DNA of 61,186 bases from a virus: the IMG/VR virus record IMGVR_UViG_3300049347_000001, positions 1 to 61,186 of that record; one strand, written 5' to 3'. Of this stretch, positions 1 through 61,186 are shown piece by piece. A model generated the notes under the pieces. The model worked only from the letters and a program-made list of their open reading frames with translations. It made no database searches and was not told the DNA's origin. The first letter of the stretch is position 1. Each line of letters opens with the position of its first letter. The translations under genes were made by a program, and so were the position numbers.

Positions 1-127
1 GGGGCGGTCCAGCCGCCGGCCACGGCGCGCAGCTGGGGTCCGGGCTGCGGGTCGGGCTCGTCGTCGTAGCAGCCCTTGTCGAGCCAGTTGGCCGGGTACT
101 TCGTGTACTTGGGGTCCTGGCCGAAGC
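1..127. repeat. Left copy of a 127-nt exact terminal duplication (overlap of a circular assembly)
   Basis: Read directly: nt 1-127 (ggggcggtccagccgccggcc...ggtcctggccgaagc) equal nt 61060-61186 without mismatch. Confidence 0.95.
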
Positions 128-917
128 GCTCGCGGGCGTAGGCCTGGGCGGCGTCGACGATGCGCTTGGGATCCACGCCGCGCTCGATGGCGGCGATCCA
201 GGCCTTCTTGGCCGCCTCGCGGTCGCGCTTCTTGGGGTAGTTGCTCCAGAAGGCACCGAAGGCTTCGAGGTGGTAATCCGTCTTCTCGCTGCTGCTCTTG
301 GTCTGGGCCGGGGCTGCGGATGCCTGGGGCTCGGTCGAGCCAGCTGCGGGAGAAGAGTCTTTTAGTAGTTGGTTGTCTGACGGTTGTTGGTGGTTAGGGC
401 GGCGTTCCGTCCGTGACGAACGGACTTTAAGTCCGTGACGAACGGACGCAGAGTCCGTGACATCGGCGGTCACGGACTCTGCGTCCGTGACTGTCACGCC
501 TTCTGAATCCGTGACGGTCACAGACTCTGCGTGCGTGACACGCTTCGAGCGGGACCGCCGTTTCCGCTCGGCAGCCGCGGCCCGGAAGTCGTCTTCCTCC
601 CGCTCGAGGTCGCTCCAGTCCGTTGCCGGCCGGAGCAGGTGCATGGCGAGCGTGTAGCGGGTCCGGCTCTCCGTCATGCCGTCCTTGGCGATGAGTCCGG
701 CTTTCTCCAGCCGCCGCAGGGCGCGCTGGACGGTGGTCCGGTCGTAGCCGGTGCGGTACTGGATGCGGAGCACGGAGGGGTGCGCGTTGGTGCCGGTGGA
801 ACTCGCATGCTCAGCAAGCGCCTGAAGGACGTGCCGGGCAGTGGTGTCCGGCTTCCCTTTCTCGGTGTGCGGCATGGGCGCGTGGTCCATGGCCCAGGCG
901 ACGGCCTCAGTACTCAC
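1..917 (-). CDS. Replication initiator / replisome-organiser-like protein, N-terminal two thirds (gene crosses the window junction and ends at 60981)
   Basis: Not in ORF track (runs off the edge). GTG 917 with GAAGGAAG RBS. Own translation: VSTEAVAWAMDHAPMPHTEKGKPDTTARHVLQALAEH..YDRTTVQRALRRLEKAGLIAKDG (winged HTH) ... FGAFWSNYPKKRDREAAKKAWIAAIERGVDPKRIV..YPANWLDKGCY. 917..128 (790 nt) + 61186..60981 (206 nt) = 996 nt, in frame. Confidence 0.7.
   Translation of the reverse strand, partial: MSTEAVAWAMDHAPMPHTEKGKPDTTARHVLQALAEHASSTGTNAHPSVLRIQYRTGYDRTTVQRALRRLEKAGLIAKDGMTESRTRYTLAMHLLRPATDWSDLEREEDDFRAAAAERKRRSRSKRVTHAESVTVTDSEGVTVTDAESVTADVTDSASVRHGLKVRSSRTERRPNHQQPSDNQLLKDSSPAAGSTEPQASAAPAQTKSSSEKTDYHLEAFGAFWSNYPKKRDREAAKKAWIAAIERGVDPKRIVDAAQAYARERFGQDPKYTKYPANWLDKGCYDDEPDPQPGPQLRAVAGGWTA
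351..398. other. AT-rich tract adjacent to iterons (candidate DNA-unwinding element)
   Basis: agaagagtcttttagtagttggttgtctgacggttgttggtggttagg is conspicuously AT-rich for this genome; lies inside the initiator ORF (encodes linker ..PNHQQPSDNQLLKDSS). Confidence 0.4.
409..539. repeat. Iteron-like array of GTCCGTGAC / GTCACGGAC (candidate origin of replication)
   Basis: Perfect 9-mers at 409, 431, 453, 483 (direct) and 469 (inverted); 8/9 variants at 507, 517 (inverted), 531. 17-bp unit GTCCGTGACGAACGGAC twice (409-425, 431-447) separated by TTTAA; 14-bp perfect inverted repeat 448-461 / 469-482. Confidence 0.6.
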
Positions 918-1129
918 GGGTTACTTCCTTCGGGAGGGTGTCTGTGCTGGTCACGGCTGGGTTTGGACAGCCCTCATGGAGGCTCGAACCGGCCTCGATC
1001 TCGCCGGTTGGCGTGCCGCCAGTCTACCCCTGGGTGGATAGTCACCCGCAACTCATTCGGCACACACAATGCCCGCTCGCCGAGGTTGGCGGGGTGTGTA
1101 GTCACTGCACAGTCGGCTACGCTGTCGAC

Positions 1130-1339
1130 ATGACGACGAAGGGGACGCCCGGCCGCATGGTCCGCATCGAGGACGACGTGTGGGCGGACTACGAGAAGGT
1201 GTGCAAGGAGAAGGGGCTCGCGCGCGCCGCAGACATTCGCATGTACGTCGTCCGTGAAGTCACCGCTTGGCGCAAGCAGCAGGCCCGCCAGAGCGCTCTC
1301 CAGCGTCGGTTCGACAATCTGCACGACTCCGAGTCCTGA
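1130..1339 (+). CDS. Small ribbon-helix-helix (CopG/Arc-like) DNA-binding protein, 69 aa
   Basis: ATG 1130 inside track ORF 938..1339; MTTKGTPGRMVRIEDDVWADYEKVCKEKGLARAADIRMYV fits strand-helix-helix; divergent from initiator gene; followed by hairpin 1366-1385. Confidence 0.6.
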   Translation: MTTKGTPGRMVRIEDDVWADYEKVCKEKGLARAADIRMYVVREVTAWRKQQARQSALQRRFDNLHDSES

Positions 1340-1365
1340 CATCCCTCTCCCCTCCTCTCCTCCGG

Positions 1366-1385
1366 GCCCCGCCTTTCGGCGGGGC
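1366..1385. terminator. Stem-loop terminator between convergent genes
   Basis: gccccgcc-tttc-ggcggggc followed by tttgt; lies between gene ends 1339 (+) and 1477 (-). Confidence 0.6.
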
Positions 1386-1476
1386 TTTGTCGTGTGCGGC
1401 TACTGGCCGACGGGTGCGGTGCATGCCCGGCAGTAGCCGGCGTCGGGCGGGACGGGCGCGGAGCAGTGGGGGCAGG

Positions 1477-1902
1477 TCACGCGGCGGCCCGGCTGCCGGT
1501 GAGGCGGTAACGGCGGTCGGCGGCGGCGTTGGCGGCCCGGCAGACCTCGCAGGACTCGCCGGCCTGCAGGTGGCGCCGGTACATGCGGGGCTCGCCGCAG
1601 ACGGGGGTGGACCGCGGCTGCGGCTTGCGCTTGCGGGCGCCGGCCTTCCAGCCGTTCTCCCGCCAGGCGGTGACGGTGGACCGGTCGATGTGGATCCGCT
1701 TGCCGATGGTGGTGTCGTCGTGGCCGTGGCCATGGAGGATGCGCGCGGCGTGCATCTTCTCGGCGGTCGTGAGGCGGACCGGCTGACCGTTGAGGGCGTA
1801 CTCGATGGCGATGTAGTCGAGGTCGGCGGCCTCGTCGTAGGTGGCGGTGGTGGAGGCGTAGAGGCGCTCGCGGGGGCCCGCGCCGACGCGGTTTCCGTTC
1901 AT
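1477..1902 (-). CDS. HTH DNA-binding protein, 141 aa
   Basis: Track ORF 1477..2466 trimmed to ATG 1902 (ATGA overlap with upstream stop 1899-1901). TTAEKMHAARILHGHGHDDTTIGKRIHIDRSTVTAWRENG = HTH; Cys-containing tail CGEP..CEVC. Confidence 0.7.
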   Translation of the reverse strand: MNGNRVGAGPRERLYASTTATYDEAADLDYIAIEYALNGQPVRLTTAEKMHAARILHGHGHDDTTIGKRIHIDRSTVTAWRENGWKAGARKRKPQPRSTPVCGEPRMYRRHLQAGESCEVCRAANAAADRRYRLTGSRAAA

Positions 1903-2870
1903 GCGGCGGCCTCCAGCGCCTCGGGGTGGCGCAGGAGTTCCTGCTGGATGTGGTTGGTGCTGACGCCGAGGCGTTCGGCGACCTGCTCGTAGCTGAGTCC
2001 GCTGATCCGCATGAGTTCGCGGGCGTCGGCGGCGATGTTGGCGCCGCGCTGGGATGCGGCCCCCTTGGCGAGGGCCAGCTGCCGGAAGCGTTCGGTCGGC
2101 GCGAGTTGCTTGCGGTCGGCGAGCCACGCGGTGTGGGCGGCCTGGCAGCGGGCGCAGACGGGGATGCCCTCGGTGGTGTGGGTCCACCAGCCGCGGTCGG
2201 TGCCGCAGTGCCCGGTCCAGTCCGGGTGGGCGTTCGGGTCGTCGATCTCGTCGTCGTTCCAGGCGCCGGGCGGTGCCCACTTGTTGCGGGCGGCGCGGGC
2301 CCGGACGCGAGCGGTGTTGCGGTCGACGGGTGCCGGCTTCGCGGCGAGGATCACGTAAGCGTTGCGGATCTTGTTCGCGAGGCCGTAGCGAATGGTCAGC
2401 TGTCCGTTGGCGATGAGCTGGACGCGGGCCTCGCTCGTGGCCGCCTGTTCGGCGATGACTCGGCACGACCAGCCGATGGCGCGAAGGGCCTGGATGCGGC
2501 GGCGGCTGCCGACGGCGTCGATGTACTGGCCGCCGCTGGGCTCGACGGACACCGTCATGATCTTGTCGTGGGTGGTGCGTCGGATGGGGTTGCGGCGGCC
2601 GAAGGCGATGTCTCGGAGGTTGGAGGCGGACCCGCCGACCGCTACAGCGAGGTCGTTCCAGCCGGTGGTCTGGTGGAGGAGCAGGAGCTGCTGGCGGGCC
2701 TGTGTGGCGTCGACCTTGGCGGGGCGGCCGAGCTGCCGCATGACGGTGTTGTGCTTCTTGTGCCGGCGCCGGACGGTGAGGCAGGGCTCGCAGCCGCAGG
2801 CCTTCCGGTAGCCGGGGCTGCCGTTGGCGCGGGCGTAGGTTCCGTGCGGCGGGATCGGGCGGCGGCTCAC
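1899..2870 (-). CDS. DNA-binding protein with C-terminal HTH, 323 aa
   Basis: Track ORF 1899..3227 trimmed to GTG 2870 (GGAAGGAG RBS; GTGA overlap with stop at 2867). C-terminus ARELMRISGLSYEQVAERLGVSTNHIQQ = HTH; N-terminal CGCEPC cluster. Confidence 0.7.
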   Translation of the reverse strand: MSRRPIPPHGTYARANGSPGYRKACGCEPCLTVRRRHKKHNTVMRQLGRPAKVDATQARQQLLLLHQTTGWNDLAVAVGGSASNLRDIAFGRRNPIRRTTHDKIMTVSVEPSGGQYIDAVGSRRRIQALRAIGWSCRVIAEQAATSEARVQLIANGQLTIRYGLANKIRNAYVILAAKPAPVDRNTARVRARAARNKWAPPGAWNDDEIDDPNAHPDWTGHCGTDRGWWTHTTEGIPVCARCQAAHTAWLADRKQLAPTERFRQLALAKGAASQRGANIAADARELMRISGLSYEQVAERLGVSTNHIQQELLRHPEALEAAA

Positions 2871-3055
2871 GGCGTCTCCTTCCGGGTCTGGCGGTCGATG
2901 TGCTGGCAGTCGGCGAGGAGGTGGTCGTCGCGGCCGGGCTGGTTGTCGGGTGCGGCGGGGATGCTGCGGCGGGCGGCGCGCCGGAGTTGGCGGTGCTGCC
3001 AGGCGACGGGGATGACCATGGCGGCCATGACGGCGAGGTAGGTGATGGCGCGCAT
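2867..3055 (-). CDS. Small membrane protein, 62 aa
   Basis: ATG 3055 in ATGA overlap with upstream stop; MRAITYLAVMAAMVIPVAW hydrophobic N-terminus. Confidence 0.5.
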   Translation of the reverse strand: MRAITYLAVMAAMVIPVAWQHRQLRRAARRSIPAAPDNQPGRDDHLLADCQHIDRQTRKETP

Positions 3056-3441
3056 CAGGCGGCCCTCCGCTGCTGGATGCGGGCGGCCTGCCGGGCCTGG
3101 ATATACGCCCGCCCCGCGCGGGTAAGGACGTAGACGTTGACCTTCTTGCCGTGCGCCTTCGGGTTGATCGACGTCTCCTCCCCGACCTTGCGGAGCAGGG
3201 CGGGCTCATTCGGGTGGAGGGCGTCATGGCCGGTCAGGGCGGCGAAGTACAGGCCGGCTTTGCGGCAGTCGTCCTCGGGGGCCAGGAGCCGTATGTCGTT
3301 CATTCCGAACGGGTGGCCGGAGTCGGCAAGGTGGAGGACGGCCTGGTCGAGCACGGCGGTCGTCCACTGGGACACAGTGGGCGCGAGGGCGGCGAGGATG
3401 CGGTCGGCGCGGGCCTTGGCTTGGGCGGGAGTCAGGTTCAC
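3055..3441 (-). CDS. Hypothetical protein, 128 aa
   Basis: Track ORF 3055..4551 trimmed to GTG 3441 (AAGGAG 5 nt upstream); the longer N-terminus is Arg/Pro-rich wrong-frame read-through over recT. Confidence 0.6.
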   Translation of the reverse strand: MNLTPAQAKARADRILAALAPTVSQWTTAVLDQAVLHLADSGHPFGMNDIRLLAPEDDCRKAGLYFAALTGHDALHPNEPALLRKVGEETSINPKAHGKKVNVYVLTRAGRAYIQARQAARIQQRRAA

Positions 3442-3460
3442 GTGTTCTCCTTGGAGTTGC

Positions 3461-3495
3461 CGGGGCCCGGCCCTCTTGGGGTGGGCCGGGCCCCG
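3461..3495 (-). terminator. 13-bp perfect stem-loop between recT and the next gene (terminator or attenuator)
   Basis: cggggcccggccc-tcttggggt-gggccgggccccg; no U-tract, so function is uncertain. Confidence 0.4.
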
Positions 3496-3506
3496 TCGGT
3501 GACTGA

Positions 3507-4334
3507 TCAGTCGACGAGTTCGCCCTCGATGGGCCCGTCGTCGTCGGTGGGGTCGGCGTCGTCCAGGGCGGACGGCTGCGGCATCTGCGGGGCGCCGACC
3601 ATGGACGGGGCGGCGGCCAGCTCTCCGGCGACAGCGGCCTGGGCGCGGAGCTGCTCGCGCATGTACTCGGCCGAGGTCGGCACCCACTTGGCGAGCTGGC
3701 GGACCGCGGACTTGAGCCACATGGATTCCTCGTTGGTGTTCCACGGGCTGTAGTCGGAGTCCTTGGAGTCGGACTTGGCCCGGATCTCCATGACGCGCTG
3801 CCGGTTGAGGACGACGACCTTGGAGACGGCGCCGTCCTTCATGACGGCGTAGGCGTACACGCCGACGAGGGGGCCGCGGTCGGCGCCGAACCAGTCGATC
3901 TCGTGGACGGGGCGGTCGTCGCGGCCGGGCACGTAGCGGAAGGTGTCGCGTTCGCGGACGGCTTCGACGATGACGGTGGAGACGGCGCCGGCCCGGTAGA
4001 TGAGTTCGACGATGCCCTGGTAGCCGACGATCCCCTTGATGATCAGCTTGTAGCCGTGGGCCTTGCTCTTGCGGGGGGTCAGGTAGAACTGCTCGGTGCC
4101 GGGCTCCAGGCCGAGGCGGGCGGCGGTCTTCAGCTCCCGCAGGAAGACGCCGACGTCGTTGCGGGCGGCCTGCTCGAGGTCCTTGTTGCCGCGGATGGCG
4201 CCGACGGCGAGGCGGATCCACTGGTCGGCGTTGACGTGTGAAGGGACGAGGGCGGCGTACTCGTCGCGGTACTGCTCGATCTGTGCGGCGGGCCCGTTGT
4301 CGCGCTTCTCGATGGCGTTGCTGATCTGGCTCAC
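3507..4334 (-). CDS. recT: RecT-family single-strand annealing recombinase
   Basis: 275 aa; FYLTPRKSKAHGYKLIIKGIVGYQGIVELIYRAG...YAYAVMKDGAVSKVVVLNRQRVMEIRAKS...SPWNT..ESMWLKSAVRQLAKWVP match RecT motifs; GTG 4334 in GTGA overlap with exonuclease stop. Confidence 0.85.
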   Translation of the reverse strand: MSQISNAIEKRDNGPAAQIEQYRDEYAALVPSHVNADQWIRLAVGAIRGNKDLEQAARNDVGVFLRELKTAARLGLEPGTEQFYLTPRKSKAHGYKLIIKGIVGYQGIVELIYRAGAVSTVIVEAVRERDTFRYVPGRDDRPVHEIDWFGADRGPLVGVYAYAVMKDGAVSKVVVLNRQRVMEIRAKSDSKDSDYSPWNTNEESMWLKSAVRQLAKWVPTSAEYMREQLRAQAAVAGELAAAPSMVGAPQMPQPSALDDADPTDDDGPIEGELVD

Positions 4335-5224
4335 GCTGCGTCCTTACTGCTGGTGTACGGGTTGAGGGAGTAGGTGTGGCCGTCGCGGACGATGCGGTAG
4401 GCGATGCGCCGGTCTCCGCAGACGGCCCGCTTGGCGTCGCCGATGAGGTCGAGGACTTCGCCGCGGACCTGGGTGAGGTCGGCGGATGCGGCGGCCAGGT
4501 CGGTGTAGGCGGCGTCCCAGCGGGCGACGAGGTCAGCGGGGATCTCGACATCGCGGTCCTCGAGACCGTCCGGCTGGACGCGGAGGGTCTGGTAGGTGTC
4601 CGTGGCTCCGTCGATGGGCGGTCGGTTGCCCTGGCGGACGTCGTCGAGGAAGCGTTCGGCGGCGTCGCGCAGGATGCGGGCCTCGGCCGGGTCGTACTCG
4701 ATGACGTACTCGCGGTAGTCGTAGGGCAGGATCAGGACCGCGAGCCGGGCCGGGGCGTGCAGGCCGAGGGTGTCCTGCTGCCACAGCACCTGGCACCGGT
4801 AGTGGATGGGGAGTTCGTCGCTTCCGTCCGGTCCCCAGCCGTCGGGGTGGGCGGCCGTCTTGATCTCGACGATGCTGTCGTCCCATAGGCGGTCGGGGGT
4901 GGCGCGCTGCCAGCCGCGGTCTTGGTGCTTCCAGGTGCCGGTGTGCAGGAGCGGGTGTTCGGGGTGGCGTTCGGCGAACTCCTCGGCGACGTCGTCCTCG
5001 AAGCGCACGCCCCACCGCATTTCCGGCGACGGCTCAAACGGGGCGGTGGGCAGGCCGGCTTTCTTGTGCCAGAGGGTGAAGCGGGACGTCCACGGGGAGA
5101 GGCCGACGACTGCGGCGATCTCGGTGGCGGTGATGCACAGGCCCTTGCGGGCCTCGTTCCACTCCGGGGTGCCGGGGGTGAAGCGCCCGAGGAGGATGCC
5201 GTCGGGGGCGGTTGCGGTCGTCAC
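4331..5224 (-). CDS. YqaJ/lambda-Exo-type recombination exonuclease
   Basis: 297 aa; TPEWNEARKGLCITATEIAAVVGLSPW.SRFTLWHKK ... IVEIKT typical of the YqaJ viral recombinase domain; directly upstream of recT. Confidence 0.8.
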   Translation of the reverse strand: MTTATAPDGILLGRFTPGTPEWNEARKGLCITATEIAAVVGLSPWTSRFTLWHKKAGLPTAPFEPSPEMRWGVRFEDDVAEEFAERHPEHPLLHTGTWKHQDRGWQRATPDRLWDDSIVEIKTAAHPDGWGPDGSDELPIHYRCQVLWQQDTLGLHAPARLAVLILPYDYREYVIEYDPAEARILRDAAERFLDDVRQGNRPPIDGATDTYQTLRVQPDGLEDRDVEIPADLVARWDAAYTDLAAASADLTQVRGEVLDLIGDAKRAVCGDRRIAYRIVRDGHTYSLNPYTSSKDAA

Positions 5225-5475
5225 GCTGCCGCCTCGCCCCGGACGATGCGCTGGAGGTGCTCGACGCCGGCGGGGTCGTACTGGATGGCGGTGACGGCGG
5301 CGACGTACTCGGGGAAGCTGGCGGCGAGCTTGTCGAGGTTGGCCTCGTCGGCGGTGCCCATTGCGCTGAGGAGGGCGGTGGTGAAGCTGCCCGCCTGGTA
5401 GCCGCCGGCGCGGCCGTAGTGGAAGAGGACGTGCGCGGCGACGTCCGGGGTGATGGTGGCGTTGCTGGTGCTCAT
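5221..5475 (-). CDS. Hypothetical protein, 84 aa
   Basis: ATG 5475 with CTGGAG RBS; stop overlaps the exonuclease start (GTGA); high GC3. Confidence 0.6.
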   Translation of the reverse strand: MSTSNATITPDVAAHVLFHYGRAGGYQAGSFTTALLSAMGTADEANLDKLAASFPEYVAAVTAIQYDPAGVEHLQRIVRGEAAA

Positions 5476-5506
5476 GTGGGGCTCCAGGAGGGTGCGAGGG
5501 ATGGGT

Positions 5507-5551
5507 GGGCCCGCCGTTCGGGCGAGGGGAGGTGCCGTGAACGGCGGGCCC
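5507..5551 (-). terminator. 13-bp perfect stem-loop downstream of the clamp-like gene
   Basis: gggcccgccgttc-(19 nt)-gaacggcgggccc in the 118-nt gap 5476-5593. Confidence 0.4.
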
Positions 5552-5593
5552 TGGGATGCCGCGGCGTGGGGGCGCGCGCGGCTGGCTGTGGGG

Positions 5594-6769
5594 TCAGGCG
5601 GTGGTCTCGGCCGGCTGCGGCTTGATGGCCTTCCACTCGTCGGCCTCGGCGTCGTAGACCACGAACGCGTTGTCGTCGACCCGGAAGTTGATCCCGGCCT
5701 GCTTCGCGTCGGTCAGCGCGCGGGCCAGGCGGACCGCCCACTTGCGGGGCTCCTCCGCCATCTGCTTGGCGACGCGCGCCTCATGGTCGTCCTGCCACTT
5801 CTGCGGGTTGAAGCCGGACTTCTCGGCGAGGTCCCACGCCCACTCGCCGAGCTCGCCGGAGTCGAGCTGCTCTGCCGTGTCGTCGACGACGGCCTGGGCG
5901 GCGCGCGGGTCGACCTGGGCGAGCGCATCCAGGTAGCGGTAGGCCTGCCAGTCAGAGACGCTCGCCTGGATATGGGCGAACCAGGCCTCGCGGTCGTCGT
6001 CGTAATCGGAGTTGAACGTGTCAGACGTCGACTTGAGGACGCCGCGGAGGAGTTCGGCGGCGGTCTCCTGCAAGTCCCGGGTGGCCTCGTAACGGGACGT
6101 CTCGGCCTGCGGCAGGTCCTCCATGGCGGCGCCCTTCGACCCGGCGGCGAGGGTCCAGCGCCAGGCGTCGAAGGCGGTCGCGAACGACTCCGTCTTGGCG
6201 GGTCCGAGTCCGGCGTAGCGGGCGGGCATCACGGCTCCGATGAAGTCCTCGCCGAAGAGGAGGGCGGCCTTCATGTCTGCGGTGAGGCGGACGCGGAGAA
6301 TGTCACCCGTGTCGAAGCGGGCGAGGTACCTGGAGTTCAGGCAGGGGAAGGGCTCGCCCTCGACGCTTTTCTCGGCGAGGGTACGGAGGATGCCCCGCCA
6401 GTCGGGGAAGTCGAGGGTCGCGTCCACGAGCACGTTGACCTCGGTCTTGTCGGCCTTGAAGGCGAGCCGCCCGTCGACGAGCTCAAGCCGGATCCAGTCG
6501 GCACCCTTCATGCCGCGGAGCCACTCGCGGACGGTTTCGACCTGGGCGGCGGGCAGGAGGGCGGCGAACGGCTCCTGGCTGAGGTCGTCGTGCAGGAGGC
6601 TGTAGCGGGCGACAGCGAGGGTGTACCGGTCGGACGCGAAAGCGTGCAGGTAGCGGGCGTCGACGTCGAAGCGGATGCCGTGGAGAACCTCCACGCGCTC
6701 GCTGGCCACGTGGCTGCTGGTCTTGTCGATGAGTCGACCGAGCTGGTGGGCGTTGATGGTGACGGACAA
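5594..6769 (-). CDS. DnaN (beta sliding clamp)-like domain protein with acidic C-terminal extension, 391 aa
   Basis: TTG 6769 with GGAGGA RBS 5 nt upstream. Residues about 30-190 (LHGIRFDVDARYLHAFASDRYTLAVARY ... LDFPDWRGIL ... FIGAVMPARY) follow the clamp pattern ATDGHRLA / FPDY / MPMR; the C-terminal 200 aa are unassigned. Confidence 0.55.
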   Translation of the reverse strand: MSVTINAHQLGRLIDKTSSHVASERVEVLHGIRFDVDARYLHAFASDRYTLAVARYSLLHDDLSQEPFAALLPAAQVETVREWLRGMKGADWIRLELVDGRLAFKADKTEVNVLVDATLDFPDWRGILRTLAEKSVEGEPFPCLNSRYLARFDTGDILRVRLTADMKAALLFGEDFIGAVMPARYAGLGPAKTESFATAFDAWRWTLAAGSKGAAMEDLPQAETSRYEATRDLQETAAELLRGVLKSTSDTFNSDYDDDREAWFAHIQASVSDWQAYRYLDALAQVDPRAAQAVVDDTAEQLDSGELGEWAWDLAEKSGFNPQKWQDDHEARVAKQMAEEPRKWAVRLARALTDAKQAGINFRVDDNAFVVYDAEADEWKAIKPQPAETTA

Positions 6770-6837
6770 GGTGATCCTCCGTGGGATGCTGGTGTCGGAT
6801 CCCCGGGCGTCTGTCGCGCTCGGGGCTTCGTTTTGGG

Positions 6838-6879
6838 CCGCCGCCTCGCCAGCCGGGCGGTCATCTGGCGAGGCGGCGG
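6838..6879 (-). terminator. 15-bp perfect stem-loop directly after stop of 6882..7274
   Basis: ccgccgcctcgccag-(12 nt)-ctggcgaggcggcgg; no U-tract on the minus strand. Confidence 0.4.
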
Positions 6880-6881
6880 GG

Positions 6882-7274
6882 TCAGGGCTGCACGGCCCAG
6901 GCGGGCACGTGCGCGGGGTTCGCCATCGGCAACTGGTGCAGCGGGACGGGCGTGGCGCACATCTGGCGGATCTGCTCGCCGGGGATCTCCTGCGTCTTCG
7001 CGACGACGTGCTCGGCGAGGACGCCGATGGTCAGGCGGTGTTCCAGGTCGGCGATCTGCTGCTCGAGCCCGCGGACTGTCTCCGCATGCCGCTCGTCGAT
7101 GCGGGCGACGGTGTCGGTGTGCTCGCGTTCCTGGTCGTCGAGCTGGACGCCGAGTCCCTTGATGAGGGCGTTGGCGCCGCCGAGGAGGAACTTGAGGCGC
7201 TCCACCTCGTCTGCCGCGCGGTGCTTGCGGGCGGGTCGGGTACGGCGGGTGGGCAGCCGGTCGATGATGCTCAC
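6882..7274 (-). CDS. Hypothetical coiled-coil protein, 130 aa
   Basis: Track ORF 6882..7334 trimmed to GTG 7274 (GTGA overlap with stop 7271-7273); heptad-like LEQQIADLEHRL. Confidence 0.6.
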   Translation of the reverse strand: MSIIDRLPTRRTRPARKHRAADEVERLKFLLGGANALIKGLGVQLDDQEREHTDTVARIDERHAETVRGLEQQIADLEHRLTIGVLAEHVVAKTQEIPGEQIRQMCATPVPLHQLPMANPAHVPAWAVQP

Positions 7275-7627
7275 GACGCGGCCCTCCGGTGCTCGCACTT
7301 TCCCGTCAGGCAGGGCTCGGCGCGCCGCCTCCACTGGTCGTGGCCGACGAGTTCGTGCCGGTAGCCCTCGGCTGCCTCACGGCGGCGGTCGCGGACTCGT
7401 GGGGTGAACTGCTTGTGGGCGTCCTCCACGAGCGGCCCGACGTACTCGCCGAGCGCCGAGCCCTCGACGCAGCCGGCCGGGTTGATGCGGATCCAGAACT
7501 TGCGGGCCGCGAGCTGCTCGGCGCGGATTGCCTTCACGCAGTCGTCGTGACCGATGGCGCGGAGCACCCAGGATCGGTTGGCGGCCATCTCTCGGCAGTC
7601 CACGCAGGCGGTCAGGTTGTCGCTCAC
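7271..7627 (-). CDS. Hypothetical Cys-containing protein, 118 aa
   Basis: GTG 7627 in GTGA overlap with stop at 7624; no domain recognised. Confidence 0.6.
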   Translation of the reverse strand: MSDNLTACVDCREMAANRSWVLRAIGHDDCVKAIRAEQLAARKFWIRINPAGCVEGSALGEYVGPLVEDAHKQFTPRVRDRRREAAEGYRHELVGHDQWRRRAEPCLTGKCEHRRAAS

Positions 7628-7836
7628 GGCCCCTCCAGTCCGGTGCGGTCGATGTAGCCGGCGGTGTCGCTGGCGCGGAAGCCGGCGGCGGTGCGGAGTC
7701 GGTGGTTGAGGTTGCGGGCCTCGTCGAGGGCGCGCTTCTGGGCGGTGATGTGGTGTCCGGCCCGGCGGATGTAGAGGCGGACAGCCGCGTTGAACAGGCC
7801 CGCGATCGGCGACAGGTACGGCGCCGGGGCGGTCAC
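7624..7836 (-). CDS. Hypothetical protein, 70 aa
   Basis: Track ORF 7624..8121 trimmed to GTG 7836 (GTGA overlap with stop 7833-7835). Confidence 0.5.
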   Translation of the reverse strand: MTAPAPYLSPIAGLFNAAVRLYIRRAGHHITAQKRALDEARNLNHRLRTAAGFRASDTAGYIDRTGLEGP

Positions 7837-7970
7837 GAGGCGGTCTCGCTGAGCTGGTTGAGGAACGTCTCGTACTCGTCGGGCTCGTCGGTGGCGGTCG
7901 GGCGGCCGAGCCAGGCGGCGATGCCGGGGACGACGAGGACCGGCGGCAGCGCGGCCATGTCGGCAGGCAT
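7833..7970 (-). CDS. Micro-ORF, 45 aa (below ORF-track cutoff)
   Basis: ATG 7970 in ATGA overlap with upstream stop; TGA 7833-7835 overlaps the next GTG. Own translation MPADMAALPPVLVVPGIAAWLGRPTATDEPDEYETFLNQLSETAS; high GC3. Confidence 0.4.
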   Translation of the reverse strand: MPADMAALPPVLVVPGIAAWLGRPTATDEPDEYETFLNQLSETAS

Positions 7971-8164
7971 CACGCCTCCTTCGGCGTGCATGCACAGGCT
8001 TCGGGGTGGGTGCAGGCGAGGAGGTCGAACACGGCCTCGTACCAGTCGCTGGTCTGCGGGACCGGGCTGTGGCCCATGGGCGGGGTGGCGAGGAGTTGCT
8101 GGAGGCGGGCGTCCGCCTCAACGACGGGGGCCGGGATGTCCAGGCGGGACAGGTCGGTGCTCAT
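7970..8164 (-). CDS. Hypothetical protein, 64 aa
   Basis: Track ORF 7970..8518 trimmed to ATG 8164 (ATGA overlap with stop at 8161); MSTDLSRLDIPAPVVEADARLQQLL... Confidence 0.5.
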   Translation of the reverse strand: MSTDLSRLDIPAPVVEADARLQQLLATPPMGHSPVPQTSDWYEAVFDLLACTHPEACACTPKEA

Positions 8165-8991
8165 CGGGTGGCGCCCTGGGCCGGAACGGTCGGGATGGCG
8201 ACGGCCGCTGTGCCACCGAGCCGCTTGTGGAGTTCGTGCAGGCCCTTCACCGTCACGCGCACCTGCGGGGCGTCCATGACGAGTTCGCCCGTGCGCGGGT
8301 GGTAGTGGGACTGCGGGATCTCGGACAGCCACAGCCGCTCGATCGCGGCCTGCATGACGCGCGGCCGGTCGTCGGCCAACTGCCGGTACGTCCACCGGTA
8401 ATCGTCGAGCAGCGTGAACAGCCGGTTCCTGCCCAGCTTGATTTCCGGGTCGCGGGCCAGGATCTTCGCTGCGTCGGCGACCGAGAAGTCTCCGTCGGCG
8501 GCGGCCAGGGTCTGCCACGAGGCGGCGGCCGGCTCCAGCTCGGCGACCCGGGCGGTCAGTGCCTTGGTCTCGCGGACCTGACCGAGGAGAGCGACCAGCG
8601 CCTCCTCGTAGTCCTGCGGGAGAGCGGGGGCCGCGGGCTCGATCGAGTACGAGCCGGTCGTCCGAAGGGACGGGACGACCTCTTCAGCGAGCCAGTCCTG
8701 GAAGCGCTCGGCGGCCGAGAGGTTGCTCCGCATGATGAGGCGGTAGACGCCGGACTCACGGATGAGGGTCTTATTCGGGTTGCCGGGAGTTCCGTCGGAG
8801 ATGACGACGGAACTCTTCATGCGCTCCGGGAGGCGGCCGACGGCGTCGCGGCCGTTCGCCAGGCCGAGCACATCGGTCACGTCCTTGGCGACGAACCAGG
8901 GCTCGCCGTCGATCATCACGGACCGCACGTGCTGGGCGGTCTCGGGGAAGGTGAACACCAGCGGGGTGCTTGGAGATGGGACAATGGACAC
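8161..8991 (-). CDS. Antirepressor (Bro-N domain + KilA-C/ANT-type C-terminal domain), 276 aa
   Basis: Track ORF 8161..9486 trimmed to GTG 8991. FTFPETAQHVRSVMIDGEPWFVAKDVTDVLGL..LIRESGVYRLIMRS = Bro-N; FSVADAAKILARDPEIKLGRNRLFTLL = KilA-C-like. Confidence 0.8.
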   Translation of the reverse strand: MSIVPSPSTPLVFTFPETAQHVRSVMIDGEPWFVAKDVTDVLGLANGRDAVGRLPERMKSSVVISDGTPGNPNKTLIRESGVYRLIMRSNLSAAERFQDWLAEEVVPSLRTTGSYSIEPAAPALPQDYEEALVALLGQVRETKALTARVAELEPAAASWQTLAAADGDFSVADAAKILARDPEIKLGRNRLFTLLDDYRWTYRQLADDRPRVMQAAIERLWLSEIPQSHYHPRTGELVMDAPQVRVTVKGLHELHKRLGGTAAVAIPTVPAQGATR

Positions 8992-9080
8992 GGCGGTCCC
9001 TTTCGCTTCTGCGTTCTGGATGGGGGATCGCGAGGTCGTCCCTGGCTTGGCGGTAAGGGGCGGCCTCTTTGCGTGCCGCG

Positions 9081-9365
9081 TCAGGCGGCGACGGGGGTCT
9101 TGCGGCGCGAGGTGCGCGGCTCCGGCGGGCGGGAGTCGCGGACGCGCTGGGCGTCGGTCTCGTCGTCCATCTCGGCCTTGAGCCAGGCGTCCAGCTCGGT
9201 GATCGAGTAGGCGAGCTTCCGGCCGATGGGCGTGGCCTTCGGGCCCTTGCCGAGGTGCCGGTAGTTCCAGAGGGTCTTGACGCTGAGGCCGATACGGCGG
9301 GCTGCTTCGGGGGTCCAGAGGTAGCCGGCGGGCGGCGGAGTCGGGACCTTGGCGAGCCTGGGCAC
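9081..9365 (-). CDS. Excisionase-family (MerR-like HTH_17) DNA-binding protein, 94 aa
   Basis: GTG 9365 with strong GGAAGGAGAGGA RBS; YLWTPEAARRIGLSVKTLWNYRHLGKGPKATPIGRKLAYSITELDAWL. Confidence 0.65.
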   Translation of the reverse strand: MPRLAKVPTPPPAGYLWTPEAARRIGLSVKTLWNYRHLGKGPKATPIGRKLAYSITELDAWLKAEMDDETDAQRVRDSRPPEPRTSRRKTPVAA

Positions 9366-9409
9366 GTCCTCTCCTTCCTGTGTGGGGGTGAAGTCTTGTC
9401 GGGGTGTCC

Positions 9410-9652
9410 CTAGTTCGGGGACGCGGGGGGCACGAAAAGCACCAGTACGGCGACACCGAGGGCCTCCGTGACTGCATGCGCGTCATTGACGTCGAGGTTG
9501 TTCAGATCGCCAGTGAGCAGACGCCCTATCTGGGACCGGGATACACCGGTTGCATCCGCCAGGTCGCGGACGGTGTAGGGGACCCCCCGACCTGGGCATT
9601 CCATGATCTTCTTGAAGGTTTCCAGGTCTCTCAAGGCGTAGCGCACACTCAA
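9410..9652 (-). CDS. Cro-like XRE-family HTH regulator, 80 aa
   Basis: TTG 9652 with GGGGAGA RBS (alternatives GTG 9646, ATG 9604); YTVRDLADATGVSRSQIGRLLTG = HTH; first gene of the leftward early operon, divergent from 9898..10329. Confidence 0.7.
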   Translation of the reverse strand: MSVRYALRDLETFKKIMECPGRGVPYTVRDLADATGVSRSQIGRLLTGDLNNLDVNDAHAVTEALGVAVLVLFVPPASPN

Positions 9653-9897
9653 TGGATCTCCCCCGTTGCAGAGGTGCCTTTCACTGCCCTTGAGTTAACC
9701 CCTCTCGGGACAACCTGTCAACAGAATCGGGACACACTACCGTCGAGTATCGGCAAAGTTCCTGGCTGGATAGCATGGATCTGTGGACGGACTGTCCCGG
9801 ATCCGAGAAGGTTGTACCGAGTGACCTGCTATTTTTCCCGCGCTATCCGTTATCCCTAGAGACAGCCGGTGCGACAGTGACGCGAGAGGAAGACGAA
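9653..9897. promoter_or_regulatory. Divergent immunity-switch region with candidate operators
   Basis: 245-bp lower-GC gap; CGGGACA at 9706-9712 and 9728-9734 (22-bp phasing) and inverted at 9793-9799; dyad GACAACCTGTC at 9709-9719. Confidence 0.5.
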
Positions 9898-10329
9898 ATG
9901 ACGGCAGCGGCCACCGCCCCTGACCAGGGATCGGCCGGTACCTCCCCTGTAGGCGCGCTCTCCCGACTCATCCAGGATGTCAACGACTCGGGAGTCACCT
10001 ATCAGGAGATGGCCGACCGAGGCATCGACCCGGACGGCAACCGCCTGCCCAGGCAGTGGTATCAGAAGCTCGTCAAGACTCCTCCCGTCAACCCGCCCTC
10101 CGTTGCCCAGATGCACGCCATCGCGCGCGCCATCGGCAAGCCGTTCCGTCGCATCCAGGAGGCCACCGCGGAGCAGTGGCTGATGTATGAGGCCACCGAG
10201 CTGGCGGGCTACGACGAAGAGGTCCGCATCATCGTCGGCCACCTCGCAGGCAAGACGAAGGCCGAAGTCATGCGCTGGCGCTACATGATTGAGGCCGAAG
10301 AGCGCGCCCGGCGCGAGGCCGGCCAGTAG
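9898..10329 (+). CDS. Putative immunity repressor (CI-like by position), 143 aa
   Basis: Track ORF 9775..10329 trimmed to ATG 9898 (GAGAGGAAG RBS). Divergent from the cro-like gene and same strand as int; helical N-half (GVTYQEMADRG); domain not firmly recognised. Confidence 0.5.
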   Translation: MTAAATAPDQGSAGTSPVGALSRLIQDVNDSGVTYQEMADRGIDPDGNRLPRQWYQKLVKTPPVNPPSVAQMHAIARAIGKPFRRIQEATAEQWLMYEATELAGYDEEVRIIVGHLAGKTKAEVMRWRYMIEAEERARREAGQ

Positions 10330-10485
10330 CGTCCGCTACAGGCCGGCAACTCGACCGATCACCAACGTCCGTAAGTAGACATTTCTTCAACTGATTGTCG
10401 ACGACTCTCGGTAGACGTACCCTTCACCAACCGTGCACTTCTGACCGAACTGGCTCGGAATGCACCGTTGTCACGGGGAGGATGC

Positions 10486-10935
10486 ATGCTGCACGTCGCC
10501 TACGAAGCCGTCGAGGACCTGCCGCCGGGCAGACTGGCCGACATCGACGAAGACCGCGGACGCATACGAATCCGCCTCGACAAAACACAGCCGCTCGCCG
10601 ACGTGGTGCGACAGCTGAACATAGAGATCGACCGGCTCATGTCCCACGCCCACTGGTTCCAGATGTGGGATACCGAGATCATCGGTCGCGACACCCCCGG
10701 CTGCCCGCTGCGAGTCGACTACATCCTCTGCCCGCGGATCCCGCCAGAGCTGGGCGCGGGCGTGGCCGAGGACCGTGGCACCGTCCACGTCTACATCTGC
10801 CCCGAGCAGCGCGTGGAGAGGTTCGCCGCCGTGATGAACAAGGTAATCCGCGACCTGCTCGCCGGAGGGCAGTGGTTCCAGCTGTACGCCGGGGAGATCA
10901 TCGACAATAGCCCCGAGCCGGTGAGCAGGGTCTGA
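10486..10935 (+). CDS. Hypothetical protein with internal domain duplication, 149 aa (between repressor and integrase)
   Basis: ATG 10486 after GGGGAGG; the two halves align by eye: RIRIRLDKTQPLADVVRQLNIEIDRLMSHAHWFQMWDTEII / TVHVYICPEQRVERFAAVMNKVIRDLLAGGQWFQLYAGEII. Confidence 0.6.
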   Translation: MLHVAYEAVEDLPPGRLADIDEDRGRIRIRLDKTQPLADVVRQLNIEIDRLMSHAHWFQMWDTEIIGRDTPGCPLRVDYILCPRIPPELGAGVAEDRGTVHVYICPEQRVERFAAVMNKVIRDLLAGGQWFQLYAGEIIDNSPEPVSRV

Positions 10936-10951
10936 GCGAACGGGGGCAGCG

Positions 10952-12313
10952 GTGCCGGGATATATCGAAGACCGCTGGTACAAGAAGGGCCCGGACGGCA
11001 AGCGCAACGTCCCTACGGACAGGCACGGCCAGGGTAAACGCTATAAGGCCACCGGCATTCCAGGCGTGCGCGCCCGGTCCTTCCCCGACGGCAAGCTGAC
11101 TGCGGCGAAGAAGTGGCTGGCCGACGCCCAGACCGACAGCACGCGCGGAGAGTTCTACGATCCGCGGGACGGCACCATCACCCTCGACGCCTACGTGCGC
11201 AATCACTGGTGGCCGACCACCCGTTACCCTCCCACGACGAAGGCCTCCGTCAAGTCCAAGGTCTTCAACCACATCCTCCCGCACGTCGGCGCGCTGTCCC
11301 TGAACCGCATCGGGTTCGAGGAGATCCGCGCCTGGCAGACGCGCGCCGAGCGGGACATCGACGTCGGCACACTCGTCGTGACGTGGGCCCACTTCTCCTC
11401 GATCATGCAAGCGGCGTTCAAGGCGAAACGCATCCCCGCAAATCCATTCCGTGACGACGAGCTGAGAGCCCCGCGGCTGCCCAAGTCGAAAGCCCTGGCG
11501 TGGCCGCAGGAAACTGTGCTCGCCATCAGGTCGGCTCTGCCCGAGCGGTACCGCATCTTCGTCGACCTGGCGGTCGGCGCCGGCCTGCGGCAAGGGGAGA
11601 CGTTCGCCTTCTCCCCCGATGATGTCGACGGCGAGGACATCAACGTCGTCCGGCAGATCGTGAAGGTGGGCGGCCGGTTCGCGTTCGCGCCGCCGAAGGG
11701 CAACAAGGAGCGCGTCGCGCCCTGCGCGCCAGAGCTGGCGAAGGCCGTCAAGGAGTACGCCAACCGCTTCCCGTCGGTGGCCGTGACGCTCCCGTGGGTG
11801 GATCCCGACCGGCCGAACCTCGCCTGGGACGAGCGGCCGAAGCGCACAGTCCGGCTGCTCGTCACCACACAGTTCACGGCAGGCGCCAACGGCGGAGCGG
11901 TCACGAGGGACACGTTCAACGACCGGCAGTGGAAGCCGGCTCTGCGGAACGCGGGGCTGATCGACGCCCCGGACGTCACGTGGCACGAGCCGACGAACGG
12001 GAAGCAGCCCTGGCGCAAGGAGGTGTGGGCGATGCCGCGGGAGTTCGGCTTCCACGTCCTGCGCCACACGTTCGCTAGCGTCGTCCTGGCCGAGGGTGAG
12101 ACCATTACCCAGCTGGCTGCCTGGCTGGGGCACGCGGATCCGGCGTTCACGCTGCGGACCTACGTGCACTTCATGCCGAAGTCAGGGAGCCGAGGGCGGG
12201 CGGCCATCGGCCGGTTCATGACCGGCGAGCCGGCTGAGCCCGTAGGACTCCCCGGAGATATCCCTGAAATGGATCTCCCCAGATCCTCCCCAGAGATCGT
12301 TACCCACGACTGA
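10952..12313 (+). CDS. int: Tyrosine integrase, 453 aa
   Basis: Catalytic signature readable: VGAGLRQGE (R), HVLRHTFAS (HxxR), LGHADPAFTLRTYVH (H..Y); long N-terminal arm-binding-type region; adjacent to a non-coding attP-like gap. Confidence 0.9.
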   Translation: MPGYIEDRWYKKGPDGKRNVPTDRHGQGKRYKATGIPGVRARSFPDGKLTAAKKWLADAQTDSTRGEFYDPRDGTITLDAYVRNHWWPTTRYPPTTKASVKSKVFNHILPHVGALSLNRIGFEEIRAWQTRAERDIDVGTLVVTWAHFSSIMQAAFKAKRIPANPFRDDELRAPRLPKSKALAWPQETVLAIRSALPERYRIFVDLAVGAGLRQGETFAFSPDDVDGEDINVVRQIVKVGGRFAFAPPKGNKERVAPCAPELAKAVKEYANRFPSVAVTLPWVDPDRPNLAWDERPKRTVRLLVTTQFTAGANGGAVTRDTFNDRQWKPALRNAGLIDAPDVTWHEPTNGKQPWRKEVWAMPREFGFHVLRHTFASVVLAEGETITQLAAWLGHADPAFTLRTYVHFMPKSGSRGRAAIGRFMTGEPAEPVGLPGDIPEMDLPRSSPEIVTHD

Positions 12314-12346
12314 GGCGGCCTCTCCGGTACTCCGGGAGGCCGCCTC
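12312..12346 (+). terminator. Terminator hairpin starting in the int stop codon
   Basis: gaggcggcctc-[tCCGGtactCCGG]-gaggccgcctc (11-bp outer stem plus inner CCGG pair), followed by ttcc. Confidence 0.65.
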
Positions 12347-12347
12347 T

Positions 12348-12676
12348 TCCGGTGTGCAGATGATGTCTTTTTGCAGGTCAGGGTGTGTAGACGGTGGGCC
12401 GGGGTGCGGTCGCCATGCCGTTGCCGATGAAGAAGCTCGGGTGGGGCGGCTGGTTGTAGGCGGTGTTCTGCCAGGCCAGTACTCCGTGAGCTGTCACGTT
12501 CACAGGCGCAAGCCGCTTGGCCTGTCCGACCTGCTGCCTTTCAGATCCCTGGCCATCCCTTCACTTCCCTTCACGTCCCGGATTCTCCCTCCCTGGACGC
12601 TCCCCCTCGTCCAGCCGCTCCCCAGATGCTCCCCACGGAAGGCGTCACCGCGACCCTCGCGACCTGCTGGGACGCT
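12348..12676. other. attP-like non-coding region next to int
   Basis: 329-bp gap with no credible ORF; direct repeats TCCCTTCAC x2 (12556-64, 12566-74) and GCTCCCC x3 (12599, 12617, 12628) as possible arm-type sites; contains the gene fragment 12378..12503. Confidence 0.45.
12378..12503 (-). pseudogene. Start-less 3'-terminal fragment of a cellular-type gene (candidate attP core / target-gene duplicate)
   Basis: Own translation: VNVTAHGVLAWQNTAYNQPPHPSFFIGNGMATAPRPTVYTP*; high GC3; no start or RBS; frame closed upstream by TGA at 12561-12563. From memory, AWQN(V/T)AYNQPPH(P/T)SF resembles the C-terminus of PL11 rhamnogalacturonan lyases. Confidence 0.35.
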
Positions 12677-12916
12677 TCATCCCGGACACCTCCCGAGGTG
12701 TCCCGGCTCGTAGTCCCGCCCCGCCCGCGCGGCGTCCTCGCGCCTTATGTCCTCCATGGCGATGACGCAGTCCTCGCAGCCGCGCACCTCGCGCTCGCCG
12801 TCGGCCCGAGGGTGGATGGCGCCTACGACTGCGGTCCGCACCAACCCCTTGGAGGGATGGCGGAAGCAGATCCCGTCTCTCCACTCGTACAGATCGAGGA
12901 TCTGCTGTCGGTCCAT
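12677..12916 (-). CDS. Hypothetical protein, 79 aa
   Basis: ATG 12916 with AGGAGA RBS; high GC3; MDRQQILDLYEWRDGICFRHPSKG..VRGCEDCVIAMEDI; no domain recognised. Confidence 0.6.
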   Translation of the reverse strand: MDRQQILDLYEWRDGICFRHPSKGLVRTAVVGAIHPRADGEREVRGCEDCVIAMEDIRREDAARAGRDYEPGHLGRCPG

Positions 12917-13166
12917 CTGTGTCTCCTGATGTGGCGGCCGGCAGGGGGATGCAGGGGGCGTGGGTCGAGTGCCCGGGTTGTGCGGCTGGATGCCGGGTGA
13001 GATGGTGGCTCACTCGAACGAGTGAACACACGTTCGAATCATGGACACTACATGGAGCCCTGCGGCATATGCCAGGTCGCTGCAGGGCGGGTGGCCAGAT
13101 CCAAGATCAAATAATGCCCGGTAAACCGGGCTGACTTATGATGATCTTCGTCAGAGCGTGTGACAG

Positions 13167-13409
13167 GTGCCCCGCCTGCCCGACAACGACGACTGGATCA
13201 CCCGCGAACGCCGCGCCATCGGCGACCGCATCCGCGTCAACAGGCTCCGGCAGAACCGCACCCAGGAGTCCGTCTTCCTTGAGGCCCGCATCGCTCGCTC
13301 CGCCTACCAGCAGATCGAAGCCGGCGCGGCCGACGCACGCATCGGCACGCTGCTGCGCATCGCGCACGTCCTGGGCCTGCATGTGGTCGACCTCCTTCGG
13401 GATCATTGA
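13167..13409 (+). CDS. XRE-family HTH regulator, 80 aa
   Basis: GTG 13167; IGDRIRVNRLRQNRTQESVFLEARIARSAYQQIEAG = XRE HTH; divergent from 12677..12916; dyads CACTCGAACGAGTG (13011-24) and GAACACACGTTC (13024-35) upstream. Confidence 0.7.
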   Translation: MPRLPDNDDWITRERRAIGDRIRVNRLRQNRTQESVFLEARIARSAYQQIEAGAADARIGTLLRIAHVLGLHVVDLLRDH

Positions 13410-13568
13410 CTTCTTGTCAACTCAACACGGCGCACACGATCTCCACAAGAGTGCAGCATGCATATATGGCGGTGGATTCTGCACGTCAGTTGTGAACCTA
13501 TGACCCGCTGTTGATCCTCTGGCCAGGGCTAATCCGCAAAATGGGTGTCAGAACCCATGACGTCGGCG

Positions 13569-13904
13569 TCAGTCGATGCACGCATCCAGGGCGCGCGCGG
13601 CCTGCCCGAGCGTCTGGACGTGCAGGGCGGCGGAGCGCAGGCCGCGGCCGAGGTCGCCGAACAGTGCACCCTGGGCGCCCAGGAGGGCCGCCTCGCACGC
13701 TTGCCAGGCGGCGCCTTCGCGCGGGAGCCGGTCCTGTCGGCGGCGGACAGCCTCGGCGAGCGGGCCTATGGCGGCCCGGAGTTCGGCCTCGATGCGCCGG
13801 CAGTCGTCGATGGTGGGCAGGATGCCGGTCGCGGCTTCGGCTTCAACGATGAGCGCCGCGTAGCGCTGGTGTGGCGCGATGGTCTGGTCCGTAGGCTGGG
13901 TCAT
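13569..13904 (-). CDS. Small all-helical protein, 111 aa (DUF6415-like, from memory)
   Basis: Track ORF 13569..13961 trimmed to ATG 13904 (GGAG RBS); CRRIEAELRAAIGPLAEAV...GLRSAALHVQTLGQAARALDACID; divergent from the GntR gene. Confidence 0.5.
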   Translation of the reverse strand: MTQPTDQTIAPHQRYAALIVEAEAATGILPTIDDCRRIEAELRAAIGPLAEAVRRRQDRLPREGAAWQACEAALLGAQGALFGDLGRGLRSAALHVQTLGQAARALDACID

Positions 13905-13973
13905 GCGACGCTCCGCTCGCCGGCCGGTCTCCCCGGCCGTGCCTGGTCGCGGGGGCTGCATAACAGCAGCTTA

Positions 13974-13991
13974 GCCATAGCATGCTATGGC
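13974..13991. promoter_or_regulatory. 18-bp perfect palindrome, candidate GntR operator
   Basis: GCCATAGCATGCTATGGC read directly, centred in the divergent gap between 13904 (-) and the GntR gene (+). Confidence 0.6.
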
Positions 13992-14045
13992 GTGCCACGT
14001 ATGCGACCGCTCGCGTGGTACACCCTGGCGTGTCACGTTGACCGA

Positions 14046-14294
14046 GTGATCGAATTCGAGGCGGATGTGCCTAGGTGGCGGCAGGTAGCGGAGGTGATCC
14101 GAGGGCGGATCACGGACGGCACGTACCCGCCTCGCACGCGCGTCCCGTCGGTCGTCCAGCTGGCCACCGAGTTCGGTATCGCGCAGGCCACCGCACAGAA
14201 AGTTCACCGCGGGTTGCGGGATGAAGGGCTCATCTACACGGAGCCGGGCCTGGGCTCCTTCGTCACGGAGTTGCCCCGGCCGGCCGGTTCATAG
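14046..14294 (+). CDS. Minimal GntR-family winged-HTH regulator (no effector domain), about 83-98 aa
   Basis: In frame within track ORF 13545..14294; GTG 14046 (alt ATG 14001). WRQVAEVIRGRITDGTYPPRTRVPSVVQLATEFGIAQATAQKVHRGLRDEGLIYTEPGLGSFV. Confidence 0.7.
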   Translation: MIEFEADVPRWRQVAEVIRGRITDGTYPPRTRVPSVVQLATEFGIAQATAQKVHRGLRDEGLIYTEPGLGSFVTELPRPAGS

Positions 14295-14328
14295 CCCGCT
14301 GTCGGACCCCGGATCTAGACTGATCGCC

Positions 14329-14508
14329 ATGTCTCCCACTCCCCCGGCCCCGGGTCCTGCGCGGTCTGCTGCGGCCGTGGATGCGGAGATTCGTGCGCTG
14401 CTGCTGTCGACGGGCGGCTGGCTGTGGGGGCCGACCCGGGAGCGGTACGAGCGGCTGCGGGACGAGTGGGTTGAGGCTGTGCGCGGCGAGATGATGACCG
14501 CGGCGTAG
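14329..14508 (+). CDS. Hypothetical protein, 59 aa
   Basis: ATG 14329 within track ORF 14221..14508; MSPTPPAPGPARSAAAVDAEIRALLLSTGGWLWGPTRERYERLRDEWVEAV..; weak RBS. Confidence 0.4.
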   Translation: MSPTPPAPGPARSAAAVDAEIRALLLSTGGWLWGPTRERYERLRDEWVEAVRGEMMTAA

Positions 14509-14639
14509 CGCCGCCCGGGTCCCGCCGTCGGACGGCCGCCACTGCGCCCCTGGTGTGGAGGCTAGGTGGCTACAAAGAAGCGGGCGCGTGCTGCGCAGTC
14601 ACGCACGGGACGCCCCTGCGTTCAGGATACGGTGCCAGC

Positions 14640-14890
14640 GTTGCAGCCCGCCCGGGGTTCCACGCTCGGGCGGGGCCTCAGCAACTCACTCAGCAAACCC
14701 GTGCTTGGCTAGTGCCTGCAACGGATTCCCTCAGGCTACGCGCCGCCACTGACAACGCCGGGCCAGTCGGCTGGCCGCGGGCAGCCGCATGCCTCCCGTG
14801 GGGAGCCGGGAGGCGCGGCGGGCCCTGCCGACGGCGACGCAGGCAGGGCCCGAGAGGGGATTCCACCCGGGGGTGGAGCGGGATCCCTCC
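14640..14890. other. Cluster of five GC-rich stem-loops in a 457-bp non-coding gap (candidate structured RNA or recombinase site)
   Basis: Stems read directly: 14647-54/14667-74 (8 bp), 14761-66/14771-76 (6 bp), 14792-98/14807-13 (7 bp), 14820-29/14842-51 (10 bp), nested 14857-61/14883-87 with 14863-67/14872-76. Track ORFs here have poor GC3. Confidence 0.3.
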
Positions 14891-14965
14891 CGCACACCAT
14901 GCACCAGAATCCAGCCAGCGGGATAGATCACGGCCGGAAGTCGTCGGGCCGAACTGTCGAGCGGA

Positions 14966-15166
14966 TCAGATGCAGCCGCGCTGTACCACGAACAGGGCGG
15001 CCCGGCTCGGGATGAGGCGCTGCGGCTCCTCTTGCGGCGAGATCGTGAAGCGCGCACCGCAGACGCAGGTGACGCGGGTCCGTCCGGTGGGCAGGTAGAC
15101 GACCTCACCGGACGGGTGGACGGCCGGACGAAGGTCTGGGGTGAAGGTGTATGCGTGAAGGGTCAT
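14966..15166 (-). CDS. Hypothetical protein, 66 aa (last gene of the recombinase mini-operon)
   Basis: ATG 15166; high GC3; MTLHAYTFTPDLRPAVHPSGEVVYLPTGRTRVTCVCGARFTISPQ... Confidence 0.5.
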   Translation of the reverse strand: MTLHAYTFTPDLRPAVHPSGEVVYLPTGRTRVTCVCGARFTISPQEEPQRLIPSRAALFVVQRGCI

Positions 15167-15220
15167 GGCCGCAGGGTTCCAGCATCCCGACGAAGATCAT
15201 TCCGGGCTGCGGGCGGGCGG

Positions 15221-16249
15221 TCACAGGCCGATGTCCTCGGACGCGGCGTCGGTCCACTTGTCGGCTTCGCGGATGTAGCCCCAGAAGGCGGGGCTGTTGT
15301 CTGCGTGTCCGGACTGGGCGCGGATCTTCTCTTCGCGCTTCCCGGCGACTCGGCTGGCGGTGATGAATCCGGCCCGCATCGAGTGTCCGGTGAGGCGGAC
15401 GGCGAGCCCGGCGCGTTCGGCGTTGCGGGCGATGATCTCGCGGACGGCTTCCGGGGAGAGGTGGCCGGTGCCGAGGTTGCCCCAGATGTCGATGGCGACG
15501 AAGGCGGGCCCGGTCTCGATCCCGGCTGCGGCTTTCCAGGTGAGCCATGCGCGGACGGGGCAGGTGTCGGGGTTCTTGCCGTAGGCGACGGCGACGTTGC
15601 GGGGCGGTCGGCCTTTGACGGCGGGCACGTCCACGGCGAGGCCCTTGCTGCCGACGATGATGCTGTCGGCGCGGAGGGCGGCGACTTCGGCGGAGCGTCC
15701 GGCGATACCGAAGGCGAGGAGCCAGAGTGCGCGGTCGCGAAGTCCGGCGAGCCCTGCGGGTACGGCGGCGGCCATCTGCCGGAGCTGTTCGGGGGTGACG
15801 GCGGCGGCCTTGCCCCGTCCGCGCGCCATGCGTTCGGGGTCGTGCTTGAGCGGCTTGAGTGCCTGCCGCGCGGCGACGGTTGCGGCCTTGGGGACTTCGA
15901 CCCCATGTTCGTTCCGCGCGGTGACGGTGACGCCGGTGATCCGGCGGTCGATGCTGTTGGGTGCGGCGAGCTTAATGGTGTCGAGCCAGACGACGAACCC
16001 GACGAGCGTGCCCTTGGTGACGGCGGTCGAGGCGATCCGCTTGCCGGTGCGTTCCCCCAGCCAGTCGTGGAACTCCTCCCAGAGTGCCCAGTCGTTGGCG
16101 TAGCCGCGCTTCGTGTTGTGGGGACGAATGGCGTCGAGGTGCTTCTCGGCTGCCTCTTCCATAGCGGCGAGGACGGCGAGCGTCGCAGCGTCGTAGACGA
16201 CGGGGGTGGCGTCCGGGGCCCGCGTGACGATGTCGGTCACTCCTCGCAC
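15221..16249 (-). CDS. Second tyrosine recombinase (Cre/Xer-like), 342 aa
   Basis: AFGIAGRSAEVAALR (R), GHSMRAGFITA (HxxR), SGHADNSPAFWGYI (H..Y); N-terminus NTKRGYANDWALWEEFHDWL resembles a Cre/Xer core-binding domain. Alternative start GTG 16240 (GTGA overlap with upstream stop). Confidence 0.85.
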   Translation of the reverse strand: MRGVTDIVTRAPDATPVVYDAATLAVLAAMEEAAEKHLDAIRPHNTKRGYANDWALWEEFHDWLGERTGKRIASTAVTKGTLVGFVVWLDTIKLAAPNSIDRRITGVTVTARNEHGVEVPKAATVAARQALKPLKHDPERMARGRGKAAAVTPEQLRQMAAAVPAGLAGLRDRALWLLAFGIAGRSAEVAALRADSIIVGSKGLAVDVPAVKGRPPRNVAVAYGKNPDTCPVRAWLTWKAAAGIETGPAFVAIDIWGNLGTGHLSPEAVREIIARNAERAGLAVRLTGHSMRAGFITASRVAGKREEKIRAQSGHADNSPAFWGYIREADKWTDAASEDIGL

Positions 16250-16482
16250 CCCAGGTTCTTCAGGTCAGGGTGATGCCGCCACATCAGGATCGCCTGGGTA
16301 TCAAGCACTGCCTGACCGGCGGGAGTCTGCTCGACCGGCTTGAAGCCGTTCGCATACTCACAGTCCGCGTCTTGGCAAGCGTGATCGTTTCCGCCGGGCC
16401 AGTAAATAAGGGGCGTCTGGTGGATTGGGCAGTGGCACCGATCGGTGCAGCAGTGGGGCCTTCCGTCAGGGCTTTGAGGCAT
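16237..16482 (-). CDS. Cys/His-rich small protein, 81 aa
   Basis: Track start 16488 is TTG; ATG 16482 preferred. MPQSPDGRPHCCTDRCHCPIHQ...HACQDADCEY; stop overlaps the recombinase start; GC3 lower than neighbours. Confidence 0.5.
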   Translation of the reverse strand: MPQSPDGRPHCCTDRCHCPIHQTPLIYWPGGNDHACQDADCEYANGFKPVEQTPAGQAVLDTQAILMWRHHPDLKNLGCEE

Positions 16483-16580
16483 GCCCAATCGTACCGTTTT
16501 GGCGCCCTCGATATGGCATGTTATCGAGAGCTGTAGCGCCCAACCGGGTTCATTAGACGACCGTTTGATGAATGCATGAA

Positions 16581-16622
16581 CCTGTAGACAGGTCTACAGG
16601 TCGTCTGTAGAGTGGTCTACAG
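16581..16622. promoter_or_regulatory. Two adjacent dyad operators (CTGTAGAC / GTCTACAG)
   Basis: CCTGTAGAC-AG-GTCTACAGG (16581-16600, perfect 9-bp arms) and CTGTAGAG-TG-GTCTACAG (16605-16622); centres about 23 bp apart; in the divergent gap between 16482 (-) and 16656 (+). Confidence 0.55.
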
Positions 16623-16655
16623 ATGGAGCGAGGGGCGCTCCAGGAGGGGACCACC

Positions 16656-17012
16656 ATGCAGCGCTACGAACTCGAAGCCTTCCTCGGCGACGACCACGGC
16701 CTCGATGAGGACCAGCTCGCCGAACTCCTCGCCAAGGCCGACGAGATCGAGGAGCGTTGCGACGCGGACCCGGACGAGATGGGCGAGGAGTTTGTCGCCG
16801 CCTACCGCCTGATGCGGGAGAACCCCAGCGAGGTCGTGAAGGAACTGGCTGAGCGGCGCCTCGCGGCAGTCCTCGCCGAGGCCAACGCCCTGGCTGCCCT
16901 CCGGCAGGCCGCCATCGTCCTCATCGAGCGCGGCGACTTCACGGAGTCCGGGTTCTCCAGGGCGGCCGGGGTGGACCGGATGACCGTCCGAAAGTGGCTC
17001 GGCAAACGCTGA
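16656..17012 (+). CDS. HTH regulator, 118 aa
   Basis: Track ORF 16623..17012 trimmed to ATG 16656 (AGGAGGGG RBS); acidic N-half; C-terminal SGFSRAAGVDRMTVRKWLGKR = HTH. Confidence 0.6.
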   Translation: MQRYELEAFLGDDHGLDEDQLAELLAKADEIEERCDADPDEMGEEFVAAYRLMRENPSEVVKELAERRLAAVLAEANALAALRQAAIVLIERGDFTESGFSRAAGVDRMTVRKWLGKR

Positions 17013-17020
17013 GTACGCGA

Positions 17021-17064
17021 AGCGCCCCCGCTCCCCTGCCGGTTGGCAGAGAAGCGGGGGCGCT
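17021..17064. terminator. Bidirectional terminator hairpin between convergent units
   Basis: agcgcccccgct-[..ctgcc ggtt ggcag..]-agcgggggcgct: 12-bp outer stem plus 5-bp inner stem. Confidence 0.65.
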
Positions 17065-17065
17065 G

Positions 17066-17155
17066 TCAGTCTTCGTCGTCGGGCGGGGGTATCGGTGGCG
17101 GTTCGAGGAACGGGCGTGGCGACAGCCAGAACGGCGGGTCAGGTTCGTCGTCCAC
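17066..17155 (-). CDS. Proline-rich micro-ORF, 29 aa (in frame with 17159..17302 across a TGA)
   Basis: Own translation from GTG 17155: VDDEPDPPFWLSPRPFLEPPPIPPPDDED*; below track cutoff. Confidence 0.3.
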   Translation of the reverse strand: MDDEPDPPFWLSPRPFLEPPPIPPPDDED

Positions 17156-17158
17156 AGG

Positions 17159-17302
17159 TCAGCCCGCCTCGACGGGCGGGGGCGGGGCGGCCGGCTCGGG
17201 GATCGGCGGCGGTTCCTCCAGGCCGAGAGCGACGAGGCTGCCGACGTCAGCCCCGCCGTCCTGACGGCGCGGCTCCATCGGCCGCGGGTCACGTGCAGGC
17301 AT
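17159..17302 (-). CDS. Proline-rich small ORF, 47 aa, at the end of the lysis cassette
   Basis: ATG 17302 with GGAG RBS 6 nt upstream; own translation MPARDPRPMEPRRQDGGADVGSLVALGLEEPPPIPEPAAPPPPVEAG*; high GC3. Confidence 0.35.
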   Translation of the reverse strand: MPARDPRPMEPRRQDGGADVGSLVALGLEEPPPIPEPAAPPPPVEAG

Positions 17303-17317
17303 ACCGCACTCCAGTTC

Positions 17318-17671
17318 TCACACGTCGATGTGGTGAATGTACTGGCGGGCCCGATCCGACATCGGCTCGGCCGGCGGCGCCTCAAGCCCGGCCTTCTTGA
17401 TGTGGGACACCAGAGAGCGGACCCGGTACAGGAGCCAGCCGATCGCCTCGTCCTGGTCGCCGATGCGCTTCCGCTGATCCTCCGCCTCAGTCTCCTGCCG
17501 CTGGACGCGGCCTTCCAGGCGCTCGATGGCCTTGCCCTGCTGGGTGGTGATGGCGAGGAAATCATCGCGGCTTTCCTGCCGCCTGGTCCTGCGCGCGGAC
17601 CGGGCCGCCACCACGCCGCCCGCCGTGCCCACCACAGCCAGACCTGCCTGGATCCAGGTGTCGACCGTCAT
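17318..17671 (-). CDS. Lysis-cassette protein with N-terminal TM helix and coiled coil, 117 aa
   Basis: ATG 17671 in ATGA overlap with upstream stop; WIQAGLAVVGTAGGVVAA TM, then charged heptads (RLEGRVQRQETEAEDQRKRI). Confidence 0.55.
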   Translation of the reverse strand: MTVDTWIQAGLAVVGTAGGVVAARSARRTRRQESRDDFLAITTQQGKAIERLEGRVQRQETEAEDQRKRIGDQDEAIGWLLYRVRSLVSHIKKAGLEAPPAEPMSDRARQYIHHIDV

Positions 17672-18093
17672 GTGTAGCTCACTCTCTTCATATGGTGCGG
17701 CTCACGCCATCCCGCCACGACCAGCACGGGAACGGCGATCACGCCCCACACGAGCGCGGCGACCCACCCCCTTGAGAAATCGCCCATCAGCCATGCGATG
17801 AGGTAGGAGCCGACCCATGGCAGGACCATCAACGGCAGGGCGAGGAAGGCGACCCAGTCGCGGCCCTGCGGCAGCCACGCCGACACGATCGCGACGAGGC
17901 CGGTGCCGATCCAGAGCCATCCCCACATCGACAGCGACGTGTGCTCCAGCAGTGGCTGGAGGCCGCGCTGGTCGGGCTGGGGGGTGGTGATCTGCGCGTA
18001 GCCGTAGAGGGACCAGACGATGCCGTAGCAGAGGAGGATTGCGCCGCGGCGGCCCAGCATCCTGCCCAGCCGCCGAGCCACCCGGCGCGGCAC
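17668..18093 (-). CDS. Polytopic membrane protein (about 4 TM), lysis cassette, 141 aa
   Basis: GTG 18093 abuts the TAG stop of the holin-like gene; Trp-rich hydrophobic segments (ILLCYGIVWSLYGY, WGWLWIGTGLVAIVSAWL, ...). Confidence 0.6.
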   Translation of the reverse strand: MPRRVARRLGRMLGRRGAILLCYGIVWSLYGYAQITTPQPDQRGLQPLLEHTSLSMWGWLWIGTGLVAIVSAWLPQGRDWVAFLALPLMVLPWVGSYLIAWLMGDFSRGWVAALVWGVIAVPVLVVAGWREPHHMKRVSYT

Positions 18094-18462
18094 CTACACG
18101 CCCCGGGGCGACTCAGCGGTCGCGGTCGGCGCCGTCGGCTTGGACGGGGTGACCTGCACGCGGGTCAGCAGGGTCAGTACGGCGAGGACGAGGACGTTGA
18201 TCGCGCCGACGGTCTCCTGGGAGACGTCGTAGCCGAAGGCGGCGACCGCCGTGGCGCCAGCGGCGACGAGGGCGGTGAAGGCCTGGGGGGCGATGGGGCG
18301 GGTCATGGCGGCGGCGATCGCACCGAGGACCGCGGAGACGGCGGCGACGATGACGCCGGCCTGCTCTGCGGTGAGGCTGGTGATGCCGAGGGAGACGACG
18401 AGGCCGAGCGCGGCGGCCAGGGCGTTCATGGCGACGACCGGTTCTCTTCCGAAGATGCGCAT
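18094..18462 (-). CDS. Holin-like membrane protein, 122 aa
   Basis: Immediately downstream of the endolysin; 3-4 Ala/Val-rich TM segments (LAAALGLVVSLGITSL, GVIVAAVSAVLGAIAAAM, ...). Confidence 0.6.
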   Translation of the reverse strand: MRIFGREPVVAMNALAAALGLVVSLGITSLTAEQAGVIVAAVSAVLGAIAAAMTRPIAPQAFTALVAAGATAVAAFGYDVSQETVGAINVLVLAVLTLLTRVQVTPSKPTAPTATAESPRGV

Positions 18463-18480
18463 GTGGGTTCTCGATTCTGG

Positions 18481-19497
18481 TCAGTCGGTGACGGTGAAGC
18501 CGCGCCGGGCGCCGAGCAGTTTGAGGGAGGCCTTGCCGGGGATTCCGTCGGCGGCGGCGCCGGTGTAGCCGCCGCCGGCCGGGGAGCGCTGCCAGCGCGC
18601 GTAGGCCGCGATGGTCTTCGAGCCGAAGGAGCCGTCGACGTACTCGGCGGGGAGGAGACCCTCCGCCTTCAGCGCCTTCTCGAGGATGAGGACTTCGGCC
18701 TTGTAGGTGGTGTGGCCCTGCGCGGCGGGCGGGTCCTTGCGGGCCGCGGCGGCGACGTGAGCAACGGACACCCGGGGCTTGGCCGCGGGCTGCGCCGGCG
18801 CGGTCGGAGTTGCCGGCGCCTCGCTGTCCTTGGCGAGCTGGATGACGCGGGCGAAGTTCATGTTGCCCGGGTCGCCGTGGTCGTTCTCGGGGACGTGCTG
18901 ATGTCCGCACCATCCCTTGAACGCCTGCCATTCGGCGAAGGACATCCGCGCCGGAGACGCACCGTAGGAGGCGGGGGTGATGCCGGGCCGGCGAGTGTCC
19001 TGGCCGTAGGCGAGCCAGTCCTTGACGCAGCTGAGCGAGACGCCGTGGTTGGCGTTCAGCCAGCGCACCAGCCAAGCCACCTCAGCGAGCGCCCAGTCGG
19101 GGGCGGTCGGCCAGTGCAGGTAGTCGACGCCCGCCTTCTTACCGTCCCAGCTGGTCTTCTTCGAGTCGTCGCAGGTACCTACGAGTTCGATCTGGAAGGC
19201 GTTCGCCGTGTTCGTCTGGACGCCGCCCAGCTTGTTGGCGAGGGCGCGGGCGGACTCGTCGACGTCGTAGTGCTGATGCCAACGGATGCGCTTGGCGGCG
19301 ATGTCGGGGACGCCGGTCACGGTGGGGGCCATTGCGCCGCGGCGGCCCTGGCTGTCGGCGTAGGTCGGCAGCGTGCGCCCTTCGGTGGTGTGTACGACGC
19401 CGCAGTTGACCTCCATGTCGGAGCCGGAGAACGTGCCGGTTCCGTAGAAGTAGGTCTGCGATGCGCCGGGGATTTTCTGCGGGCCCGTTCTGGTCAT
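18481..19497 (-). CDS. Endolysin (amidase-type catalytic domain + PG_binding_1-type C-terminal domain), 338 aa
   Basis: ATG 19497 with GAGGAGGG RBS; GHQHVPENDHGDPG amidase-like motif; C-terminus YKAEVLILEKALKAEGLLPAEYVDGSFGSKTIAAYARWQR = peptidoglycan-binding repeat. Confidence 0.85.
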   Translation of the reverse strand: MTRTGPQKIPGASQTYFYGTGTFSGSDMEVNCGVVHTTEGRTLPTYADSQGRRGAMAPTVTGVPDIAAKRIRWHQHYDVDESARALANKLGGVQTNTANAFQIELVGTCDDSKKTSWDGKKAGVDYLHWPTAPDWALAEVAWLVRWLNANHGVSLSCVKDWLAYGQDTRRPGITPASYGASPARMSFAEWQAFKGWCGHQHVPENDHGDPGNMNFARVIQLAKDSEAPATPTAPAQPAAKPRVSVAHVAAAARKDPPAAQGHTTYKAEVLILEKALKAEGLLPAEYVDGSFGSKTIAAYARWQRSPAGGGYTGAAADGIPGKASLKLLGARRGFTVTD

Positions 19498-19562
19498 GAG
19501 CCCTCCTCAGGGCATGAAAAAGGCCCCGGCCGGGCGGGCTCAGGGCTGCTGTTGCGGAGTGG

Positions 19563-20123
19563 TCAGGCGGCGGCCGGTGCGGTCCAGTGGCGGACGATGA
19601 GCTGCCCGTATCCGGCGTCGACGTCGAGGGTGTCGCTGCCGCCGTTGTAGTTCCAGGCGGTGGAGTGGGCGTCGGCGCGCAGCACGATGACGGGGCGGTC
19701 TCCTGCCGGCCAGTCGTCGGGCATCCGGTACAGGGTGGAGATGTGCAGCGGCATGTGGTGCATGTCGACGGTGACGTTCTCGCCGGAGAAGGCGCTGATC
19801 CGCCACCAGGGGCCCTGGGTTTTGAGGGGGTTGGTGTACGAGTAGATCCACAGGTGCCAGCCGACACCGACCGTGTAGCGGCGGCCGTCGGGGTAGCCGC
19901 AGTTGTTGGTGACCCGGGCGTCCGCGTCGACGTCGAGGAGGTCGCCCGGGTTCACCGCGCCGAGGACGACCCGGTACAGCGTTCGGTAGCTGGACGTCGA
20001 CAGGTCGACGGGAATGTCCGTCGTCTCCAGCGCGCCGAGGGCCATCGAGGTGGTGGCGGGCTGGAGCGGGTCGGTGGCCATGATGCCCGCCAGCTGCAGG
20101 CCGGCGGTGGTCAGGTACGGCAT
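19563..20123 (-). CDS. Tail-tip associated hypothetical protein, 186 aa
   Basis: Track ORF 19563..20423 trimmed to ATG 20123 (AAGGAGA RBS); last gene of the tail module. Confidence 0.6.
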   Translation of the reverse strand: MPYLTTAGLQLAGIMATDPLQPATTSMALGALETTDIPVDLSTSSYRTLYRVVLGAVNPGDLLDVDADARVTNNCGYPDGRRYTVGVGWHLWIYSYTNPLKTQGPWWRISAFSGENVTVDMHHMPLHISTLYRMPDDWPAGDRPVIVLRADAHSTAWNYNGGSDTLDVDAGYGQLIVRHWTAPAAA

Positions 20124-20127
20124 CAGG

Positions 20128-20763
20128 TCAGATCTCCTTGACGGTGAGCGTGGCGGGGAAGGCCGCGGACGCGGTGAGGTCGACGAGGCCGCTCCCGACG
20201 CCGTTGATGGTGGCGACCCAGGTAGTGGATCCGGCGCCGGGCGTGTCCCAGCCGACCGCGGTGATGGACTCGCCTGTCGCGCCAGCGTTGGAGAAGTGGA
20301 CGCCGCCGCCGATCTGCGTGCCGGCCGTGGTGGTGCCGCGGCGGATGAGGACGTCAATGCGGTCGTCGGCGAGGGTGGAGCGCACCAGGCCCTTGGCTTC
20401 GAGCCGGTAGCTGGCGCCGGCACGGGTGGTGAGGGTGACGGACAGGCCGGTGAGGATCTCGCTGGACGTCTGCGCGGTGCTGGACGTCAGAACAGCGGAC
20501 GCTTCCTGCCGGGTGCTGATCTCGACCCAGGCGGAGCCGGTGTAGACGTACAGGCGGTCGGTGTCCTGGAGGTAGGTCACCATGCCCTCGACGGGCGCGG
20601 TCAGGCCGGTGAGGGTGGCGGTGCGGGCGGACGCGGATGCGAACCGCATCACGCCGCGGGGTGCGATCCCGTTGGCGATGTTCGCCGCCAGGGTCTGGGC
20701 GTTGGGGGCGTCGGCGAGGGCCGCGATGGATACGCCCTGCCCGTAGTCGTCGGTGGTGGCCAC
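20128..20763 (-). CDS. Minor tail / fibre-like protein, 211 aa
   Basis: GTG 20763 with GGGAGG RBS; Thr/Ser/Gly-rich beta-type sequence; position in the tail module. Confidence 0.6.
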   Translation of the reverse strand: MATTDDYGQGVSIAALADAPNAQTLAANIANGIAPRGVMRFASASARTATLTGLTAPVEGMVTYLQDTDRLYVYTGSAWVEISTRQEASAVLTSSTAQTSSEILTGLSVTLTTRAGASYRLEAKGLVRSTLADDRIDVLIRRGTTTAGTQIGGGVHFSNAGATGESITAVGWDTPGAGSTTWVATINGVGSGLVDLTASAAFPATLTVKEI

Positions 20764-20778
20764 AGGGCCTCCCGTCCG

Positions 20779-21384
20779 TCAGAGGGTGGAGAAGCGGCAG
20801 TTGAGGGTGATGAAGGTGACGGCCCCGGCGGGGAGGTTCACGAACCTCACCTGGCCCAGGTTGTTGATCGTGAGCTGGCGGACGGCATTGCCGTTCATGA
20901 CCTGTGCGGTCATCACCGTCTCGGCGGGCCGGTATCCGGCGGGCAGTGTGAACAGGGCGCTGGTGCCGGAGACGGAGGTTGCGCCGGTACCGACGACGCC
21001 CTCGATGCCGACGTCGCCGCTGGCGTAGAGCCGGTAGCGGGCGGCCTGGAAGCCGCCGCCGAAGGTCGCCCAGGGGGCGGTCAGGGTGGGGGCCACCCAG
21101 GCGTCGCCGGCTGTCGGCGTCTGGCGGCCGACGGCCATCCAGTTGCCGGTCGAGGAGCGGGTGATGCGGATCAGGTCGCCGATCAGCGGGCCCTCGTAGG
21201 TGGCTTGGCGGCGGATGCTGGTGATGCCGTCCGCGTCGACGGTGCCATCCGCGTTGACGGCGGTGACGGTCGCGGTGTGCCAGTCGGAGCCGCGGACCGC
21301 GGGCGTCGACTGCCCGGTCCGGACCGTCTTGCGCTCGACGGCGGCGGCGAGGTCGCGGTGGATGCCCTGCGCCGACTGGGTCAC
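20779..21384 (-). CDS. Minor tail protein, 201 aa
   Basis: Track ORF 20779..21945 trimmed to GTG 21384 (AAGGAGGA RBS; GTGA overlap with stop at 21381). Confidence 0.6.
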   Translation of the reverse strand: MTQSAQGIHRDLAAAVERKTVRTGQSTPAVRGSDWHTATVTAVNADGTVDADGITSIRRQATYEGPLIGDLIRITRSSTGNWMAVGRQTPTAGDAWVAPTLTAPWATFGGGFQAARYRLYASGDVGIEGVVGTGATSVSGTSALFTLPAGYRPAETVMTAQVMNGNAVRQLTINNLGQVRFVNLPAGAVTFITLNCRFSTL

Positions 21385-22472
21385 GCGTCCTCCTTCGCCG
21401 AGATCGTGCTGATCGGGAAGTCGCCGTCGACGGACAGCGGGACGGTGAAGCTGGCCGCTTGGTGGAGTTCGCGGGTGCCGTCCGGGTGGATGGTTCGCAG
21501 CACGTCGTAGGCCTCGAGGGCTGGGTTTGGCAGAGAGCTGATGTCGCCGGAGGCGTTCGGCGCCTTCGCCTGCACCAGTTTGAGCGTGGCCGCGTTCGTG
21601 CACGCCCCGGTCGTGATGAGCGTCGGCGAGCTGTAGAACATCGGCCGCCTGCCGTACTGCCCGCTCCAGTACGTCGGGGAGGTCGGGTCGTTGTCGACGA
21701 CCAGCGCGCTGACGGGGGCGACGTTGTCGGCGGTGTTCTCGCCGCGTGCCAGAACCCCGTTGAACACGTTGCCGCTGGACATGGCGCGGCTGGCGCGGAT
21801 GTAGGCGCCGCCCTCCCCCGCCGCGACGTCCCAGACCGGGTCGGCCGTTGAGATGTCGGGTGGGACCGCGATGGTGGCGGTGCCGTCCGGGCTGAAGTGC
21901 ACGACGGCCCCGGCGGCGGCGGCGATCTCCTGGCAGGCCGCCCACGGGTCAGCCTCGATGTCGTAGGTCTTCTGCCCGATGGGGATGTCGACGATCGTTG
22001 AGACGACCTGGGCGTCGGCAAGGGAGCGCTGCACCAGCGCGGTGACCGCGGAGACGACCGTTCCGGACGCCTTGTAGGGCGCGGTGAACTTGTCGTCGGC
22101 GATGCACACCGACAAGTCCTTGCCGCCGAGCGTGACGGGCCCGTCATTTACGTCGCCGCCCACCTCGTCGAGGCGGAACACTCCGAGCGGCACCAGCTCG
22201 CTGGACCCGTCGCCGTAGTAGACGCCGCGGCTGATCCGCAGCCGGGCCCCGTAGGTGGCGAGCTGATCCGTCGGCGTGCGCGGGATCAGCGCCGGGTCGG
22301 CGATCGTCACAGTGCAGGTGCGGCGGATCGTCGCCGCACCGTCCACCTGCACCGACCCGCCCGTGTGCTCCAGCGGCAGGACCCGCCCGTCGGTGAGGAA
22401 CAGCAGCACCTCGGTGGCCACCTGGTGCGACTCGGCGAGCCGGGCCAGGAAGCGGTCGGAGACGGGATACAT
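21381..22472 (-). CDS. Minor tail protein (tail-tip/baseplate type), 363 aa
   Basis: Second gene after the tape measure; MYPVSDRFLARLAESHQVATEVLLF.. N-terminus typical of actinophage/prophage minor tail proteins (recalled, unverified). Confidence 0.7.
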   Translation of the reverse strand: MYPVSDRFLARLAESHQVATEVLLFLTDGRVLPLEHTGGSVQVDGAATIRRTCTVTIADPALIPRTPTDQLATYGARLRISRGVYYGDGSSELVPLGVFRLDEVGGDVNDGPVTLGGKDLSVCIADDKFTAPYKASGTVVSAVTALVQRSLADAQVVSTIVDIPIGQKTYDIEADPWAACQEIAAAAGAVVHFSPDGTATIAVPPDISTADPVWDVAAGEGGAYIRASRAMSSGNVFNGVLARGENTADNVAPVSALVVDNDPTSPTYWSGQYGRRPMFYSSPTLITTGACTNAATLKLVQAKAPNASGDISSLPNPALEAYDVLRTIHPDGTRELHQAASFTVPLSVDGDFPISTISAKEDA

Positions 22473-22481
22473 GCGCGCCCC

Positions 22482-24713
22482 CTACTTCCGCTGGTCGAGG
22501 AGCACGTCCTCCCAGGTGGCGTAGGAGTCCAGCACCTGCTGCCATGTGGAGAAACTGCTGAGGACGTCCTGCCAGGTGCGGGAAGCCGAGCCGTTCACGC
22601 TGACCGCGACGGGCATGTCCGCTTCGACGAGCGGCAGCGTCCACTCTCGCCATTCCTCCTGCGCGAGCGGGCTCACCCGCGGGCGGGCGACCGGGCCGAC
22701 GTTGACGTACACGTCGTCCTCGCCCATCCCCGGCGCCGCCTGCCACAGCAGCACGTTGCCCGAACTGAGAAGCCGGCGGAGCGCCTTGCGTTCGTCGTCG
22801 GACTGGGTCCACACGACGAGATCGCCCTCCTGGCCGCCGCGGCTGTCGCTCAGCACGACCTTGTTCTGCCGGCCGCGGACCTTGTGGGCGGCCTGCTCGA
22901 TCGGGTCGGACCAGTCCGGCGCTCGCGCCGCCATGACCAGCATGTTCCGCTGGGGGTTGCCTGGGTCCTTCAGCCAGACGTAGTTGGGGTCGTCGTGGTC
23001 GAGGGTGACCGGCGTCGAGCTGCGGGTGTAGGAGAGGACGCCGGCCGCCGTATACACCTCGATGAAGTAGTAGACGGGCACGGCCAGCGGCGCCTCGTGG
23101 TCCTCGACGATGAGGAGATCGGAGGTGATGACGTCGCGGTCGATGAGGCCGCTGCCGCCGCGGACGAGGGTGCGGGTGCCGTCCTGCGTCACCCGGTAGA
23201 CAGTGATCAGGCCATCCACGGTCAGCTCGCGCAGCGTCAGCGTGACGTAGGCGTCGTCGTCATGATCGGTGACAGCGACGAGCGGCAGCGCCTGCCACAG
23301 CGCGACCGCGTCCACCCACAGGCTGGATGGCGCCGTCCCGGCGACGCCGACAACCTCGACGGCCGCCTTCGCCGCGTTGGCGGGCGCGATCGCGTCATGC
23401 GCCAGGGCGTAATAGCTGCCCGCGGGCAGAGCGAAGACGGCGCCGGCGCTGACGCCGAGGTCGACGTTACTGGCGTCGTACCAGCGGATTTTCAGGGTGA
23501 CCGTCGGCCAGGTCCCCGCGTTCACCTTGAGGATGATCTGCGAACGCCAGCTCAGGCCCGGCGCGTTCGGCACCGCGAACATGCCGCTTCGCCAGGTCGA
23601 CGACGTAGCTGTCGCCGACGACACCGCCAGGCTGTAATAGCCGCCCCACGACGCCACGTTCCACGGGGTGGAGCGGGCCAGCGTCGCCACGCCGGACGCC
23701 ACCGTCCAGCCGCCCGTCGACTGCTCGAAGCTCCCGTTGGCGTAGGGGATGACCGACCCAGCCATGATCTTCGTGGCGGGCTGGATCACAGCGGTGTCCA
23801 CGCGCAGCACCTGGCCGGCCGTGGCACTGTCGATACCGACCGCGAGCGCGCACGATGCCGCGAGAGCAGGCGCAACGTCGGACACGATCTGCCGGTAGAA
23901 GCCAGTGCCTGGCGCCGCCAACTGTGAGCGCGTCGCCTGGATCTGCGTGCCGCCCGCATCGTAGAACCGCAGATCCACCCACGTCACGCTGCCGGACGTG
24001 GGTGGGCTGAGGTAGATGTATCCCAGGTACTCGGTGCCGGGCGTCACTACGGGGCGTGCCGTCATCCGCATCGCAGCGTTCGCGGATGCGGTTGCCGTCA
24101 TGGCCATGGTGTGGCCGCCTGCGTAGTACCAGGTCACATCCCACGTGACGGCCGGCACTTGGCGGCCGATCGTGCAGTTCGTCTCGACCGTCCACCCGGA
24201 GGCGTCCACCTCCGTCGACTCCGAGGCGAAGTCGAACAGGTTGCCGGGCGTCCGGATCGGCAGGCCCAGGTAGACGTTCTCGTAGAAGCTGTTGACGGCT
24301 CCGGCGGCCGGGGTGGACGACAGCAGCACCTGCGCCTGCGTCGCCCCCGCCGGCGCCGTACCCGCCACGCTGATCCGGTGCCACGACGCCGACGCCGCCG
24401 ACGTTGTCAGCGACCAGGTGATGCTGACCTCGGTGCCGGTGGAGGTCAGCCAGCGGATACCGATCCGCTCCGGCACCGTCGCGCCGCTGGCGTCGGCGAA
24501 CGTCTCGTACAGCGTGCCCGCGGCGACCGGGTACGAGGACAGGGTGCGGGCCTGCATCTCGCCCGCGGCCACCGACCGCACCGTGAGGACACCGTCGCCC
24601 GACCGGCCGCCCGTGCCCTTCGACAAGGTGCAGTTGAGCTTGGCCGTCCACCCGGAGATGGACGGATCCATGGACTCCGTCGCCGAGCTGAGGAGATTCC
24701 CGGAAATCGCCAA
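22482..24713 (-). CDS. Distal-tail (Dit-like) protein with three N-terminal carbohydrate-binding-like repeats, 743 aa
   Basis: TTG 24713 with GAGGAGGTG RBS; first gene after the tape measure; three ~150-aa modules each opening with ..SGWT/GGWT..; C-terminal third resembles siphovirus tail-family (Dit) proteins. Confidence 0.7.
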   Translation of the reverse strand: MAISGNLLSSATESMDPSISGWTAKLNCTLSKGTGGRSGDGVLTVRSVAAGEMQARTLSSYPVAAGTLYETFADASGATVPERIGIRWLTSTGTEVSITWSLTTSAASASWHRISVAGTAPAGATQAQVLLSSTPAAGAVNSFYENVYLGLPIRTPGNLFDFASESTEVDASGWTVETNCTIGRQVPAVTWDVTWYYAGGHTMAMTATASANAAMRMTARPVVTPGTEYLGYIYLSPPTSGSVTWVDLRFYDAGGTQIQATRSQLAAPGTGFYRQIVSDVAPALAASCALAVGIDSATAGQVLRVDTAVIQPATKIMAGSVIPYANGSFEQSTGGWTVASGVATLARSTPWNVASWGGYYSLAVSSATATSSTWRSGMFAVPNAPGLSWRSQIILKVNAGTWPTVTLKIRWYDASNVDLGVSAGAVFALPAGSYYALAHDAIAPANAAKAAVEVVGVAGTAPSSLWVDAVALWQALPLVAVTDHDDDAYVTLTLRELTVDGLITVYRVTQDGTRTLVRGGSGLIDRDVITSDLLIVEDHEAPLAVPVYYFIEVYTAAGVLSYTRSSTPVTLDHDDPNYVWLKDPGNPQRNMLVMAARAPDWSDPIEQAAHKVRGRQNKVVLSDSRGGQEGDLVVWTQSDDERKALRRLLSSGNVLLWQAAPGMGEDDVYVNVGPVARPRVSPLAQEEWREWTLPLVEADMPVAVSVNGSASRTWQDVLSSFSTWQQVLDSYATWEDVLLDQRK

Positions 24714-24724
24714 GAGGCACCTCC

Positions 24725-27700
24725 TCAGCTCGCGTTGATGACGGAGATCAGCTCACGGTTGCTCTGGTGGACGCGCACATCGATGAACTCGGCGAGCGCC
24801 TGGTCCCGCGTGTGGATCTCCACAACGACCGGTGCCCCGCCTCCGGCAGCTGCCGTCGACATGACCCGCCACTGGCTGGCCGTGAGGACGGCCTCCGGCT
24901 GCCCGGTGGCGTTGACGGCCGTTGTGACGCCCGGCCGCAGCCATCCGCCCGAGTCGTACTTGCTGGGCTGCAATCCCCATCGGGAGGTGAACAGAGACGA
25001 GTTGGAGCCGCGGGCGCTCTTGCCGATGACCACGCCGTCTCCGCCGCGGGACTCGACGTTGACGCCGTTCAGCGTGCCGGCCGTGTGGCCGACGCCGGCG
25101 TTCGTGATGCCGATCGTGAACGGGGAGCGTGCACCCCTCACCCACCCGGCAGGCCCTGAGGCGCCGAACGCTCCCGTGGCCCAGCGTCGGACATTAGGCG
25201 CCTGCCCGCGGATGACGTTCTCGATTGCCCCCATGAAGCCGCTGCAGTCGAAGCCCGTGGGCCCGGCGCCGCCCCAGATGTACGGCTTGCCGTTCTGGGC
25301 GCGCGCCCAGGTCAGCGCCCGCTGATAGCCGCCACCTCCGATGCCCGCCGCAGTGAACTTCTTGTCGGCCGTCCCCGAGAAGTCGACGATTGCTTTGATC
25401 ATCCGCTTCGGAATGCCGGAGATCATGTCCCGGTACGCCGAGGCGGATCCGGAGATCCTGGCGATGAGCGGCTGCACGACCTTGTTGAGGCCGGCGACCG
25501 CGGACGCCTTGATGCCGTCCTTCAGCCACGACACCCCGGACTTGGCCAGGTCGACACCCTTCGACGCGGCACTCTTCACCCATCCGAAGATGCCGCCGTC
25601 CGCGAACGCAGGCATTCCGCCCGCCACCATGCGGCGGATCGCGGACACGCCACCACTGCGCGCGGCAGCGTTCATCGTGTTCACGTAGCCCGGCCCCATG
25701 GCGCGCGTCCACTCCGGCCGCATCACCGCCTCGCCGCCCGACAGGGCAGCCATGTGCACATCCCGGCCCGGCGTGTAGCCCGGAAGGACGCCGCCGCGCG
25801 CGAAGTTGAAGGTGGACAGCTTCGGCGCCCCGAAGGTGCCCGCCACCTTGTTCCACACGCCGACGATGCCCTTGTTGTAGACGGTGTCGACGATGAACTG
25901 GACGGGCGCCTTGGCTATGCCCTTCACCTTGTCCCAGGCCAGCTTGATGGCGTTCTTTGCTGACTCGAACGCCTTCCCGACCTGGCCGACCGCCGACTTC
26001 AGGGTGCTGAAGGCGGGCTTGATCCCGGAGTTGTAGACCGTCGAGATCGTGTTACGGATACCGTTCAGAGCGGGCTTCACGCCGTTGGTCCACAGCCACT
26101 GGAACCAGCCGCCTACCGCCTTCAGGCCGCCCGTCACCAGACCGAAGTAGAGCTTCACTCCGGTCCACCACAGCTTGGCCGCCGAGATGATCCACCCGAA
26201 GACGGGGGCGACGGCCTTGTCGTACAGCCAGCGGACCCAGCCGCCGACTGTCTGGAGTCCGGTCGTGACGAGGCTGAAGTACAGCTTGACGCCGCTCCAC
26301 CACAGCTTGAAGCCCGCCACGATCCACCCCAGCACGGGCGAGATCGCCTTCTCCCACAGCCAGACGGCCGCGTCTCCGACAGCACGGAGCGCGGTCATGA
26401 CCAGACCGGCGTACAGCTTCACGCCGGTCCACCAGACCTTGAATGCGACCAGGAAGACGACGCCGTAGATCGTGGCGACGATGCGGGCCGCGGCGCCGAT
26501 GAACCCGAAGACAGGCTTCAGCACCGTGTTCCACAGCCACAGCGCACCGGCCGCGACAGCTTTCCAGCCGGTGACGAGGCCGTCGATGGTCGGTTTGAGG
26601 ACGTTGTCCCACGCCCACATGGCCGCCGTCTGGATGCCCTGCCAGGCGCCCATCACGATGGACTTGAAGGTCTCTGACTTCTTCCAGGCGATGACGAGGG
26701 CAGCGCCCAGGGCGATGACCGCGATGGCGATCAGCACGAACGGGTTCAGCGCCATCACCGCATTGAGGACGGCCTGCGCGGCAGCGAAACCGGACGTGAC
26801 CGCGGTGCCCACCAGGATCGCGGCGCGATACACGCTGAACACCGCGGTGACAATCCCGGTGGCTATGGCCTGCGCGTTCAGGGCGAGCGTCACCCCGCCG
26901 ATCAGGATGGCCAGCGGCGCCAGCCAGACGCCCCACTCGCGCAGCCAGTTGACGGTGCCGGACACGACGCTGCTAGTCAGCTTGATCGCGGGGACCAGGC
27001 TGGCGTTGAGGATGTGCGCCAGCAAGGCCACGATCGGCAGCACCTCGCGGGCGATGAATCCGACGAAGCCCTGCTTCAAGGTGCGGGTGAAAACCTCGAG
27101 GTCGTGGCTCGGACCCGAGTGGAGCGTCTTCCCAAGCTCGGCTGCAGCGCCGGTCACGTCGCCGAATCCCTTCGCTGCGGCTGCCGGGTCGAGCTTGAAC
27201 AAGGCGGTGCCGAGTTCCTCCGCCTGGGTACCGAAGAGGCCGACGGCGGCCGCGTTCTGCGTGACCGGGTCCTTGACGCCGCGCAGCTTGTCCAGCACGA
27301 GTTGCAGTCCGGCGGTGGCACCCTTCCCACCCTTGGCGATCTGCAGGGACATGTCCTCGGCGGAAAGGCCGAGCAGCTTGTAGGCGTCCTGCGAACTCTG
27401 CGACATGTCGATCGCGCGGATCGAGAACTCCTTGAGCGAGTCCGCGATGATGTCGGTGTCTCGCGCACCCCCTTGCAGGCCCTGCTGAAAAAGCCCGAGT
27501 GCCTGCTTCGAGTCGATGCCCAGCTTCCTCAGCTGGACCGGGTATTCCTGGAACGTCTCCAGCAGATCCTCGGCGTTCGGCCCGAGCTTCTGCATGCCGA
27601 CCGTGATGACGTCCAGCGCGCTCTTGGCGTTCGGGGCGAGGCCGTTCTTCATCAGCGCCGACACGGCCTGCGTCTGCAAGGACATGTCCGTGCCGAACGT

Positions 27701-28144
27701 GGTGGACACGTCCGCCATCTGCGCGGCGATCGATTTCAGCTGCTTGTTCGTCGCGTCCGGCGGGACAAGGCCCGCGTTGACGATAGAGCGGATGACCTCC
27801 GCGCCCTGCGCAATGTCCTCGGTGATGCCCTTGGCGTACAGCTGCCCGGCGATCTTCCCGTAGCGGCCGGCGTCCTTGCTGCTCGCGCCGAGCTGAGCCT
27901 GGAGCGTAGAGGTGATGTTCGCCTGCTCCATCGCCTCGCTGATACCGGCGACGAGCAACGCTCCTGCGGCAGCGCCTGCTACGGCGGCGCCGGCAATCAG
28001 TTTGCCCTTCAGGCCGTCGCCAGCCGCCTCGCCGGCATCGCCGCCCGCATCACCAGAAGGTCCCACGAGCTGGCGGCGCAGCTCGTCGGATATGCCGCGC
28101 ACCGAGGGGATGATCTGGATCGTGGCATATCCGACGTTCGGCAT
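24725..28144 (-). CDS. Tape measure protein with C-terminal NlpC/P60-type peptidase domain, 1139 aa
   Basis: Length, position after the chaperones, repeated W-rich TM-like central repeats (WWTGVKLYxGLV x4); C-terminus ALTWARAQNGKPYIWGGAGPTGFDCSGFMGAIENV...GHTAGTL = NlpC/P60 Cys-His core. Confidence 0.9.
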   Translation of the reverse strand: MPNVGYATIQIIPSVRGISDELRRQLVGPSGDAGGDAGEAAGDGLKGKLIAGAAVAGAAAGALLVAGISEAMEQANITSTLQAQLGASSKDAGRYGKIAGQLYAKGITEDIAQGAEVIRSIVNAGLVPPDATNKQLKSIAAQMADVSTTFGTDMSLQTQAVSALMKNGLAPNAKSALDVITVGMQKLGPNAEDLLETFQEYPVQLRKLGIDSKQALGLFQQGLQGGARDTDIIADSLKEFSIRAIDMSQSSQDAYKLLGLSAEDMSLQIAKGGKGATAGLQLVLDKLRGVKDPVTQNAAAVGLFGTQAEELGTALFKLDPAAAAKGFGDVTGAAAELGKTLHSGPSHDLEVFTRTLKQGFVGFIAREVLPIVALLAHILNASLVPAIKLTSSVVSGTVNWLREWGVWLAPLAILIGGVTLALNAQAIATGIVTAVFSVYRAAILVGTAVTSGFAAAQAVLNAVMALNPFVLIAIAVIALGAALVIAWKKSETFKSIVMGAWQGIQTAAMWAWDNVLKPTIDGLVTGWKAVAAGALWLWNTVLKPVFGFIGAAARIVATIYGVVFLVAFKVWWTGVKLYAGLVMTALRAVGDAAVWLWEKAISPVLGWIVAGFKLWWSGVKLYFSLVTTGLQTVGGWVRWLYDKAVAPVFGWIISAAKLWWTGVKLYFGLVTGGLKAVGGWFQWLWTNGVKPALNGIRNTISTVYNSGIKPAFSTLKSAVGQVGKAFESAKNAIKLAWDKVKGIAKAPVQFIVDTVYNKGIVGVWNKVAGTFGAPKLSTFNFARGGVLPGYTPGRDVHMAALSGGEAVMRPEWTRAMGPGYVNTMNAAARSGGVSAIRRMVAGGMPAFADGGIFGWVKSAASKGVDLAKSGVSWLKDGIKASAVAGLNKVVQPLIARISGSASAYRDMISGIPKRMIKAIVDFSGTADKKFTAAGIGGGGYQRALTWARAQNGKPYIWGGAGPTGFDCSGFMGAIENVIRGQAPNVRRWATGAFGASGPAGWVRGARSPFTIGITNAGVGHTAGTLNGVNVESRGGDGVVIGKSARGSNSSLFTSRWGLQPSKYDSGGWLRPGVTTAVNATGQPEAVLTASQWRVMSTAAAGGGAPVVVEIHTRDQALAEFIDVRVHQSNRELISVINAS

Positions 28145-28165
28145 GACGCACCTCCTGCTGGTCCG

Positions 28166-28923
28166 TCACGCGATGCGCCCTTCGGCGATCGCCTGCTCGC
28201 GCTCTTGCCTGCGGCGTCGGGCGTCCTCGAGCTTCGCCGTGCGTTTCTCGGTCTTGCCGTCCTCGGCCTGCTGCAGCCAGCGGCGCGGATACGGCTTGGG
28301 CGGCTTGACCTGCCCGGCCTTCTTCTCGTCGGTGTTGGCCGAGACGAAGTGGTAGTCCAGAGTGGTCAGCGCATCGAACACGTCGGCCAGCGCGACCTCT
28401 TCGTGCGATGGCTCGACGACGCCGCCGCTGATGGCGGTGCGTGTCGCCGACGTCGGCGAGAGGCCGCGCACGAGGCTGGCCAGTTCCCGCCAGGTGAGGC
28501 CGCCGGTGAACAGGTCGCGCAGGCGGACGCCGTACTCGCGCCGCAGGTCCGCTTCGAGGGCTCTGCCGTGCCTCCGGATCAGCTCTCGGAGGCCGAGGAT
28601 TCCCCCGGCTCCACTCCGCAGTGCTGCTGCCAGGCCTTGAAGAGAGGCATCATCTTGTACTGCGGCAGGCGCACCTTGCGGAAGTCGTCGTAGTGTTCGC
28701 CGAGCGCCAGCTTGAAGGCGCCGATGACAGCCTTCATGTCACCACCGTCGGCGGCCTCGACGAGGTCCCAGATGTCCAAGCCGTTCAGGTGGGCGAACTC
28801 CCAGCGGCGTCCGTCGAAGTGGACCCGGAACGGGCTGAGTTCGACCTCGGACTTGACGGCGTCGAGGTTGAAGTCGAACGGCTGGTCGTCGGCCGTCTTG
28901 CCGGTCGCGGTTCGGGTGGTCAT
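28166..28923 (-). CDS. Tail assembly chaperone G-T-like fusion made by programmed -1 frameshift
   Basis: The -1 frame is open from above 28620 to TGA 28166. Own translation across the join: ..SGAGGILGLRELIRRHGRALEADLRREYGVRLRDLFTGGLTWRELASLVRGLSPTS.. (typical T-part motif). Slip site GGGGGAA at 28606..28600. Coordinates mod 3 fit a -1 shift. Confidence 0.65.
28579..28923 (-). CDS. Tail assembly chaperone (G-like, short product), 114 aa
   Basis: Position between major tail protein and tape measure; ends 20 nt after a GGGGGAA run. Confidence 0.75.
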   Translation of the reverse strand: MTTRTATGKTADDQPFDFNLDAVKSEVELSPFRVHFDGRRWEFAHLNGLDIWDLVEAADGGDMKAVIGAFKLALGEHYDDFRKVRLPQYKMMPLFKAWQQHCGVEPGESSASES

Positions 28924-28926
28924 GGA

Positions 28927-29280
28927 TCACTCGCTCTCTTGGCGCGGTTCGGGCTTGATGATCTGGACGGCGCCGGCCATCAGCGTGAGCCGGACGGTGC
29001 TGATGCCGTCGGGGTCGAGGCCGATCTCCATGGGCTGTTTGGCAACGAGCCAGGGGAACGGTTCGCCGTCGACGAGGATCGCCCCGCCGGGCTGGATGAC
29101 GATCTCCTTCGCCAGCTCCGGCTCGCGTTCCGTCTTCCTCGGCGAAGCGGTTGCGGCCTCCTGCAGCAGGACTGCCGCCACCTTGCTGCGCTGATGCCGT
29201 GGCAGTTCGTCCCCGTCCCTGATGAGTCCGAGTTCCACAGCCTTTGCGCGGATGTCGAGCTCAGTGAACTGGACCTGCAT
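28927..29280 (-). CDS. Hypothetical protein between major tail and chaperone genes, 117 aa
   Basis: Track ORF 28927..30099 trimmed to ATG 29280 (GAGGAG RBS). Confidence 0.6.
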   Translation of the reverse strand: MQVQFTELDIRAKAVELGLIRDGDELPRHQRSKVAAVLLQEAATASPRKTEREPELAKEIVIQPGGAILVDGEPFPWLVAKQPMEIGLDPDGISTVRLTLMAGAVQIIKPEPRQESE

Positions 29281-29357
29281 GTCGCGGCTCCTCGCGGTTC
29301 GAAGTCGTGCACCGGGGCGCGGCCGAACCGCGACGAACACCCGCGCCCCGGCGGTCG

Positions 29358-30128
29358 TCAGGCGGTGACGGTGACCGCACAGGTGTCGGACTGCCCGTTG
29401 TAGGTGGCCGTCACAGTGGACGTGCCGGGGTCGACGCCGGTCACGAAGCCGGCGGAGACGGTGGCGTCCGCCGGGGACGACGAGGTCCACGACGCCAGGG
29501 CTGTGACGTCCTGCGTGGACGCGTCGTCGAAGGTTGCGGTCGCGGTCAGCGCACCGATCTCGCCGTCGGCGATCGTCAGGGTCGACGGAGCGACCGACAG
29601 GCTGGTCAGGATCGGCGTGGTCTGCCGGTTGAACAGAACACCGCCGCCCGTGGGGTAGATCGTGGCAGCGAACGTCATCGACTCGAGGTCGGCCTCGTTC
29701 TCGCCGTGGTCGCCGTCGAGGCTGACCTCCGCGTAGTTCGCGGTGCTCAGGCGGCGGACCTTGTCGCCCTCGCGGGTCTCGAAGGCGACCAGCACCTTCG
29801 CCGGCCGGGGCACGACGATCTGCGTCGCAGAGGATCCGGGCCACAGGAGTGAGTAGGTGGTCTCGTTGTCCTCGAGCGCAGTGAAGCTCTTGGTCAGCTT
29901 GAAGTGGTTCCGCGACGTCTTGACGAGGATGCCGCCCCAGGCGAACTTGTCGTCGGTGTCCTCGTCCCTGCTCTCCGGGAATCCCTCGTCGCCGTCGAGC
30001 AGGCCGACGAGATCCCAGTCCACGCCGAACGCCGTGTTCGCGTCGGCGGGCAGGGTCGCGGACAGGTTGGTCGAGATGTAGACGTCCGCGTCCGTCCACA
30101 GATTTGCCTTCAGCGGGTCGCCGGCCAC
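29358..30128 (-). CDS. Major tail protein with C-terminal Ig-like (Big_2-type) domain, 256 aa
   Basis: Track ORF 29358..30311 trimmed to GTG 30128 (GAGGAGGA RBS); C-terminus SLSVAPSTLTIADGEIGALTATATFDDASTQDVTALASWTSSSPADATVS..GTSTVTATYNG = Ig-like fold pattern. Confidence 0.75.
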   Translation of the reverse strand: MAGDPLKANLWTDADVYISTNLSATLPADANTAFGVDWDLVGLLDGDEGFPESRDEDTDDKFAWGGILVKTSRNHFKLTKSFTALEDNETTYSLLWPGSSATQIVVPRPAKVLVAFETREGDKVRRLSTANYAEVSLDGDHGENEADLESMTFAATIYPTGGGVLFNRQTTPILTSLSVAPSTLTIADGEIGALTATATFDDASTQDVTALASWTSSSPADATVSAGFVTGVDPGTSTVTATYNGQSDTCAVTVTA

Positions 30129-30183
30129 GGCGTCCTCCTCGTCTAGGTACAGGGGGTAGTCGTCGCGATTCGGCGTGCTGGGG

Positions 30184-30624
30184 TCAGGCCGACAGGGGCT
30201 GCGGCTTGATGTTGGCGATGACGGTGAACGTCGACAGGTCGATGCCCGAGCCGCTGCGGTCCGGACCCGAGTCGACAGCGGGCAGCGGGCCAGTAGCCGG
30301 TCGGACGCCACGGATCACCGGACCGGAGTGGACCAGCAGCAGGGCCTGGCAGAGCATCGCCAGGTCGTGAGCCTTGTCAGGGTCCTCGTGCCACACGGTC
30401 ACGCGCAGCGTGCAGCGGGAGTTCGCCATCGAAGGATGCGGCAGATCCGTGTCCTTGCGGACCAGAACGTATGGCAGGTGCGGCGTCTCCGGAGACCGGT
30501 CACCCGGCACGCGTGTGCCGACCTCGACCCCTCCTGCGTGGGGCTCCGGCCGCCCCGCCAGAGCCACACGCAGCACCTCCGCCCCCGAGGACTGCACATC
30601 CCCGAAGATCACCAGTGGCTTCAC
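30184..30624 (-). CDS. Tail terminator-like protein (by position), 146 aa
   Basis: Trimmed to GTG 30624 (GTGA overlap with stop at 30621); immediately upstream of the major tail gene. Confidence 0.5.
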   Translation of the reverse strand: MKPLVIFGDVQSSGAEVLRVALAGRPEPHAGGVEVGTRVPGDRSPETPHLPYVLVRKDTDLPHPSMANSRCTLRVTVWHEDPDKAHDLAMLCQALLLVHSGPVIRGVRPATGPLPAVDSGPDRSGSGIDLSTFTVIANIKPQPLSA

Positions 30625-30902
30625 CGCTGCCACGCCCTGACCTCAAGGCCGGCGAACCCGGCCGCCCGGGTCAGGATGCCGTCGCGGGCCTGCCACGCCA
30701 TGGCGCGCACGTCGGCAACCACGACCGTGGCCGCACCGCGGTCCGTCGTGTACTTGCGGACCTCGATCGGCGTGCCGCCCGGGACGAGCGCCTTGACGTT
30801 GTCGGCGACCTCTTGCGCCTTGCCGTCGATGAGGGTGCGCACCTCGGGACCGCGGAGAACCTCCCGCACCCCGGCCGCGTCGAGACGGAAGTCCTGCAGC
30901 AT
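30621..30902 (-). CDS. Head-tail joining protein (HK97 gp10-like by position), 93 aa
   Basis: ATG 30902 with AGGAGG RBS; synteny in the connector block. Confidence 0.5.
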   Translation of the reverse strand: MLQDFRLDAAGVREVLRGPEVRTLIDGKAQEVADNVKALVPGGTPIEVRKYTTDRGAATVVVADVRAMAWQARDGILTRAAGFAGLEVRAWQR

Positions 30903-30911
30903 GGCGGCCTC

Positions 30912-31259
30912 CTATCCGGTAGCGCGCTTCATCTCGAACTCGATGTGGTGCACGGCGTCGACGAACAGCTCCGGCCAGCGAGCGACTTCGCCGTCCACCT
31001 CGAGCGTCATGCCGTCCCACTCGATACGGTCGTCGAAACGGATGTCCGGGTTGGTGCCCTCGGCGGACTGCACGTGCCAGCCGGTGACGACGGCGTTGCG
31101 CTGCTCGTTGACGGCTTCCTGCTGGATGCTGGGCTGGATGTTCACCTGGTCCACCGTCAGCCGGGACACCGCCGTCGGCGACCAGTCCTTGACGGTGTTG
31201 CCGCCACGGTCCGTGCGCTCACCCGCGCGCACCCGCACGAGAGACTGGTTGAACATCAT
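30912..31259 (-). CDS. Head closure / head-tail adaptor protein, 115 aa
   Basis: Track ORF 30912..31625 trimmed to ATG 31259 (1-nt overlap with upstream TGA); MMFNQSLVRVRAGERTDRGGNTVKDWS.. resembles head-closure proteins. Confidence 0.55.
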   Translation of the reverse strand: MMFNQSLVRVRAGERTDRGGNTVKDWSPTAVSRLTVDQVNIQPSIQQEAVNEQRNAVVTGWHVQSAEGTNPDIRFDDRIEWDGMTLEVDGEVARWPELFVDAVHHIEFEMKRATG

Positions 31260-31822
31260 CAGAGGTCGCTCCCCGTGCGGACCTTGTAGCGGGCCACGGC
31301 CTTCGACCACTGGTCCGATACGCCGACCGCGGCCGTCGCCCCGAACGTCACCGACTGTCCGCCCACCGCCCGCGACTGGACGCCGGGCACGACGGTGAAC
31401 ATCGTGCGCGCCTGGTCGATGACCGCCTCCTGGACGTCCTGCGGAATGTCCTCCAGAGCCGGGCCGAAGCCGTGGCTGTAGACCACGTCGACGCAGCGCA
31501 GGCGATCCGGCCAGCATGCGTAGCCGAGGCGGCGCAGCATGCCCGCCTCCGACCACGAGTAGTCCATGCCCTCGACCAGGACCTCGCCGTCCACCGCGAC
31601 CGACGTCACAGTTGTCGTCGGCCATACCGGCAGGAGCAGGGACTCGCGGCCGTTGCCGTCCAGCGTCACCTCGTCGTCGATGACGAGATCCATGGGGTGG
31701 CCGACCGCTCCTCGGAAGCGGCGGGTCGCTGCCTTGAGTGCAGCCAGGAGCTTCGGAGTGTCGGCCGGCACGCCCAGCCAGACCGCCAGTTCATTCGGGT
31801 CGGCCAGGTAGTCAGTCGCCAC
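31259..31822 (-). CDS. Head-tail connector protein (gp6-like), 187 aa
   Basis: GTG 31822; LADPNELAVWLGVPADTPKLLAALKAATRRF.. typical connector N-terminus; synteny. Confidence 0.6.
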   Translation of the reverse strand: MATDYLADPNELAVWLGVPADTPKLLAALKAATRRFRGAVGHPMDLVIDDEVTLDGNGRESLLLPVWPTTTVTSVAVDGEVLVEGMDYSWSEAGMLRRLGYACWPDRLRCVDVVYSHGFGPALEDIPQDVQEAVIDQARTMFTVVPGVQSRAVGGQSVTFGATAAVGVSDQWSKAVARYKVRTGSDL

Positions 31823-32165
31823 CGCCCTCGCCGCCCTTACCGCGCGGCGCGCGGGCCTTGTTGGACGACGTGGCGCGCGCCTTGTTCGGGGCCGCCGCGA
31901 TGGCCTTCTCCTCGCCCGCGGGCGCCTCGTCGGCGAGGTCGTCGTCCGTGAGGCCGCGCAGTTCGGCGTCGGCAGGGTTGAGCTTGAGGACCGTCTCGTG
32001 TCCGGCCTCGGTCTTGAAGCGGTACTTCTTCAGCGGACCGCCCACAGCGGCCACCTCCTGATCAGGGATGTCGACAGGTGTGACGGTCGAGGGCGGTCCG
32101 CACGCCGCGTGCTCGGCGCCGCACGGGCACCGCCCTCGAGTCGTCTGCCGGATGAACAGGCTCAC
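31812..32165 (-). CDS. Hypothetical head-module protein, 117 aa
   Basis: GTG 32165 in GTGA overlap with stop at 32162; Ala/Lys-rich tail. Confidence 0.5.
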   Translation of the reverse strand: MSLFIRQTTRGRCPCGAEHAACGPPSTVTPVDIPDQEVAAVGGPLKKYRFKTEAGHETVLKLNPADAELRGLTDDDLADEAPAGEEKAIAAAPNKARATSSNKARAPRGKGGEGGGD

Positions 32166-32374
32166 GGCGCGAGCAGGCCTGCGGTCCGCAGCGCCGCCAG
32201 AAGAGCATTCAACTTCGTGCGCAGCGCCAGATAGTCCGTGCGCAGCGCGTCGTACTCGGCCTTGGTGGGGGTGGCACCGGCCGCGACAACCGAGGTGGCG
32301 GCAGCCGCGTCGGCGACCGCAGCTGCCTGCTTGCCCTCGCGGGCCGCTCCCGCGCCCGGGTTCAGGTACGGCAT
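32162..32374 (-). CDS. Hypothetical small protein after the capsid gene, 70 aa
   Basis: ATG 32374 with GAGGAGG RBS; Ala-rich, C-terminal helix EYDALRTDYLALRTKLNALLAALR. Confidence 0.5.
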   Translation of the reverse strand: MPYLNPGAGAAREGKQAAAVADAAAATSVVAAGATPTKAEYDALRTDYLALRTKLNALLAALRTAGLLAP

Positions 32375-32384
32375 GTCAGCCTCC

Positions 32385-33710
32385 TCAGGCGGTCAGGTCG
32401 ATCTCGACGAAGGCGTTCGGCTGGATCACGCCGAAGGCCGCGCGCATCTCGGCGAGGATCGCGACGAGGTTGCGGACGAAGAAGTCCAGATGACTGTCGG
32501 TCATCTGGATCGTGGCCTGCTCGCGGTCCCACAGGATCGCCTTGCGGAAGTCGCCGACATAGCCGGTGCCCGCAGGGACGGCCTCGGTCTCGATGACCGG
32601 GAGGCCCCACAGGGTGCCTGCGCCGCCGGTCCCGGCCGGACCGCCGAAGTAGTAGCGGGCCTCGTTGTCCTGGAGAAGGTCCAGGGTCTCGAGGTCGGTG
32701 GGGTTGAGCAGGTAGGCGTTGGCCACCGAGCGGCCGACCGTGCGGACCTTGGTCTTGGCCTTGCGGGTGGTGGTCAGGGCGTTGGTGTCCCAGGCCTGCG
32801 CCTGCACGCCAGACACGGTGCCGAGTCCCTCGAAGTTCTCGCCCGTGTTGTCGCCCTGGACCATCTGATCCTCGAGCTCTTCCTCCAGGCCGTAGCGGAG
32901 GAAGGCGTCGATCAGGGTGCGGATCTGCGCGGCGTCCGACAGAGCCCGCTTGGTGACCGGCATCCAGTGCGCGATCGTCTTCACCGCGGCCGTGACCTTC
33001 GCCAGGGCGAGGCCGGACTCCGGCTTGTAGCCACCGCCCGCGTTGTTCACCAGCGCACCGGCACCACCCGGGGCGGTCGGGGCCGCCGAGCTGGTGGCCT
33101 CCGCGACCGGCGCCGCGTTGTTCGTCACCGACGTGACACGCACGTACTCCACCGTGTCCGAGGCGGTCGTGCCGTTGGTGACGACGTCCCGCATCCGCAG
33201 CGGGCGCTGGAACACGTCGATGCCGACCTGCAGCCCGCGGTAGTCGTTCTGCACGAACGCGCCGCCGGAGGTGTCCGAGCCGCCTGTGACCAGGCTCTTG
33301 ACGCCGAACATCTCCGACTGCACGCGCTGCTTCGCACCGAACGTGCCGCCGCGTGCCTGCGACAGGAGGCCCTTGTACTCGGCGGACTCGGTGAACTGCT
33401 CACCCAGGGACTTGCCGCGCTTCGGCAGCTCGAACCCGGAAGCCGTGCGCCGCTGCCCGTCCTCGTCGGTCTTGGCGTTCAGGGCGATGTCGTCGCCGAG
33501 GTCGGCGAGCGTCTTCTTCAGCTCGTCGTTGCCCCGGAGGCGTTCGATCTCCGACTTCGCCTCTGTGGCCTTGGCCATGTGCTCGCGCAGCTGGCCGGCC
33601 TCGTCGGGCGTGAAGTCGCGGTCGCCGTCCTCCTCGGCCGCCTTGGTGATCTGCCGGGCCTCGAGGAGGTGGTGCTTCATGAGTTCCTTGAACTCATCGA
33701 TCTTGGGCAT
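32385..33710 (-). CDS. Major capsid protein (HK97 fold), 441 aa
   Basis: Follows the protease; N-terminal coiled-coil delta-like region (EFKELMKHHLLEARQITKAAEED..), then typical capsid core; size and synteny. Confidence 0.85.
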   Translation of the reverse strand: MPKIDEFKELMKHHLLEARQITKAAEEDGDRDFTPDEAGQLREHMAKATEAKSEIERLRGNDELKKTLADLGDDIALNAKTDEDGQRRTASGFELPKRGKSLGEQFTESAEYKGLLSQARGGTFGAKQRVQSEMFGVKSLVTGGSDTSGGAFVQNDYRGLQVGIDVFQRPLRMRDVVTNGTTASDTVEYVRVTSVTNNAAPVAEATSSAAPTAPGGAGALVNNAGGGYKPESGLALAKVTAAVKTIAHWMPVTKRALSDAAQIRTLIDAFLRYGLEEELEDQMVQGDNTGENFEGLGTVSGVQAQAWDTNALTTTRKAKTKVRTVGRSVANAYLLNPTDLETLDLLQDNEARYYFGGPAGTGGAGTLWGLPVIETEAVPAGTGYVGDFRKAILWDREQATIQMTDSHLDFFVRNLVAILAEMRAAFGVIQPNAFVEIDLTA

Positions 33711-33716
33711 GGGTCC

Positions 33717-34601
33717 TCATTCCGTGAGCGAGAGTTCCAGCTCGTTCAGCTGTAGCTCGGTGCGCAGACGGGCAGAGGCGGCGGCGGCCTTGGCGGCACC
33801 CTCGTCAGGGGTGGCTTCGCGGGGGTCCGGCGTGGTCTCGTCCTCGGTGCTGCTGATGGGTTCGTCCGTGGGCTCCTGGGCGGGCGGGGTCGCCTCGGGC
33901 TGAGCGGAAGGCGTTGCGCCGTCGGCTGCCTCGGCGCCCGGCTGGCCGGGCTCGTCGGACGTCTTGCGGTCGGCAGCCTTCTCGGGCTGCGCGGTATCGA
34001 GCACTTCACCGATCGCCGTGTAGGCGGCGGTGAGCGACTCGAAGTTCTTCTGTGACAGGACTCGGCCGGCCTTCGCGCCGCGCGCCAGACCGGCAGCTTT
34101 GGCGGCCAGGAGTTCGGTCTCCTGGTTCGCGCCGACCAGGCAGGGGCCCACCTCGTGGAGCTTGAGGCGGCGCAGCTCGTAGTAGCCGCCCCACGAGTGC
34201 TGGTCATCCTCGACCCAGGCGCCTTCCTTGACGTCGTAGGCGAAGGAGAACTGCGTGACGCGCCGCCCCTTCAGCAGGCGGTATACCTGCGCCGAGGTCG
34301 GGTTGCTGTCGAGGTCGTCGATCTGGCCCGTGACTTCCAGTCCCTGCAGCGTCTCGACCGCCTTGATGACGGTGCCGACGTGGGCGAACGGGTCGCCCCA
34401 GGCGTGCGCCCAGATCACCGGGATCGGGTCGCCCTTCGCCTCCCACTCCGACAGCGTCTCCGTGAACGCGCCCGGCCGGACCACGTCGCCGACGCTGTCC
34501 TCGTTGCCGAACACGCTGACCACCGCGACGAACTGCCCCTCGGCCAGCCCGTCGGCGACGCCCGCCGCCTTCACACGAGCCGTGAAGTCTTTCGTGCGCA
34601 C
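33717..34601 (-). CDS. Prohead protease (HK97/S78 family), 294 aa
   Basis: Trimmed to GTG 34601 (AAGGAGGA RBS, 1 nt after portal stop); FVAVVSVFGNEDSVGDVVRPGAFTETL...PVIWAHAWGDPFAHVG matches the protease core. Confidence 0.8.
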   Translation of the reverse strand: MRTKDFTARVKAAGVADGLAEGQFVAVVSVFGNEDSVGDVVRPGAFTETLSEWEAKGDPIPVIWAHAWGDPFAHVGTVIKAVETLQGLEVTGQIDDLDSNPTSAQVYRLLKGRRVTQFSFAYDVKEGAWVEDDQHSWGGYYELRRLKLHEVGPCLVGANQETELLAAKAAGLARGAKAGRVLSQKNFESLTAAYTAIGEVLDTAQPEKAADRKTSDEPGQPGAEAADGATPSAQPEATPPAQEPTDEPISSTEDETTPDPREATPDEGAAKAAAASARLRTELQLNELELSLTE

Positions 34602-34602
34602 G

Positions 34603-36537
34603 TCAGTCCTCCTTCGCATAGTCGAGAGTGCAGTTGCAGTTGACGAGCTCGGCCGTCTTGCCGGAGCCGTCTCCGGGCCAGCGCAGACCGTTGGAGAAGA
34701 CGTCGTCGAGGCTGACCGCCTCGCCGTCCTGCGCCTTGTGCGACGGGCGCGGGTTACGGCCGCCGGTCCGCCAGATCTTCTTCAACAGGCCCGAGGCCGA
34801 CGCGGCGTCATGGCCGCCGAAGCTGCGCAGTTCCGTCGAGGCGGTCGCCGCCCGCGTCACCGCGGCGGAAGACCAGGCGAGCGCAGCCCCCTTGAGCGCC
34901 TCGCGCCACCCGTCGCCGCCTTCCTCCTGAACGCGGGTGACCGCCTTCAGGCCGGCGTCCTCGTGCTGCTCCGCGTGGGTCTGCGCGGCGGCCAGGATCC
35001 AGGCCAGCATCACTTCGGCCGACCAGTTCTCGGCGTCCGGGTTGTGGATCTCCAGGACTTCCCACGCACCCAGTTGAGCGATCTGGTAGCCGTGATCGGC
35101 CAGCAGCGCGGAGAGCTGCGCGATCCGGTCGTCCGAACCGGCCGCCCACAGTTCGAGCAGGTCCGGCATGCCGTCCGCCTTCACGCCAGCCGCGGTCAGC
35201 AGACGAGTCGAGGCTCGCTCGGTGAACTTCACCAGCGCAGTCTCGAGCGCATCCCGCTGCCCATCGACCGTCCCGAGTTCAGCCGGCCTGCCGCTCTTGA
35301 CCAGCGCCAGGCCGCGCGCTTTTGGGAGCGCCTCCGGCGTTGGGGCCGTATCCCGCGGCGAGGCAAGCCCGCCCTCGGTGACGTTCATCGGGGTGATCAG
35401 CGAATCGCCGCCCTCGATGGACGGCAGGTTGTTGCGGGCACGGGTTTCGTTCACCGTCATCCACGGCCGGCCCGTCGCTGTCGACGCCGCGACCGCCTGC
35501 TCCTCGAACGAACCCCGCAGCTTCGAGTCGATGTTGAACTCGCAGTACACGTCCGCGTTATTGCCCGGCAGGTCCGGCAGGATCTGTGCGGCGATCTCCT
35601 GCTGGAGCATCACCATCCAGGGCCCGAGCGTGTCCTGGTACAGGTGGGCGTGCTGCTCCTTGATGTTGGAGTAGGTCGCGTGGTCGAGGATCCCGATCAG
35701 CGGCGGCGGGATGAAGTAGGCCGCCGACACCTCCTCACGGGTCAGCTTTCGCGCCTCGATGTACTGCGCCTGCTCCGGGTTGAAGCCGACGGCCTTGTAG
35801 TCCATGCCGTCCTCGAGGATCGGCGTGCCACCCTCGGCGCCGCCCCCGGAGGAGAACGTGCGCCACATCTCCCGGAACCGCGCCTTGTCTTTGGCGTTCC
35901 AGTCCGGCGCGGTGTCTGGTCGAACGATGACACCCGTAAGCCGGGCCCCGCTCTTCCACATCTGCGCCCGCTGCTTCGCTGCTTCCGACGACTCCAGGAG
36001 CAGCTCCCGCAGGGACTCGATCGGCGACGAGCCGACAGCCAGATTGTCCGGCGTATAGCCGTGGATGTGGACGACCTCGTCCACGGCGAAGTCCCGGCCG
36101 CCTGCCGTCTCGTAGTGCTCGGGCCTGATCCAGTTCCCCCCGTAAGGGCGGATCAGCGAAGGAGGCACCGGGAGGATCCGAAGCTGCCCGTTCAGCCTGA
36201 GCTTGATCCCGAACCAGTCGTCATACAGAGCGACGTCGGAGACGATCCGCTCGACGAACCGGTACTGCGTCATGCCCGGCATCGGCTCCGCCAGCAGCCG
36301 CGGCAGCGGGTGATCCGTCAGCCGCTCCCGGTCCGTGTCGCTCACCCGGCTGAACGTGTGGATGCCGAGCTGCGCGATGTTCCGCGACAGAAAGCCGATG
36401 ACCGTCCGCACCTGCGGCTGCGTGCGCCAGATCGTCTCGTACTCCCATGGTGCCGCCGGCAGCGGCATCGCCGCATACCCGGGCGTGACCCCGGCCCCGG
36501 TCACGGCCAGCTCGCCCGATGAGACCACGAACGCCAT
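34603..36537 (-). CDS. Portal protein, 644 aa
   Basis: ATG 36537 in ATGA overlap with upstream stop; size and position between terminase and protease; HK97-type portal-like central region. Confidence 0.85.
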   Translation of the reverse strand: MAFVVSSGELAVTGAGVTPGYAAMPLPAAPWEYETIWRTQPQVRTVIGFLSRNIAQLGIHTFSRVSDTDRERLTDHPLPRLLAEPMPGMTQYRFVERIVSDVALYDDWFGIKLRLNGQLRILPVPPSLIRPYGGNWIRPEHYETAGGRDFAVDEVVHIHGYTPDNLAVGSSPIESLRELLLESSEAAKQRAQMWKSGARLTGVIVRPDTAPDWNAKDKARFREMWRTFSSGGGAEGGTPILEDGMDYKAVGFNPEQAQYIEARKLTREEVSAAYFIPPPLIGILDHATYSNIKEQHAHLYQDTLGPWMVMLQQEIAAQILPDLPGNNADVYCEFNIDSKLRGSFEEQAVAASTATGRPWMTVNETRARNNLPSIEGGDSLITPMNVTEGGLASPRDTAPTPEALPKARGLALVKSGRPAELGTVDGQRDALETALVKFTERASTRLLTAAGVKADGMPDLLELWAAGSDDRIAQLSALLADHGYQIAQLGAWEVLEIHNPDAENWSAEVMLAWILAAAQTHAEQHEDAGLKAVTRVQEEGGDGWREALKGAALAWSSAAVTRAATASTELRSFGGHDAASASGLLKKIWRTGGRNPRPSHKAQDGEAVSLDDVFSNGLRWPGDGSGKTAELVNCNCTLDYAKED

Positions 36538-36755
36538 CACCCACCACCCGCCAGCACCTGGGTGAACTCGACCTTCGCCCGCTCGATGACGACCTCGCCG
36601 TCCACGCGCTGTGGCTGCCTGCCGGCCTCCAGCAGCTCGACGTCACGCAGCACCAGCAGCGGGCCGCGCTTCGCCCACAGCACTCCGGTGAAGGCCTTGT
36701 CTGCGAGGTTGACGACGACCCGCTTACGCACCGCCGTGCGACGCCAGGCGAACAT
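36537..36755 (-). CDS. Hypothetical protein between terminase and portal, 72 aa
   Basis: ATG 36755 with GGAGGGAGG RBS. Confidence 0.55.
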   Translation of the reverse strand: MFAWRRTAVRKRVVVNLADKAFTGVLWAKRGPLLVLRDVELLEAGRQPQRVDGEVVIERAKVEFTQVLAGGG

Positions 36756-36773
36756 GCGGCCTCCCTCCGGCCG

Positions 36774-38495
36774 CTACACGACCATGATTTCGTCCTCGTC
36801 CGCGTACCGGGATTTCCGCCGCGGGGGCCGCGCCACGACCTCGGCCATCGCCGTCGCCAGCGCCGACACCCCGTCGATCTTGTCTCCGCTGTTCGCCTTG
36901 TCCGGCTTCACGTTCCCGGCCGGGTCCATCGCCACAGCCAAGTTGTCAACACACCACCGCACCACCGGATGCCCGCCGTGCCGAATCGCCGGAGCCTCCG
37001 GCGTGCCACCGAGAACCAGGCGCTGAATCTCCTTCAGGACTGGCGACATCGTCGCGAAGCCCTGCCGGACCTTCACCATCGGGGCCCGCTCGCTGACCAG
37101 ATCGTTCGTCAGCTGCGACGCGTTCCACGGGTCGTAACCGATCGACTTGACCTTGAAGAAGTCGCGGTCCCGGCGGATCTGCTCCTTGATGAAGTCGTAG
37201 TCCGCGACGTTCCCCGGCGTCGCCACCAGGAAGCCCTCACGCACCCAGCGGGAAGCCGCCCCAGCCGTCCGCTTGTCCAGCGCCTTGAGGTTGTCCTCCG
37301 GCGTCCAGAACCGCCACAGCGCATCCAGCGTGCCGGTCCGGTCATCGGGGAACAGCCAGCACAGCGCGCACAGGTCCGAGGTGCTCGCCAAGTCGAGTCC
37401 GCCATACGCCTCCCGCCCCTTCAGCGCCTGCTCGTCGACCAGGCCCGCGTTGTCGTCCCAGTCCTCCAGCCGAAGGAACCGCGTCGACTGCTTCGTCCGG
37501 ATCCCCAGGTGCAGGCGCAGGTACTTCGCCAGGTCCGCCGGGGACTGCTGCGCCTCGGCTGCCGCCCCCTTCAGGTAGGCCGCGCTCGGGCTCACGCCGT
37601 ATCCCGGGTTCGCCTTGCGCTGCGTCTCCACCGAGAAGGGATCGTCGCTCTCATCCGCGCCCCACACCACGCCGTAGGTGTCCACGTCGTGCAACGCGCC
37701 GCGCGCCAGCTGCTCCACATACTGGCGCTTGCGGTCATAGATCGATTCCTGCTTGCCCTCGTCCGCGGTCGTGATGATGACGACCAGCGGCTGGCGGCGC
37801 GAGCCGGTCCCCGTCTCGATCGTCTCCACCAGGTCCGGGCTCTTGTGGACGTGCAGCTCGTCGATGATCCCGCCGTGCACGTTCGCGCCATGCAGCGCCT
37901 CCGCCACCGAGGAGACGACCGTGAAGTACGAGCCCGACGCCGGATGCGTGATCTTCTTGGTGAACGCCTTGACGTTCCCCTTCAGCGCGGGCGCCCGCTC
38001 GGCGATCGTCTTGATCGGGTCGAACGTGTAGCGGGCCTGCTTCTCCGAGGTGGCCGCCGCGTACACCTGCGCGCCCGGCTCATTGTCCGCCGCCATCAGA
38101 TACACGGCGATGCCGCCCGACAGCGTCGTCTTGCCGTTGCGTCGAGGGACGTCCACGTACAGCTTGCGGACGATCCTCACGTAGCCCTCGGCCTCGTCGT
38201 CCCAGCGCACCCATCCGAACACCGGGGCGATGATGTACGCCACCTGCCACGGGTCCGGGTCCAGCGGCTTGCCCGCCCACTTGCCCTGCGTGTGCCGCAG
38301 CAGATGGAAGCTCTTCAGTACCCGGTCCACCTTGGCCGGATCGAAGACCGCTCCCGGCGCCTCACCCGGGCTCGGGGTCTGCACCTTGGGCCGGCAGTCC
38401 GGGAGGGGAATCCCGCGGGACTTCATGTACCAGGCGACCTCGGCGCAGATGCCCAGCTCAGCCGGAGCCGGCGAACGGGTTCTCCGCGTCCCCAT
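36774..38495 (-). CDS. Terminase large subunit, 573 aa
   Basis: Walker-A-like VDVPRRNGKTTLSGGIAVY, later nuclease-half acidic motifs; size and synteny. Alternative start ATG 38426. Confidence 0.9.
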   Translation of the reverse strand: MGTRRTRSPAPAELGICAEVAWYMKSRGIPLPDCRPKVQTPSPGEAPGAVFDPAKVDRVLKSFHLLRHTQGKWAGKPLDPDPWQVAYIIAPVFGWVRWDDEAEGYVRIVRKLYVDVPRRNGKTTLSGGIAVYLMAADNEPGAQVYAAATSEKQARYTFDPIKTIAERAPALKGNVKAFTKKITHPASGSYFTVVSSVAEALHGANVHGGIIDELHVHKSPDLVETIETGTGSRRQPLVVIITTADEGKQESIYDRKRQYVEQLARGALHDVDTYGVVWGADESDDPFSVETQRKANPGYGVSPSAAYLKGAAAEAQQSPADLAKYLRLHLGIRTKQSTRFLRLEDWDDNAGLVDEQALKGREAYGGLDLASTSDLCALCWLFPDDRTGTLDALWRFWTPEDNLKALDKRTAGAASRWVREGFLVATPGNVADYDFIKEQIRRDRDFFKVKSIGYDPWNASQLTNDLVSERAPMVKVRQGFATMSPVLKEIQRLVLGGTPEAPAIRHGGHPVVRWCVDNLAVAMDPAGNVKPDKANSGDKIDGVSALATAMAEVVARPPRRKSRYADEDEIMVV

Positions 38496-38922
38496 CGTCG
38501 CCCCCGCTTCGAGCCAGAGCCTGCTCCGTCGACGGCGTCAGGCCGAAGTGCCCGGCCCACGAACGGACTTCCCGTCCGGCCGCGCGCGCGATCGCCACCG
38601 CAGGATGGGCCAACGTGCCCTGGCGCGCCTCGATCGTCAGGCCGTCCCGCTGCACCGTCTGCGTCGCCTCGACGAAGGTGGCCCACGCCTCGCAGTACGA
38701 AGCCAGCGCCGCACGGTCCGACTCCTTCACCAGGTCCAGGCGCGAGAGTTCCGGCAGTACGCGGTGCCACTCGGCGGCGGCCTCCTCGGACAGCCACTCG
38801 GGTGGCTCCGGCGGGACGCGCTTGAAGTCGGGGCCGGTGTTGACCTTGCGGCCACCGGAGTCACGGCCCGGCGCACGGCCGTCGATCAGCTTCAGGCCCG
38901 CGGGCTTCGAGGTACGGGGCAC
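38458..38922 (-). CDS. Terminase small subunit (P27 family-like), 154 aa
   Basis: GTG 38922 with GGGGGTGA RBS; PEWLSEEAAAEWHRVLPELSRLDLVKESDRAALASYCEAWATFVEA typical of P27-type TerS. Confidence 0.8.
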   Translation of the reverse strand: MPRTSKPAGLKLIDGRAPGRDSGGRKVNTGPDFKRVPPEPPEWLSEEAAAEWHRVLPELSRLDLVKESDRAALASYCEAWATFVEATQTVQRDGLTIEARQGTLAHPAVAIARAAGREVRSWAGHFGLTPSTEQALARSGGDDGDAENPFAGSG

Positions 38923-39126
38923 GGATGATCACCCCCACCAGTCACTCGGAGTTATCGCAGGTCAGAGGCCTATCCCCTGGTCAGGGTAGTGAGCGCGCGC
39001 CTTCCGAGTTAACCGCGGCGGGGCCCGTGGAAAAAGATCTGGTGATTTTGACTCCCCTCCCCCTCGGGGAGGTCGGAAGCCAGAAAAGGCGGATCATCAA
39101 AGGCGAATTCGGACCCAAAATTGCCC
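38923..39126. other. Candidate cos region
   Basis: 204-bp lower-GC gap between HNH and TerS genes; hairpin CCTCCCC-ctc-GGGGAGG (39056-39072); A/T runs (ggaaaaagatctggtgattttgac). Confidence 0.4.
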
Positions 39127-39534
39127 TCAGAAAGCCCTTTTCGCGCTCCCTTTTCGAGCCCGATTGGCCCGCGCGGCCTCCGCTTTGCTCTTCTCCTCGT
39201 CGCACGGAGGGCACAGGAGGCCGAGGTTGTCGAGATCCTTGCGCGATCCGCCTTCGAAGATCGGCACGATGTGGTCCAGGACGAAGCGTTCAGCCTCTGG
39301 ATCATCAGCCATGACGTCCTCTTGGTCTGCTCCGCACCTGTAGCAGCATCCGTGATCGCGCTTGGTCACCCTGCGCTTGAGCTTGCGCCATTCACCTGAC
39401 GTGATCCCGTAGCGCGCCGCCTTGTCGTCCCTGCCTCGCCATGGAACGGGCTTGTGCTCGTCGCATCGCGAGCCCACCGTGGCGATCTCATGGCATCCAC
39501 CCTCGGTACACCGAGAAGGAGGAGAGGTAGGCAT
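39127..39534 (-). CDS. HNH endonuclease, 135 aa
   Basis: ATG 39534 with GGGGAGGGAGGG RBS; HGCCYRCG...LDHIVPIFEGGSRKDLDNLGLLCPPCDEEK = HNH/zinc-finger core; adjacent to the terminase. Confidence 0.85.
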   Translation of the reverse strand: MPTSPPSRCTEGGCHEIATVGSRCDEHKPVPWRGRDDKAARYGITSGEWRKLKRRVTKRDHGCCYRCGADQEDVMADDPEAERFVLDHIVPIFEGGSRKDLDNLGLLCPPCDEEKSKAEAARANRARKGSAKRAF

Positions 39535-39572
39535 CCCTCCCTCCCCTCTCCCCCTGGACGTTCCCCTGGCCC

Positions 39573-39953
39573 CTACTCGCCCTTCCCTACCCCTGTGGCT
39601 TCCCCATTGACCAGGGTGGCCAGGGTTCGCGCCTGGGCTTCCTTGCGAGCAGGTACAGGGCAGAGCATGACCTTGTCACCGTTCTCGATGGTGATGAACA
39701 GCTGGTTCATGTCCTTCTTCAGTGCGAGCGCGAACAGCCCTGTGAGGAGTACCCGGGTCGCTGTGACGCGCTTCCCAGCCTCTTCACCGCGCTCGATGGT
39801 GATACGGGCCCCTTCAGCAGGCACGGGATCCTGGTTGGGGGCCCTGAACTGGCCTCCCATGACGGTCAGACCGGCCGACGCGGCTGCTGCGGTGATCTGC
39901 CGCTGCCTTCTGGCCGCGGCCTTCTCTTCGTCACTCTTCTTGCTGCCGAACAT
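39573..39953 (-). CDS. Hypothetical protein, 126 aa
   Basis: ATG 39953; one hydrophobic helix (VLLTGLFALAL); no domain recognised. Confidence 0.6.
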   Translation of the reverse strand: MFGSKKSDEEKAAARRQRQITAAAASAGLTVMGGQFRAPNQDPVPAEGARITIERGEEAGKRVTATRVLLTGLFALALKKDMNQLFITIENGDKVMLCPVPARKEAQARTLATLVNGEATGVGKGE

Positions 39954-40014
39954 GCCCTGCCCCCACTGGTTGCGCGGTTGGAGCGTCCATCCTCGCGCGC
40001 GGGCGGGCCGTAGG

Positions 40015-40161
40015 TCAGCTGTTGGCGAGCCTGTAGGCCGTGAGTTTGAGTTCGGCGTTGTCGACGTCGATCTCCAGCGTGGTCCCGTAGTAGCGCACAG
40101 GGAAGGGCCCGATGCGGCGGACCTCCAGCCAGACGGCGGTGGTCTGGTCGTCGGTCGCTGG
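40015..40161 (-). other. 48-codon coding-like extension in frame behind the TGA stop of the fibre gene
   Basis: Own translation PATDDQTTAVWLEVRRIGPFPVRYYGTTLEIDVDNAELKLTAYRLANS*; 44 of 48 third positions are G/C; no ATG/TTG, only an internal GTG at 40088. Confidence 0.35.
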
Positions 40162-41367
40162 TCAGGTCCAAGTGCCGGGCGTGCCGGGCGCAGTGCACAG
40201 GTGCCAGGCCCCTGCCGAGTCGAGGACTACGTCGCCGGTGGTCCACGCGCCGGTCGTCGGCGCCCCGGCCGAGTTCTTGAAACCGGCAAGGCGGATGTTC
40301 GCCAGCCCGTTCTTCTTCCCGAGTTCAGCTACGCCCGTGCTGGCGTCGAGGGCGTGGACCACGTCGAAGCCGCCGGTGCCGAAAATACTGCGGCCCATGA
40401 GGTGCGGTCCGTCGGCAGCGAGCCTCAGGAGAGTGACCTGGGTGCCGTCGAATCCTGCGCCGGAGAAGCGGCTGAGGTAGAGGTCTTTCCCGCCGACCTC
40501 GAAGTCGAATTCGCCGCCGTCAGAGCGGAGCCGGAACCCGCCGGCGTCGTCGCCGCGGAGGACGGTGAGGTTGCCGCCGTCGATGACGAGGCTTCCGGTG
40601 AGGGTGCCGCCGGCGAGGGACAGTAGGGCTGCGAGGGCTGCGGCGAGACCGGCCACCTGGTCCTGGGTCACGGTGATTTCGTCGCTGCTGCCGTCGCCGT
40701 GGGATGCGGCGTGTGGGCTGGGGGTGCGCGCGTTGGTGAGCCGCGGGTCGGTGGTGGCGACGAGGGCCCCGGTGTCGGGGATGCCGTGGACGCCGGTGGT
40801 GTCGGCGGCGTGGGTGGTCACTGCGGTGTCGGTGTACGCCTCGGCGTCCGCGGTCGATCCGTCGGCTCCGGGCGGGCCTTGCAATCCGGTCGGCCCGGTG
40901 TCGCCCGGGGGTCCTTCGGGCCCGACGAGAGAGGCCAGCCATTCGGTGACCGTGCCGGTGTAGCCCTCGTCGACGGCCACCTCGTAGGCGGACTGGCCGG
41001 GCTGCCCGGTGGTGCCACCGCCCGGGGCCTGCGCGGGGACGAGGCTGTCGAGGTGGATGGTGGCGCCGTCGGCGCCGAGGATGTCGGCCCAGAACGCTGT
41101 GCGCCGGCCCCTGTTGGGCTGGATGTCGACGTACCAGCGCCAGCCTGCCGGTTCGATGCCAGCCGCGTTGTTGGGGATGAGGTCGACCTCGAACGCGCCG
41201 TCGACAATGTCCGTCTTGCCGCCGCCGGGATAGATGGCGTGCCGGGCCTCGTCGGTGAGCAGCGCGGACGGGGTGAGGACGACCTGCCCGCCGAACCCGG
41301 TACCGGCAACGGCGGAGGGCAACGTGCCGGTCAGGGTGACAACAGGGGTTCCTGCGGGGAACGCCAT
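40162..41367 (-). CDS. Collagen-repeat tail-fibre-like protein, 401 aa
   Basis: ATG 41367 after GGAGGTG; Gly-X-Y run GPEGPPGDTGPTGLQGPPGADG; Gly/Thr-rich beta C-terminus. Located upstream of the packaging genes, not in the tail module. Confidence 0.7.
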   Translation of the reverse strand: MAFPAGTPVVTLTGTLPSAVAGTGFGGQVVLTPSALLTDEARHAIYPGGGKTDIVDGAFEVDLIPNNAAGIEPAGWRWYVDIQPNRGRRTAFWADILGADGATIHLDSLVPAQAPGGGTTGQPGQSAYEVAVDEGYTGTVTEWLASLVGPEGPPGDTGPTGLQGPPGADGSTADAEAYTDTAVTTHAADTTGVHGIPDTGALVATTDPRLTNARTPSPHAASHGDGSSDEITVTQDQVAGLAAALAALLSLAGGTLTGSLVIDGGNLTVLRGDDAGGFRLRSDGGEFDFEVGGKDLYLSRFSGAGFDGTQVTLLRLAADGPHLMGRSIFGTGGFDVVHALDASTGVAELGKKNGLANIRLAGFKNSAGAPTTGAWTTGDVVLDSAGAWHLCTAPGTPGTWT

Positions 41368-41427
41368 GAACACCTCCCGGCAGGACGAGCCCCGCCGCCC
41401 GGACAGGGTGAACGGACGACGGGACGA

Positions 41428-41655
41428 TCAGGCGGCCTTGGCGCCGGACGGCAGCGCGGGAGGCTTGCCGGTCTCGAGCAGTTCACGTGTGTACTCGTCG
41501 CGGCGCCCGTGGGGAAGGTCGTGCACGAGGTAGCGGGCCTGCTTGCCCTTGCCGGTCTTCGAGATGCGCCCTTCGGAGGCCCAGCGCCAGATGGTGCCGA
41601 CGGGAACGCCCGCGTACCAGGCGGCATCCGAGGCCGTGACGTAGCCGGGAGGCAT
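41428..41655 (-). CDS. Excisionase-family (HTH_17) DNA-binding protein, 75 aa
   Basis: ATG 41655 with GGGGGAGGTGA RBS; YVTASDAAWYAGVPVGTIWRWASEGRI. Confidence 0.65.
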   Translation of the reverse strand: MPPGYVTASDAAWYAGVPVGTIWRWASEGRISKTGKGKQARYLVHDLPHGRRDEYTRELLETGKPPALPSGAKAA

Positions 41656-41680
41656 CGCTCACCTCCCCCAGGAATGGCGA

Positions 41681-41705
41681 GAGGCCCACCAGTGTGGCGG
41701 GCCTC
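41681..41705 (-). other. Stem-loop upstream of the 41655 start
   Basis: gaggccc-a-cc-agtgt-gg-c-gggcctc; too close to the next start to be a simple terminator-plus-promoter. Confidence 0.3.
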
Positions 41706-41723
41706 AAAGCGCACGAAGGCTAG

Positions 41724-41754
41724 TTGAGCAGAGCATGACTTCGGTGGTGCTCAA
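41724..41754. promoter_or_regulatory. Inverted repeat TTGAGCA-N17-TGCTCAA (same motif family as the 43.1-43.3 kb array)
   Basis: Read directly at 41724-41730 and 41748-41754, in the gap between 41788 and 41655. Confidence 0.4.
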
Positions 41755-41787
41755 GTGTCAAGTTGCGGTCGAGGGTTCGCGTGTCGC

Positions 41788-42294
41788 CTACTGCCGGTCG
41801 TCGTGGGCGAGTCCGGCGGCCTGGTCGAGGTAGCGGGTGGCGGTGCGGGCGGTGCCGTGTGCGTCGTTCCAGGCGGGCACGGAGACGGCGTCCGGGAAGT
41901 CGCGGCGGATGGCTTCGAGGAGCACGGTCATTGCCGTGTCGATGTGGCTGCCGCCGGCGCCTGCGGTTCGGAGGGCGCCGTACAGGCAGAGTTGGCGGTC
42001 CTCGCCGTGCATGGAGCCGGCGCACCAGCCGCGCTCCTCCAGCAGCACGCGGGCGTCGTGCAGGAGGGCGGCCACGGGATTGGTGTACGGGCAGGCCGCG
42101 GGCGGCAGGATCGGCGCTGCGGTGATGTGGGGGATGGCGCCGGTGTCGGGGAGGTGGGCGGTGTTGACCTCGAAGGCGACGGCGGCCTCGTCGAGGCGGA
42201 CGGTCATGGCGGCGTCGACGAGGGCGAGGCGCGCGTCGAGGTCGAGGGCGACTCGGGTGGGCCGGCTTGCTGTCGCCGCGGTGGTCGTGGTCAT
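41788..42294 (-). CDS. Hypothetical protein, 168 aa (DUF6197-like, from memory)
   Basis: Track ORF 41788..42426 trimmed to ATG 42294; ..LLEERGWCAGSMHGEDRQLCLYGALRTAG... Confidence 0.55.
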   Translation of the reverse strand: MTTTTAATASRPTRVALDLDARLALVDAAMTVRLDEAAVAFEVNTAHLPDTGAIPHITAAPILPPAACPYTNPVAALLHDARVLLEERGWCAGSMHGEDRQLCLYGALRTAGAGGSHIDTAMTVLLEAIRRDFPDAVSVPAWNDAHGTARTATRYLDQAAGLAHDDRQ

Positions 42295-42382
42295 GTGGGT
42301 GCTGCCTTCTGCGCGTTGGCGCGTGGTGGGTGGAAGGGGCGCCCCTGGTCGCTGCCAGGCATTCGAGGGGCGCCCCGGCGAA

Positions 42383-42628
42383 TCACCTCTCGCGCAGCGA
42401 GTAGCGCACGAGGGTGACGTCGGCAACGGGGATGCCCTTGCTCTGCGCGTACCAAGCGGTGAGCCCTGCGAGGAGGGATCCCACGGTGGCGCCGGGCTGC
42501 GTGTCGTAGGTGCCGGTGCAGTCCTGGGAGGGGTTGTTTCCGTTGCGCAGGGGTCCGCGTGTGAACGTGACGTTCCACGCGTAGCGGCTAGCGGTGAGCC
42601 GGGTGGCCGAGTTGCTGTAGTCGGTCAT
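42383..42628 (-). CDS. Hypothetical protein, 81 aa
   Basis: ATG 42628 with AGGAGAA RBS. Confidence 0.6.
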   Translation of the reverse strand: MTDYSNSATRLTASRYAWNVTFTRGPLRNGNNPSQDCTGTYDTQPGATVGSLLAGLTAWYAQSKGIPVADVTLVRYSLRER

Positions 42629-42662
42629 GGTTTTCTCCTAGTGGTGGGCTGGTGCGGGGTGG

Positions 42663-43067
42663 TCAGACGCGCCAGCCGCCGAGGCGGGGACGCTTCTTCG
42701 GGTCGGAGCTGTCGCGGACCTGCTTGTCGAGGCCGCGGAGTTCGGCGTGGTCGAGGATGGCCTCGTAGCCGGCCGGGAGCGGTCCGGCGACCTGGGGGGC
42801 GGCGTCGGCGATGTTGCGGATGCCGCGGGGCTTCTCCTCGTGGACGGGGCCGAAGTTCTGGCAGAGGGTTTCGGCGGAGTAGCCGGTTGCGGTGCAGGGG
42901 GTGCCGGTGAACGGCAGGTGGCCGGTGAACGTGTAGGCGCTGGCGAGCTGGGCGTCCTCGTAGGGGGCGCGGCGGCGATCGATGTTCATGACGATCCAGT
43001 AGGTCTTTCCGAGCTGCAGTTGGCGGGCGAACTTGCGGGCGTCGCCGCGGTTCCAGGTCTTGGGCAT
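42663..43067 (-). CDS. Hypothetical protein, 134 aa (first gene after the TGAGCAG array)
   Basis: ATG 43067 with GGAGCC RBS. Confidence 0.6.
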   Translation of the reverse strand: MPKTWNRGDARKFARQLQLGKTYWIVMNIDRRRAPYEDAQLASAYTFTGHLPFTGTPCTATGYSAETLCQNFGPVHEEKPRGIRNIADAAPQVAGPLPAGYEAILDHAELRGLDKQVRDSSDPKKRPRLGGWRV

Positions 43068-43104
43068 GGGTGTGGCTCCGATTCGTTTTTGTGGTGGTTT
43101 GTTC

Positions 43105-43260
43105 CTGCTGCTCAGCCCCGCTCAGCAGGAAAAGGTGCAGGCCAGGGCTGCTCACAGGTCTGCTCGGGTGCTGCTCTGAGCAGATGTTGAGCAGGCTGTG
43201 AGCAGCGGACTGAGAGGCTGTGACCTGCGTGTTCTCTTCCTGAGCAGAGCTGAGCAGGCT
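43105..43260. repeat. Dyad-symmetric array of TGAGCAG / CTGCTCA heptamers
   Basis: TGAGCAG at 43177, 43188, 43199, 43241, 43251 (variant TGAGAGG 43211); CTGCTCA at 43108, 43148 (variants CTGCTCG 43160, CTGCTCT 43171, TCAGCAG 43122); 10-12 bp phasing; orientation switches at 43177. Confidence 0.7.
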
Positions 43261-43290
43261 CTAATCAGGGGTGCATTCTTCGCGTACCGG

Positions 43291-45564
43291 TCACAGTAGG
43301 TGGCGGAGACGATCACGCTTGAAGCCCCGCGGGCTCTTCTCCTCGCCGATCGGCCCGAGCGTGATCGGCGACCCGGCGCCCGCCTTCTTCATCAGCGCCT
43401 TGAACGCATCGACGTCCATCTCGCCGTAGGCGTCGGGGTCGTACTCCTGCAGGGCGGCGAGCAGCGGCTCCGTCTTCATCCGGTCGACGTCCGCCTTGAG
43501 CATCACGTCCACCGCGCCCTGGACCGCAGCCCGCGCCGGACCGTCCGTCAACTCCGAACCGGCCGGCGGCTCGGCGCCGCACAGGCGCAGCAGATGCTCC
43601 CAGGTGAGGAGTTCGACCGGGGCCGGCTTCTTGATCACGCCGTCCTTGTCGTACTCGGGCTCGACGTACTCGGGCAGGTCAACGCCCCGCATCCCGTCGA
43701 GACTGTCCTGGTCCGGGTCGAGGAGCCCCGCTTCGAAGCGCTCCTCGGCGAGCTTGCGCAGCACGTCGGACGGCGTCTCGTGTACGGCGTACTCGATCGG
43801 CTCGTCAGGCCGTCCCGGCACGCCCTGCAGGTAGATGTGGCCCGCGTCCTTGGCGTCGGTGTCGGTGGCCGGGGACAGCCGGTGCGGGAGGTAGCCCTCC
43901 TTCACCGAGCCGTCGCCGAACACTGCGCGGGTGTCGCCGACCTTGCAGGGGCCAACCGCTTTGAGGGCCACCATCTGGGCGAAGTTCTCGCCGAGGTAGC
44001 CCTTCTGGCCGCCCTGCGAGGCGATCTCCAGCTCGATGAGTTCCTTGCGGCCGACGAGCAGCAGGTCGAACGCCAACTGCTTGGCGAGCGCGGTGCCCTT
44101 CGGGAACTCGTCGAAGAAGATCGTGACTGCCGGGTGGGTGGGGCTGGCTTTCCACTTCTTTCCCATGCCGAGCTTCTGCCGCAGCCGGGCTCGCGCCTTG
44201 GACATGACGAGGAAGAACAGCAGGACGGCTTCGATCTGTTCGTTGGTGCGGGCGGTGATCCGTACCGCGGCGCCGAGGTCTTCGAGGCCGTCGCCGTGCG
44301 GATCGAGGTCGATGGTGATGTTGTCGCGGCAGGCGGTGGTGCCTTCGGCGAGGGCTTGGAGGATGCCGGTCTTGCCGCCGCCGGAGGCAGCGACCCACAG
44401 GCCCATGACGCCGGCGAGGGACAGTTCGAGGGGGTCGCCGCCGACGCTGGTGCCGATGCGGAACCGGTCGGTGATCGACAGGGACTTGGGGGCGCGGTAC
44501 GGGAGGCTGGGAGCGGTGGCGAACGGGTCGCCGGACACGAGGCGCAGGATGGCGCAGGCGCGTCGGGCTTGGAGGGGCTGGGGTCGGACGCCGTTGGTGG
44601 GCAGGTCGAACTTCGTCTCGAGGTCACCACTCTTCTCGATGATCGCCTCGGGAGTGCCGTCGGAGACGCGGACGACGCACTGCCAGCCCCACGGCTGCCG
44701 AACCACGTCCGACACCTCGACGATCGGCACGTTCTCGGCGCGGACGGCGAGGAGGACGCACTGGGCGAGCTGGTCAGGCGTGTGCGCGTTCCGCAGAGGG
44801 AACGGCTTGGCGTCGGCGGCGAGCTGCTCGACGTTCATGACGACGCCGCTCATTCCGGGCATCACCGCTCCCCCGGCCGGGCCCGCCTGGAACGTGGCGG
44901 GCAGGCTGCCGGTCGGGGTCGTCACGAAAGGGATCTCCACCCCCTCGGCGGTACGCGCCGTGAAGGGGCGGCTGATCAGGTACCAGCCGTACCCGGCAGC
45001 AGCTCCGAGCGCGGCAAGAAGCACCGGCTGCCCAGTGGCGGCCTGTTCGATGGCCGCACCGAGGGCGGGAACGGCGGCGATGCCTCCACCGGCGACGATG
45101 GCGGCCCGGCTGGCCTTCTTCCCCGTTCGTGCGGCGTTGATCTCGCGGTCGGTGGGCGGGAGAAGCGGTGTTGCCTGCATCCCGGCGAGTCGGGCCTCCT
45201 CGGCGGCGACCCTGCCGCCGAGCGAGGCGAGCGCCCCGGCGTTGCCGCCGGTCTCGCCGGCCTCGGCGTGGGCCTTGGCCACGGCGAACCGGGCGTGGGC
45301 TTCGGCGACGAGCCGCTGCTGTTGAGCGATCCGCTCGGTGTATTTGCGGGTCTTGGTGTCGGTGGCGAGCTGGATGGCGGTGACCTGGTCTATGTCTCCG
45401 GTGGCGAGCCAGTTCCGCATCCGGGCGCCGACGTGGCCGCGCTGCTCAGTGAAGGCGACCTTGGCCTGCTTGCTGCGGCTCGGCGTTGATGCGGTCGGCG
45501 GCTCGGCGGGCATGGGCGGGACTGCTGGCTTCTCGACGGGGGTGGGTCCGGTCTCGGTGGCCAC
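43291..45564 (-). CDS. FtsK/SpoIIIE-family (TraB/TraSA-like) membrane-anchored DNA translocase, 757 aa
   Basis: Track ORF 43291..46245 trimmed to GTG 45564 (the upstream 227 codons are Arg-rich and overlap the next gene; hairpin 45592-45613 in the gap). Two TM helices, Walker A LWVAASGGGKTG, Walker B VTIFFDEFP. Confidence 0.8.
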   Translation of the reverse strand: MATETGPTPVEKPAVPPMPAEPPTASTPSRSKQAKVAFTEQRGHVGARMRNWLATGDIDQVTAIQLATDTKTRKYTERIAQQQRLVAEAHARFAVAKAHAEAGETGGNAGALASLGGRVAAEEARLAGMQATPLLPPTDREINAARTGKKASRAAIVAGGGIAAVPALGAAIEQAATGQPVLLAALGAAAGYGWYLISRPFTARTAEGVEIPFVTTPTGSLPATFQAGPAGGAVMPGMSGVVMNVEQLAADAKPFPLRNAHTPDQLAQCVLLAVRAENVPIVEVSDVVRQPWGWQCVVRVSDGTPEAIIEKSGDLETKFDLPTNGVRPQPLQARRACAILRLVSGDPFATAPSLPYRAPKSLSITDRFRIGTSVGGDPLELSLAGVMGLWVAASGGGKTGILQALAEGTTACRDNITIDLDPHGDGLEDLGAAVRITARTNEQIEAVLLFFLVMSKARARLRQKLGMGKKWKASPTHPAVTIFFDEFPKGTALAKQLAFDLLLVGRKELIELEIASQGGQKGYLGENFAQMVALKAVGPCKVGDTRAVFGDGSVKEGYLPHRLSPATDTDAKDAGHIYLQGVPGRPDEPIEYAVHETPSDVLRKLAEERFEAGLLDPDQDSLDGMRGVDLPEYVEPEYDKDGVIKKPAPVELLTWEHLLRLCGAEPPAGSELTDGPARAAVQGAVDVMLKADVDRMKTEPLLAALQEYDPDAYGEMDVDAFKALMKKAGAGSPITLGPIGEEKSPRGFKRDRLRHLL

Positions 45565-45623
45565 GGGAGCGTGTCCTTCCAGGGGTTGGGTGCGGGGCCC
45601 GGGTTGGCCCCGCCGGGGTGTGG

Positions 45624-46079
45624 CTACAGGCCGCCGAGGACGTTGCCGAGGGAGCTGACGACGGAGGCGGTGAGCTGGTCGCCCATAGCGCCGACGACGG
45701 TGCCGGACAGGGCGATGCCGAACAGGCCGACGAGGACGGCGTCCCCGGGCTTGATGTCGCGGTGCTTGACCCGGACGAACACGATGATCCCGAGGACGAG
45801 AATCGCTACAACGCCGGCTCCGATCACCCCTCCCGAGGCCTGGGTCTGGACCTGGTCGCCGTAGCCGGCCGGGGCCTGCTGCGGTGCCTGCAAGGGGGCG
45901 CCCTGACCGCCGTTGGGGGTGAGGCCGTTGCCGATGCCGGGCTGGGTGTCGGTGCGGGCGATTGCGATGACGGTCGTCTCGTGCTCGACGGCGTCGGCGG
46001 TGGCGATCGTGGCGGCGCTCCCGACGAGGGCGACAGCGGCGGCGGTCGAGACGGCGGCGCGGCGAAGAGTGGAGTTCAT
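45624..46079 (-). CDS. Secreted/membrane protein (signal peptide + C-terminal TM segments), 151 aa
   Basis: ATG 46079 with AGGAGA RBS; MNSTLRRAAVSTAAAVALVGSAATIATA signal-like; later GVIGAGVVAILVLGIIVFV. Confidence 0.65.
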   Translation of the reverse strand: MNSTLRRAAVSTAAAVALVGSAATIATADAVEHETTVIAIARTDTQPGIGNGLTPNGGQGAPLQAPQQAPAGYGDQVQTQASGGVIGAGVVAILVLGIIVFVRVKHRDIKPGDAVLVGLFGIALSGTVVGAMGDQLTASVVSSLGNVLGGL

Positions 46080-46102
46080 GGCGGGTATCTCCTGAGGGTG
46101 GG

Positions 46103-47473
46103 TTAGCTGGCGCTCGGGCGGGAGTTGTTGCGGCGCAGAAGCTCTGCGTGGGCGCGGCCGGCGGCGCGGGTGTAGCGGGGCGTGTCACCGGCTTTACGGA
46201 CGGGCGGAACGGGCTTGTACGAGGACCGGGGTGTTTGGATCGCACGCTGGGCGTTCGTGTTCTTGCTGAGGGTGTTCACGCGGGTGCCGGTGAGGGCGGA
46301 TTCGACGCGCTTTTCGGCAGCCCGGCGGGCAGTGATGGACTCGATGGACTCGCCGGGTTCGCAGCCGTGGATGTTCCGGTATGCGCGCGGCCACACGGCC
46401 GGGTCGTCGGGCTCCTTGCCGAGAGCGGCGCCGATCTTCACGGCCTCTTCCCACACCGTCTTGAACACGGTCTGTCGGATGCCGCGCAGTTCCTGCCGCG
46501 CTTTCTCGGCGGCCTGGTCCGCGGCCTCCTTCTCCGCCCGCTTCTCCTTGGCCTCAGCGGCTTGCCGCTTGGCCTCCTTGTCAGCCTGTTTCTGGGCGGC
46601 ACGCTGCTGCCGCCACGACAGCTTCCCGTCCAGCTTGCGGATGCGACCGTGCTCGTGGAGGTCCCACATGCCGGGGCCGGCGACCGAGGCCAGGGCCGTT
46701 CCGAAGGCGGTCGCCGGGTCGAAGGCGCCGAGCCCGTGAACGATGTTGATCGACGCGGCGGTCAGGGCGCCGACCCAGGCGACGAGGCGGTAGTGCCACT
46801 GCGGGCGCCCGTCCGTCACCGCGGCGGCAGCACCGACGAGAGCGACCAGCGCGATCACCTCGATGAAGAGCGGGGCGACGAGCAGGTACTTTGCGGTCGG
46901 GTCGTAGAACGCGGCCATCTGCACAGGGAGGGCGACCGCAGCGCACAGGGCGTAGAAGGCGAGGGCGACGTTCCGCCAGCGCGTGCCGGACTTCTCGACG
47001 GCCTCCGCCTGCTCGGCCTCGGTCTGCTGTTCCTCCTCGGCGTCCCGGGCGGCTTGCTCGCGGGCGCGGTCGGCTTCCTCACGGCGCCGCTGATGCTCGG
47101 CGATCCGTGCGTCGGACGCGGCCTTCTCTTCTGCGGCCTTGCGTTCGGTCCGGTCGTTGGCGAGGCGCTGCTTGCGGGCGTCCTCCTCGGCCTTGACGCG
47201 AATCGCCTCAGCTTCGGCTTCCGCCTTGATGCGGCGCTCTTCCTTCTCCGCTTCGGCGGCGAGCCGCTTCTTCTCCGACTCGGCCCACGCCTGGGCGCGG
47301 ATCGCTTCGGCCTTGGCCTGGGCGACGAGGTCGTTGTCGCCCGCCTCGGCGGGCGACGCCGGAGCGGTGGTGGCTTCGGCCAGTGTGGTGGGGGCGGCCT
47401 GTATGGGCTGCCAGTCACCCAGCACGGGCGGGACGGGCCTAGCGTGGCCGTTCACCTGCGGGCTGGCAGTCAT
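46103..47473 (-). CDS. Coiled-coil + polytopic membrane protein (DUF2637-like, from memory), 456 aa
   Basis: Trimmed to ATG 47473; EKEERRIKAEAEAEAIRVKAEEDARKQR coiled coil, then 4 TM (VALAFYALCAAVALPVQMAAF.., LLVAPLFIEVIALVALVGAAAAV, ..), basic C-terminus. Confidence 0.6.
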   Translation of the reverse strand: MTASPQVNGHARPVPPVLGDWQPIQAAPTTLAEATTAPASPAEAGDNDLVAQAKAEAIRAQAWAESEKKRLAAEAEKEERRIKAEAEAEAIRVKAEEDARKQRLANDRTERKAAEEKAASDARIAEHQRRREEADRAREQAARDAEEEQQTEAEQAEAVEKSGTRWRNVALAFYALCAAVALPVQMAAFYDPTAKYLLVAPLFIEVIALVALVGAAAAVTDGRPQWHYRLVAWVGALTAASINIVHGLGAFDPATAFGTALASVAGPGMWDLHEHGRIRKLDGKLSWRQQRAAQKQADKEAKRQAAEAKEKRAEKEAADQAAEKARQELRGIRQTVFKTVWEEAVKIGAALGKEPDDPAVWPRAYRNIHGCEPGESIESITARRAAEKRVESALTGTRVNTLSKNTNAQRAIQTPRSSYKPVPPVRKAGDTPRYTRAAGRAHAELLRRNNSRPSAS

Positions 47474-47527
47474 GGCGGATCGGTGTCCTCTCAAGTGGTG
47501 GGGTAGTGCTGCGCCAGTTCTCCACGA

Positions 47528-47576
47528 GCCCCGTGCGAGACGGGGCCCGCAGTCAGCCGGTCAGCGGTTGCGGATC
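47528..47576. repeat. Intergenic repeat cassette, copy A
   Basis: Hairpin gccccgt-gcgag-acggggc (47528-46), then cagccggtcag and ggttgcggatc (47566-76); shares blocks with 47851-47888 and 48080-48104. Confidence 0.5.
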
Positions 47577-47601
47577 CAGCGGCTTAGTGCGGGGTCGCCG
47601 T

Positions 47602-47799
47602 TCACCGACGACCGGGCTTCCAGCCGGAGCCCTGCGTCCAGCCACGGTCCTGGGCCTCGCTGACCATGGCGTTGAGGTCGTTGTGGAAAGCGGCCTCTCG
47701 CTTCCGATCGCCATTACGGCGGGCCTCCGCCGCAGCTTCGGTGGCGAGCTCCATGCTCTGCTGAAGGTCGGCGTCGCTCGTCTTCTTGAACAGGGGCAT
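47602..47799 (-). CDS. Hypothetical protein, 65 aa
   Basis: ATG 47799 with GAGAGGAC RBS. Confidence 0.55.
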   Translation of the reverse strand: MPLFKKTSDADLQQSMELATEAAAEARRNGDRKREAAFHNDLNAMVSEAQDRGWTQGSGWKPGRR

Positions 47800-47850
47800 T
47801 TGGGGTCCTCTCGGTTGGGGTTGGAAGCGCTGACGCGGTTCCCCTCAACC

Positions 47851-47888
47851 GGGTCCGTGCGAGACGGGCCCGGCGGGCAGCCGGTCAG
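47851..47888. repeat. Intergenic repeat cassette, copy B
   Basis: gggtccgt-gcgag-acgggccc hairpin, then gcagccggtcag; 14-nt (ccgtgcgagacggg) and 11-nt (cagccggtcag) blocks identical to copy A. Confidence 0.5.
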
Positions 47889-48064
47889 TCGCCGTAGTTC
47901 TCAGGGAGTCCGTGGCGGCGCAGCCACTCGCTCTCGTAGTCGCGGCGGCCGACCGCCTCGAAGGTGCCGCGGGCGTCATTCACCTCGTCGTCGGTCATCT
48001 CCGGCGCGGTCTTGTGTGCCCAGGTCTTGCCGGTCAGGTCGGGCCAGCGGTCTGCGGATCCCAT
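47885..48064 (-). CDS. Hypothetical protein, 59 aa (below track cutoff)
   Basis: ATG 48064 with GAGAGGACAC RBS; own translation MGSADRWPDLTGKTWAHKTAPEMTDDEVNDARGTFEAVGRRDYESEWLRRHGLPENYGD*. Confidence 0.5.
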   Translation of the reverse strand: MGSADRWPDLTGKTWAHKTAPEMTDDEVNDARGTFEAVGRRDYESEWLRRHGLPENYGD

Positions 48065-48100
48065 GCGGGTGTCCTCTCGGGTTGCGGATCGGGCGGCCGG

Positions 48101-48283
48101 TCAGCGCTCGTCGGTGTTGATGAAGCAGAAAGACGTGAAGGCGTGGGCACGGGGGTTGGTGGTGGCGTTGACGATGCGCTCGGCGTCGGCGACGTCGCCG
48201 CGGTTGATGGCCTCACCGGCCCGGCGGGCGACGTCCATGTCGACGGGGGCGGTGGGCTCGTGCTTGCGGCTGAACAGGTTCAC
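48101..48283 (-). CDS. Hypothetical protein, 60 aa
   Basis: GTG 48283 with GAGAGGAC RBS. Confidence 0.5.
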   Translation of the reverse strand: MNLFSRKHEPTAPVDMDVARRAGEAINRGDVADAERIVNATTNPRAHAFTSFCFINTDER

Positions 48284-48323
48284 GTCGGGTCCTCTCGGTC
48301 GATTCGAACGGGACAGGGGCAGT

Positions 48324-48500
48324 TCAGGCGGCGGCGGGGAGGTGCAGGCCGCGGATCTCGTCCATGAGGGAGGTCTCGTCGGGGTGGTTGGCGTCGTACT
48401 CGATGGCGGCGAGGCCGATCTCCATGGCGCGGTCGTAGTCGCCGGAGGCTCGGGCGGACCGGTACTCGGCGAGGAAGGCGGAACGGGTCTGACTGGACAT
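48324..48500 (-). CDS. Hypothetical protein, 58 aa
   Basis: Track ORF 48324..48581 trimmed to ATG 48500 (GAAAGG RBS); MSSQTRSAFLAEYRSARASGDYDRAMEIGL... Confidence 0.45.
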   Translation of the reverse strand: MSSQTRSAFLAEYRSARASGDYDRAMEIGLAAIEYDANHPDETSLMDEIRGLHLPAAA

Positions 48501-48667
48501 GGCGGGGCCTTTCGGGCGTGGTGTGAGGTGGGAGCCGTGCCGGCGGGGGCCGCGGGGGATTCGGAACTTCCCCGCCGACACGGCGATCAGGGGTTAGCGC
48601 GGGCGGTTTTCGCTGCGCTCGTTGGCCTCACGGACCTTGCGGAGGAGTTCGGCACGCTCGGAGTCCG

Positions 48668-48886
48668 TCACGACGGGCCTCCCGCATGCCGGGCCTCTTC
48701 TTCACGGAGCTTCCGGCGCAGGTACTCGGCGTGCCATTCGGGGTCACCCTCGTCGAGGAAGCCCTTCAGGGTGGCGCGCACCCAGCCGGCCCGGTCGGCC
48801 AGCCGCCGCTCGTAGCGGTCGACGCTGTACGGCACGGTCAGCGCCTCCTGCACGGCGACGAGAAGCTCACGCTCGGCCGGGCTCAC
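48668..48886 (-). CDS. Hypothetical protein, 72 aa
   Basis: Track ORF 48668..48985 trimmed to GTG 48886 (GTGA overlap with the micro-ORF stop); the longer N-terminus has poor GC3. Confidence 0.5.
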   Translation of the reverse strand: MSPAERELLVAVQEALTVPYSVDRYERRLADRAGWVRATLKGFLDEGDPEWHAEYLRRKLREEEARHAGGPS

Positions 48887-48969
48887 GACGCCACCACCGT
48901 CGGGTACGGGTGCGGGCCGCGGGGGCGTCGAGGAAGCTCGTCCTTCGTCTTGCCGTGGTCCTCGGCCAT
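48883..48969 (-). CDS. Micro-ORF, 28 aa
   Basis: ATG 48969 in ATGA overlap with upstream stop; own translation MAEDHGKTKDELPRRPRGPHPYPTVVAS*; high GC3; bridges two coupled genes. Confidence 0.3.
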   Translation of the reverse strand: MAEDHGKTKDELPRRPRGPHPYPTVVAS

Positions 48970-49523
48970 CACTCGGCCACCTCAATCAGGTCCAGGCGGC
49001 CGGCGGCGGCGAGCTGGCAGCGGCACATCGCCATCTCGTCCTGCGCGGCCAGGCAACCGTCGAAGTCGGCGGACTCGGCCAGAGCGCGGCAGTGCTCGGA
49101 AGCCGCCCGGTAGCGGGCCACGGCGACGACGGGCACGTCGGTGCGGTAGCCGGTCTCGGGGTCGTCCTCGATGTCGGTGACGACTTCGACGGAGCCGACG
49201 CCGGGAACCTGCACGGTGAGGGTGATCTCGGTGGCCGTCCAGGTGGCGGAGCCGTCGGAGGCGGAGTGCTGGACCTGGCGGGTGGTGACGGTGCCGCCAA
49301 CCCGCTCGAAGATGTCGTTCAGCTCCATCTGCGACCAGGCCGTCAGGTACGTGGCCGTCTCGCCGAGGTGAGCGTTCGGCTTCCATCCGTGATCGAAGCC
49401 GAGGGCGGCCCGAACCTTCTCGATCGTCGCAGCGTCCGGCGTGGTGAGCGCCAACTCCAGACGGCGCACGACGTGCTCGGCGAGGGACGACAGTGGAGCG
49501 ATGGGAAGGGTCGAGGTGCTCAT
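48969..49523 (-). CDS. Hypothetical protein, 184 aa
   Basis: Track ORF trimmed to ATG 49523 (ATGA overlap with stop at 49520). Confidence 0.6.
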   Translation of the reverse strand: MSTSTLPIAPLSSLAEHVVRRLELALTTPDAATIEKVRAALGFDHGWKPNAHLGETATYLTAWSQMELNDIFERVGGTVTTRQVQHSASDGSATWTATEITLTVQVPGVGSVEVVTDIEDDPETGYRTDVPVVAVARYRAASEHCRALAESADFDGCLAAQDEMAMCRCQLAAAGRLDLIEVAE

Positions 49524-49960
49524 GCCGCACCGCCCATCTTCGCGATGCGGTCGCGGACGATGGCCAAGCGCAGCACCGGGTCCTGGCCGACGGGAACCGT
49601 CACCAGACGCGTGCCGTCCTCGCAGACCATCGAGAAGGCCTCGAAGTGCTCTCGCAGCATCGGGTCCAGCGTGGCCGGGTTCCACTCCTCCAGCTCGACG
49701 TCGTGCTCGGCAACCAGGGCGGCCAGCGTGTCGCGGGCCTCCTGCTCGTCGGCGAGCCGCTCGATGTCGGCGAGGCGGGCCCGGGTCGCGGCGACCATGT
49801 CGCGCAGACGGGCCGGCGTCACGTCACCGAAGTCGGCGAGCTGCGGGTCGGTCGAGGCGACGAGGGACAGACGGCCGGTGTCGGCGTCCGTCATCACCTC
49901 GGCCTCGAGGGTCAGGCTCACAGCGCGCACCACGGGGTGCGATAGGTTGGCGTTAGCCAT
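49520..49960 (-). CDS. Hypothetical protein, 146 aa (first gene of this leftward unit)
   Basis: Track ORF 49520..50080 trimmed to ATG 49960 (GGGAGA RBS). Confidence 0.6.
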   Translation of the reverse strand: MANANLSHPVVRAVSLTLEAEVMTDADTGRLSLVASTDPQLADFGDVTPARLRDMVAATRARLADIERLADEQEARDTLAALVAEHDVELEEWNPATLDPMLREHFEAFSMVCEDGTRLVTVPVGQDPVLRLAIVRDRIAKMGGAA

Positions 49961-50109
49961 CAGGGTCTCCCTAGCAGGTACCTGATCGGTTAGGGCCGGC
50001 CTGCGATGTAGGAGTCGCGGTGTCCGGCCCGATCTTCTTTTGTGCAGCGCCCGCGGACTGGGTCCGGTAGGAGTGGGCACAGCGAGTAGGCCGCGAAGCC
50101 GGGGGCTTT

Positions 50110-50197
50110 GCGTCTACTTTGTTGCAGGACCAGCATGGCACGGGGTCACCCCGAGCCGCAAGAACTGACGCCATGAAAGACGCAACAAAGTAGACGC
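50110..50197. promoter_or_regulatory. 16-bp perfect inverted repeats flanking a 56-bp spacer in a divergent control region
   Basis: GCGTCTACTTTGTTGC (50110-50125) and GCAACAAAGTAGACGC (50182-50197), read directly. Confidence 0.5.
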
Positions 50198-50231
50198 GGA
50201 ATCTGGTCGGGCAGCGCCCTCGCGTGAGAAC

Positions 50232-50504
50232 ATGCAGGACATGGCAGCGAAGACCCCGACACCAACCGCAGAGATGGCAGCCGCGCTCCGAAAGGTCGAC
50301 AGGGCCGCCGCTGCCCACGAGAAGACGCGCCACCGTCTCGAAGAGGCCGTGGCTGAAGCGCGCGAGCTCGGCTGCTCGTTGACGATCGTCTCGGAGCATG
50401 CTCGCTACAGCAGGGAATGGGTACGCAAGGCGACTGCCAGGTTCCACGACCAGCAGGGTGCCGCGACCCGAGTGGGCGACGAGTTGGACCATGCCACTGA
50501 GTGA
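50232..50504 (+). CDS. Small HTH-like protein, 90 aa
   Basis: ATG 50232 (alt 50241); AVAEARELGCSLTIVSEHARYSREWVRKATARF HTH-like; first gene of the plus-strand island. Confidence 0.55.
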   Translation: MQDMAAKTPTPTAEMAAALRKVDRAAAAHEKTRHRLEEAVAEARELGCSLTIVSEHARYSREWVRKATARFHDQQGAATRVGDELDHATE

Positions 50505-50609
50505 ATCGCGCGCTTCGAACCGTGACCACGTGAGCCCGGTGCAGCGCCGATGCAGCAGGAGTGCAGTCGCAGTGCAGTACGCCCGAAACGATCAGGCAAG
50601 GGGCGCAAA

Positions 50610-51245
50610 GTGGACGTCGTAACGTGGACCGGCCGCGACGCATGCGCCTTGCAGCAGGCCCTCCGCATGACGAACGACGACTTCGCCGACCACCTCGGCG
50701 TCGCCGTGCGCACGGTGGCGAACTGGCACTCCTCCCCCGGCACCGTGCCACGAACCGAGATCCAATCCGCCCTGGACACCGCTTACGAGAGGTCGACCGC
50801 ATCGGTGCAACGACGCTTCAGTCTTCTAACCCGCCCCGGCCCTGGTGCCGTCGAGGCGCAGGCCCTGCGGGTAGCGATCGCCGTAGTCCTGCGCGGAGAT
50901 GACGTGCTCCTCGTCTGCCGTCGCGGGGACGGCGAGATCCGCTGGCAGTTCCCCGCCGGCATGGTCAAGCCCGGCGCAGACCCTGCCGCCGTGGCCGCGC
51001 AGGAGACGCACGGCGAGACGGGCGTGCACTGCCGGGTCCGCGAGCAGCTGGGCGAGCGCGTACACCCGGTCACGGGCGTCGTGGCCACGTACTACCTGGC
51101 CGAGCACCTCGCGGGCGAGGCGGCCAACCGGGACCCGCTGGAGAACATCGACGTCACCTGGGCGCCCCGCTCGACCCTGACCCGCTTCATCCCCGCCGAC
51201 CAGATCTTCCCGCCCATCCTGAGCGCCTTGGAGGTTGCCGCATGA
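50610..51245 (+). CDS. XRE-type HTH fused to a degenerate Nudix domain, 211 aa
   Basis: Track ORF 50550..51245 trimmed to GTG 50610 (AAGGGG RBS). WTGRDACALQQALRMTNDDFADHLGVAVRTVANWHS = HTH; Nudix-box region GMVKPGADPAAVAAQETHGETGV lacks the first E, the R of RE and one E of EE. Confidence 0.7.
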   Translation: MDVVTWTGRDACALQQALRMTNDDFADHLGVAVRTVANWHSSPGTVPRTEIQSALDTAYERSTASVQRRFSLLTRPGPGAVEAQALRVAIAVVLRGDDVLLVCRRGDGEIRWQFPAGMVKPGADPAAVAAQETHGETGVHCRVREQLGERVHPVTGVVATYYLAEHLAGEAANRDPLENIDVTWAPRSTLTRFIPADQIFPPILSALEVAA

Positions 51246-51658
51246 CGACCGAGACGAAGACCGAGAAGCCCGGCATCTCCGCGGCCATCATCGTGGACCA
51301 GGGCTGCGTGCTCATGGTCAGGCGGGCCGTGAAGGAGGGCGAACTCTCCTGGCAGTTTCCGGCCGGCGCGATCGAGGCCGGGGAGGCGGCCGACGAGGCG
51401 GCGGTGCGGGAGACGCTCGAGGAGACTGGCCTGACAGTCAAGGCGATCCGGCAGATCGGCTACCTGGAATCCCACCCGAAGTCCGGCCGGGAGATGTTCT
51501 ACACGGCCTGCGAGGTTCTCCAGGGCGAGGCCAAGGTCGCCGACGCTGACGAGCTGGACGCGGTCGCCTGGGTGACGCTGGAGGAGATCCCGCAGTACGT
51601 GCCCTACGGGCTGTTCGGGCCGGTGCAGGAGTACCTCGACGCCACCCTCGGTCGTTGA
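51242..51658 (+). CDS. Nudix hydrolase with canonical Nudix box, 138 aa
   Basis: ATGA overlap with the previous gene; GAIEAGEAADEAAVRETLEETGL fits GX5EX7REUXEEXGU exactly. Confidence 0.85.
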   Translation: MTTETKTEKPGISAAIIVDQGCVLMVRRAVKEGELSWQFPAGAIEAGEAADEAAVRETLEETGLTVKAIRQIGYLESHPKSGREMFYTACEVLQGEAKVADADELDAVAWVTLEEIPQYVPYGLFGPVQEYLDATLGR

Positions 51659-51665
51659 GGCGGTC

Positions 51666-51824
51666 ATGAACGAGGAACCGACCCCCGGCCTGGCGGACAC
51701 CGAGACACGGACGGCCACGTTGCCCGACGGTACAACGATGGTGATCGCCGTGAAGCGCGGCCTGTCGCAGGATGAAGTGGATCTACTGGCGGCGCGGCTG
51801 TGGCAGGAGACACCCGGCACCTGA
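51666..51824 (+). CDS. Hypothetical small protein, 52 aa (below track cutoff)
   Basis: Own translation MNEEPTPGLADTETRTATLPDGTTMVIAVKRGLSQDEVDLLAARLWQETPGT*; followed by a strong terminator. Confidence 0.4.
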   Translation: MNEEPTPGLADTETRTATLPDGTTMVIAVKRGLSQDEVDLLAARLWQETPGT

Positions 51825-51834
51825 CGGCACGGCA

Positions 51835-51871
51835 GAAGGCCCCCGCTCGCGGTGTGCGAGCGGGGGCCTTC
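51835..51871 (+). terminator. Terminator hairpin closing the Nudix island
   Basis: gaaggcccccgctcgc-ggtgt-gcgagcgggggccttc: 16-bp perfect stem. Confidence 0.75.
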
Positions 51872-52086
51872 GTCATGCTCACCGTCGTCTGGCGGGCGGC
51901 CCGTAGGGGCTCTGCCAGGCGGGCCGGTCGCGGCGCTGTGAGGCCGCCGCACGGGTGGCCCGTGAGCGCGGGCGGACTCGCCGACGCCTGAACGGAGTAC
52001 CGACATTCCACAGGTCACACACAAACCGGGAAGTAACAACGAGGCTCTGTCTACCAGCACCAGCCCACCCTCGTTCTGGAGTCCGT

Positions 52087-52461
52087 ATGCTCACCGACGT
52101 CTGCCTCATCTGCCTCATCGTGTGTGAGAGCGCAGCAACGCTTGCGCTCCTGGTCGGGCGCATCGCGCCATGGCGCTGCCATGGCGCGATGGCCTTCCTC
52201 AAGGGTCTCGGCACCGTGCTGGCCGTCTGGGCCCATTGGACGGTCTTGGCCTACGTCTGCGCCGGCTTCACGGCGTTGGGTGCGTGGAAATGGTGGAACA
52301 GCGGGGGCGGTGACGGTACCCGACGCCGGCTTAAGTCCTGGGCGCGCCGCTTCCAGGGAACCCGCCGCACCGCCCCCTCCCTTGTAGCGTCCGTCCGCGG
52401 GTCAGCGCGCCGAGGGTCTGGACTTCGGCGGCCGGTGCGGACCGCATGGCGTCGTCGCTGA
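52087..52461 (+). CDS. Small membrane protein (about 3 TM), up to 124 aa
   Basis: ATG 52087 with GGAG RBS within track ORF 51955..52461; LICLIVCESAATLALLVG, GLGTVLAVWAHWTVLAYVCAGFTALGAW; the 3' end overlaps the convergent ORF 52331..52519, so the true stop is uncertain. Confidence 0.45.
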   Translation: MLTDVCLICLIVCESAATLALLVGRIAPWRCHGAMAFLKGLGTVLAVWAHWTVLAYVCAGFTALGAWKWWNSGGGDGTRRRLKSWARRFQGTRRTAPSLVASVRGSARRGSGLRRPVRTAWRRR

Positions 52462-52519
52462 CGGCGTAGTCGGTCAGGGCGTTGTCGATCTGGTCGAGGA
52501 TGTGGTCGGCGGTGCTCAC
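52331..52519 (-). CDS. Hypothetical protein, 62 aa (last gene of the long leftward early operon)
   Basis: GTG 52519 in GTGA overlap with stop at 52516; first about 40 codons have high GC3; ends in a rare TAA. Confidence 0.4.
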   Translation of the reverse strand: MSTADHILDQIDNALTDYAVSDDAMRSAPAAEVQTLGALTRGRTLQGRGRCGGFPGSGAPRT

Positions 52520-52755
52520 GGCCGGGCCTCCTTGGGCGGGTTGCTGGTTCTCATGATGGCCAAGCAGTCGAGGTTGTCGGCCTCCTGGTCGATGGCGGCT
52601 GCCGCGGTTTCAAGGTCGCAGTCGGAGTCGTCGGCAAGAGTCCGGCAGGACTCGGCAATGGCGCGGAGCAACGCGACGACGGCGTCGGCGCCGAGGTAGG
52701 CGTGCCCGTCGGCGAAGGTGACGATGGGGAGGCGGTCGGTGGCGTGGCCGGTCAC
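52516..52755 (-). CDS. Hypothetical protein, 79 aa
   Basis: Track ORF 52516..52929 trimmed to GTG 52755 (GTGA overlap with stop at 52752). Confidence 0.5.
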   Translation of the reverse strand: MTGHATDRLPIVTFADGHAYLGADAVVALLRAIAESCRTLADDSDCDLETAAAAIDQEADNLDCLAIMRTSNPPKEARP

Positions 52756-53369
52756 GCCGCCCGCCTCTCTGCGAGCGGTAGCTGGAGCGCCTCGGAGTGC
52801 CCGTACTGGGTCGAGCAGCCGGGGCAGCGGACGCCAGCCGTGTCGAGGGTGATGCGGAGAACGTGTCCGCAGATGCAGGTGACGGGGACGCGGCGGGGCG
52901 GCTTTTCGCCGCCGGTCGCGGTCACGCACTGGAAGCGGATCCTCGACACCTCGCCCGCGAACTCGTCGAAGGCGCCGTGAGCTTCAGCCGCCCACGGCAG
53001 GAGGACGCGAAGCCGGTGGACGACCTGGTCGCACTGCTGCTGGAGGTCGCCGTCCCAGCGGGGGTACCGGTAGCCGAGGGTCTCGTGCCAGTCGACGAGC
53101 CACGTCTGGAGGATGGTGATCACGCCGCCGCGGGCTGCCAGGGAGAGCGGGTCGAGGCGCAGCGGGAGGGGTGCGGTGCGGCTTCCGGAGACGGCGGGGC
53201 CGGCCATGCCTGCGCCGGGCTGGAGGCTGTCGGACAGCTTGGCGTACAGGCCGTCGGGCCCGGCGAGGGCGGCCAGGTTGGAGCCGACCCTTTCGGTGCA
53301 CGGCTGGCAGGCCTGGTGTCCGAGTTCGTCGGCGTAGAGGTCGCGGTGGCAGACGGTGCAGGCGTTCAC
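52752..53369 (-). CDS. Zinc-ribbon protein, 205 aa
   Basis: GTG 53369 with AAGGAG RBS; CTVCHRD..CQPC at the N-terminus and CICGH..CPGC at the C-terminus. Confidence 0.6.
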   Translation of the reverse strand: MNACTVCHRDLYADELGHQACQPCTERVGSNLAALAGPDGLYAKLSDSLQPGAGMAGPAVSGSRTAPLPLRLDPLSLAARGGVITILQTWLVDWHETLGYRYPRWDGDLQQQCDQVVHRLRVLLPWAAEAHGAFDEFAGEVSRIRFQCVTATGGEKPPRRVPVTCICGHVLRITLDTAGVRCPGCSTQYGHSEALQLPLAERRAA

Positions 53370-53406
53370 GGCGTGCTCCTTGCGGGCGTGCGGGCGGGGC
53401 GGTGGT

Positions 53407-53583
53407 TCAGGCGCGGTACAGCGGTTCGTTGCGCAGGTGCGGGGCGAGGATGGCGAGGGCGCGTTCGGCGGGGGTGGGTTCTGGCGGCGGGATGGGGAGG
53501 CCGTTGTCGAGGTACCACCAGTCGCCGGGGTAGATCGGCCAGCTGGCGTGGATGACCTTGAGGGGAAGTTCGGGCGCGGCCAT
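53407..53583 (-). CDS. Hypothetical protein, 58 aa
   Basis: Track ORF trimmed to ATG 53583 (ATGA overlap with upstream stop). Confidence 0.45.
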   Translation of the reverse strand: MAAPELPLKVIHASWPIYPGDWWYLDNGLPIPPPEPTPAERALAILAPHLRNEPLYRA

Positions 53584-54278
53584 CACTCGCCCTCCTTCTC
53601 GAGCGGCCAGCGCCGATCGTTGCCGGCGCATTCGGCAACGCTCGGGCCGGCTTCGGGCCCGTACCACTGATAGCTGTCCGTGTAGCGGGCCACGTTCTTG
53701 GCGGCTTGCACGAGACGCATGTCGTCGGTCGCTTGGGTCGCTGCCGGGCCGGGCGTGGTGTGCTGGCAGTGGACGCCCGTGAACTTGTTGTTGATCCTGC
53801 ATCGCTGCCGTTGCCGGTCCTCCCACATTCGGAGTTCGGCGGCGTGCTCAGGGCGCCGGGTGGCTGCGGCGGCGAGGAGTTCGGCGGTCTCGCAGGCGGT
53901 CGACGTGTACGCGGGGATGTCGAGCAGGGCGAGGATGTGATCGGGGAGTTGTTCCCGCCGGTCGCCGGGTGGGGGTGGCGTCCAGGCTGTCGGGCCGGGT
54001 GCGGGCTGGTCGAGGGCGCGGATGGTGTCGCAGGGCCAGGTGGTGTCGTAGCCGAGGCGCTGTCCGTGCGCGCAGTAGACGCAGGTGTCGCCGTGGCTGG
54101 CCTTCCGGTGGAGGGCGCGGACGCGGGTGAGGGCGGCTTCGGCGCGTTCCAGGTCGGGGACGATGAGTTGGACGTGGCGTTTGTTCCCGGCGGCGACGTG
54201 TTCGAGGGTGGCGATCCGCGCGTACAGGGCGTCGAGTTGGTCGCTGGTGAGGTTGTCCAGCGGGATGCGGTCCGTCAT
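53583..54278 (-). CDS. Hypothetical Cys-containing protein, 231 aa
   Basis: Track ORF 53583..54329 trimmed to ATG 54278 (ATGA overlap with stop at 54275). Confidence 0.6.
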   Translation of the reverse strand: MTDRIPLDNLTSDQLDALYARIATLEHVAAGNKRHVQLIVPDLERAEAALTRVRALHRKASHGDTCVYCAHGQRLGYDTTWPCDTIRALDQPAPGPTAWTPPPPGDRREQLPDHILALLDIPAYTSTACETAELLAAAATRRPEHAAELRMWEDRQRQRCRINNKFTGVHCQHTTPGPAATQATDDMRLVQAAKNVARYTDSYQWYGPEAGPSVAECAGNDRRWPLEKEGE

Positions 54279-54508
54279 GTGGCGTCCTGGTCGTCGGGGC
54301 GTATGCCGATCGTGAGGGTGTGTCCGCAAAGGCCGAGGATGCCCTCGGCCCAGGTGAGGGTGAGCGTGGCGCGGCCGGTGAGCATTTGGTTCATGTGCTT
54401 GGTGGAGCAGCCGAATTGGCGGCAGGCCTCGGCTTGGCTGATGCCGGCGGCTTGGAGTGCGGCGCGGACGTGGGCGCGGAGTCGGTCCTCGGCGGTGGCC
54501 TCGGTCAT
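54275..54508 (-). CDS. XRE-type HTH protein, 77 aa
   Basis: Trimmed to ATG 54508 (ATGA overlap); AGISQAEACRQFGCSTKHMNQMLTGRA = HTH. Confidence 0.6.
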   Translation of the reverse strand: MTEATAEDRLRAHVRAALQAAGISQAEACRQFGCSTKHMNQMLTGRATLTLTWAEGILGLCGHTLTIGIRPDDQDAT

Positions 54509-54726
54509 GGGGTGGCCTCGTTCCAGTGGCGGATCATCTCGTCGAACGTCGCGTTGACGGCGGCTTGGTCGGCGAGTTGGTCCCAGTCGGGCGTGGGTGC
54601 GGGGTCGGGGAAGGGGCGGGCGAGGCGTTCGGCGGTGACGGCCGCGCGGCGGAGGCTGGTTCGGATGCGCCGGCCGATGCACCAGCTGGCGGCGAGGGCG
54701 AGGACGGCGATCAGGGCGGCGGTCAC
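54505..54726 (-). CDS. Small membrane-anchored protein, 73 aa
   Basis: Trimmed to GTG 54726 (GGAGGAAA RBS); VTAALIAVLALAASWCIG TM. Confidence 0.5.
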   Translation of the reverse strand: MTAALIAVLALAASWCIGRRIRTSLRRAAVTAERLARPFPDPAPTPDWDQLADQAAVNATFDEMIRHWNEATP

Positions 54727-54824
54727 GGTTTCCTCCGGTTCCAGATGGCGTGGATGGCGAGTGTGAGTGCGGCGAGGGCGCTGATGCCGGGGCATGCGAG
54801 GCCGACAGCGGTGGCGGCGGTCAT
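54723..54824 (-). CDS. Micro-ORF, 33 aa, single TM
   Basis: ATG 54824 in ATGA overlap, stop in GTGA overlap; own translation MTAATAVGLACPGISALAALTLAIHAIWNRRKP*. Confidence 0.3.
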   Translation of the reverse strand: MTAATAVGLACPGISALAALTLAIHAIWNRRKP

Positions 54825-55027
54825 GGGGTGGCCTCGGGGTCGATGAGGTTGGCGGCCCACTGGGTGCCGTTGTCGAACATGTCGACGTGGATCGCCGGCA
54901 GATCGGTGGTGCGGATCTGCTCGGCGAGTTCGTGCGCGAAGGCGTCGAGGTTGGCTTCGGCGCGCGCTGTGCTGAGGCCGCCCTGCTGGAGGTAGGCGAT
55001 CAGGCGGGCTCGGACGGTGATGGTCAT
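54821..55027 (-). CDS. Hypothetical protein, 68 aa
   Basis: Trimmed to ATG 55027 (GAAAGGA RBS). Confidence 0.5.
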   Translation of the reverse strand: MTITVRARLIAYLQQGGLSTARAEANLDAFAHELAEQIRTTDLPAIHVDMFDNGTQWAANLIDPEATP

Positions 55028-55082
55028 GCCGGTCCTTTCGGTGGGTGGCCGCCCCGGGGTGGGCGGCGGCCGACGGGCACGG

Positions 55083-55364
55083 TCAGGCGAGGGTTGCGGC
55101 GCGGCGTTCGGCTGCGATCCGGCGGAGGGTTGCTCGGACTTCGCCGGTGGCGACCGCGATGGCGATGTCGGCGATGCAGTCGACGCACACCCAGTCGGCG
55201 GCGTTCTCCAGGTGGAAGGCGGTGGCTCCGTCATGGAAGACGCGGAACTGCATGCGGCTGCTGGTGAAGGAGCAGGTGCCGATCGTCTGGCCGCGTCCGC
55301 AGTCGCAGTCGCCGCCGAGTTCGCCGATGACGGGCGTGGCTTCGGGGGTGAGGTTGTACTTCAC
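55083..55364 (-). CDS. Cys-rich small protein, 93 aa
   Basis: GTG 55364 with GAAAGGAAG RBS; GGDCDCGRGQTIGTCS..WVCVDC. Confidence 0.55.
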   Translation of the reverse strand: MKYNLTPEATPVIGELGGDCDCGRGQTIGTCSFTSSRMQFRVFHDGATAFHLENAADWVCVDCIADIAIAVATGEVRATLRRIAAERRAATLA

Positions 55365-55627
55365 GGGGCTTCCTTTCGCATTGGCGGCCCTGAGGGCCTC
55401 TCTGTCACTTCTGGCACCACGGGGACCCGGGAGGGGAGTTCGACGCTCCTAGACCCCGCCAGGGCCCGTCTCGGGCCTCTCCCGGTCCGTGCGGAGATCT
55501 GCCGCCACGCCCACACCCCCGCGTTCCCGGCGGCCGCACCCAGCAGCCCGGCCAGCACCACGCCGGCGGTGAGTGCGAGGAGCAGGCCGGTGATGACGAG
55601 GTCACCGACCTCCCACGCCGACGTCAC
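55361..55627 (-). CDS. Small membrane protein, 88 aa
   Basis: Trimmed to GTG 55627 (GTGA overlap); GDLVITGLLLALTAGVVLAGLLGAAAG TM. Confidence 0.5.
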   Translation of the reverse strand: MTSAWEVGDLVITGLLLALTAGVVLAGLLGAAAGNAGVWAWRQISARTGRGPRRALAGSRSVELPSRVPVVPEVTERPSGPPMRKEAP

Positions 55628-55977
55628 GGCCGGGCCTCGGCGCGGGCGACGGGCCAGGACCAGCCCATCCGCGACCGGTGATTCTTCCCGCCGTGCCCGG
55701 CCGGGAGATTGCACGGACGGGGCTCGTACCGGGAGGGCGTCAGGTGAGCCGGGCCGCCCATCGACCCGCACTCCGGTTCGCCGGGGTTGGCGAAGTCCTT
55801 GAAGTGATCGAGGTGCCGCAGGGTGCTGGCGTCGTCGCGGTAGTAGCAGATGTGCGCCGTGCAGCTGCCGCAGAAGTCGCACTCGCCGCATTCGTCGAGG
55901 AGCCAGGGGTCGACGAGGATTCCGAAGTGGGCGGTGTAGCGGCGGTTCGCGCAGGGCGTCTTCCAGGAGCGGGTCAC
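55624..55977 (-). CDS. Cys-rich protein, 117 aa
   Basis: Trimmed to GTG 55977 (GTGA overlap); DECGECDFCGSCTAHIC. Confidence 0.5.
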   Translation of the reverse strand: MTRSWKTPCANRRYTAHFGILVDPWLLDECGECDFCGSCTAHICYYRDDASTLRHLDHFKDFANPGEPECGSMGGPAHLTPSRYEPRPCNLPAGHGGKNHRSRMGWSWPVARAEARP

Positions 55978-56810
55978 GGCTGGGCCTCCTTCGGCTGCTG
56001 CGCCCCGGTGCCGGGGCAGTGCCGGGTGGGGCCGTCGGGTCGCTGCGTCCAGTCGTGTGGGGCGTGGGGCTGCCGAGTTGAGATCGCGATGTCGCAGCGG
56101 ATCACCTTCGGCTGCTGCGGGTTGACGGCGGCAGGCGGGTCGGCGTCCGTGCCGCGCTGCCCGCCGAGGAGGGCGCGGGCCTCTGCCTGCGCCGCCCGGT
56201 AGCCCTCGCCGTAGGCGCCCTTGCCGATCTCGGACCATGACCAGATGAGCGTGCGGCCGATGCGTGCCGAGTCGCTCTGCCATGGCTTGGGCGTCGTCTC
56301 GTCGGCCGCCCGACCCGACACGACGGCAGCGGCGTCGGCCATGCGGCGGAGTTCGGTGGCGGCGTCCTCGCGGGCATCGCAGGAGGCGCACGGCTTGCGG
56401 CCACCGCAGCCCTCGTTCATCGCCTCAACGAACACGGCGGCTTCCCGCAGCACTGCCGTCCGGACGGTCTCCGGCGTGGGCTCGATCCCCATCCGCAGGG
56501 CGAGCGCGCCCGTCAGGTGCTCGGCGAGGTGCTGCCGGATCTGAGCGTGCTGAAGGCTGGCGAGCCGGGCGGTGCGCTGGAAGTCGGCGAGCGCGTCGTA
56601 GATGGCGGTGGTCAGTGCGGCCGTCCGGTTGGGGGTGGGCGCCTGCCCGACAGACGAGACGGCGGACAGTGCGGCGGCGATCTTGTCGCGGAGTTCACAT
56701 CCCGCACAGCCGTAGTTCGCAGCGAGGTTGTCGTGGCGGGCGACGGAGCCGTGCAGGGCGGAAAGGTAGTTCTCGGCGTCGCGGAGGAGCCGGGCGGTCT
56801 GGTCGGTCAT
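55974..56810 (-). CDS. Hypothetical protein, 278 aa
   Basis: ATG 56810 with GGAGAC RBS; no domain recognised. Confidence 0.6.
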   Translation of the reverse strand: MTDQTARLLRDAENYLSALHGSVARHDNLAANYGCAGCELRDKIAAALSAVSSVGQAPTPNRTAALTTAIYDALADFQRTARLASLQHAQIRQHLAEHLTGALALRMGIEPTPETVRTAVLREAAVFVEAMNEGCGGRKPCASCDAREDAATELRRMADAAAVVSGRAADETTPKPWQSDSARIGRTLIWSWSEIGKGAYGEGYRAAQAEARALLGGQRGTDADPPAAVNPQQPKVIRCDIAISTRQPHAPHDWTQRPDGPTRHCPGTGAQQPKEAQP

Positions 56811-56916
56811 CGGGTCTCCAGGGGCAGGGCCGGAACAGCCGGCGGCAGGTGGGTACGGTGGGTGCCAGGCCCGGCGGTGGTAACGACACCGCCGGGCTGC
56901 TCCACGGAATGGGTGG

Positions 56917-57261
56917 TCACGGAATCAGCGCGTCCTGCACGGCCTCGACAACCGGCACCGACTCGGACTCCTCGTCAGGCAGCGGCGGCGGGTTCACCTC
57001 GAAGTGCGCGCCCGCCCAGTTCCGCTCGCACATGTCGGTGAAGCTCAGCCAGTTCCGGCGGACCTCGCGGCCTACGACCGTGGTGAGCGTGCCGTCCGGG
57101 TGGAGCGTGCAGTCGAACGGCGGCAGGCCCTCGGTGTGCACTCGGATCGGGGTCGGTACGGCGGGCAGCTCAGGTGGGGCGGGAGCCTCGACTGGCCCGG
57201 CCGCTGCGTCGAAGCCGGCGTTGCCCCGGCAGTGCGGGCACATCTCCTCATGCCGGCTCAC
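56917..57261 (-). CDS. Hypothetical protein, 114 aa
   Basis: Trimmed to GTG 57261 (GTGA overlap with stop at 57258). Confidence 0.5.
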   Translation of the reverse strand: MSRHEEMCPHCRGNAGFDAAAGPVEAPAPPELPAVPTPIRVHTEGLPPFDCTLHPDGTLTTVVGREVRRNWLSFTDMCERNWAGAHFEVNPPPLPDEESESVPVVEAVQDALIP

Positions 57262-57860
57262 GCCGCACGCTCCGTCCGGCGCTTCGTCAGCCCGTTGCGC
57301 TGACAGATCCACCACGCGTGGCGCAGCGTGCACTTCGTCCGCTGGGAGATCAGTTCGTAGGTCAGCCCATGCAGACGTAGTTGGATCACCGCGGCTTCCA
57401 GCTCGGCGGCACTGACCCGCTCCGGCCGGTCGCCGCCCGCGGTGCGCTCTATGGCCATCTCGTCGATGTCGTGGTCGCCGCGGTTGCAGGTGCGGCAGTA
57501 GCGGCGCCCGTCCGTGGTGGGGATCACGTCGTGTCCGTTGTGGCGGTACGTGAACTGCTTCTCGTTGTACGTCATCTCGGTGACGTACCGGCATGCGCGG
57601 CAGTAGCGGGCGCCACGCCGGTCGCAGCGCAGGTTCGTTGCGTCCAGCGTGTGGCCGTGCTTGCACGTGGCCGGGATGACACGGGGGCGGGGTTGGCGCG
57701 GCTTGGCCTGTGTGGCGTGCGGATTGGGTGGTCCGTCTTCCGGTCGGCCGTGGTAGATCCAGCGGGTGTAGCAGGCGACGCAGTAGCCGTGGCCTCGGTG
57801 GGCGGCGGTTTCTCTGCAGCAGGCGCAGACGATGGTTCGGCGTCGGGTGCGGTCGTTCAC
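57258..57860 (-). CDS. Multi-zinc-ribbon protein with C-terminal HTH, 200 aa
   Basis: Trimmed to GTG 57860 (AGGAGA RBS); CACC..CVAC, CKHGH..CRAC, CRTC clusters; ELEAAVIQLRLHGLTYELISQRTKCTLRHA = HTH. Confidence 0.6.
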   Translation of the reverse strand: MNDRTRRRTIVCACCRETAAHRGHGYCVACYTRWIYHGRPEDGPPNPHATQAKPRQPRPRVIPATCKHGHTLDATNLRCDRRGARYCRACRYVTEMTYNEKQFTYRHNGHDVIPTTDGRRYCRTCNRGDHDIDEMAIERTAGGDRPERVSAAELEAAVIQLRLHGLTYELISQRTKCTLRHAWWICQRNGLTKRRTERAA

Positions 57861-57934
57861 GGTTGTCTCCTGGTGGGATGCTGGTGGTGCACCCACGCCC
57901 CTTCGCCGGGCGTGGGTGTCTGCATGCGGGACGA

Positions 57935-58177
57935 TCACGGGGCAGGCGGGGCGGCGTTGATGGCGCGGGCGGCGCCCAGTGCCGGGGCCAGCCAGTGCGC
58001 CGTCTGGTCGACTTCCACGCCGTGCCGGGTGACGGCGTCGCAGGTTTCCGCCGTGGTGCGCAGCAGGTACGCGTAGCAGGCGTCGAGGTCGGGGTACTGG
58101 CCGGTGAGCGTCGGCGGGGTGGTCGAGGGCGGGGAGAGTTTGTCGGCGGCGGTGCGGAGTTCGTCGGCGGGTGTCAT
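57935..58177 (-). CDS. Hypothetical protein, 80 aa
   Basis: Track ORF 57935..58864 trimmed to ATG 58177 (GAGGAG RBS). Confidence 0.5.
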   Translation of the reverse strand: MTPADELRTAADKLSPPSTTPPTLTGQYPDLDACYAYLLRTTAETCDAVTRHGVEVDQTAHWLAPALGAARAINAAPPAP

Positions 58178-58260
58178 GTCCGCTCCTCGGGCGAGACGGT
58201 CCGTCTCGTGTTGTGATGGGCGTCTGTGTGTCGGGGTGTGGGCGGGGCTCGCGGTAGTGA

Positions 58261-58518
58261 TCACGGGCGGGCGGGGGTGTCGTCGGGGGCGGCGTCGGCG
58301 TCGGCCGTGAGGAACTCCTGCAGCGCTGTGTCGCCGCGTCCGGACTCGGCGTTCTGCTTGGCGAGCTGGGCGATCAGGTACTTGCGCTGCGTCTGGAGGC
58401 GGCCGATCTCGGCGACGAGGGCCAGGACGGCTTTCGGGTCGACCTTGTCGCCGATGTGGTCTGCGGTTGCGGCGAGGACCGCGTATTCGTCGATCTGCTG
58501 GACGGTGAGCTGGGTCAT
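58261..58518 (-). CDS. Hypothetical protein, 85 aa
   Basis: ATG 58518 with GGAGAC RBS; helical (LALVAEIGRLQTQRKYLIAQLAKQ). Confidence 0.55.
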   Translation of the reverse strand: MTQLTVQQIDEYAVLAATADHIGDKVDPKAVLALVAEIGRLQTQRKYLIAQLAKQNAESGRGDTALQEFLTADADAAPDDTPARP

Positions 58519-58548
58519 GGTGTCTCCGGTGTGGTGGGTGGACGGCGG

Positions 58549-58764
58549 TCAGGCGGGGGTGGGGCGCTCTGTCGCGTAGCAGCGGCATGGGCTGGCTGGC
58601 TCGCAGTTGTGGAAGACGCCGCGCTTTGCCGCCCAGTCCATGGGCAGCTCTCCGGATTGCTGGCGTTGCCCGCAGCGGCAGTAGGTGCGGTTCAGGGAGG
58701 AGTTGAAGGTGACGAAGGGGTGTCCCCTTGCCGCGCACCATTCCTTGGTCGCTTCGCTGGTCAC
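58549..58764 (-). CDS. Cys-rich small protein, 71 aa
   Basis: GTG 58764 with GAAAGG RBS; CRCGQ..CEPASPCRC. Confidence 0.5.
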   Translation of the reverse strand: MTSEATKEWCAARGHPFVTFNSSLNRTYCRCGQRQQSGELPMDWAAKRGVFHNCEPASPCRCYATERPTPA

Positions 58765-58818
58765 GGTGTGGCCTTTCGGGTCGCGGTGTCAGGCGGCGGT
58801 GGGGGTGGGGTGGGTCGG

Positions 58819-59001
58819 TTAGGCGGCGGCCTCTTCGTCCTGCGCGGCCCAGCCGCAGATCCACGTGTCGCGGCAGGTGGGGCAGCGGTACGTGGCGAGG
58901 ACGGATCCAGGTCCGTTGGGGGTCACGGCGACGGGCGGTATGGCCGGGCTGTCGGCGGTGAGGCAGCGGTCGCAGGTGTCGAGGTAACGGGCGGCGCTCA
59001 T
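58819..59001 (-). CDS. Zinc-ribbon small protein, 60 aa
   Basis: Trimmed to ATG 59001 (GAGAGGAAAA RBS); CDRC...CPTC. Confidence 0.5.
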   Translation of the reverse strand: MSAARYLDTCDRCLTADSPAIPPVAVTPNGPGSVLATYRCPTCRDTWICGWAAQDEEAAA

Positions 59002-59017
59002 GGGGTTTTCCTCTCGG

Positions 59018-60397
59018 TCAGGTCTTGGCCATATCGACGAATCGGGCATAGTGCCCCTGGAAGGCGACGGTGATGGTGGCCGTGGGCCCGTTGCGGTGCT
59101 TGGCGACGATCAGGTCGGCCTCGCCGGCGCGCGGGGAGTCCTTCTCATAGGCGTCCTCGCGGTGAAGCAGGATCACGATGTCGGCGTCCTGCTCCAGGGA
59201 TCCGGACTCGCGCAGGTCGGACAGCAGCGGCTTCTTGTCCTGCCGCTGTTCGGGCCCGCGGTTCAGCTGGGACAGGGCGACGACCGGTACCTGCAGATCC
59301 ATGGCGAGGGTCTTGAGGCCACGGCTGATCCGGGAGACCTCCTGCTGCCGGTTGTCGTTGCGCCCGCCGCCCTCCCCGCCCATCAGCTGCAGGTAGTCGA
59401 TGACCACCAGGCCGAGGCCGTGCTGGCGCTGGACGCGACGGCAGTGGGATCGGATCTTCGCGAGGGTGACGCCGGTGTCGGCAACGATGAACAAGGGCGA
59501 CGCCTGCATGTCCTTGCCGGCCTCGACCAGCTTCATGATCTTGGCGTCGTCGAGCGGACCCTTGTGCTTCATCCAGTGCAGCGGATAGCGAGCCTGCGCG
59601 GACAGGAACCGCTTCTCGAGTTCCTTGCGGCCCATCTCCAGCGAGAAGAACAGCGTCGGAATGTCGTTGCGGATAGCGGTGTTGCGGGCGAAGTCTCCGG
59701 CGAGGACGGACTTGCCCATCGCGGGCCGGGCGGCGATGAGGACGAACTGGCCGGGCTGCAGGCCGCCGGTGAGGTCGTCGAAGTCGATGAAGCCGGTCTG
59801 CAGCCCCTCCTTGGGGCCGTTCTCCCGGATGTCGACGACCTCGGCGACGGTGTCCATGATGTCGGTGCCGACGGCCAGGTCGTCGTCGCGGCCGTCGGTG
59901 AGGCCGGTGAGTCCTTCGAGGGTGTCGTAGGCGTCCTGGACGATCTCGTCGGGGGTGCGCTCGCGGCCGTGGACGCTGTGGGCCATGCCGTTGGCGGCTT
60001 CGAGGATCTTCCGCAGTGCGGCTTTCTCCCGGACGATCTCGGCGTGGGTCTCGGCGTTGCCGACGGTGACGACGGCGTTGACGAGTTCGAACGGGTAGGT
60101 ATGGCCGCCGCAGCGGGTCAGCTCTCCGTCCCTCTCGAGCCGGTTGGTGAGGGCGATCGGGTCCCGTGCCTCGCCGGAGGCGTGAAGGTCGACGAGCGTG
60201 CGGTAGATCACCTCGTGGGCCGGCCGGTAGAAGTCGGCAGGCTCGAGGATCTCGATGACTTCTTCGGTGGCCCGGTCGGACAGGATCATCGCGCCGAGGA
60301 CGGACTTCTCGGCGGCCACGTCGACCGGCGGCAGCTCCTTGGCGAGCGGCTGCCCGTAGGGGTCGTCGGTGGGCGGCTCGTCGTAATCGTGGGTCAC
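59018..60397 (-). CDS. dnaB: Replicative DNA helicase DnaB, 459 aa
   Basis: Track ORF 59018..60577 trimmed to GTG 60397 (GGAGGA RBS; GTGA overlap). AEKSVLGAMIL.., Walker A ARPAMGKSVLAGDFA, LFFSLEM, VVIDYLQLM, SQLNRGPEQR, LRESGSLEQDADIV = full DnaB motif set. Confidence 0.9.
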   Translation of the reverse strand: MTHDYDEPPTDDPYGQPLAKELPPVDVAAEKSVLGAMILSDRATEEVIEILEPADFYRPAHEVIYRTLVDLHASGEARDPIALTNRLERDGELTRCGGHTYPFELVNAVVTVGNAETHAEIVREKAALRKILEAANGMAHSVHGRERTPDEIVQDAYDTLEGLTGLTDGRDDDLAVGTDIMDTVAEVVDIRENGPKEGLQTGFIDFDDLTGGLQPGQFVLIAARPAMGKSVLAGDFARNTAIRNDIPTLFFSLEMGRKELEKRFLSAQARYPLHWMKHKGPLDDAKIMKLVEAGKDMQASPLFIVADTGVTLAKIRSHCRRVQRQHGLGLVVIDYLQLMGGEGGGRNDNRQQEVSRISRGLKTLAMDLQVPVVALSQLNRGPEQRQDKKPLLSDLRESGSLEQDADIVILLHREDAYEKDSPRAGEADLIVAKHRNGPTATITVAFQGHYARFVDMAKT

Positions 60398-60981
60398 GCG
60401 TGGGTCCTCCTGTGGTCTGCGCCGGTGAATCTGGCGGCGGTGGAGCCGCCGTCGGCGAAGCGGGACATGGTTCGGGGGCCGAGCGGGTCGAGCGTGGGCA
60501 GGTTGGTGGAGATGAGGGTGGGGAGCTGGTTCTGCCAGCGGGCGTCGATCAGTTGGGCGATCGCGTCGACGGTCCACGGGTACAGCTGGGTGGCGCCGAG
60601 GTCGTCGAGGGCGAGCAGTGGCGCCTCGGCCCAGGTGCGGAGCTTTTCGCGGTCGACGGGCCGGTCCGCGGCGGCCTTGAACTCGAAGTCGCTGACGAGG
60701 TAGTAGCGGCCGAACCAGCCGCGGCGGATCAGCAGCTCACCGGTTTTCCACAGGTGCCAGGTCTTGCCGGTGCCGGGCTCTCCGAGGAGCAGCAGCGAGG
60801 CGTGGGATCCAGTGAGGTAGTTCTCGATCCACTGGCTGACTTCGGGGCGGACGGTGCCGTCGGCGACGAATGCTTTGGGCCGGCGGGCGAGGTAGCGGTC
60901 GAGGGTCTGGTCGCGGATCTCGGCGCGGGCGGCGGCCTGTTCGGCATCGTGGCGGGCTCGCCGCCCGTCGGGGGTGGTCAT
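60394..60981 (-). CDS. DnaC/IstB-like AAA+ ATPase (helicase-loader candidate), 195 aa
   Basis: Walker A LLLLGEPGTGKTW, Walker B LLALDDLG, LISTN; between the initiator and dnaB; ATG 60981 in ATGA overlap with the initiator stop. Confidence 0.8.
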   Translation of the reverse strand: MTTPDGRRARHDAEQAAARAEIRDQTLDRYLARRPKAFVADGTVRPEVSQWIENYLTGSHASLLLLGEPGTGKTWHLWKTGELLIRRGWFGRYYLVSDFEFKAAADRPVDREKLRTWAEAPLLALDDLGATQLYPWTVDAIAQLIDARWQNQLPTLISTNLPTLDPLGPRTMSRFADGGSTAARFTGADHRRTHA

Positions 60982-61186
60982 CAGAAGGGCCTCGAGTTCT
61001 CGTAGTCCTCTTTGGTGGGCACGGGCGCGGCGGCACCGGTGGCGGGGTGGGGGCGGTTCGGGGCGGTCCAGCCGCCGGCCACGGCGCGCAGCTGGGGTCC
61101 GGGCTGCGGGTCGGGCTCGTCGTCGTAGCAGCCCTTGTCGAGCCAGTTGGCCGGGTACTTCGTGTACTTGGGGTCCTGGCCGAAGC
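60981..61186 (-). CDS. Replication initiator-like protein, C-terminal part (continues from 1..917 across the junction)
   Basis: Own translation of the end: ..GGWTAPNRPHPATGAAAPVPTKEDYENSRPF*; TGA at 60983..60981. Confidence 0.7.
   Translation of the reverse strand, partial: FGQDPKYTKYPANWLDKGCYDDEPDPQPGPQLRAVAGGWTAPNRPHPATGAAAPVPTKEDYENSRPF
61060..61186. repeat. Right copy of the 127-nt exact terminal duplication
   Basis: Identical to nt 1-127. Confidence 0.95.

What the first reader, a model, noticed from the sequence alone, without database searches (positions are those of the whole stretch)
43291..47473. TraB/FtsK-like translocase with two membrane partners just upstream of the late operon
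Three consecutive genes form the module. The first is a 456-aa coiled-coil plus 4-TM protein (DUF2637-like). The second is a 151-aa protein with a signal peptide and TM segments. The third is a 757-aa protein with 2 TM helices, Walker A (ASGGGKTG), Walker B (IFFDEFP) and a helical C-terminal region that could be a winged-helix DNA-recognition domain. Streptomyces plasmids and AICEs transfer dsDNA with exactly such a single FtsK-like pump plus Spd membrane proteins. In a phage the module could instead serve superinfection exclusion, DNA delivery between hyphal compartments, or genome segregation.
Basis: partly seen in the sequence, partly recalled or inferred. Interest (0 to 1): 0.65.

Follow-up and report, generated by a model that had tools for sequence, protein, structure and literature searches.

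The report
Plasmid-type DNA pump module in prophage
A temperate Streptomyces phage carries the DNA-pumping gene set that Streptomyces plasmids use to move double-stranded DNA between hyphae, together with its probable DNA loading site, so this phage lineage may spread its genome through a mycelium without virus particles.

Summary
The three genes exist as described, on the minus strand: A 46103-47473, B 45624-46079, C 43291-45564. C has no Pfam or NCBIfam hit. A profile of its family matches the FtsK motor (PDB 2ius, E 7e-20) and the transfer protein Tra of plasmid pIJ101 (hhalign 99%). Its AlphaFold model superposes on FtsK motors (E 1e-14). More distant relatives sit in GntR-controlled tra operons of Streptomyces plasmids. 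A is homologous to the DUF2637 membrane protein encoded just upstream of the TraB-like gene on plasmid pFP1 (98%). It has the coiled-coil plus four-helix layout published for SpdB2. B is a variable accessory.

It holds 7 of the window's 14 CTGCTCA heptamers: five direct and five inverted copies around a GCAGGTCA/TGACCTGC core. The same layout follows C relatives in 46 prophage loci and on plasmids, and the repeat sequence differs between clades. This matches the clt transfer sites of Streptomyces plasmids.

The C-terminal domain looks like a winged helix but is not detectably related to FtsK-gamma or to the pIJ101 Tra C-terminus.

Verdict: a plasmid-type TraB/SpdB2/clt module fixed in an uncultured prophage lineage. 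Its function, probably virion-independent spread of phage DNA, is inferred.

The parts
46103..47473 (-). Gene A, 456 aa. SpdB2-like/DUF2637-like membrane protein: charged coiled-coil-like N-terminus (about residues 55-165), 3-4 transmembrane helices (about 172-275), second charged stretch and C-terminal domain.
   Evidence: ORF, hydropathy. hhalign of its family against the pFP1 DUF2637 protein encoded upstream of the TraB-like gene: prob 98.2, E 6e-14. 7 of 20 close homologues hit PF10935 below threshold. UniRef names for close homologues are 'SpdB2 protein' and 'DUF2637 domain-containing protein'. Upstream of C in most related prophage loci.
45624..46079 (-). Gene B, 151 aa. Small membrane protein with a signal-like N-terminus (..ATADA), a Pro/Gly/Gln-rich stretch and two transmembrane helices. 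Variable accessory of the module.
   Evidence: No Pfam, PHROG, NCBIfam or PADLOC hit. Found by tblastn only in the subclade whose C has the same N-terminus (L006-L017, L047-L054, L056, L057; 34-82% identity). Not detected in the other related loci.
43291..45564 (-). Gene C, 757 aa (740 aa if started at ATG 45513). TraB/FtsK-like dsDNA translocase: N-terminal helical region, two transmembrane helices, disordered linker, alpha+beta motor and C-terminal winged-helix-like domain.
   Evidence: phrog_12531 'FtsK/SpoIIIE-like', E 2e-67. Family profile against PDB FtsK 2ius, E 7e-20. hhalign against pIJ101 Tra, prob 99.0, E 4.5e-18. hhalign against the E. coli FtsK motor, prob 98.5, E 2e-15. AF2 model pLDDT 87. 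Foldseek FtsK motor E 2.5e-14, TM 0.67-0.68.
44974..45105 (-). Transmembrane hairpin of C (residues 154-197).
   Evidence: Hydropathy. Helices 139-175 and 180-198 in the model.
43690..44817 (-). Motor domain of C (residues about 250-625). Walker A ASGGGKTG is at 44365-44388 and Walker B IFFDEFP is at 44101-44121.
   Evidence: K398, R458, D485 and E486 are invariant and Q517 nearly so in 75 relatives. This region aligns to the FtsK alpha/beta domains.
43294..43602 (-). C-terminal domain of C (residues 655-757): helix, strand, helix, helix, then a beta-hairpin wing carrying the conserved P-R-G-F/Y motif. T735 is a candidate specificity residue.
   Evidence: Models. The top Foldseek hits are all winged-helix domains but are not significant (best E 0.12). 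No sequence match to pIJ101 Tra C-terminus or FtsK-gamma. The residue at position 735 tracks the 3' end of the heptamer.
43068..43290 (-). clt-like repeat array in the C-D intergenic gap.
- Five direct CTGCTCA copies (43251-43257, 43241-43247, 43199-43205, 43188-43194, 43177-43183).
- Five inverted TGAGCAG-like copies (43171-43177, 43160-43166, 43148-43154, 43118-43124, 43108-43114).
- Core inverted repeat: GCAGGTCA at 43221-43228 and TGGCCTGC at 43137-43144.
   Evidence: 7 of the window's 14 exact copies lie in 223 bp, against 0.03 expected (Poisson P 5e-15). The same architecture is found in 46 related loci. Distant clades and plasmids carry it with other repeat sequences. Base-pair covariation does not support a conserved hairpin.
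42663..43067 (-). Gene D, 134 aa, unknown function. The usual gene after the array in related prophages, but replaceable.
   Evidence: No Pfam, PHROG, NCBIfam or PADLOC hit and no tblastn match in sequenced phages or plasmids.
41788..42294 (-). DUF6197 gene, 168 aa. Frequently syntenic with the module.
   Evidence: PF19698, E 2e-19. Found downstream of C and D in most related loci.

Best explanation
The module is a plasmid-type Streptomyces dsDNA transfer and spread apparatus carried by a temperate siphophage.

Proposed mechanism:
- C is a membrane-anchored hexameric FtsK/TraB-type pump.
- Its C-terminal winged-helix-like domain recognises the heptamer array just downstream of its own gene, which acts as a clt-type loading site.
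- The motor then pumps double-stranded phage DNA, either excised or replicating, through a membrane or septal channel.
- A, the SpdB2/DUF2637-like protein, helps form that channel. B is a dispensable accessory.
- The likely outcome is movement of phage genomes across hyphal cross-walls, and possibly into contacting hyphae, without virions.

Shown here: the homology and fold of C, the homology of A to plasmid tra-linked proteins, the existence and conservation of the array, and its tight linkage to the translocase gene.

Inferred: binding of C to the array, hexamer formation, time of expression, and the biological outcome.
For: 1. C belongs to the FtsK/TraB motor clade.
- Family profile against FtsK 2ius, E 7e-20; EccC and TcpA rank lower.
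- hhalign against pIJ101 Tra, prob 99.0, E 4.5e-18.
- Foldseek against the FtsK motor, E 2.5e-14 over about 420 columns.
- Catalytic residues are invariant.

2. Relatives at 31-45% identity are encoded on Streptomyces plasmids. They sit in operons divergent from a GntR regulator, next to Prim-Pol/DUF927 or ParB genes. This is the classical tra layout.

3. A is homologous to the DUF2637 protein immediately upstream of the TraB-like gene on pFP1 (prob 98.2). The same DUF2637-then-translocase order is seen on three plasmids. A's layout equals that published for SpdB2: N-terminal coiled coil, four TM helices and a C-terminal domain (PMC4447253).

4. The array.
- 7 of 14 CTGCTCA copies lie in 223 bp.
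- In 46 related loci the 230 bp after the stop codon holds a 7-mer repeated a median of 7 times. The median is 2 in 3645 control windows. A count of 5 or more occurs in 33 of 46 array windows and in 1.5% of controls.
- Distant clades keep the layout but use other 7-8-mers, such as GGTCGTGA, GGGCGTGA, CCGTGACG, GATCCGTC and GCCGATC.
- Plasmids pFP1, CP108056 and HF10 plas1 have GCAGGTCA, then repeats, then TGACCTGC, right after their TraB-like gene.
- The array stays where gene D is replaced.
- Published clt sites are arrays of 7-9-bp direct repeats with inverted repeats. In pWTY27 the clt abuts the 3' end of the tra gene and is bound by the Tra protein (PMC3583192; PMC4447253).

5. The wing residue at position 735 (T, Q, or S/P/G) goes with heptamers ending in TCA, TAG or TCG in 30 of 34, 5 of 6 and 4-5 of 5 loci. 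This holds across different sequence backgrounds.

6. A-C-array synteny is kept in about 50 prophage loci.
Against: - No experiment bears on function.
- The C-terminal domain has no significant structural or sequence match to FtsK-gamma or to the pIJ101 Tra wHTH, so DNA binding is inferred from topology and covariation only.
- Four loci with a near-identical C-terminus (GSPITLG) carry degenerate CTGATCG-type arrays.
- The covariation is confounded by shared ancestry.
- No GntR-type TraR/KorA regulator was found next to the module. Only part of the window was scanned.
- A does not match pIJ101 SpdB, and no pSVH1 SpdB2 sequence was available to test directly.
- The array is also the 5' leader of gene D, so it could instead be regulatory.
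Confidence: 0.55

Rival explanations
1. The translocase works as proposed but serves lysogeny rather than spread. It would pump or clear phage or prophage-bearing DNA through closing sporulation septa or cross-walls, so that every compartment or spore inherits the element. This would be an FtsK/SpoIIIE-like segregation role.
For: C is about as similar to chromosomal FtsK (hhalign E 2e-15) as to pIJ101 Tra (E 4.5e-18). Oppositely oriented repeat sets meeting at a centre recall the way FtsK recognition motifs converge on dif (my knowledge of FtsK).
Against: The element has an integrase, so an integrated prophage segregates with the chromosome. The heptamer is not enriched outside the array: 7 copies elsewhere against about 8.5 expected in the whole window. 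A genome-wide polar guide is therefore absent. The nearest cellular-context relatives are plasmid tra genes, not chromosomal ftsK.
Confidence: 0.15
2. The repeat array is not a loading site for C. It would be an operator, promoter or terminator that controls gene D and the downstream genes and is bound by another protein. C would act without sequence specificity.
For: The array lies in the 5' leader of D, next to a conserved leader and ribosome-binding sequence. The single strand folds well (-45.7 kcal/mol, z -3.8). Four loci with the same C-terminal sequence have different repeats.
Against: The array follows the translocase gene in plasmids and in prophages where D is replaced by unrelated genes. 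Spacers between the repeats vary without compensatory changes, and RNAalifold keeps only the invariant core (covariation term -0.29). There is no U-tract terminator or sigma-70-like promoter. The repeat sequence changes with the clade of C.
Confidence: 0.15
3. The module is a superinfection-exclusion or defence device expressed from the prophage. A membrane ATPase with membrane partners would block or expel incoming DNA.
For: The proteins are membrane-located. FtsK/HerA-type ATPases occur in some defence systems (HerA entries appear among weak PDB hits).
Against: None of A, B, C, D, the 81-aa protein or the DUF6197 protein hits PADLOC. HerA matches are far weaker than FtsK or Tra matches. A self-encoded cognate repeat array, and homology to plasmid tra modules, are not expected for exclusion.
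Confidence: 0.08
4. The module is inert cargo: a captured fragment of an AICE or plasmid with no role for the phage.
For: Its closest functional relatives are plasmid genes. No isolated phage in the collection carries A, D or a full-length C.
Against: The module sits at the same place, in the same order and with intact catalytic residues in about 50 prophage loci whose C proteins are only 56-82% identical. This indicates long retention under selection.
Confidence: 0.05

Closest known systems
Streptomyces conjugative plasmid TraB/Tra with Spd proteins and clt (pSVH1, pIJ101; Thoma et al. 2015, PMC4447253)
   Same: A single membrane-anchored FtsK-like pump. An adjacent multi-pass membrane protein with the SpdB2 layout. 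A cis site made of short repeats. The motor is homologous to pIJ101 Tra.
   Different: It sits in a siphophage genome with terminase, portal, capsid and tail genes. No GntR kil-kor partner was seen nearby. The C-terminal DNA-recognition domain is unrelated in sequence to that of pIJ101 Tra. No Pfam FtsK_SpoIIIE hit, whereas pIJ101 Tra has one.
pFP1-type plasmids (pFP1 NC_006912, CP108056, HF10 plas1): DUF2637 protein followed by a TraB-like translocase
   Same: Same gene order, DUF2637-like protein then translocase. Homologous A and C (31-34% identity). Same downstream architecture of GCAGGTCA, repeats, TGACCTGC.
   Different: At least the CP108056 plasmid protein has an N-terminal FtsK-gamma domain, which the phage protein lacks. 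The plasmids have GntR regulators and a run of small downstream genes that may correspond to spd genes. Their repeat sequences differ.
pWTY27 TraA and its clt (Wang et al. 2012, PMC3583192)
   Same: The clt abuts the 3' end of the tra gene. It is about 175 bp long, contains four copies of a 7-bp direct repeat plus inverted repeats, and is bound by the Tra protein.
   Different: Different repeat sequence. It is a plasmid, not a phage.
FtsK/SpoIIIE with KOPS/SRS recognition by the gamma domain
   Same: Homologous alpha/beta motor. Short DNA words are recognised by a C-terminal winged helix (my knowledge of FtsK).
   Different: The motif is confined to one 223-bp site rather than spread over the genome. 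The C-terminal domain is not a gamma domain.
FtsK-like proteins of large lytic Streptomyces phages (Jay2Jay, Wofford and others; phrog_12531)
   Same: 36-37% identical over the motor, residues 253-621. The literature notes them only as 'FtsK-like' without a function.
   Different: The Jay2Jay protein has 602 aa, stands alone among tRNA genes, has no A-like neighbour and has no repeat array downstream. Its C-terminal region does not align with that of C.
SpdB2 homologues noted in actinophages phiC31 and VWB, and the plasmid-phage pZL12 with a tra locus
   Same: [quoted passage not shown]
   Different: A gives no tblastn match in any sequenced phage. pZL12 did not appear among the plasmid hits, and its paper could not be read. 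No paper in the library describes a translocase, an SpdB2-like gene and a clt-like array together in an integrating prophage.

Membership tests
FtsK/SpoIIIE-type motor (FtsK-HerA superfamily) | RecA-like beta domain with Walker A Lys and Walker B Asp-Glu, preceded by the FtsK alpha domain | tested here: met
   Profile against 2ius, E 7e-20. Foldseek 6t8o/2iut/2ius, E 1e-14 to 1e-13, TM 0.67-0.68 over about 420 columns. K398, D485 and E486 invariant.
FtsK/SpoIIIE-type motor (FtsK-HerA superfamily) | Match to Pfam PF01580 (FtsK_SpoIIIE) at the curated threshold | tested here: not met
   No Pfam hit even at E 5. pIJ101 Tra hits PF01580 at 9e-10 in the same run. The family is a divergent branch that only profile or fold comparison detects.
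Streptomyces TraB/Tra conjugative translocase | Sequence homology to an experimentally characterised Tra protein | tested here: met
   hhalign of the 75-sequence family against pIJ101 Tra: prob 99.0, E 4.5e-18, 294 columns. Pairwise BLASTP E 3e-6.
Streptomyces TraB/Tra conjugative translocase | N-terminal membrane anchor with a cytoplasmic motor | tested here: met
   Two hydrophobic helices at 154-197 before the motor. Topology itself was not computed.
Streptomyces TraB/Tra conjugative translocase | [quoted passage not shown] | tested here: inconclusive
   The topology is helix, strand, helix, helix, wing, and all top Foldseek hits are winged helices, but the best E is 0.12. No sequence match to the pIJ101 Tra C-terminus or FtsK-gamma. 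A wing residue covaries with the repeat.
Streptomyces TraB/Tra conjugative translocase | Cognate cis-acting locus (clt) of short repeats on the same replicon | tested here: met
   The candidate array at 43068-43290 is conserved in layout and clade-specific in sequence. It also follows plasmid homologues. Binding was not tested.
Streptomyces TraB/Tra conjugative translocase | Adjacent GntR-type repressor (TraR/KorA) forming a kil-kor pair | tested here: not met
   None among the ten proteins scanned around the module or the ten scanned elsewhere. The window was not scanned exhaustively. Plasmid relatives do have one.
Streptomyces TraB/Tra conjugative translocase | Mediates transfer of dsDNA between hyphae | not testable with these tools
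   Needs mating or spread assays.
SpdB2 / DUF2637 membrane proteins | N-terminal coiled coil, four transmembrane helices and a C-terminal domain, encoded next to the translocase gene | tested here: met
   Layout from hydropathy; the fourth helix is weak. The published SpdB2 layout is in PMC4447253. Adjacency is conserved.
SpdB2 / DUF2637 membrane proteins | Sequence membership (PF10935 or homology to pSVH1 SpdB2) | tested here: inconclusive
   A itself gets no PF10935 hit. 7 of 20 close homologues hit below threshold, best 8e-5. hhalign against the pFP1 protein annotated DUF2637: prob 98.2. That protein itself scores below the Pfam cut-off (18.5 against 22.8 bits). No match to pIJ101 SpdB.

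The most novel reading that the evidence does not exclude
A widespread lineage of temperate Streptomyces siphophages has a second route of transmission that needs no virions. After excision or replication, a plasmid-derived TraB-like pump loads on a dedicated clt-like array in the phage genome. Together with an SpdB2-like channel protein, it pumps naked double-stranded phage DNA across cross-walls, and possibly into neighbouring mycelia. The element would then behave both as a virus and as a conjugative element.
Probability: 0.4. Interest if true: 0.85.

Novelty: new variant of a known kind. Interest (0 to 1): 0.65.

Why it matters
Streptomyces grows as a compartmented mycelium. How an infection or a prophage spreads between compartments is poorly understood.

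Plasmids solve this problem with TraB, Spd proteins and a clt site. That Spd-like proteins might help phage DNA spread has so far been a one-line speculation (PMC4447253).

Here the pump, the channel-type partner and a candidate loading site are found together. They are conserved in about 50 prophage loci, and the cis element is shared with plasmids. This turns the speculation into direct experiments:
- Binding of the C-terminal domain to a defined 223-bp site.
- Mobilisation of a plasmid that carries the array.
- Transfer of capsid-defective prophages.

The work also defines a previously undescribed clt architecture for a Pfam-invisible branch of TraB-like translocases. The architecture is GCAGGTCA, then direct repeats, then inverted repeats, then TGACCTGC. 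It could improve annotation of Streptomyces plasmids, AICEs and prophages.

Tried and rejected
- Direct searches with C against Pfam, NCBIfam and PDB sequences gave nothing useful. Only a family profile and the predicted structure worked.
- Megablast of the module against sequenced phages: no match.
- The search for related loci with the 75-sequence alignment failed because no block was conserved enough. A 14-sequence alignment worked.
- A conserved RNA or DNA hairpin as the explanation of the array was rejected. The single strand folds well, but across 32 loci only the invariant core pairs are kept and the covariation term is -0.29. Some loci, for example L015, have arms that are not complementary.
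- Gene D as the partner of the array was rejected because the array persists where D is replaced.
- A genome-wide KOPS-like role was rejected because the heptamer is not enriched outside the array.
- A defence-system reading: no PADLOC hit.
- The EF-hand reading suggested by one UniRef name and by weak centrin hits was rejected. The scores are marginal and the model shows a winged-helix layout.
- No tRNA gene or Rfam family in the window.
- The pZL12 paper could not be read, and pZL12 was not among the plasmid hits.
- Proteins P0234, P0248 and P0221, which share only the C-terminal domain, have no Pfam domain and so gave no clue to its function.

Full report
**The window.** It has about 70% G+C and most genes lie on the minus strand. 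It encodes:
- small and large terminase subunits, portal, major capsid and tape-measure proteins;
- a tyrosine integrase at 11066-12313 and a second tyrosine recombinase at 15221-16249;
- a DnaB-like helicase, an IstB/DnaC-like loader, an antirepressor and two NUDIX enzymes.

It is therefore a temperate siphophage or prophage of a Streptomyces-type host. The nearest terminase in sequenced phages is only 63% identical and comes from an Arthrobacter phage. The lineage has no isolated representative in that collection.

**The observation.** The three genes are real and at the stated coordinates.
- A is 46103-47473 (456 aa), B is 45624-46079 (151 aa) and C is 43291-45564 (757 aa). The public gene call for C starts 17 codons later.
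- C has two weakly hydrophobic helices at residues 154-197.
- A has a long charged N-terminal stretch, three clear hydrophobic helices and one weaker one, and a second charged stretch.
- B has a signal-like N-terminus and two hydrophobic helices.
- The module is separated from the small terminase gene by five genes and a 1.2-kb stretch without a confident gene call. 'Just upstream of the late operon' is approximate.

**What C is.** C alone matches nothing in Pfam, NCBIfam or PDB sequences. It does match phrog_12531, 'FtsK/SpoIIIE-like', at E 2e-67.

An exhaustive search of 1.8 billion cluster representatives found only 223 relatives, so the family is narrow. A 75-sequence alignment shows K398, R458, D485 and E486 invariant and Q517 nearly so.

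The profile of this alignment gives these matches:
- E. coli FtsK motor 2ius at E 7e-20, followed by EccC/EssC and the pCW3 coupling protein TcpA;
- pIJ101 Tra, the classical Streptomyces transfer protein, at hhalign probability 99.0 and E 4.5e-18;
- the E. coli FtsK motor at probability 98.5 and E 2e-15.

The AlphaFold model has pLDDT 87. It superposes on FtsK motor structures over about 420 columns (E 2.5e-14, TM 0.67-0.68). Its order is N-terminal helices, a transmembrane hairpin, a disordered linker (201-236), the alpha and beta motor domains and a small C-terminal domain.

**Genomic relatives of C.**
- Close relatives (56-82% identity) lie in Streptomyces chromosomes and in IMG/VR prophage predictions of 46-88 kb.
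- Relatives at 31-45% identity lie on Streptomyces and Kitasatospora plasmids.
- Where the context could be read, the gene sits in an operon divergent from a GntR regulator. Prim-Pol/DUF927 replication genes or ParB are nearby. This is the layout of Streptomyces tra operons.
- The large lytic Streptomyces phages such as Jay2Jay and Wofford share only the motor (36-37%). The Jay2Jay gene stands alone among tRNA genes.

**What A and B are.** A gets no significant Pfam or PHROG hit.
- Its family matches the 480-aa protein encoded just upstream of the TraB-like gene on plasmid pFP1, annotated as DUF2637. The match has probability 98.2 and E 6e-14 over 185 columns and covers the membrane region and the domain after it.
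- The same order, DUF2637 protein then translocase, occurs on CP108056 and HF10 plas1.
- Seven of 20 close homologues of A touch PF10935 below threshold.
- UniRef calls two of the close homologues 'SpdB2 protein' and 'DUF2637 domain-containing protein'.
- The layout of A equals that published for SpdB2 of pSVH1: an N-terminal coiled coil, four transmembrane helices and a C-terminal domain. SpdB2 is a pore-forming, DNA- and peptidoglycan-binding protein needed for spreading within the mycelium (PMC4447253).
- A does not match pIJ101 SpdB, and no pSVH1 sequence was available. Membership in SpdB2 proper therefore stays open.
- B has no hits. tblastn finds it only in the subclade whose C has the same N-terminus, and the spacing of the A and C matches elsewhere leaves little room for a gene between them. 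B is an accessory, not a core partner.

**The new finding: a repeat array after C.** The 223-bp gap between C and the next gene (43068-43290) holds 7 of the window's 14 exact CTGCTCA heptamers. About 0.03 would be expected there (Poisson P 5e-15).

Read on the gene strand, the array consists of:
- two direct copies;
- the octamer GCAGGTCA;
- three more direct copies, with the copies within each group 10-11 bp apart;
- a centre of symmetry;
- three inverted copies;
- TGGCCTGC, which is one mismatch from TGACCTGC;
- two more inverted copies;
- the leader of gene D.

**Conservation of the array.**
- In 46 distinct related loci the gap has the same size and layout.
- The most frequent 7-mer in the 230 bp after the stop codon occurs a median of 7 times, against 2 in 3645 control windows of the same loci. 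A count of 5 or more occurs in 33 of 46 array windows and in 1.5% of controls.
- The repeat differs between lineages: CTGCTCA, CTGATCA, CTGCTCG and CTGCTAG/CTGGTCG.
- Clades only 34-47% identical in C use unrelated words: GGTCGTGA, GGGCGTGA, CCGTGACG, GATCCGTC and GCCGATC. The cores are often retained.
- Plasmids pFP1, CP108056 and HF10 plas1 show GCAGGTCA, then lineage-specific direct and inverted repeats, then TGACCTGC, immediately after their TraB-like gene.
- The array persists where gene D is replaced by unrelated genes.

**Hairpin or binding sites.** The single strand folds into a long hairpin (z -3.8). Across 32 loci, however, only the invariant core pairs survive in the consensus structure and the covariation term is -0.29. 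Spacers vary freely. This is the signature of an array of protein-binding sites, not of a conserved hairpin.

**Comparison with known clt sites.** Published clt loci of Streptomyces plasmids are made of 7-9-bp direct repeats with inverted repeats. In pWTY27 the clt abuts the 3' end of the tra gene and is footprinted by the Tra protein. In pSVH1 the C-terminal winged helix of TraB reads 8-bp repeats (PMC3583192; PMC4447253). The array found here fits that description in position, size and composition.

**The C-terminal domain.**
- Modelled alone it has pLDDT 81 (90 or more over the last 80 residues). Its order is helix, strand, helix, helix, then a beta hairpin carrying the conserved P-R-G-F/Y motif.
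- Every top Foldseek match is a winged-helix domain (Fur, Rex, ROQ, forkhead, ORC, and the pCW3 relaxosome accessory protein 5vfy), but none is significant (best E 0.12).
- It has no sequence relation to the C-terminus of pIJ101 Tra or to the C-terminal, gamma-containing region of E. coli FtsK.
- The residue in the first wing strand, T735 in P-I-T-L-G, goes with the 3' end of the heptamer. T or A goes with TCA in 30 of 34 loci, Q with TAG in 5 of 6, and S, P or G with TCG in 4-5 of 5. Both T and Q occur in two different sequence backgrounds.
- This suggests direct readout. It is confounded by ancestry, and four loci with GSPITLG carry degenerate CTGATCG arrays.

**Mechanism.**
- Shown: a TraB/FtsK-type motor with intact catalytic residues and a membrane anchor; an adjacent protein homologous to the plasmid tra-linked DUF2637/SpdB2-like protein; a clade-specific repeat array tightly linked to the translocase gene in phages and plasmids alike.
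- Inferred: C forms a hexamer in the membrane, its C-terminal domains load it on the array, and it pumps double-stranded phage DNA through a channel to which A contributes. This would move phage genomes across cross-walls or into contacting hyphae.
- The time of expression is unknown. No sigma-70-type promoter or intrinsic terminator was found around the module.

**Rivals.** The alternatives are a segregation role in lysogens, a purely regulatory role of the array, superinfection exclusion (no PADLOC hit) and inert cargo. The last is contradicted by conservation in about 50 loci.

**What is known and what is new.**
- FtsK-like genes in large lytic Streptomyces phages are noted in the literature without a function.
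[quoted passage not shown] I could not read that paper.
- I found no description of a translocase, an SpdB2-like partner and a clt-like array together in integrating prophages, nor of the GCAGGTCA/TGACCTGC-bracketed architecture. These searches cover only the held library.
- I rate the finding a new variant of a known kind: the Streptomyces TraB/Spd/clt system in a phage setting, with a divergent motor, a different DNA-recognition domain and a newly defined cis site.

Noticed in passing
L002:6954-9545 (plasmid CP108056): This plasmid's TraB-like protein (863 aa) has an FtsK-gamma domain (PF09397, E 2e-18) at its N-terminus, residues 20-73, instead of at the C-terminus. Its motor barely touches PF01580.
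   Followed up: no
window 43221-43228 and 43137-43144; L002, L003, L083 and most distant loci: The octamer pair GCAGGTCA/TGACCTGC brackets the variable repeats downstream of TraB-like genes. The 7-mer CAGGTCA/TGACCTG occurs in that region in 19 of 28 distant loci. These include plasmid and genomic loci from Streptomyces, Kitasatospora and Amycolatopsis. What recognises this invariant core is unknown.
   Followed up: partly
window 40162-41373 (-): A 403-aa protein with collagen-like Gly-X-Y repeats hits tail-fibre PHROGs. It lies upstream of the terminase genes, away from the tail module at about 18-28 kb.
   Followed up: no
window 38923-40161: A stretch of about 1.2 kb between the tail-fibre-like gene and the small terminase gene has no ORF passing the GC3 filter. 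Only lower-confidence minus-strand ORFs are present (39127-39534, 39573-39953). It could hold the cos/pac site or an HNH-type gene.
   Followed up: partly
window 50610-51658 (+): Two consecutive NUDIX hydrolase genes lie on the opposite strand to almost all other genes, between the early region and the module. A NUDIX gene also lies near the tra region of plasmid HF10 plas1 (L083:18325-19107).
   Followed up: no
window 15221-16249 (-) and 11066-12313 (+): The window has two tyrosine-recombinase genes: a 415-aa integrase and a second 342-aa integrase-like protein about 3 kb away.
   Followed up: no
window 5594-6769 (-): A 391-aa protein matches the central domain of the DNA polymerase III beta clamp (PF02767, E 8e-7). 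It also weakly matches a PHROG labelled RusA-like.
   Followed up: no
P0234, P0248, P0221 (proteins of 691-795 aa from the representative search): These proteins share only the last 75 or so residues with C, namely the winged-helix-like domain with the NPRGF/Y wing. They have no Pfam domain. The domain seems to be a mobile module on other uncharacterised proteins.
   Followed up: partly
window 41428-41655 (-) and 41788-42294 (-): An HTH_17 (MerR/excisionase-like) protein and a DUF6197 protein follow the module. They are syntenic with it in many related prophages, so the conserved block may be larger than three genes.
   Followed up: partly

Follow-up and report, generated by a model that had tools for sequence, protein, structure and literature searches.

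The adjacent genes g2 and g3 of a Streptomyces phage encode two related Nudix proteins, the first a degenerate copy joined to a domain of the helix-turn-helix (HTH) type and the second a canonical hydrolase. Judged from their sequences and distribution, they constitute an old and widespread module: translational coupling links them in every pair compared, and some elements carry both as a single chain. We read this module as an autoregulated pairing of a Nudix pseudoenzyme with a Nudix enzyme that serves a Pif-like immunity or signalling role, and assign this interpretation a probability of roughly 45%. In terms of known systems, the module is a variant of NrtR-like regulators and of the Pif-type Nudix proteins of mobile elements; it is mentioned once in the literature and is uncharacterised.

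Organization of the locus

The window, meaning the whole 61-kb contig that was analysed (61,186 nucleotides), is the genome of a siphovirus-like Streptomyces phage. Four open reading frames (g1, g2, g3, g4) and a hairpin lie on the plus strand amid minus-strand operons. Codon-position GC analysis identified 50550-51824 as the only stretch with credible plus-strand genes between 40162 and 60981, and the flanking minus-strand genes span 40162-50080 and 52331-60981. An earlier sequence-only reading had described an opposite-strand unit that looked autonomous, a description borne out by codon-position GC, by the minus-strand operons on each side and by the closing hairpin. That reading had also spoken of a four-gene cassette. 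Four plus-strand frames do exist, but the conserved core is g2-g3, and both g1 and g4 vary among relatives.

Searches with the region as DNA gave no match in the phage collection and only short, Nudix-level matches among plasmids. At the protein level, neither phages nor plasmids yielded an HTH-Nudix pair; the plasmid match H25 was rejected, being a lone Nudix of no relation. A sigma-70 promoter scan returned no promoter, and no tRNAs were detected in the 61-kb window. Elsewhere in the window, a small HTH_3 gene separate from g2 adjoins the integrases at 13167-13409.

The g2 protein combines an HTH with a degenerate Nudix domain

The g2 gene occupies 50610-51245 on the plus strand and encodes 211 aa, comprising an HTH and Nudix domain A. 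Its longest open reading frame begins at an ATG at 50550. The true start is most likely the GTG at 50610, because homologues are 208-212 aa long with the N-terminus MDVV.TWTG and because a Shine-Dalgarno-like AAGGGG (50598-50603) precedes this codon.

Residues 1-75 are predicted by AlphaFold to form a five-helix bundle (helices 8-18, 22-29, 33-41, 49-61 and 64-74; pLDDT 85, core >92). In the model, the helix-turn-helix falls at helices 2-3, the arrangement by which Cro/C1-type domains are recognised. The structural neighbours retrieved with Foldseek are almost all Cro/C1-type proteins (Mbf1, Aca2, HigA2, P22 C2, 434 Cro and P2 C), at E-values of only 0.2-1. By sequence, Pfam gave only sub-threshold matches of this segment to HTH_23 and Phage_CI_repr (the latter at E 0.028), a profile search against the PDB yielded nothing better than E 0.3, and hhalign showed no significant similarity to the HTH_3 and HTH_31 proteins that the window itself encodes.

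Domain A (residues ~87-211) matches the Pfam NUDIX family (PF00293) above the gathering score (E 1.2e-12). Together with the modelled bundle, this match upholds the proposal that g2 fuses an HTH to a degenerate Nudix fold. Its box, GMVKPGADPAAVAAQETHGETGV (50958-51026), was compared with the consensus GX5EX7REUXEEXGU and has A in place of E, Q in place of R and G in place of the leading E in the EE pair; domain A lacks a complete catalytic box. Three lost catalytic positions had been counted before, which is true of g2 in the window but not of the whole family, where only two are lost. All g2 relatives examined lack two metal-binding glutamates, namely the one that follows GX5 and the one that opens the EE pair, whereas the change from R to Q is confined to the Streptomyces clade and the Amycolatopsis relatives keep R.

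Domain A is the most conserved segment of the module, with a mean pairwise identity of 0.70 compared to 0.64 for the Nudix domain of g3 (domain B) and 0.61 for the HTH. On comparative grounds, the degeneracy of the g2 box is ancient and under purifying selection, which makes a regulatory or sensor role for g2 plausible. Some residual or altered catalysis may nevertheless persist, since two glutamates of the box are still present. Both Nudix domains share a conserved His-Pro ~14-15 residues past the box. When domain A is aligned with the ADP-ribose pyrophosphatase of T. thermophilus, this His-Pro falls on the proline of the SPG motif, a weak hint of an ADP-ribose-like substrate.

The g3 protein is a canonical Nudix hydrolase tied to g2

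The g3 gene (51242-51658, plus strand) encodes a canonical Nudix hydrolase of 138 aa that matches PF00293 at E 4.2e-23. Its box, at 51365-51433, is complete (GAIEAGEAADEAAVRETLEETGL), and the full box is canonical in nearly all g3 relatives. The perfect box and the ATGA overlap with the g2 stop codon, both remarked on in the sequence-only reading, can be read directly from the DNA. By sequence, domain B is a paralogue of domain A that has remained fully canonical. It resembles solved Nudix enzymes only generically: structural and profile searches returned generic Nudix neighbours only, and NCBIfam matches of the MutT type were weak, with every equivalog score far below its cut-off. The sole PADLOC match was to PDC-S07, a 135-position Nudix model for a candidate single-gene system (E 2.9e-16 for g3 and 7e-8 for g2), at a level compatible with generic Nudix similarity.

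The association between the two genes is strict. In 66 of 66 unique pairs from Streptomyces, Amycolatopsis and related genera, with 34 IMG/VR contigs among the sources, g2 and g3 are adjacent with overlapping frames; the overlap is 4 bp in 61 pairs and 8-23 bp in the remaining five. At least a dozen proteins carry the HTH and Nudix domains A and B in one chain (P0121, P0122, P0126, P0132, P0134, P0143, P0271, P0273, P0275-P0282 and P0284), and in alignments these fusions are collinear with concatenated g2-g3 pairs. In the databases, the family counts more than 1400 proteins or sequence clusters that carry the mere annotation ‘NUDIX hydrolase’.

Structure prediction and HMM comparison of both Nudix domains had been suggested as a check. 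Pfam matches both domains, and the AlphaFold model of a natural fusion contains the HTH and two Nudix folds (pLDDT 87). The pTM of this model is only 0.48, so it does not establish an interface between A and B. A full-length Foldseek search with a fused relative gave generic Nudix neighbours, headed by NudC and Nudt12. These enzymes set a precedent in that their live Nudix domain has a non-catalytic N-terminal domain packed against it, but the analogy is structural only and the superposition on the fused relative is poor (TM ~0.3, rmsd 15-16 A). They differ from the module in having no HTH and in their biology, which is the removal of NAD caps.

A phased repeat array is the predicted g2 operator

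Upstream of g2, four RTGCAS units with an exact period of 11 bp occupy 50539-50577 on the plus strand, which is -71 to -33 relative to the start of g2 (GTGCAG CGCCG ATGCAG CAGGA GTGCAG TCGCA GTGCAG). This is the sole TGCA array in the 61 kb, where 0.09-0.15 would be expected. Across 1.32 Mb of related loci, 36 of 38 such arrays are situated directly upstream of g2. The repeats covary with the recognition helix of the HTH. TGCA arrays are present in 34 of 35 loci with the helix RTVA.W and in none of the 28 loci with RT[IV][ST]RW, 25 of which have pairs of GACAY spaced 11 bp apart instead. This covariation splits along two clades and is therefore not phylogenetically independent. From its position and distribution, the array is likely to be the operator of g2, with autoregulation as the predicted outcome.

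Direct repeats with an 11-bp period are the classic sites of response regulators of the OmpR/PhoB family, and for this reason a host regulator could bind the array in place of g2. The array was also considered as an RNA element and rejected as such, given that it belongs to no Rfam family and that shuffled sequence folds better than the leader does. About 45 bp further upstream, the motif CATGCC-N4-GAGTSAA (50490-50505, plus strand) overlaps the last codons of g1. A regular expression recovers this motif in 22 of 35 loci, with both operator classes and several genera represented, and it may form part of the promoter.

Context in relatives and comparison with known systems

Relatives of the module are found in prophage-like contigs, near FtsK/Tra- and Spd-like genes, and in AICEs and ICEs. 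In the conjugative elements, the module comes immediately behind an XRE or GntR gene, with xis, whiB, spd and tra running in the divergent direction. An XRE gene precedes g2 in loci L021 and L043, and in L079 and L080 a GntR gene stands directly before a fusion of the HTH with both Nudix domains. AICE versions of the module are linked to an NDK gene. One fused relative (P0278) is located among metabolic genes, with no obvious mobile element.

A close parallel is with the korSA-pif genes of pSAM2, which reportedly form one operon, as Possoz et al. are said to have described in 2003. In both cases, the Nudix gene is co-oriented with an adjacent regulator and divergent from the genes for excision, transfer and spread. 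The relatives thus include what characterises the context of Pif, a Nudix gene beside a Kor-type regulator on an integrative conjugative element. Pif is itself a Nudix protein, whose role in conjugal immunity requires that its Nudix motif be intact (PMC2440964); AICEs in general commonly carry Nudix genes (PMC2440964, PMC3218068). The likeness to korSA-pif is one of gene context. An analogy with Pif had been drawn from the window's sequence, and it is strengthened by the relatives next to GntR or XRE genes, fusions included, in ICEs and AICEs. By analogy, g2-g3 occupies the place of kor-pif in pSAM2 and probably does the same kind of job. There are also clear differences. The Nudix part of the module is double, with a degenerate copy fused to the HTH and a canonical copy beside it; furthermore, the genome in the window is that of a tailed phage rather than an AICE, and the upstream gene g1 does not encode a GntR protein.

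NrtR, a Nudix-related transcriptional regulator of NAD metabolism whose DNA binding is controlled by the ligand ADP-ribose, provides a second point of comparison. In both proteins, the Nudix domain is catalytically impaired and has a DNA-binding domain as its fusion partner. The order of the domains is different, however, with an N-terminal Nudix domain and C-terminal winged helix in NrtR but a Cro/C1-type HTH followed by the Nudix domain in g2. Unlike NrtR, the module has an obligatory partner enzyme and is associated with mobile elements rather than genes of NAD biosynthesis. Its predicted site also consists of short repeats phased at 11 bp, as opposed to the palindrome bound by NrtR.

Clusters of xre and nud genes are known on AICEs (PMC2440964, PMC3218068). 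The mdp-nud-xre clusters of pMEA100, pSE211 and AICESco5349 resemble the module in encoding an XRE regulator together with a Nudix hydrolase. They differ in that the module places an XRE-type HTH and a Nudix domain in one protein, has a second Nudix gene after it and is linked to NDK instead. Neither the neighbouring genes in the window nor the Pfam-labelled related loci that were examined included an HD-domain (mdp) gene. Aca2, HigA2 and the C-proteins, which are HTH autorepressors in operons of mobile elements, share a similar HTH fold and likewise come first in a small operon with an operator at its promoter, as is predicted for g2. None of them contains a Nudix domain, and each is partnered by an anti-CRISPR, a toxin or a restriction enzyme. 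The literature also contains a passing reference to an HTH plus Nudix gene on a Streptomyces ICE as possibly cI-like (PMC9513070). The earlier view that the arrangement is undescribed is thus nearly true, this mention and the AICE xre-nud clusters (PMC2440964, PMC3218068) being the exceptions.

Proposed mechanism and alternative explanations

In the mechanism that we favour, domains A and B would form a heteromer in which A acts as a non-catalytic subunit, either binding nucleotides or serving as a scaffold, and B is the hydrolase. The HTH of g2 would bind the 11-bp-phased TGCA units and repress the module's own promoter, perhaps with one HTH per A-B unit and adjacent units aligned along a single DNA face. 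A ligand of the nucleoside-diphosphate-X type in the Nudix sites would modulate DNA binding, as ADP-ribose does for NrtR, and B would remove that ligand. Within a prophage or integrated element, the module would set the level of a nucleotide signal, and this signal would govern induction, transfer or immunity against a second copy, as Pif does for pSAM2. In a narrower and rather doubtful version, the module would be a switch for recognition between cells or between element copies, operated by a nucleotide signal: a heteromer of the HTH-pseudo-Nudix and live Nudix proteins would assemble head-to-tail on the 11-bp-phased repeats, the dead site would sense a nucleoside-diphosphate-X messenger and the live site would erase it. 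If true, this version would provide a molecular explanation of Pif-type conjugal or superinfection immunity in mycelial actinomycetes.

Several other explanations account for part of the evidence. The arrangement of the genes, with the HTH first, a 4-bp overlap and predicted autoregulation, fits type II toxin-antitoxin operons. As a toxin-antitoxin or abortive infection system, g3 would be harmful when unrestrained, for example through depletion of NAD, ADP-ribose or nucleotides or through RNA decapping, and g2 would be an HTH antitoxin that uses its pseudo-Nudix domain to bind and restrain g3 and also represses the operon. The similarity of the g2 HTH to the antitoxins HigA2 and NatR, the carriage of the module by mobile elements and the weak PADLOC match to PDC-S07 are all in keeping with this. 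We nevertheless consider such a system unlikely, as both parts occur as stable single-chain fusions, the supposed antitoxin domain is better conserved than the supposed toxin and g3 resembles an ordinary small Nudix protein. Moreover, the NDK link of the AICE versions points to nucleotide metabolism or signalling, and generic Nudix similarity could account for the PDC-S07 match. The proximity of the g2 HTH to Aca2 in structure raises a related scenario, namely an anti-defence operon of the Aca-Acr type in which g3 destroys immune signalling nucleotides or helps to rebuild NAD and g2 is an autorepressor that limits expression. Phage Nudix domains have been proposed to counter signals derived from ADP-ribose (PMC9503650), and a self-contained unit with predicted autoregulation is present in phages and conjugative elements alike. 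However, the unit faces away from the flanking operons for early and transfer functions and ends in a terminator of its own, an arrangement better suited to expression from a resident element than to expression early after entry. ICEs and AICEs also carry the module at the position of a regulator, no match to known anti-defence families was obtained, and the conserved pseudo-Nudix domain would be left without a role. This scenario, too, appears improbable.

It is less probable again that g2 acts like cI as the master repressor that controls the phage or element, with the Nudix domain mediating dimerisation or sensing induction. This was suggested in passing for the HTH-Nudix gene of Streptomyces ICE01 (PMC9513070), and g2 is oriented opposite to the lytic and transfer genes, matches Phage_CI_repr weakly in Pfam (E 0.028) and has P22 C2 and P2 C among its structural neighbours. 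A site of the TGCA type nevertheless occurs only once in the 61 kb, upstream of g2, with none at early promoters, and this array lies downstream of g1, outside the divergent promoter region. The window has a separate small HTH_3 gene beside its integrases (13167-13409), and in the ICE and AICE relatives the upstream GntR or XRE protein is the more obvious Kor-type repressor. MutT-like house-cleaning, whereby the pair would sanitise the nucleotide pool for replication of the element and the HTH would be a minor addition, is very improbable. Database names such as ‘8-oxo-dGTP diphosphatase’ and ‘NUDIX hydrolase’, the weak NCBIfam matches of the MutT type and the NDK gene near AICE versions of the module could be cited in its favour. 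The names are automatic, though, and the equivalog scores are all far below threshold. House-cleaning would also leave the degenerate domain, the DNA-binding domain, the phased array and the strict pairing and fusion unexplained.

The module, read as an autoregulated pseudoenzyme-enzyme pair, bears on a recurrent and unexplained feature of actinomycete conjugative elements, their Nudix genes; the mechanism of Pif immunity has remained open in the literature since 2003. More than 1400 clusters named ‘NUDIX hydrolase’ represent a fixed two-part device in which a DNA-binding pseudo-Nudix protein is invariably coupled to a live Nudix enzyme and in some cases forms one chain with it. The device is common to temperate Streptomyces phages, AICEs and ICEs of the T4SS type and has a distinctive predicted operator. 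Through it, a nucleotide signal could come to bear on how bacteria that produce antibiotics control lysogeny and horizontal gene transfer. In addition, the pair is a clean natural example of pseudoenzyme and enzyme paralogues recruited into transcription control.

Variable flanking genes and the closing hairpin

The first frame of the unit, g1 (50232-50504, plus strand), encodes a small protein of 90 aa with a coiled coil and an HTH-like segment. Its coding status is backed by a third-codon-position bias of substitutions relative to its relatives, and it weakly matches phrog_686, annotated as ‘HTH DNA binding protein’ (E 0.0014). It fills a variable slot for an upstream regulator, which in other loci holds a different small HTH protein, an XRE protein of 142-170 aa or a GntR protein. 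A 173-aa frame antisense to g1 (49971-50492) was considered because frames of similar length recur in relatives. It was rejected on the basis that substitutions fall at the third positions of the plus-strand frame and that its own GC3 is low.

A perfect 16-nt inverted repeat, GCGTCTACTTTGTTGC (50110-50125) and GCAACAAAGTAGACGC (50182-50197), with a 56-nt spacer, separates two divergent genes, the one at 49520-50080 on the minus strand and g1, and lies in the intergenic space that they share. The repeat is unique in the window. Among related loci, it is kept only in those that bear g1 (L001/L002, L005 and L006), with spacers of 32, 44 and 56 nt. It is more likely a candidate operator of g1 than of g2, because it is present only where g1 is. 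The suggestion that g2 targets the repeats at 50110-50197 has accordingly been set aside; the TGCA array at 50539-50577 is the better candidate for a g2 operator.

At the other end of the unit, g4 (51666-51824, plus strand) is an open reading frame of 52 aa whose status as a gene is uncertain. Family searches with g4 gave no match. Its homologues are sporadic, occurring only in L005 (where they are adjacent), L006, L017 and L054, and in about 30 other loci this position is taken by a 102-aa gene that is unrelated to it. The unit closes with a hairpin whose arms (51835-51850 and 51856-51871) pair perfectly around a 5-nt loop; the 16-bp stem had been noted in the sequence-only reading. Its folding energy is -49.2 kcal/mol (z -7.0), and a U-tract is absent downstream. 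Lacking a T run, the hairpin escaped a consensus terminator scan. From its predicted structure, the hairpin is probably an intrinsic terminator of the kind that lacks a U-tract, and possibly a bidirectional one.

Gene organization of the plus-strand unit

Between 40 kb and 61 kb, the only plus-strand genes in the window are the four ORFs described in the sequence-only reading, i.e. g1 (50232-50504), g2 (50610-51245), g3 (51242-51658), and g4 (51666-51824). The features described for this unit (ORFs, Nudix boxes, gene overlap, hairpin, and inverted repeat) were all re-found and the observation is therefore confirmed. The hairpin closing the unit (51835-51871) has a perfect 16-bp stem (dG -49 kcal/mol, z -7), and the ~460 bp beyond it (51872-52330) contain no ORF with coding-like codon composition. 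The g1 gene has an atypical codon composition and weakly matches a phage HTH-protein family; its substitutions relative to homologues are concentrated at third codon positions. No match to g4 was found in any library searched. The g2 protein is most likely 211 aa long, starting at GTG 50610, versus 231 aa for the longest ORF, because its homologues are 208-212 aa in length and begin MDVV.TWTG, and this codon has an AAGGGG site seven bases upstream.

Conservation of the two-Nudix module

The g2 product matches Pfam NUDIX (E 1.2e-12) and contains the degenerate box GMVKPGADPAAVAAQETHGETGV (domain NudixA). As first read, g3 encodes a canonical Nudix protein (NudixB; NUDIX E 4e-23) with a perfect box, and its ATG overlaps the g2 stop codon as ATGA. 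A search of 5.8 billion proteins recovered 1409 relatives of g2, mostly from Streptomyces and named in databases only as ‘NUDIX hydrolase’ or ‘8-oxo-dGTP diphosphatase’. A scan covering a single genome for each species yielded 36 loci, from Streptomyces, Kitasatospora, Amycolatopsis, Actinosynnema, Lentzea, and Pseudonocardiaceae MAGs, and IMG/VR yielded 34 viral contigs of 50-95 kb with the module. A g3 homologue directly follows g2 in every locus that spans both genes. The overlap is 4 bp (ATGA or GTGA) in 61 of the 66 unique pairs and 8-23 bp in the remaining five. Single-chain HTH-NudixA-NudixB proteins with the same domain order were found among 50%-identity representatives, and a follow-up search extended these to about a dozen distinct fused clusters, several present on multiple contigs; they align collinearly with concatenated g2 and g3 pairs. 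The invariable adjacency, coupled translation, and recurrent fusion of g2 and g3 are classical signs of two proteins working as one physical unit. Two apparently non-actinobacterial proteins of low G+C origin, P0147 (352 aa) and P0158 (597 aa), lack the HTH and have unrelated sequences N-terminal to the same NudixA-NudixB tandem, which means that the pairing of the two Nudix domains predates the HTH fusion and extends beyond it.

Three box positions had been described as lost in g2, and two of these losses hold family-wide: every relative has a variable residue in place of the Glu after GX5, and G, A or S where the EE pair would have its first Glu. The third, Arg to Gln, is restricted to the Streptomyces clade, with R or K present in Amycolatopsis and allies. 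The Glu after the Arg and the last Glu of the box are invariant. Mean pairwise identity is 0.70 for NudixA, 0.64 for NudixB, and 0.61 for the HTH. The degenerate box is old and maintained; that NudixA is the most conserved part of the module, and not decaying, argues for a function needing less than the full metal site. In Pseudonocardiaceae AICEs, there is also a second, orphan gene that combines a different HTH with a NudixA-type degenerate domain and has no NudixB partner (L021, 1214-1912, minus strand, box G-x5-G...RETxTETD; equivalents in L022, L027, and L029-L034). This gene is consistent with NudixA acting more generally as a regulatory domain in the HTH proteins of such elements.

Predicted DNA-binding domain and candidate operator

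Sequence evidence for the HTH of g2 is weak and did not place it in an HTH family: Pfam gave only sub-threshold HTH matches, profile searches of the domain against the PDB gave nothing significant, and hhalign comparisons with the window’s own XRE-type proteins were not significant. For this reason, residues 1-88 of the window’s own g2 were modelled with an alignment of relatives. The result was a confident five-helix bundle (pLDDT 85), whose Foldseek neighbours are almost all Cro/C1-type HTH proteins (Mbf1/EDF1, Aca2, HigA2, P22 C2, 434 Cro, controller C-proteins, P2 C, SinR), with probabilities up to 0.99 and E-values of just 0.2-1, as expected for a 70-residue domain. On the basis of this model, we accept a predicted Cro/C1-type fold.

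The perfect inverted repeat with 16-nt arms (50110-50197) occurs once in the window, as reported, and had been proposed as the g2 target. Elsewhere it is found only in four other loci, all with g1, which makes it more likely to belong to g1 or the divergent promoter. Its spacer is 32, 44 or 56 nt among relatives (window, L001, L005, L006), i.e. varies in 12-nt steps.

Directly upstream of g2 lies a four-unit array with an exact 11-bp period, GTGCAG-N5-ATGCAG-N5-GTGCAG-N5-GTGCAG (50539-50577), the sole such array in 61 kb (chance expectation 0.09 for three units and 0.15 for two). Within 1.32 Mb of related loci, 36 of the 38 arrays of at least three units are located between -75 and -21 relative to the g2 start, in genera ranging from Streptomyces to Actinosynnema; the fused gene of L079 has a degenerate copy upstream. 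The recognition helix RTVA.W co-occurs with TGCA arrays in 34/35 loci, and RT[IV][ST]RW with no TGCA array in 28/28 and with GACAY units 11 bp apart in 25/28. On this basis, we infer that the g2 HTH binds the phased units and autoregulates its operon, with two cautions: the two helix/repeat classes are also two clades, and direct repeats with an 11-bp period are a usual type of site for host regulators of the OmpR/PhoB type. No known RNA family matched the g2 leader, which folds less well than its shuffled controls. The remaining two arrays (L017 9587-9612, L067 11093-11118) lie shortly downstream of g3 and may serve as a second regulator target in some elements. A separate conserved motif, CATGCC-N4-GAGTSAA, occurs ~45 bp upstream of the array in the window (50490-50505) and in 21 related loci. 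It spans both operator classes and genera, whichever gene precedes, and resembles no promoter consensus that could be placed.

Genomic context

The window is a complete JGI contig of 61,186 bp with ~70% G+C and no tRNA genes found, and its minus strand carries nearly all credible genes. PHROG and Pfam searches identify it as a tailed temperate phage, with genes for structure and lysis (large terminase, portal, major head protein, tape measure protein, tail proteins, endolysin), integration and regulation (two tyrosine integrases, Ant/Bro anti-repressor), and recombination and replication (RecE/RecT, RusA, DnaB with a DnaC-like loader). In DNA comparisons the window has no close relative among isolated phages; structural genes are ~67% identical to counterparts in Gordonia, Mycobacterium, and Arthrobacter phages. 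The integrase genes are on opposite strands (10952-12313, plus; 15221-16249, minus) and enclose a small HTH_3 gene (13167-13409) and a DUF6415 gene (13569-13961); the region 10468-16249 could be a nested element, or else the actual immunity/integration locus. The minus strand also encodes an FtsK/SpoIIIE-type protein (43291-46245; phrog_12531) and an adjoining 463-aa membrane protein (46103-47494), the L001 counterpart of which has an SpdB C-terminal HTH domain. This gene pair recurs across many related prophage loci. A tailed-phage genome thus holds, at 43291-47494, the transfer and spread genes that typify conjugative elements of Streptomyces.

Streptomyces modules sit in prophage-like elements sharing the window’s layout, in the order DnaB, HTH_31, module, small genes, and Spd-like and FtsK-like genes. 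In Kutzneria, Amycolatopsis, and Phytohabitans, the module lies within AICEs, divergent from HTH_17 (Xis), WhiB, and Spd-like or FtsK genes, and in the first two genera is preceded by a 142-170-aa XRE gene. In 11 AICE/ICE loci, a convergent pair just downstream comprises a nucleoside-diphosphate kinase (NDK) paralogue and a 102-146-aa gene (e.g. L021 9174-10020, L043 11979-12826, L044 11064-11881, L079 11070-11875), the latter gene being roughly 103-106 aa in the AICEs just named. This pair is absent from the window and the Streptomyces prophage versions. Fused protein P0121 is encoded in a T4SS-type ICE (TrwC relaxase, coupling protein, DUF2637, Xis, integrase), between a 135-aa GntR gene directly upstream and the small-gene/NDK pair downstream. 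The gene for fused P0276 overlaps the end of a GntR gene, and fused P0278 has metabolic neighbours.

Predicted function

We propose, at a probability of about 0.45, that g2 and g3 assemble as a pseudoenzyme-enzyme Nudix heteromer, which the HTH would anchor at its own promoter through the phased repeats. NudixA would sense a nucleoside-diphosphate-X compound with its dead site, and the live site of NudixB would remove it. The resident phage or element could thereby control a nucleotide signal for induction, transfer or immunity, as Pif does. By analogy, the module may work like a mixture of NrtR and Pif. NrtR is a Nudix-domain regulator, but g2 does not have its architecture; Pif, like the module, is a mobile-element Nudix protein. 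In pSAM2, the GntR repressor gene korSA precedes the Nudix gene pif. P0121 and P0276 resemble this arrangement in having a GntR gene before the Nudix gene. KorSA and Pif jointly hold pSAM2 quiescent, and conjugal immunity requires the Pif Nudix motif, by a mechanism described as unknown (PMC2440964, PMC3218068). The family is abundant and only generically annotated, and its architecture has been mentioned once, for a Streptomyces ICE01 HTH + Nudix gene named as possibly cI-like, data not shown (PMC9513070). The module is not categorically new; it does give a concrete and testable way into a long-standing question.

A toxin-antitoxin or abortive-infection module would also suit the operon logic and the resemblance of the HTH to HigA2/NatR, but stable single-chain fusions and a highly conserved would-be antitoxin argue against this. 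Resemblance of the HTH to Aca2 similarly invites comparison with Aca-type anti-defence operons, but the orientation and terminator of the unit and its regulator-slot position in ICEs do not fit this model, which would also leave the pseudo-Nudix domain without a role. It is unlikely that g2 is a master cI-like repressor, since its type of site is confined to its own upstream region and other regulators are at hand (g1, upstream GntR or XRE genes, the HTH_3 gene near the integrases). MutT-like house-cleaning accounts for none of the module’s special features.

For the substrate of the proposed heteromer, profile and fold searches returned generic Nudix neighbours only (DR1025, MutT2, RppH, NUDT15/18, NudC/Nudt12). 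A His-Pro conserved 14-15 residues past each of the two boxes coincides in alignment with the proline that is a signature of ADP-ribose pyrophosphatases, which is only a weak hint at ADP-ribose-like compounds.
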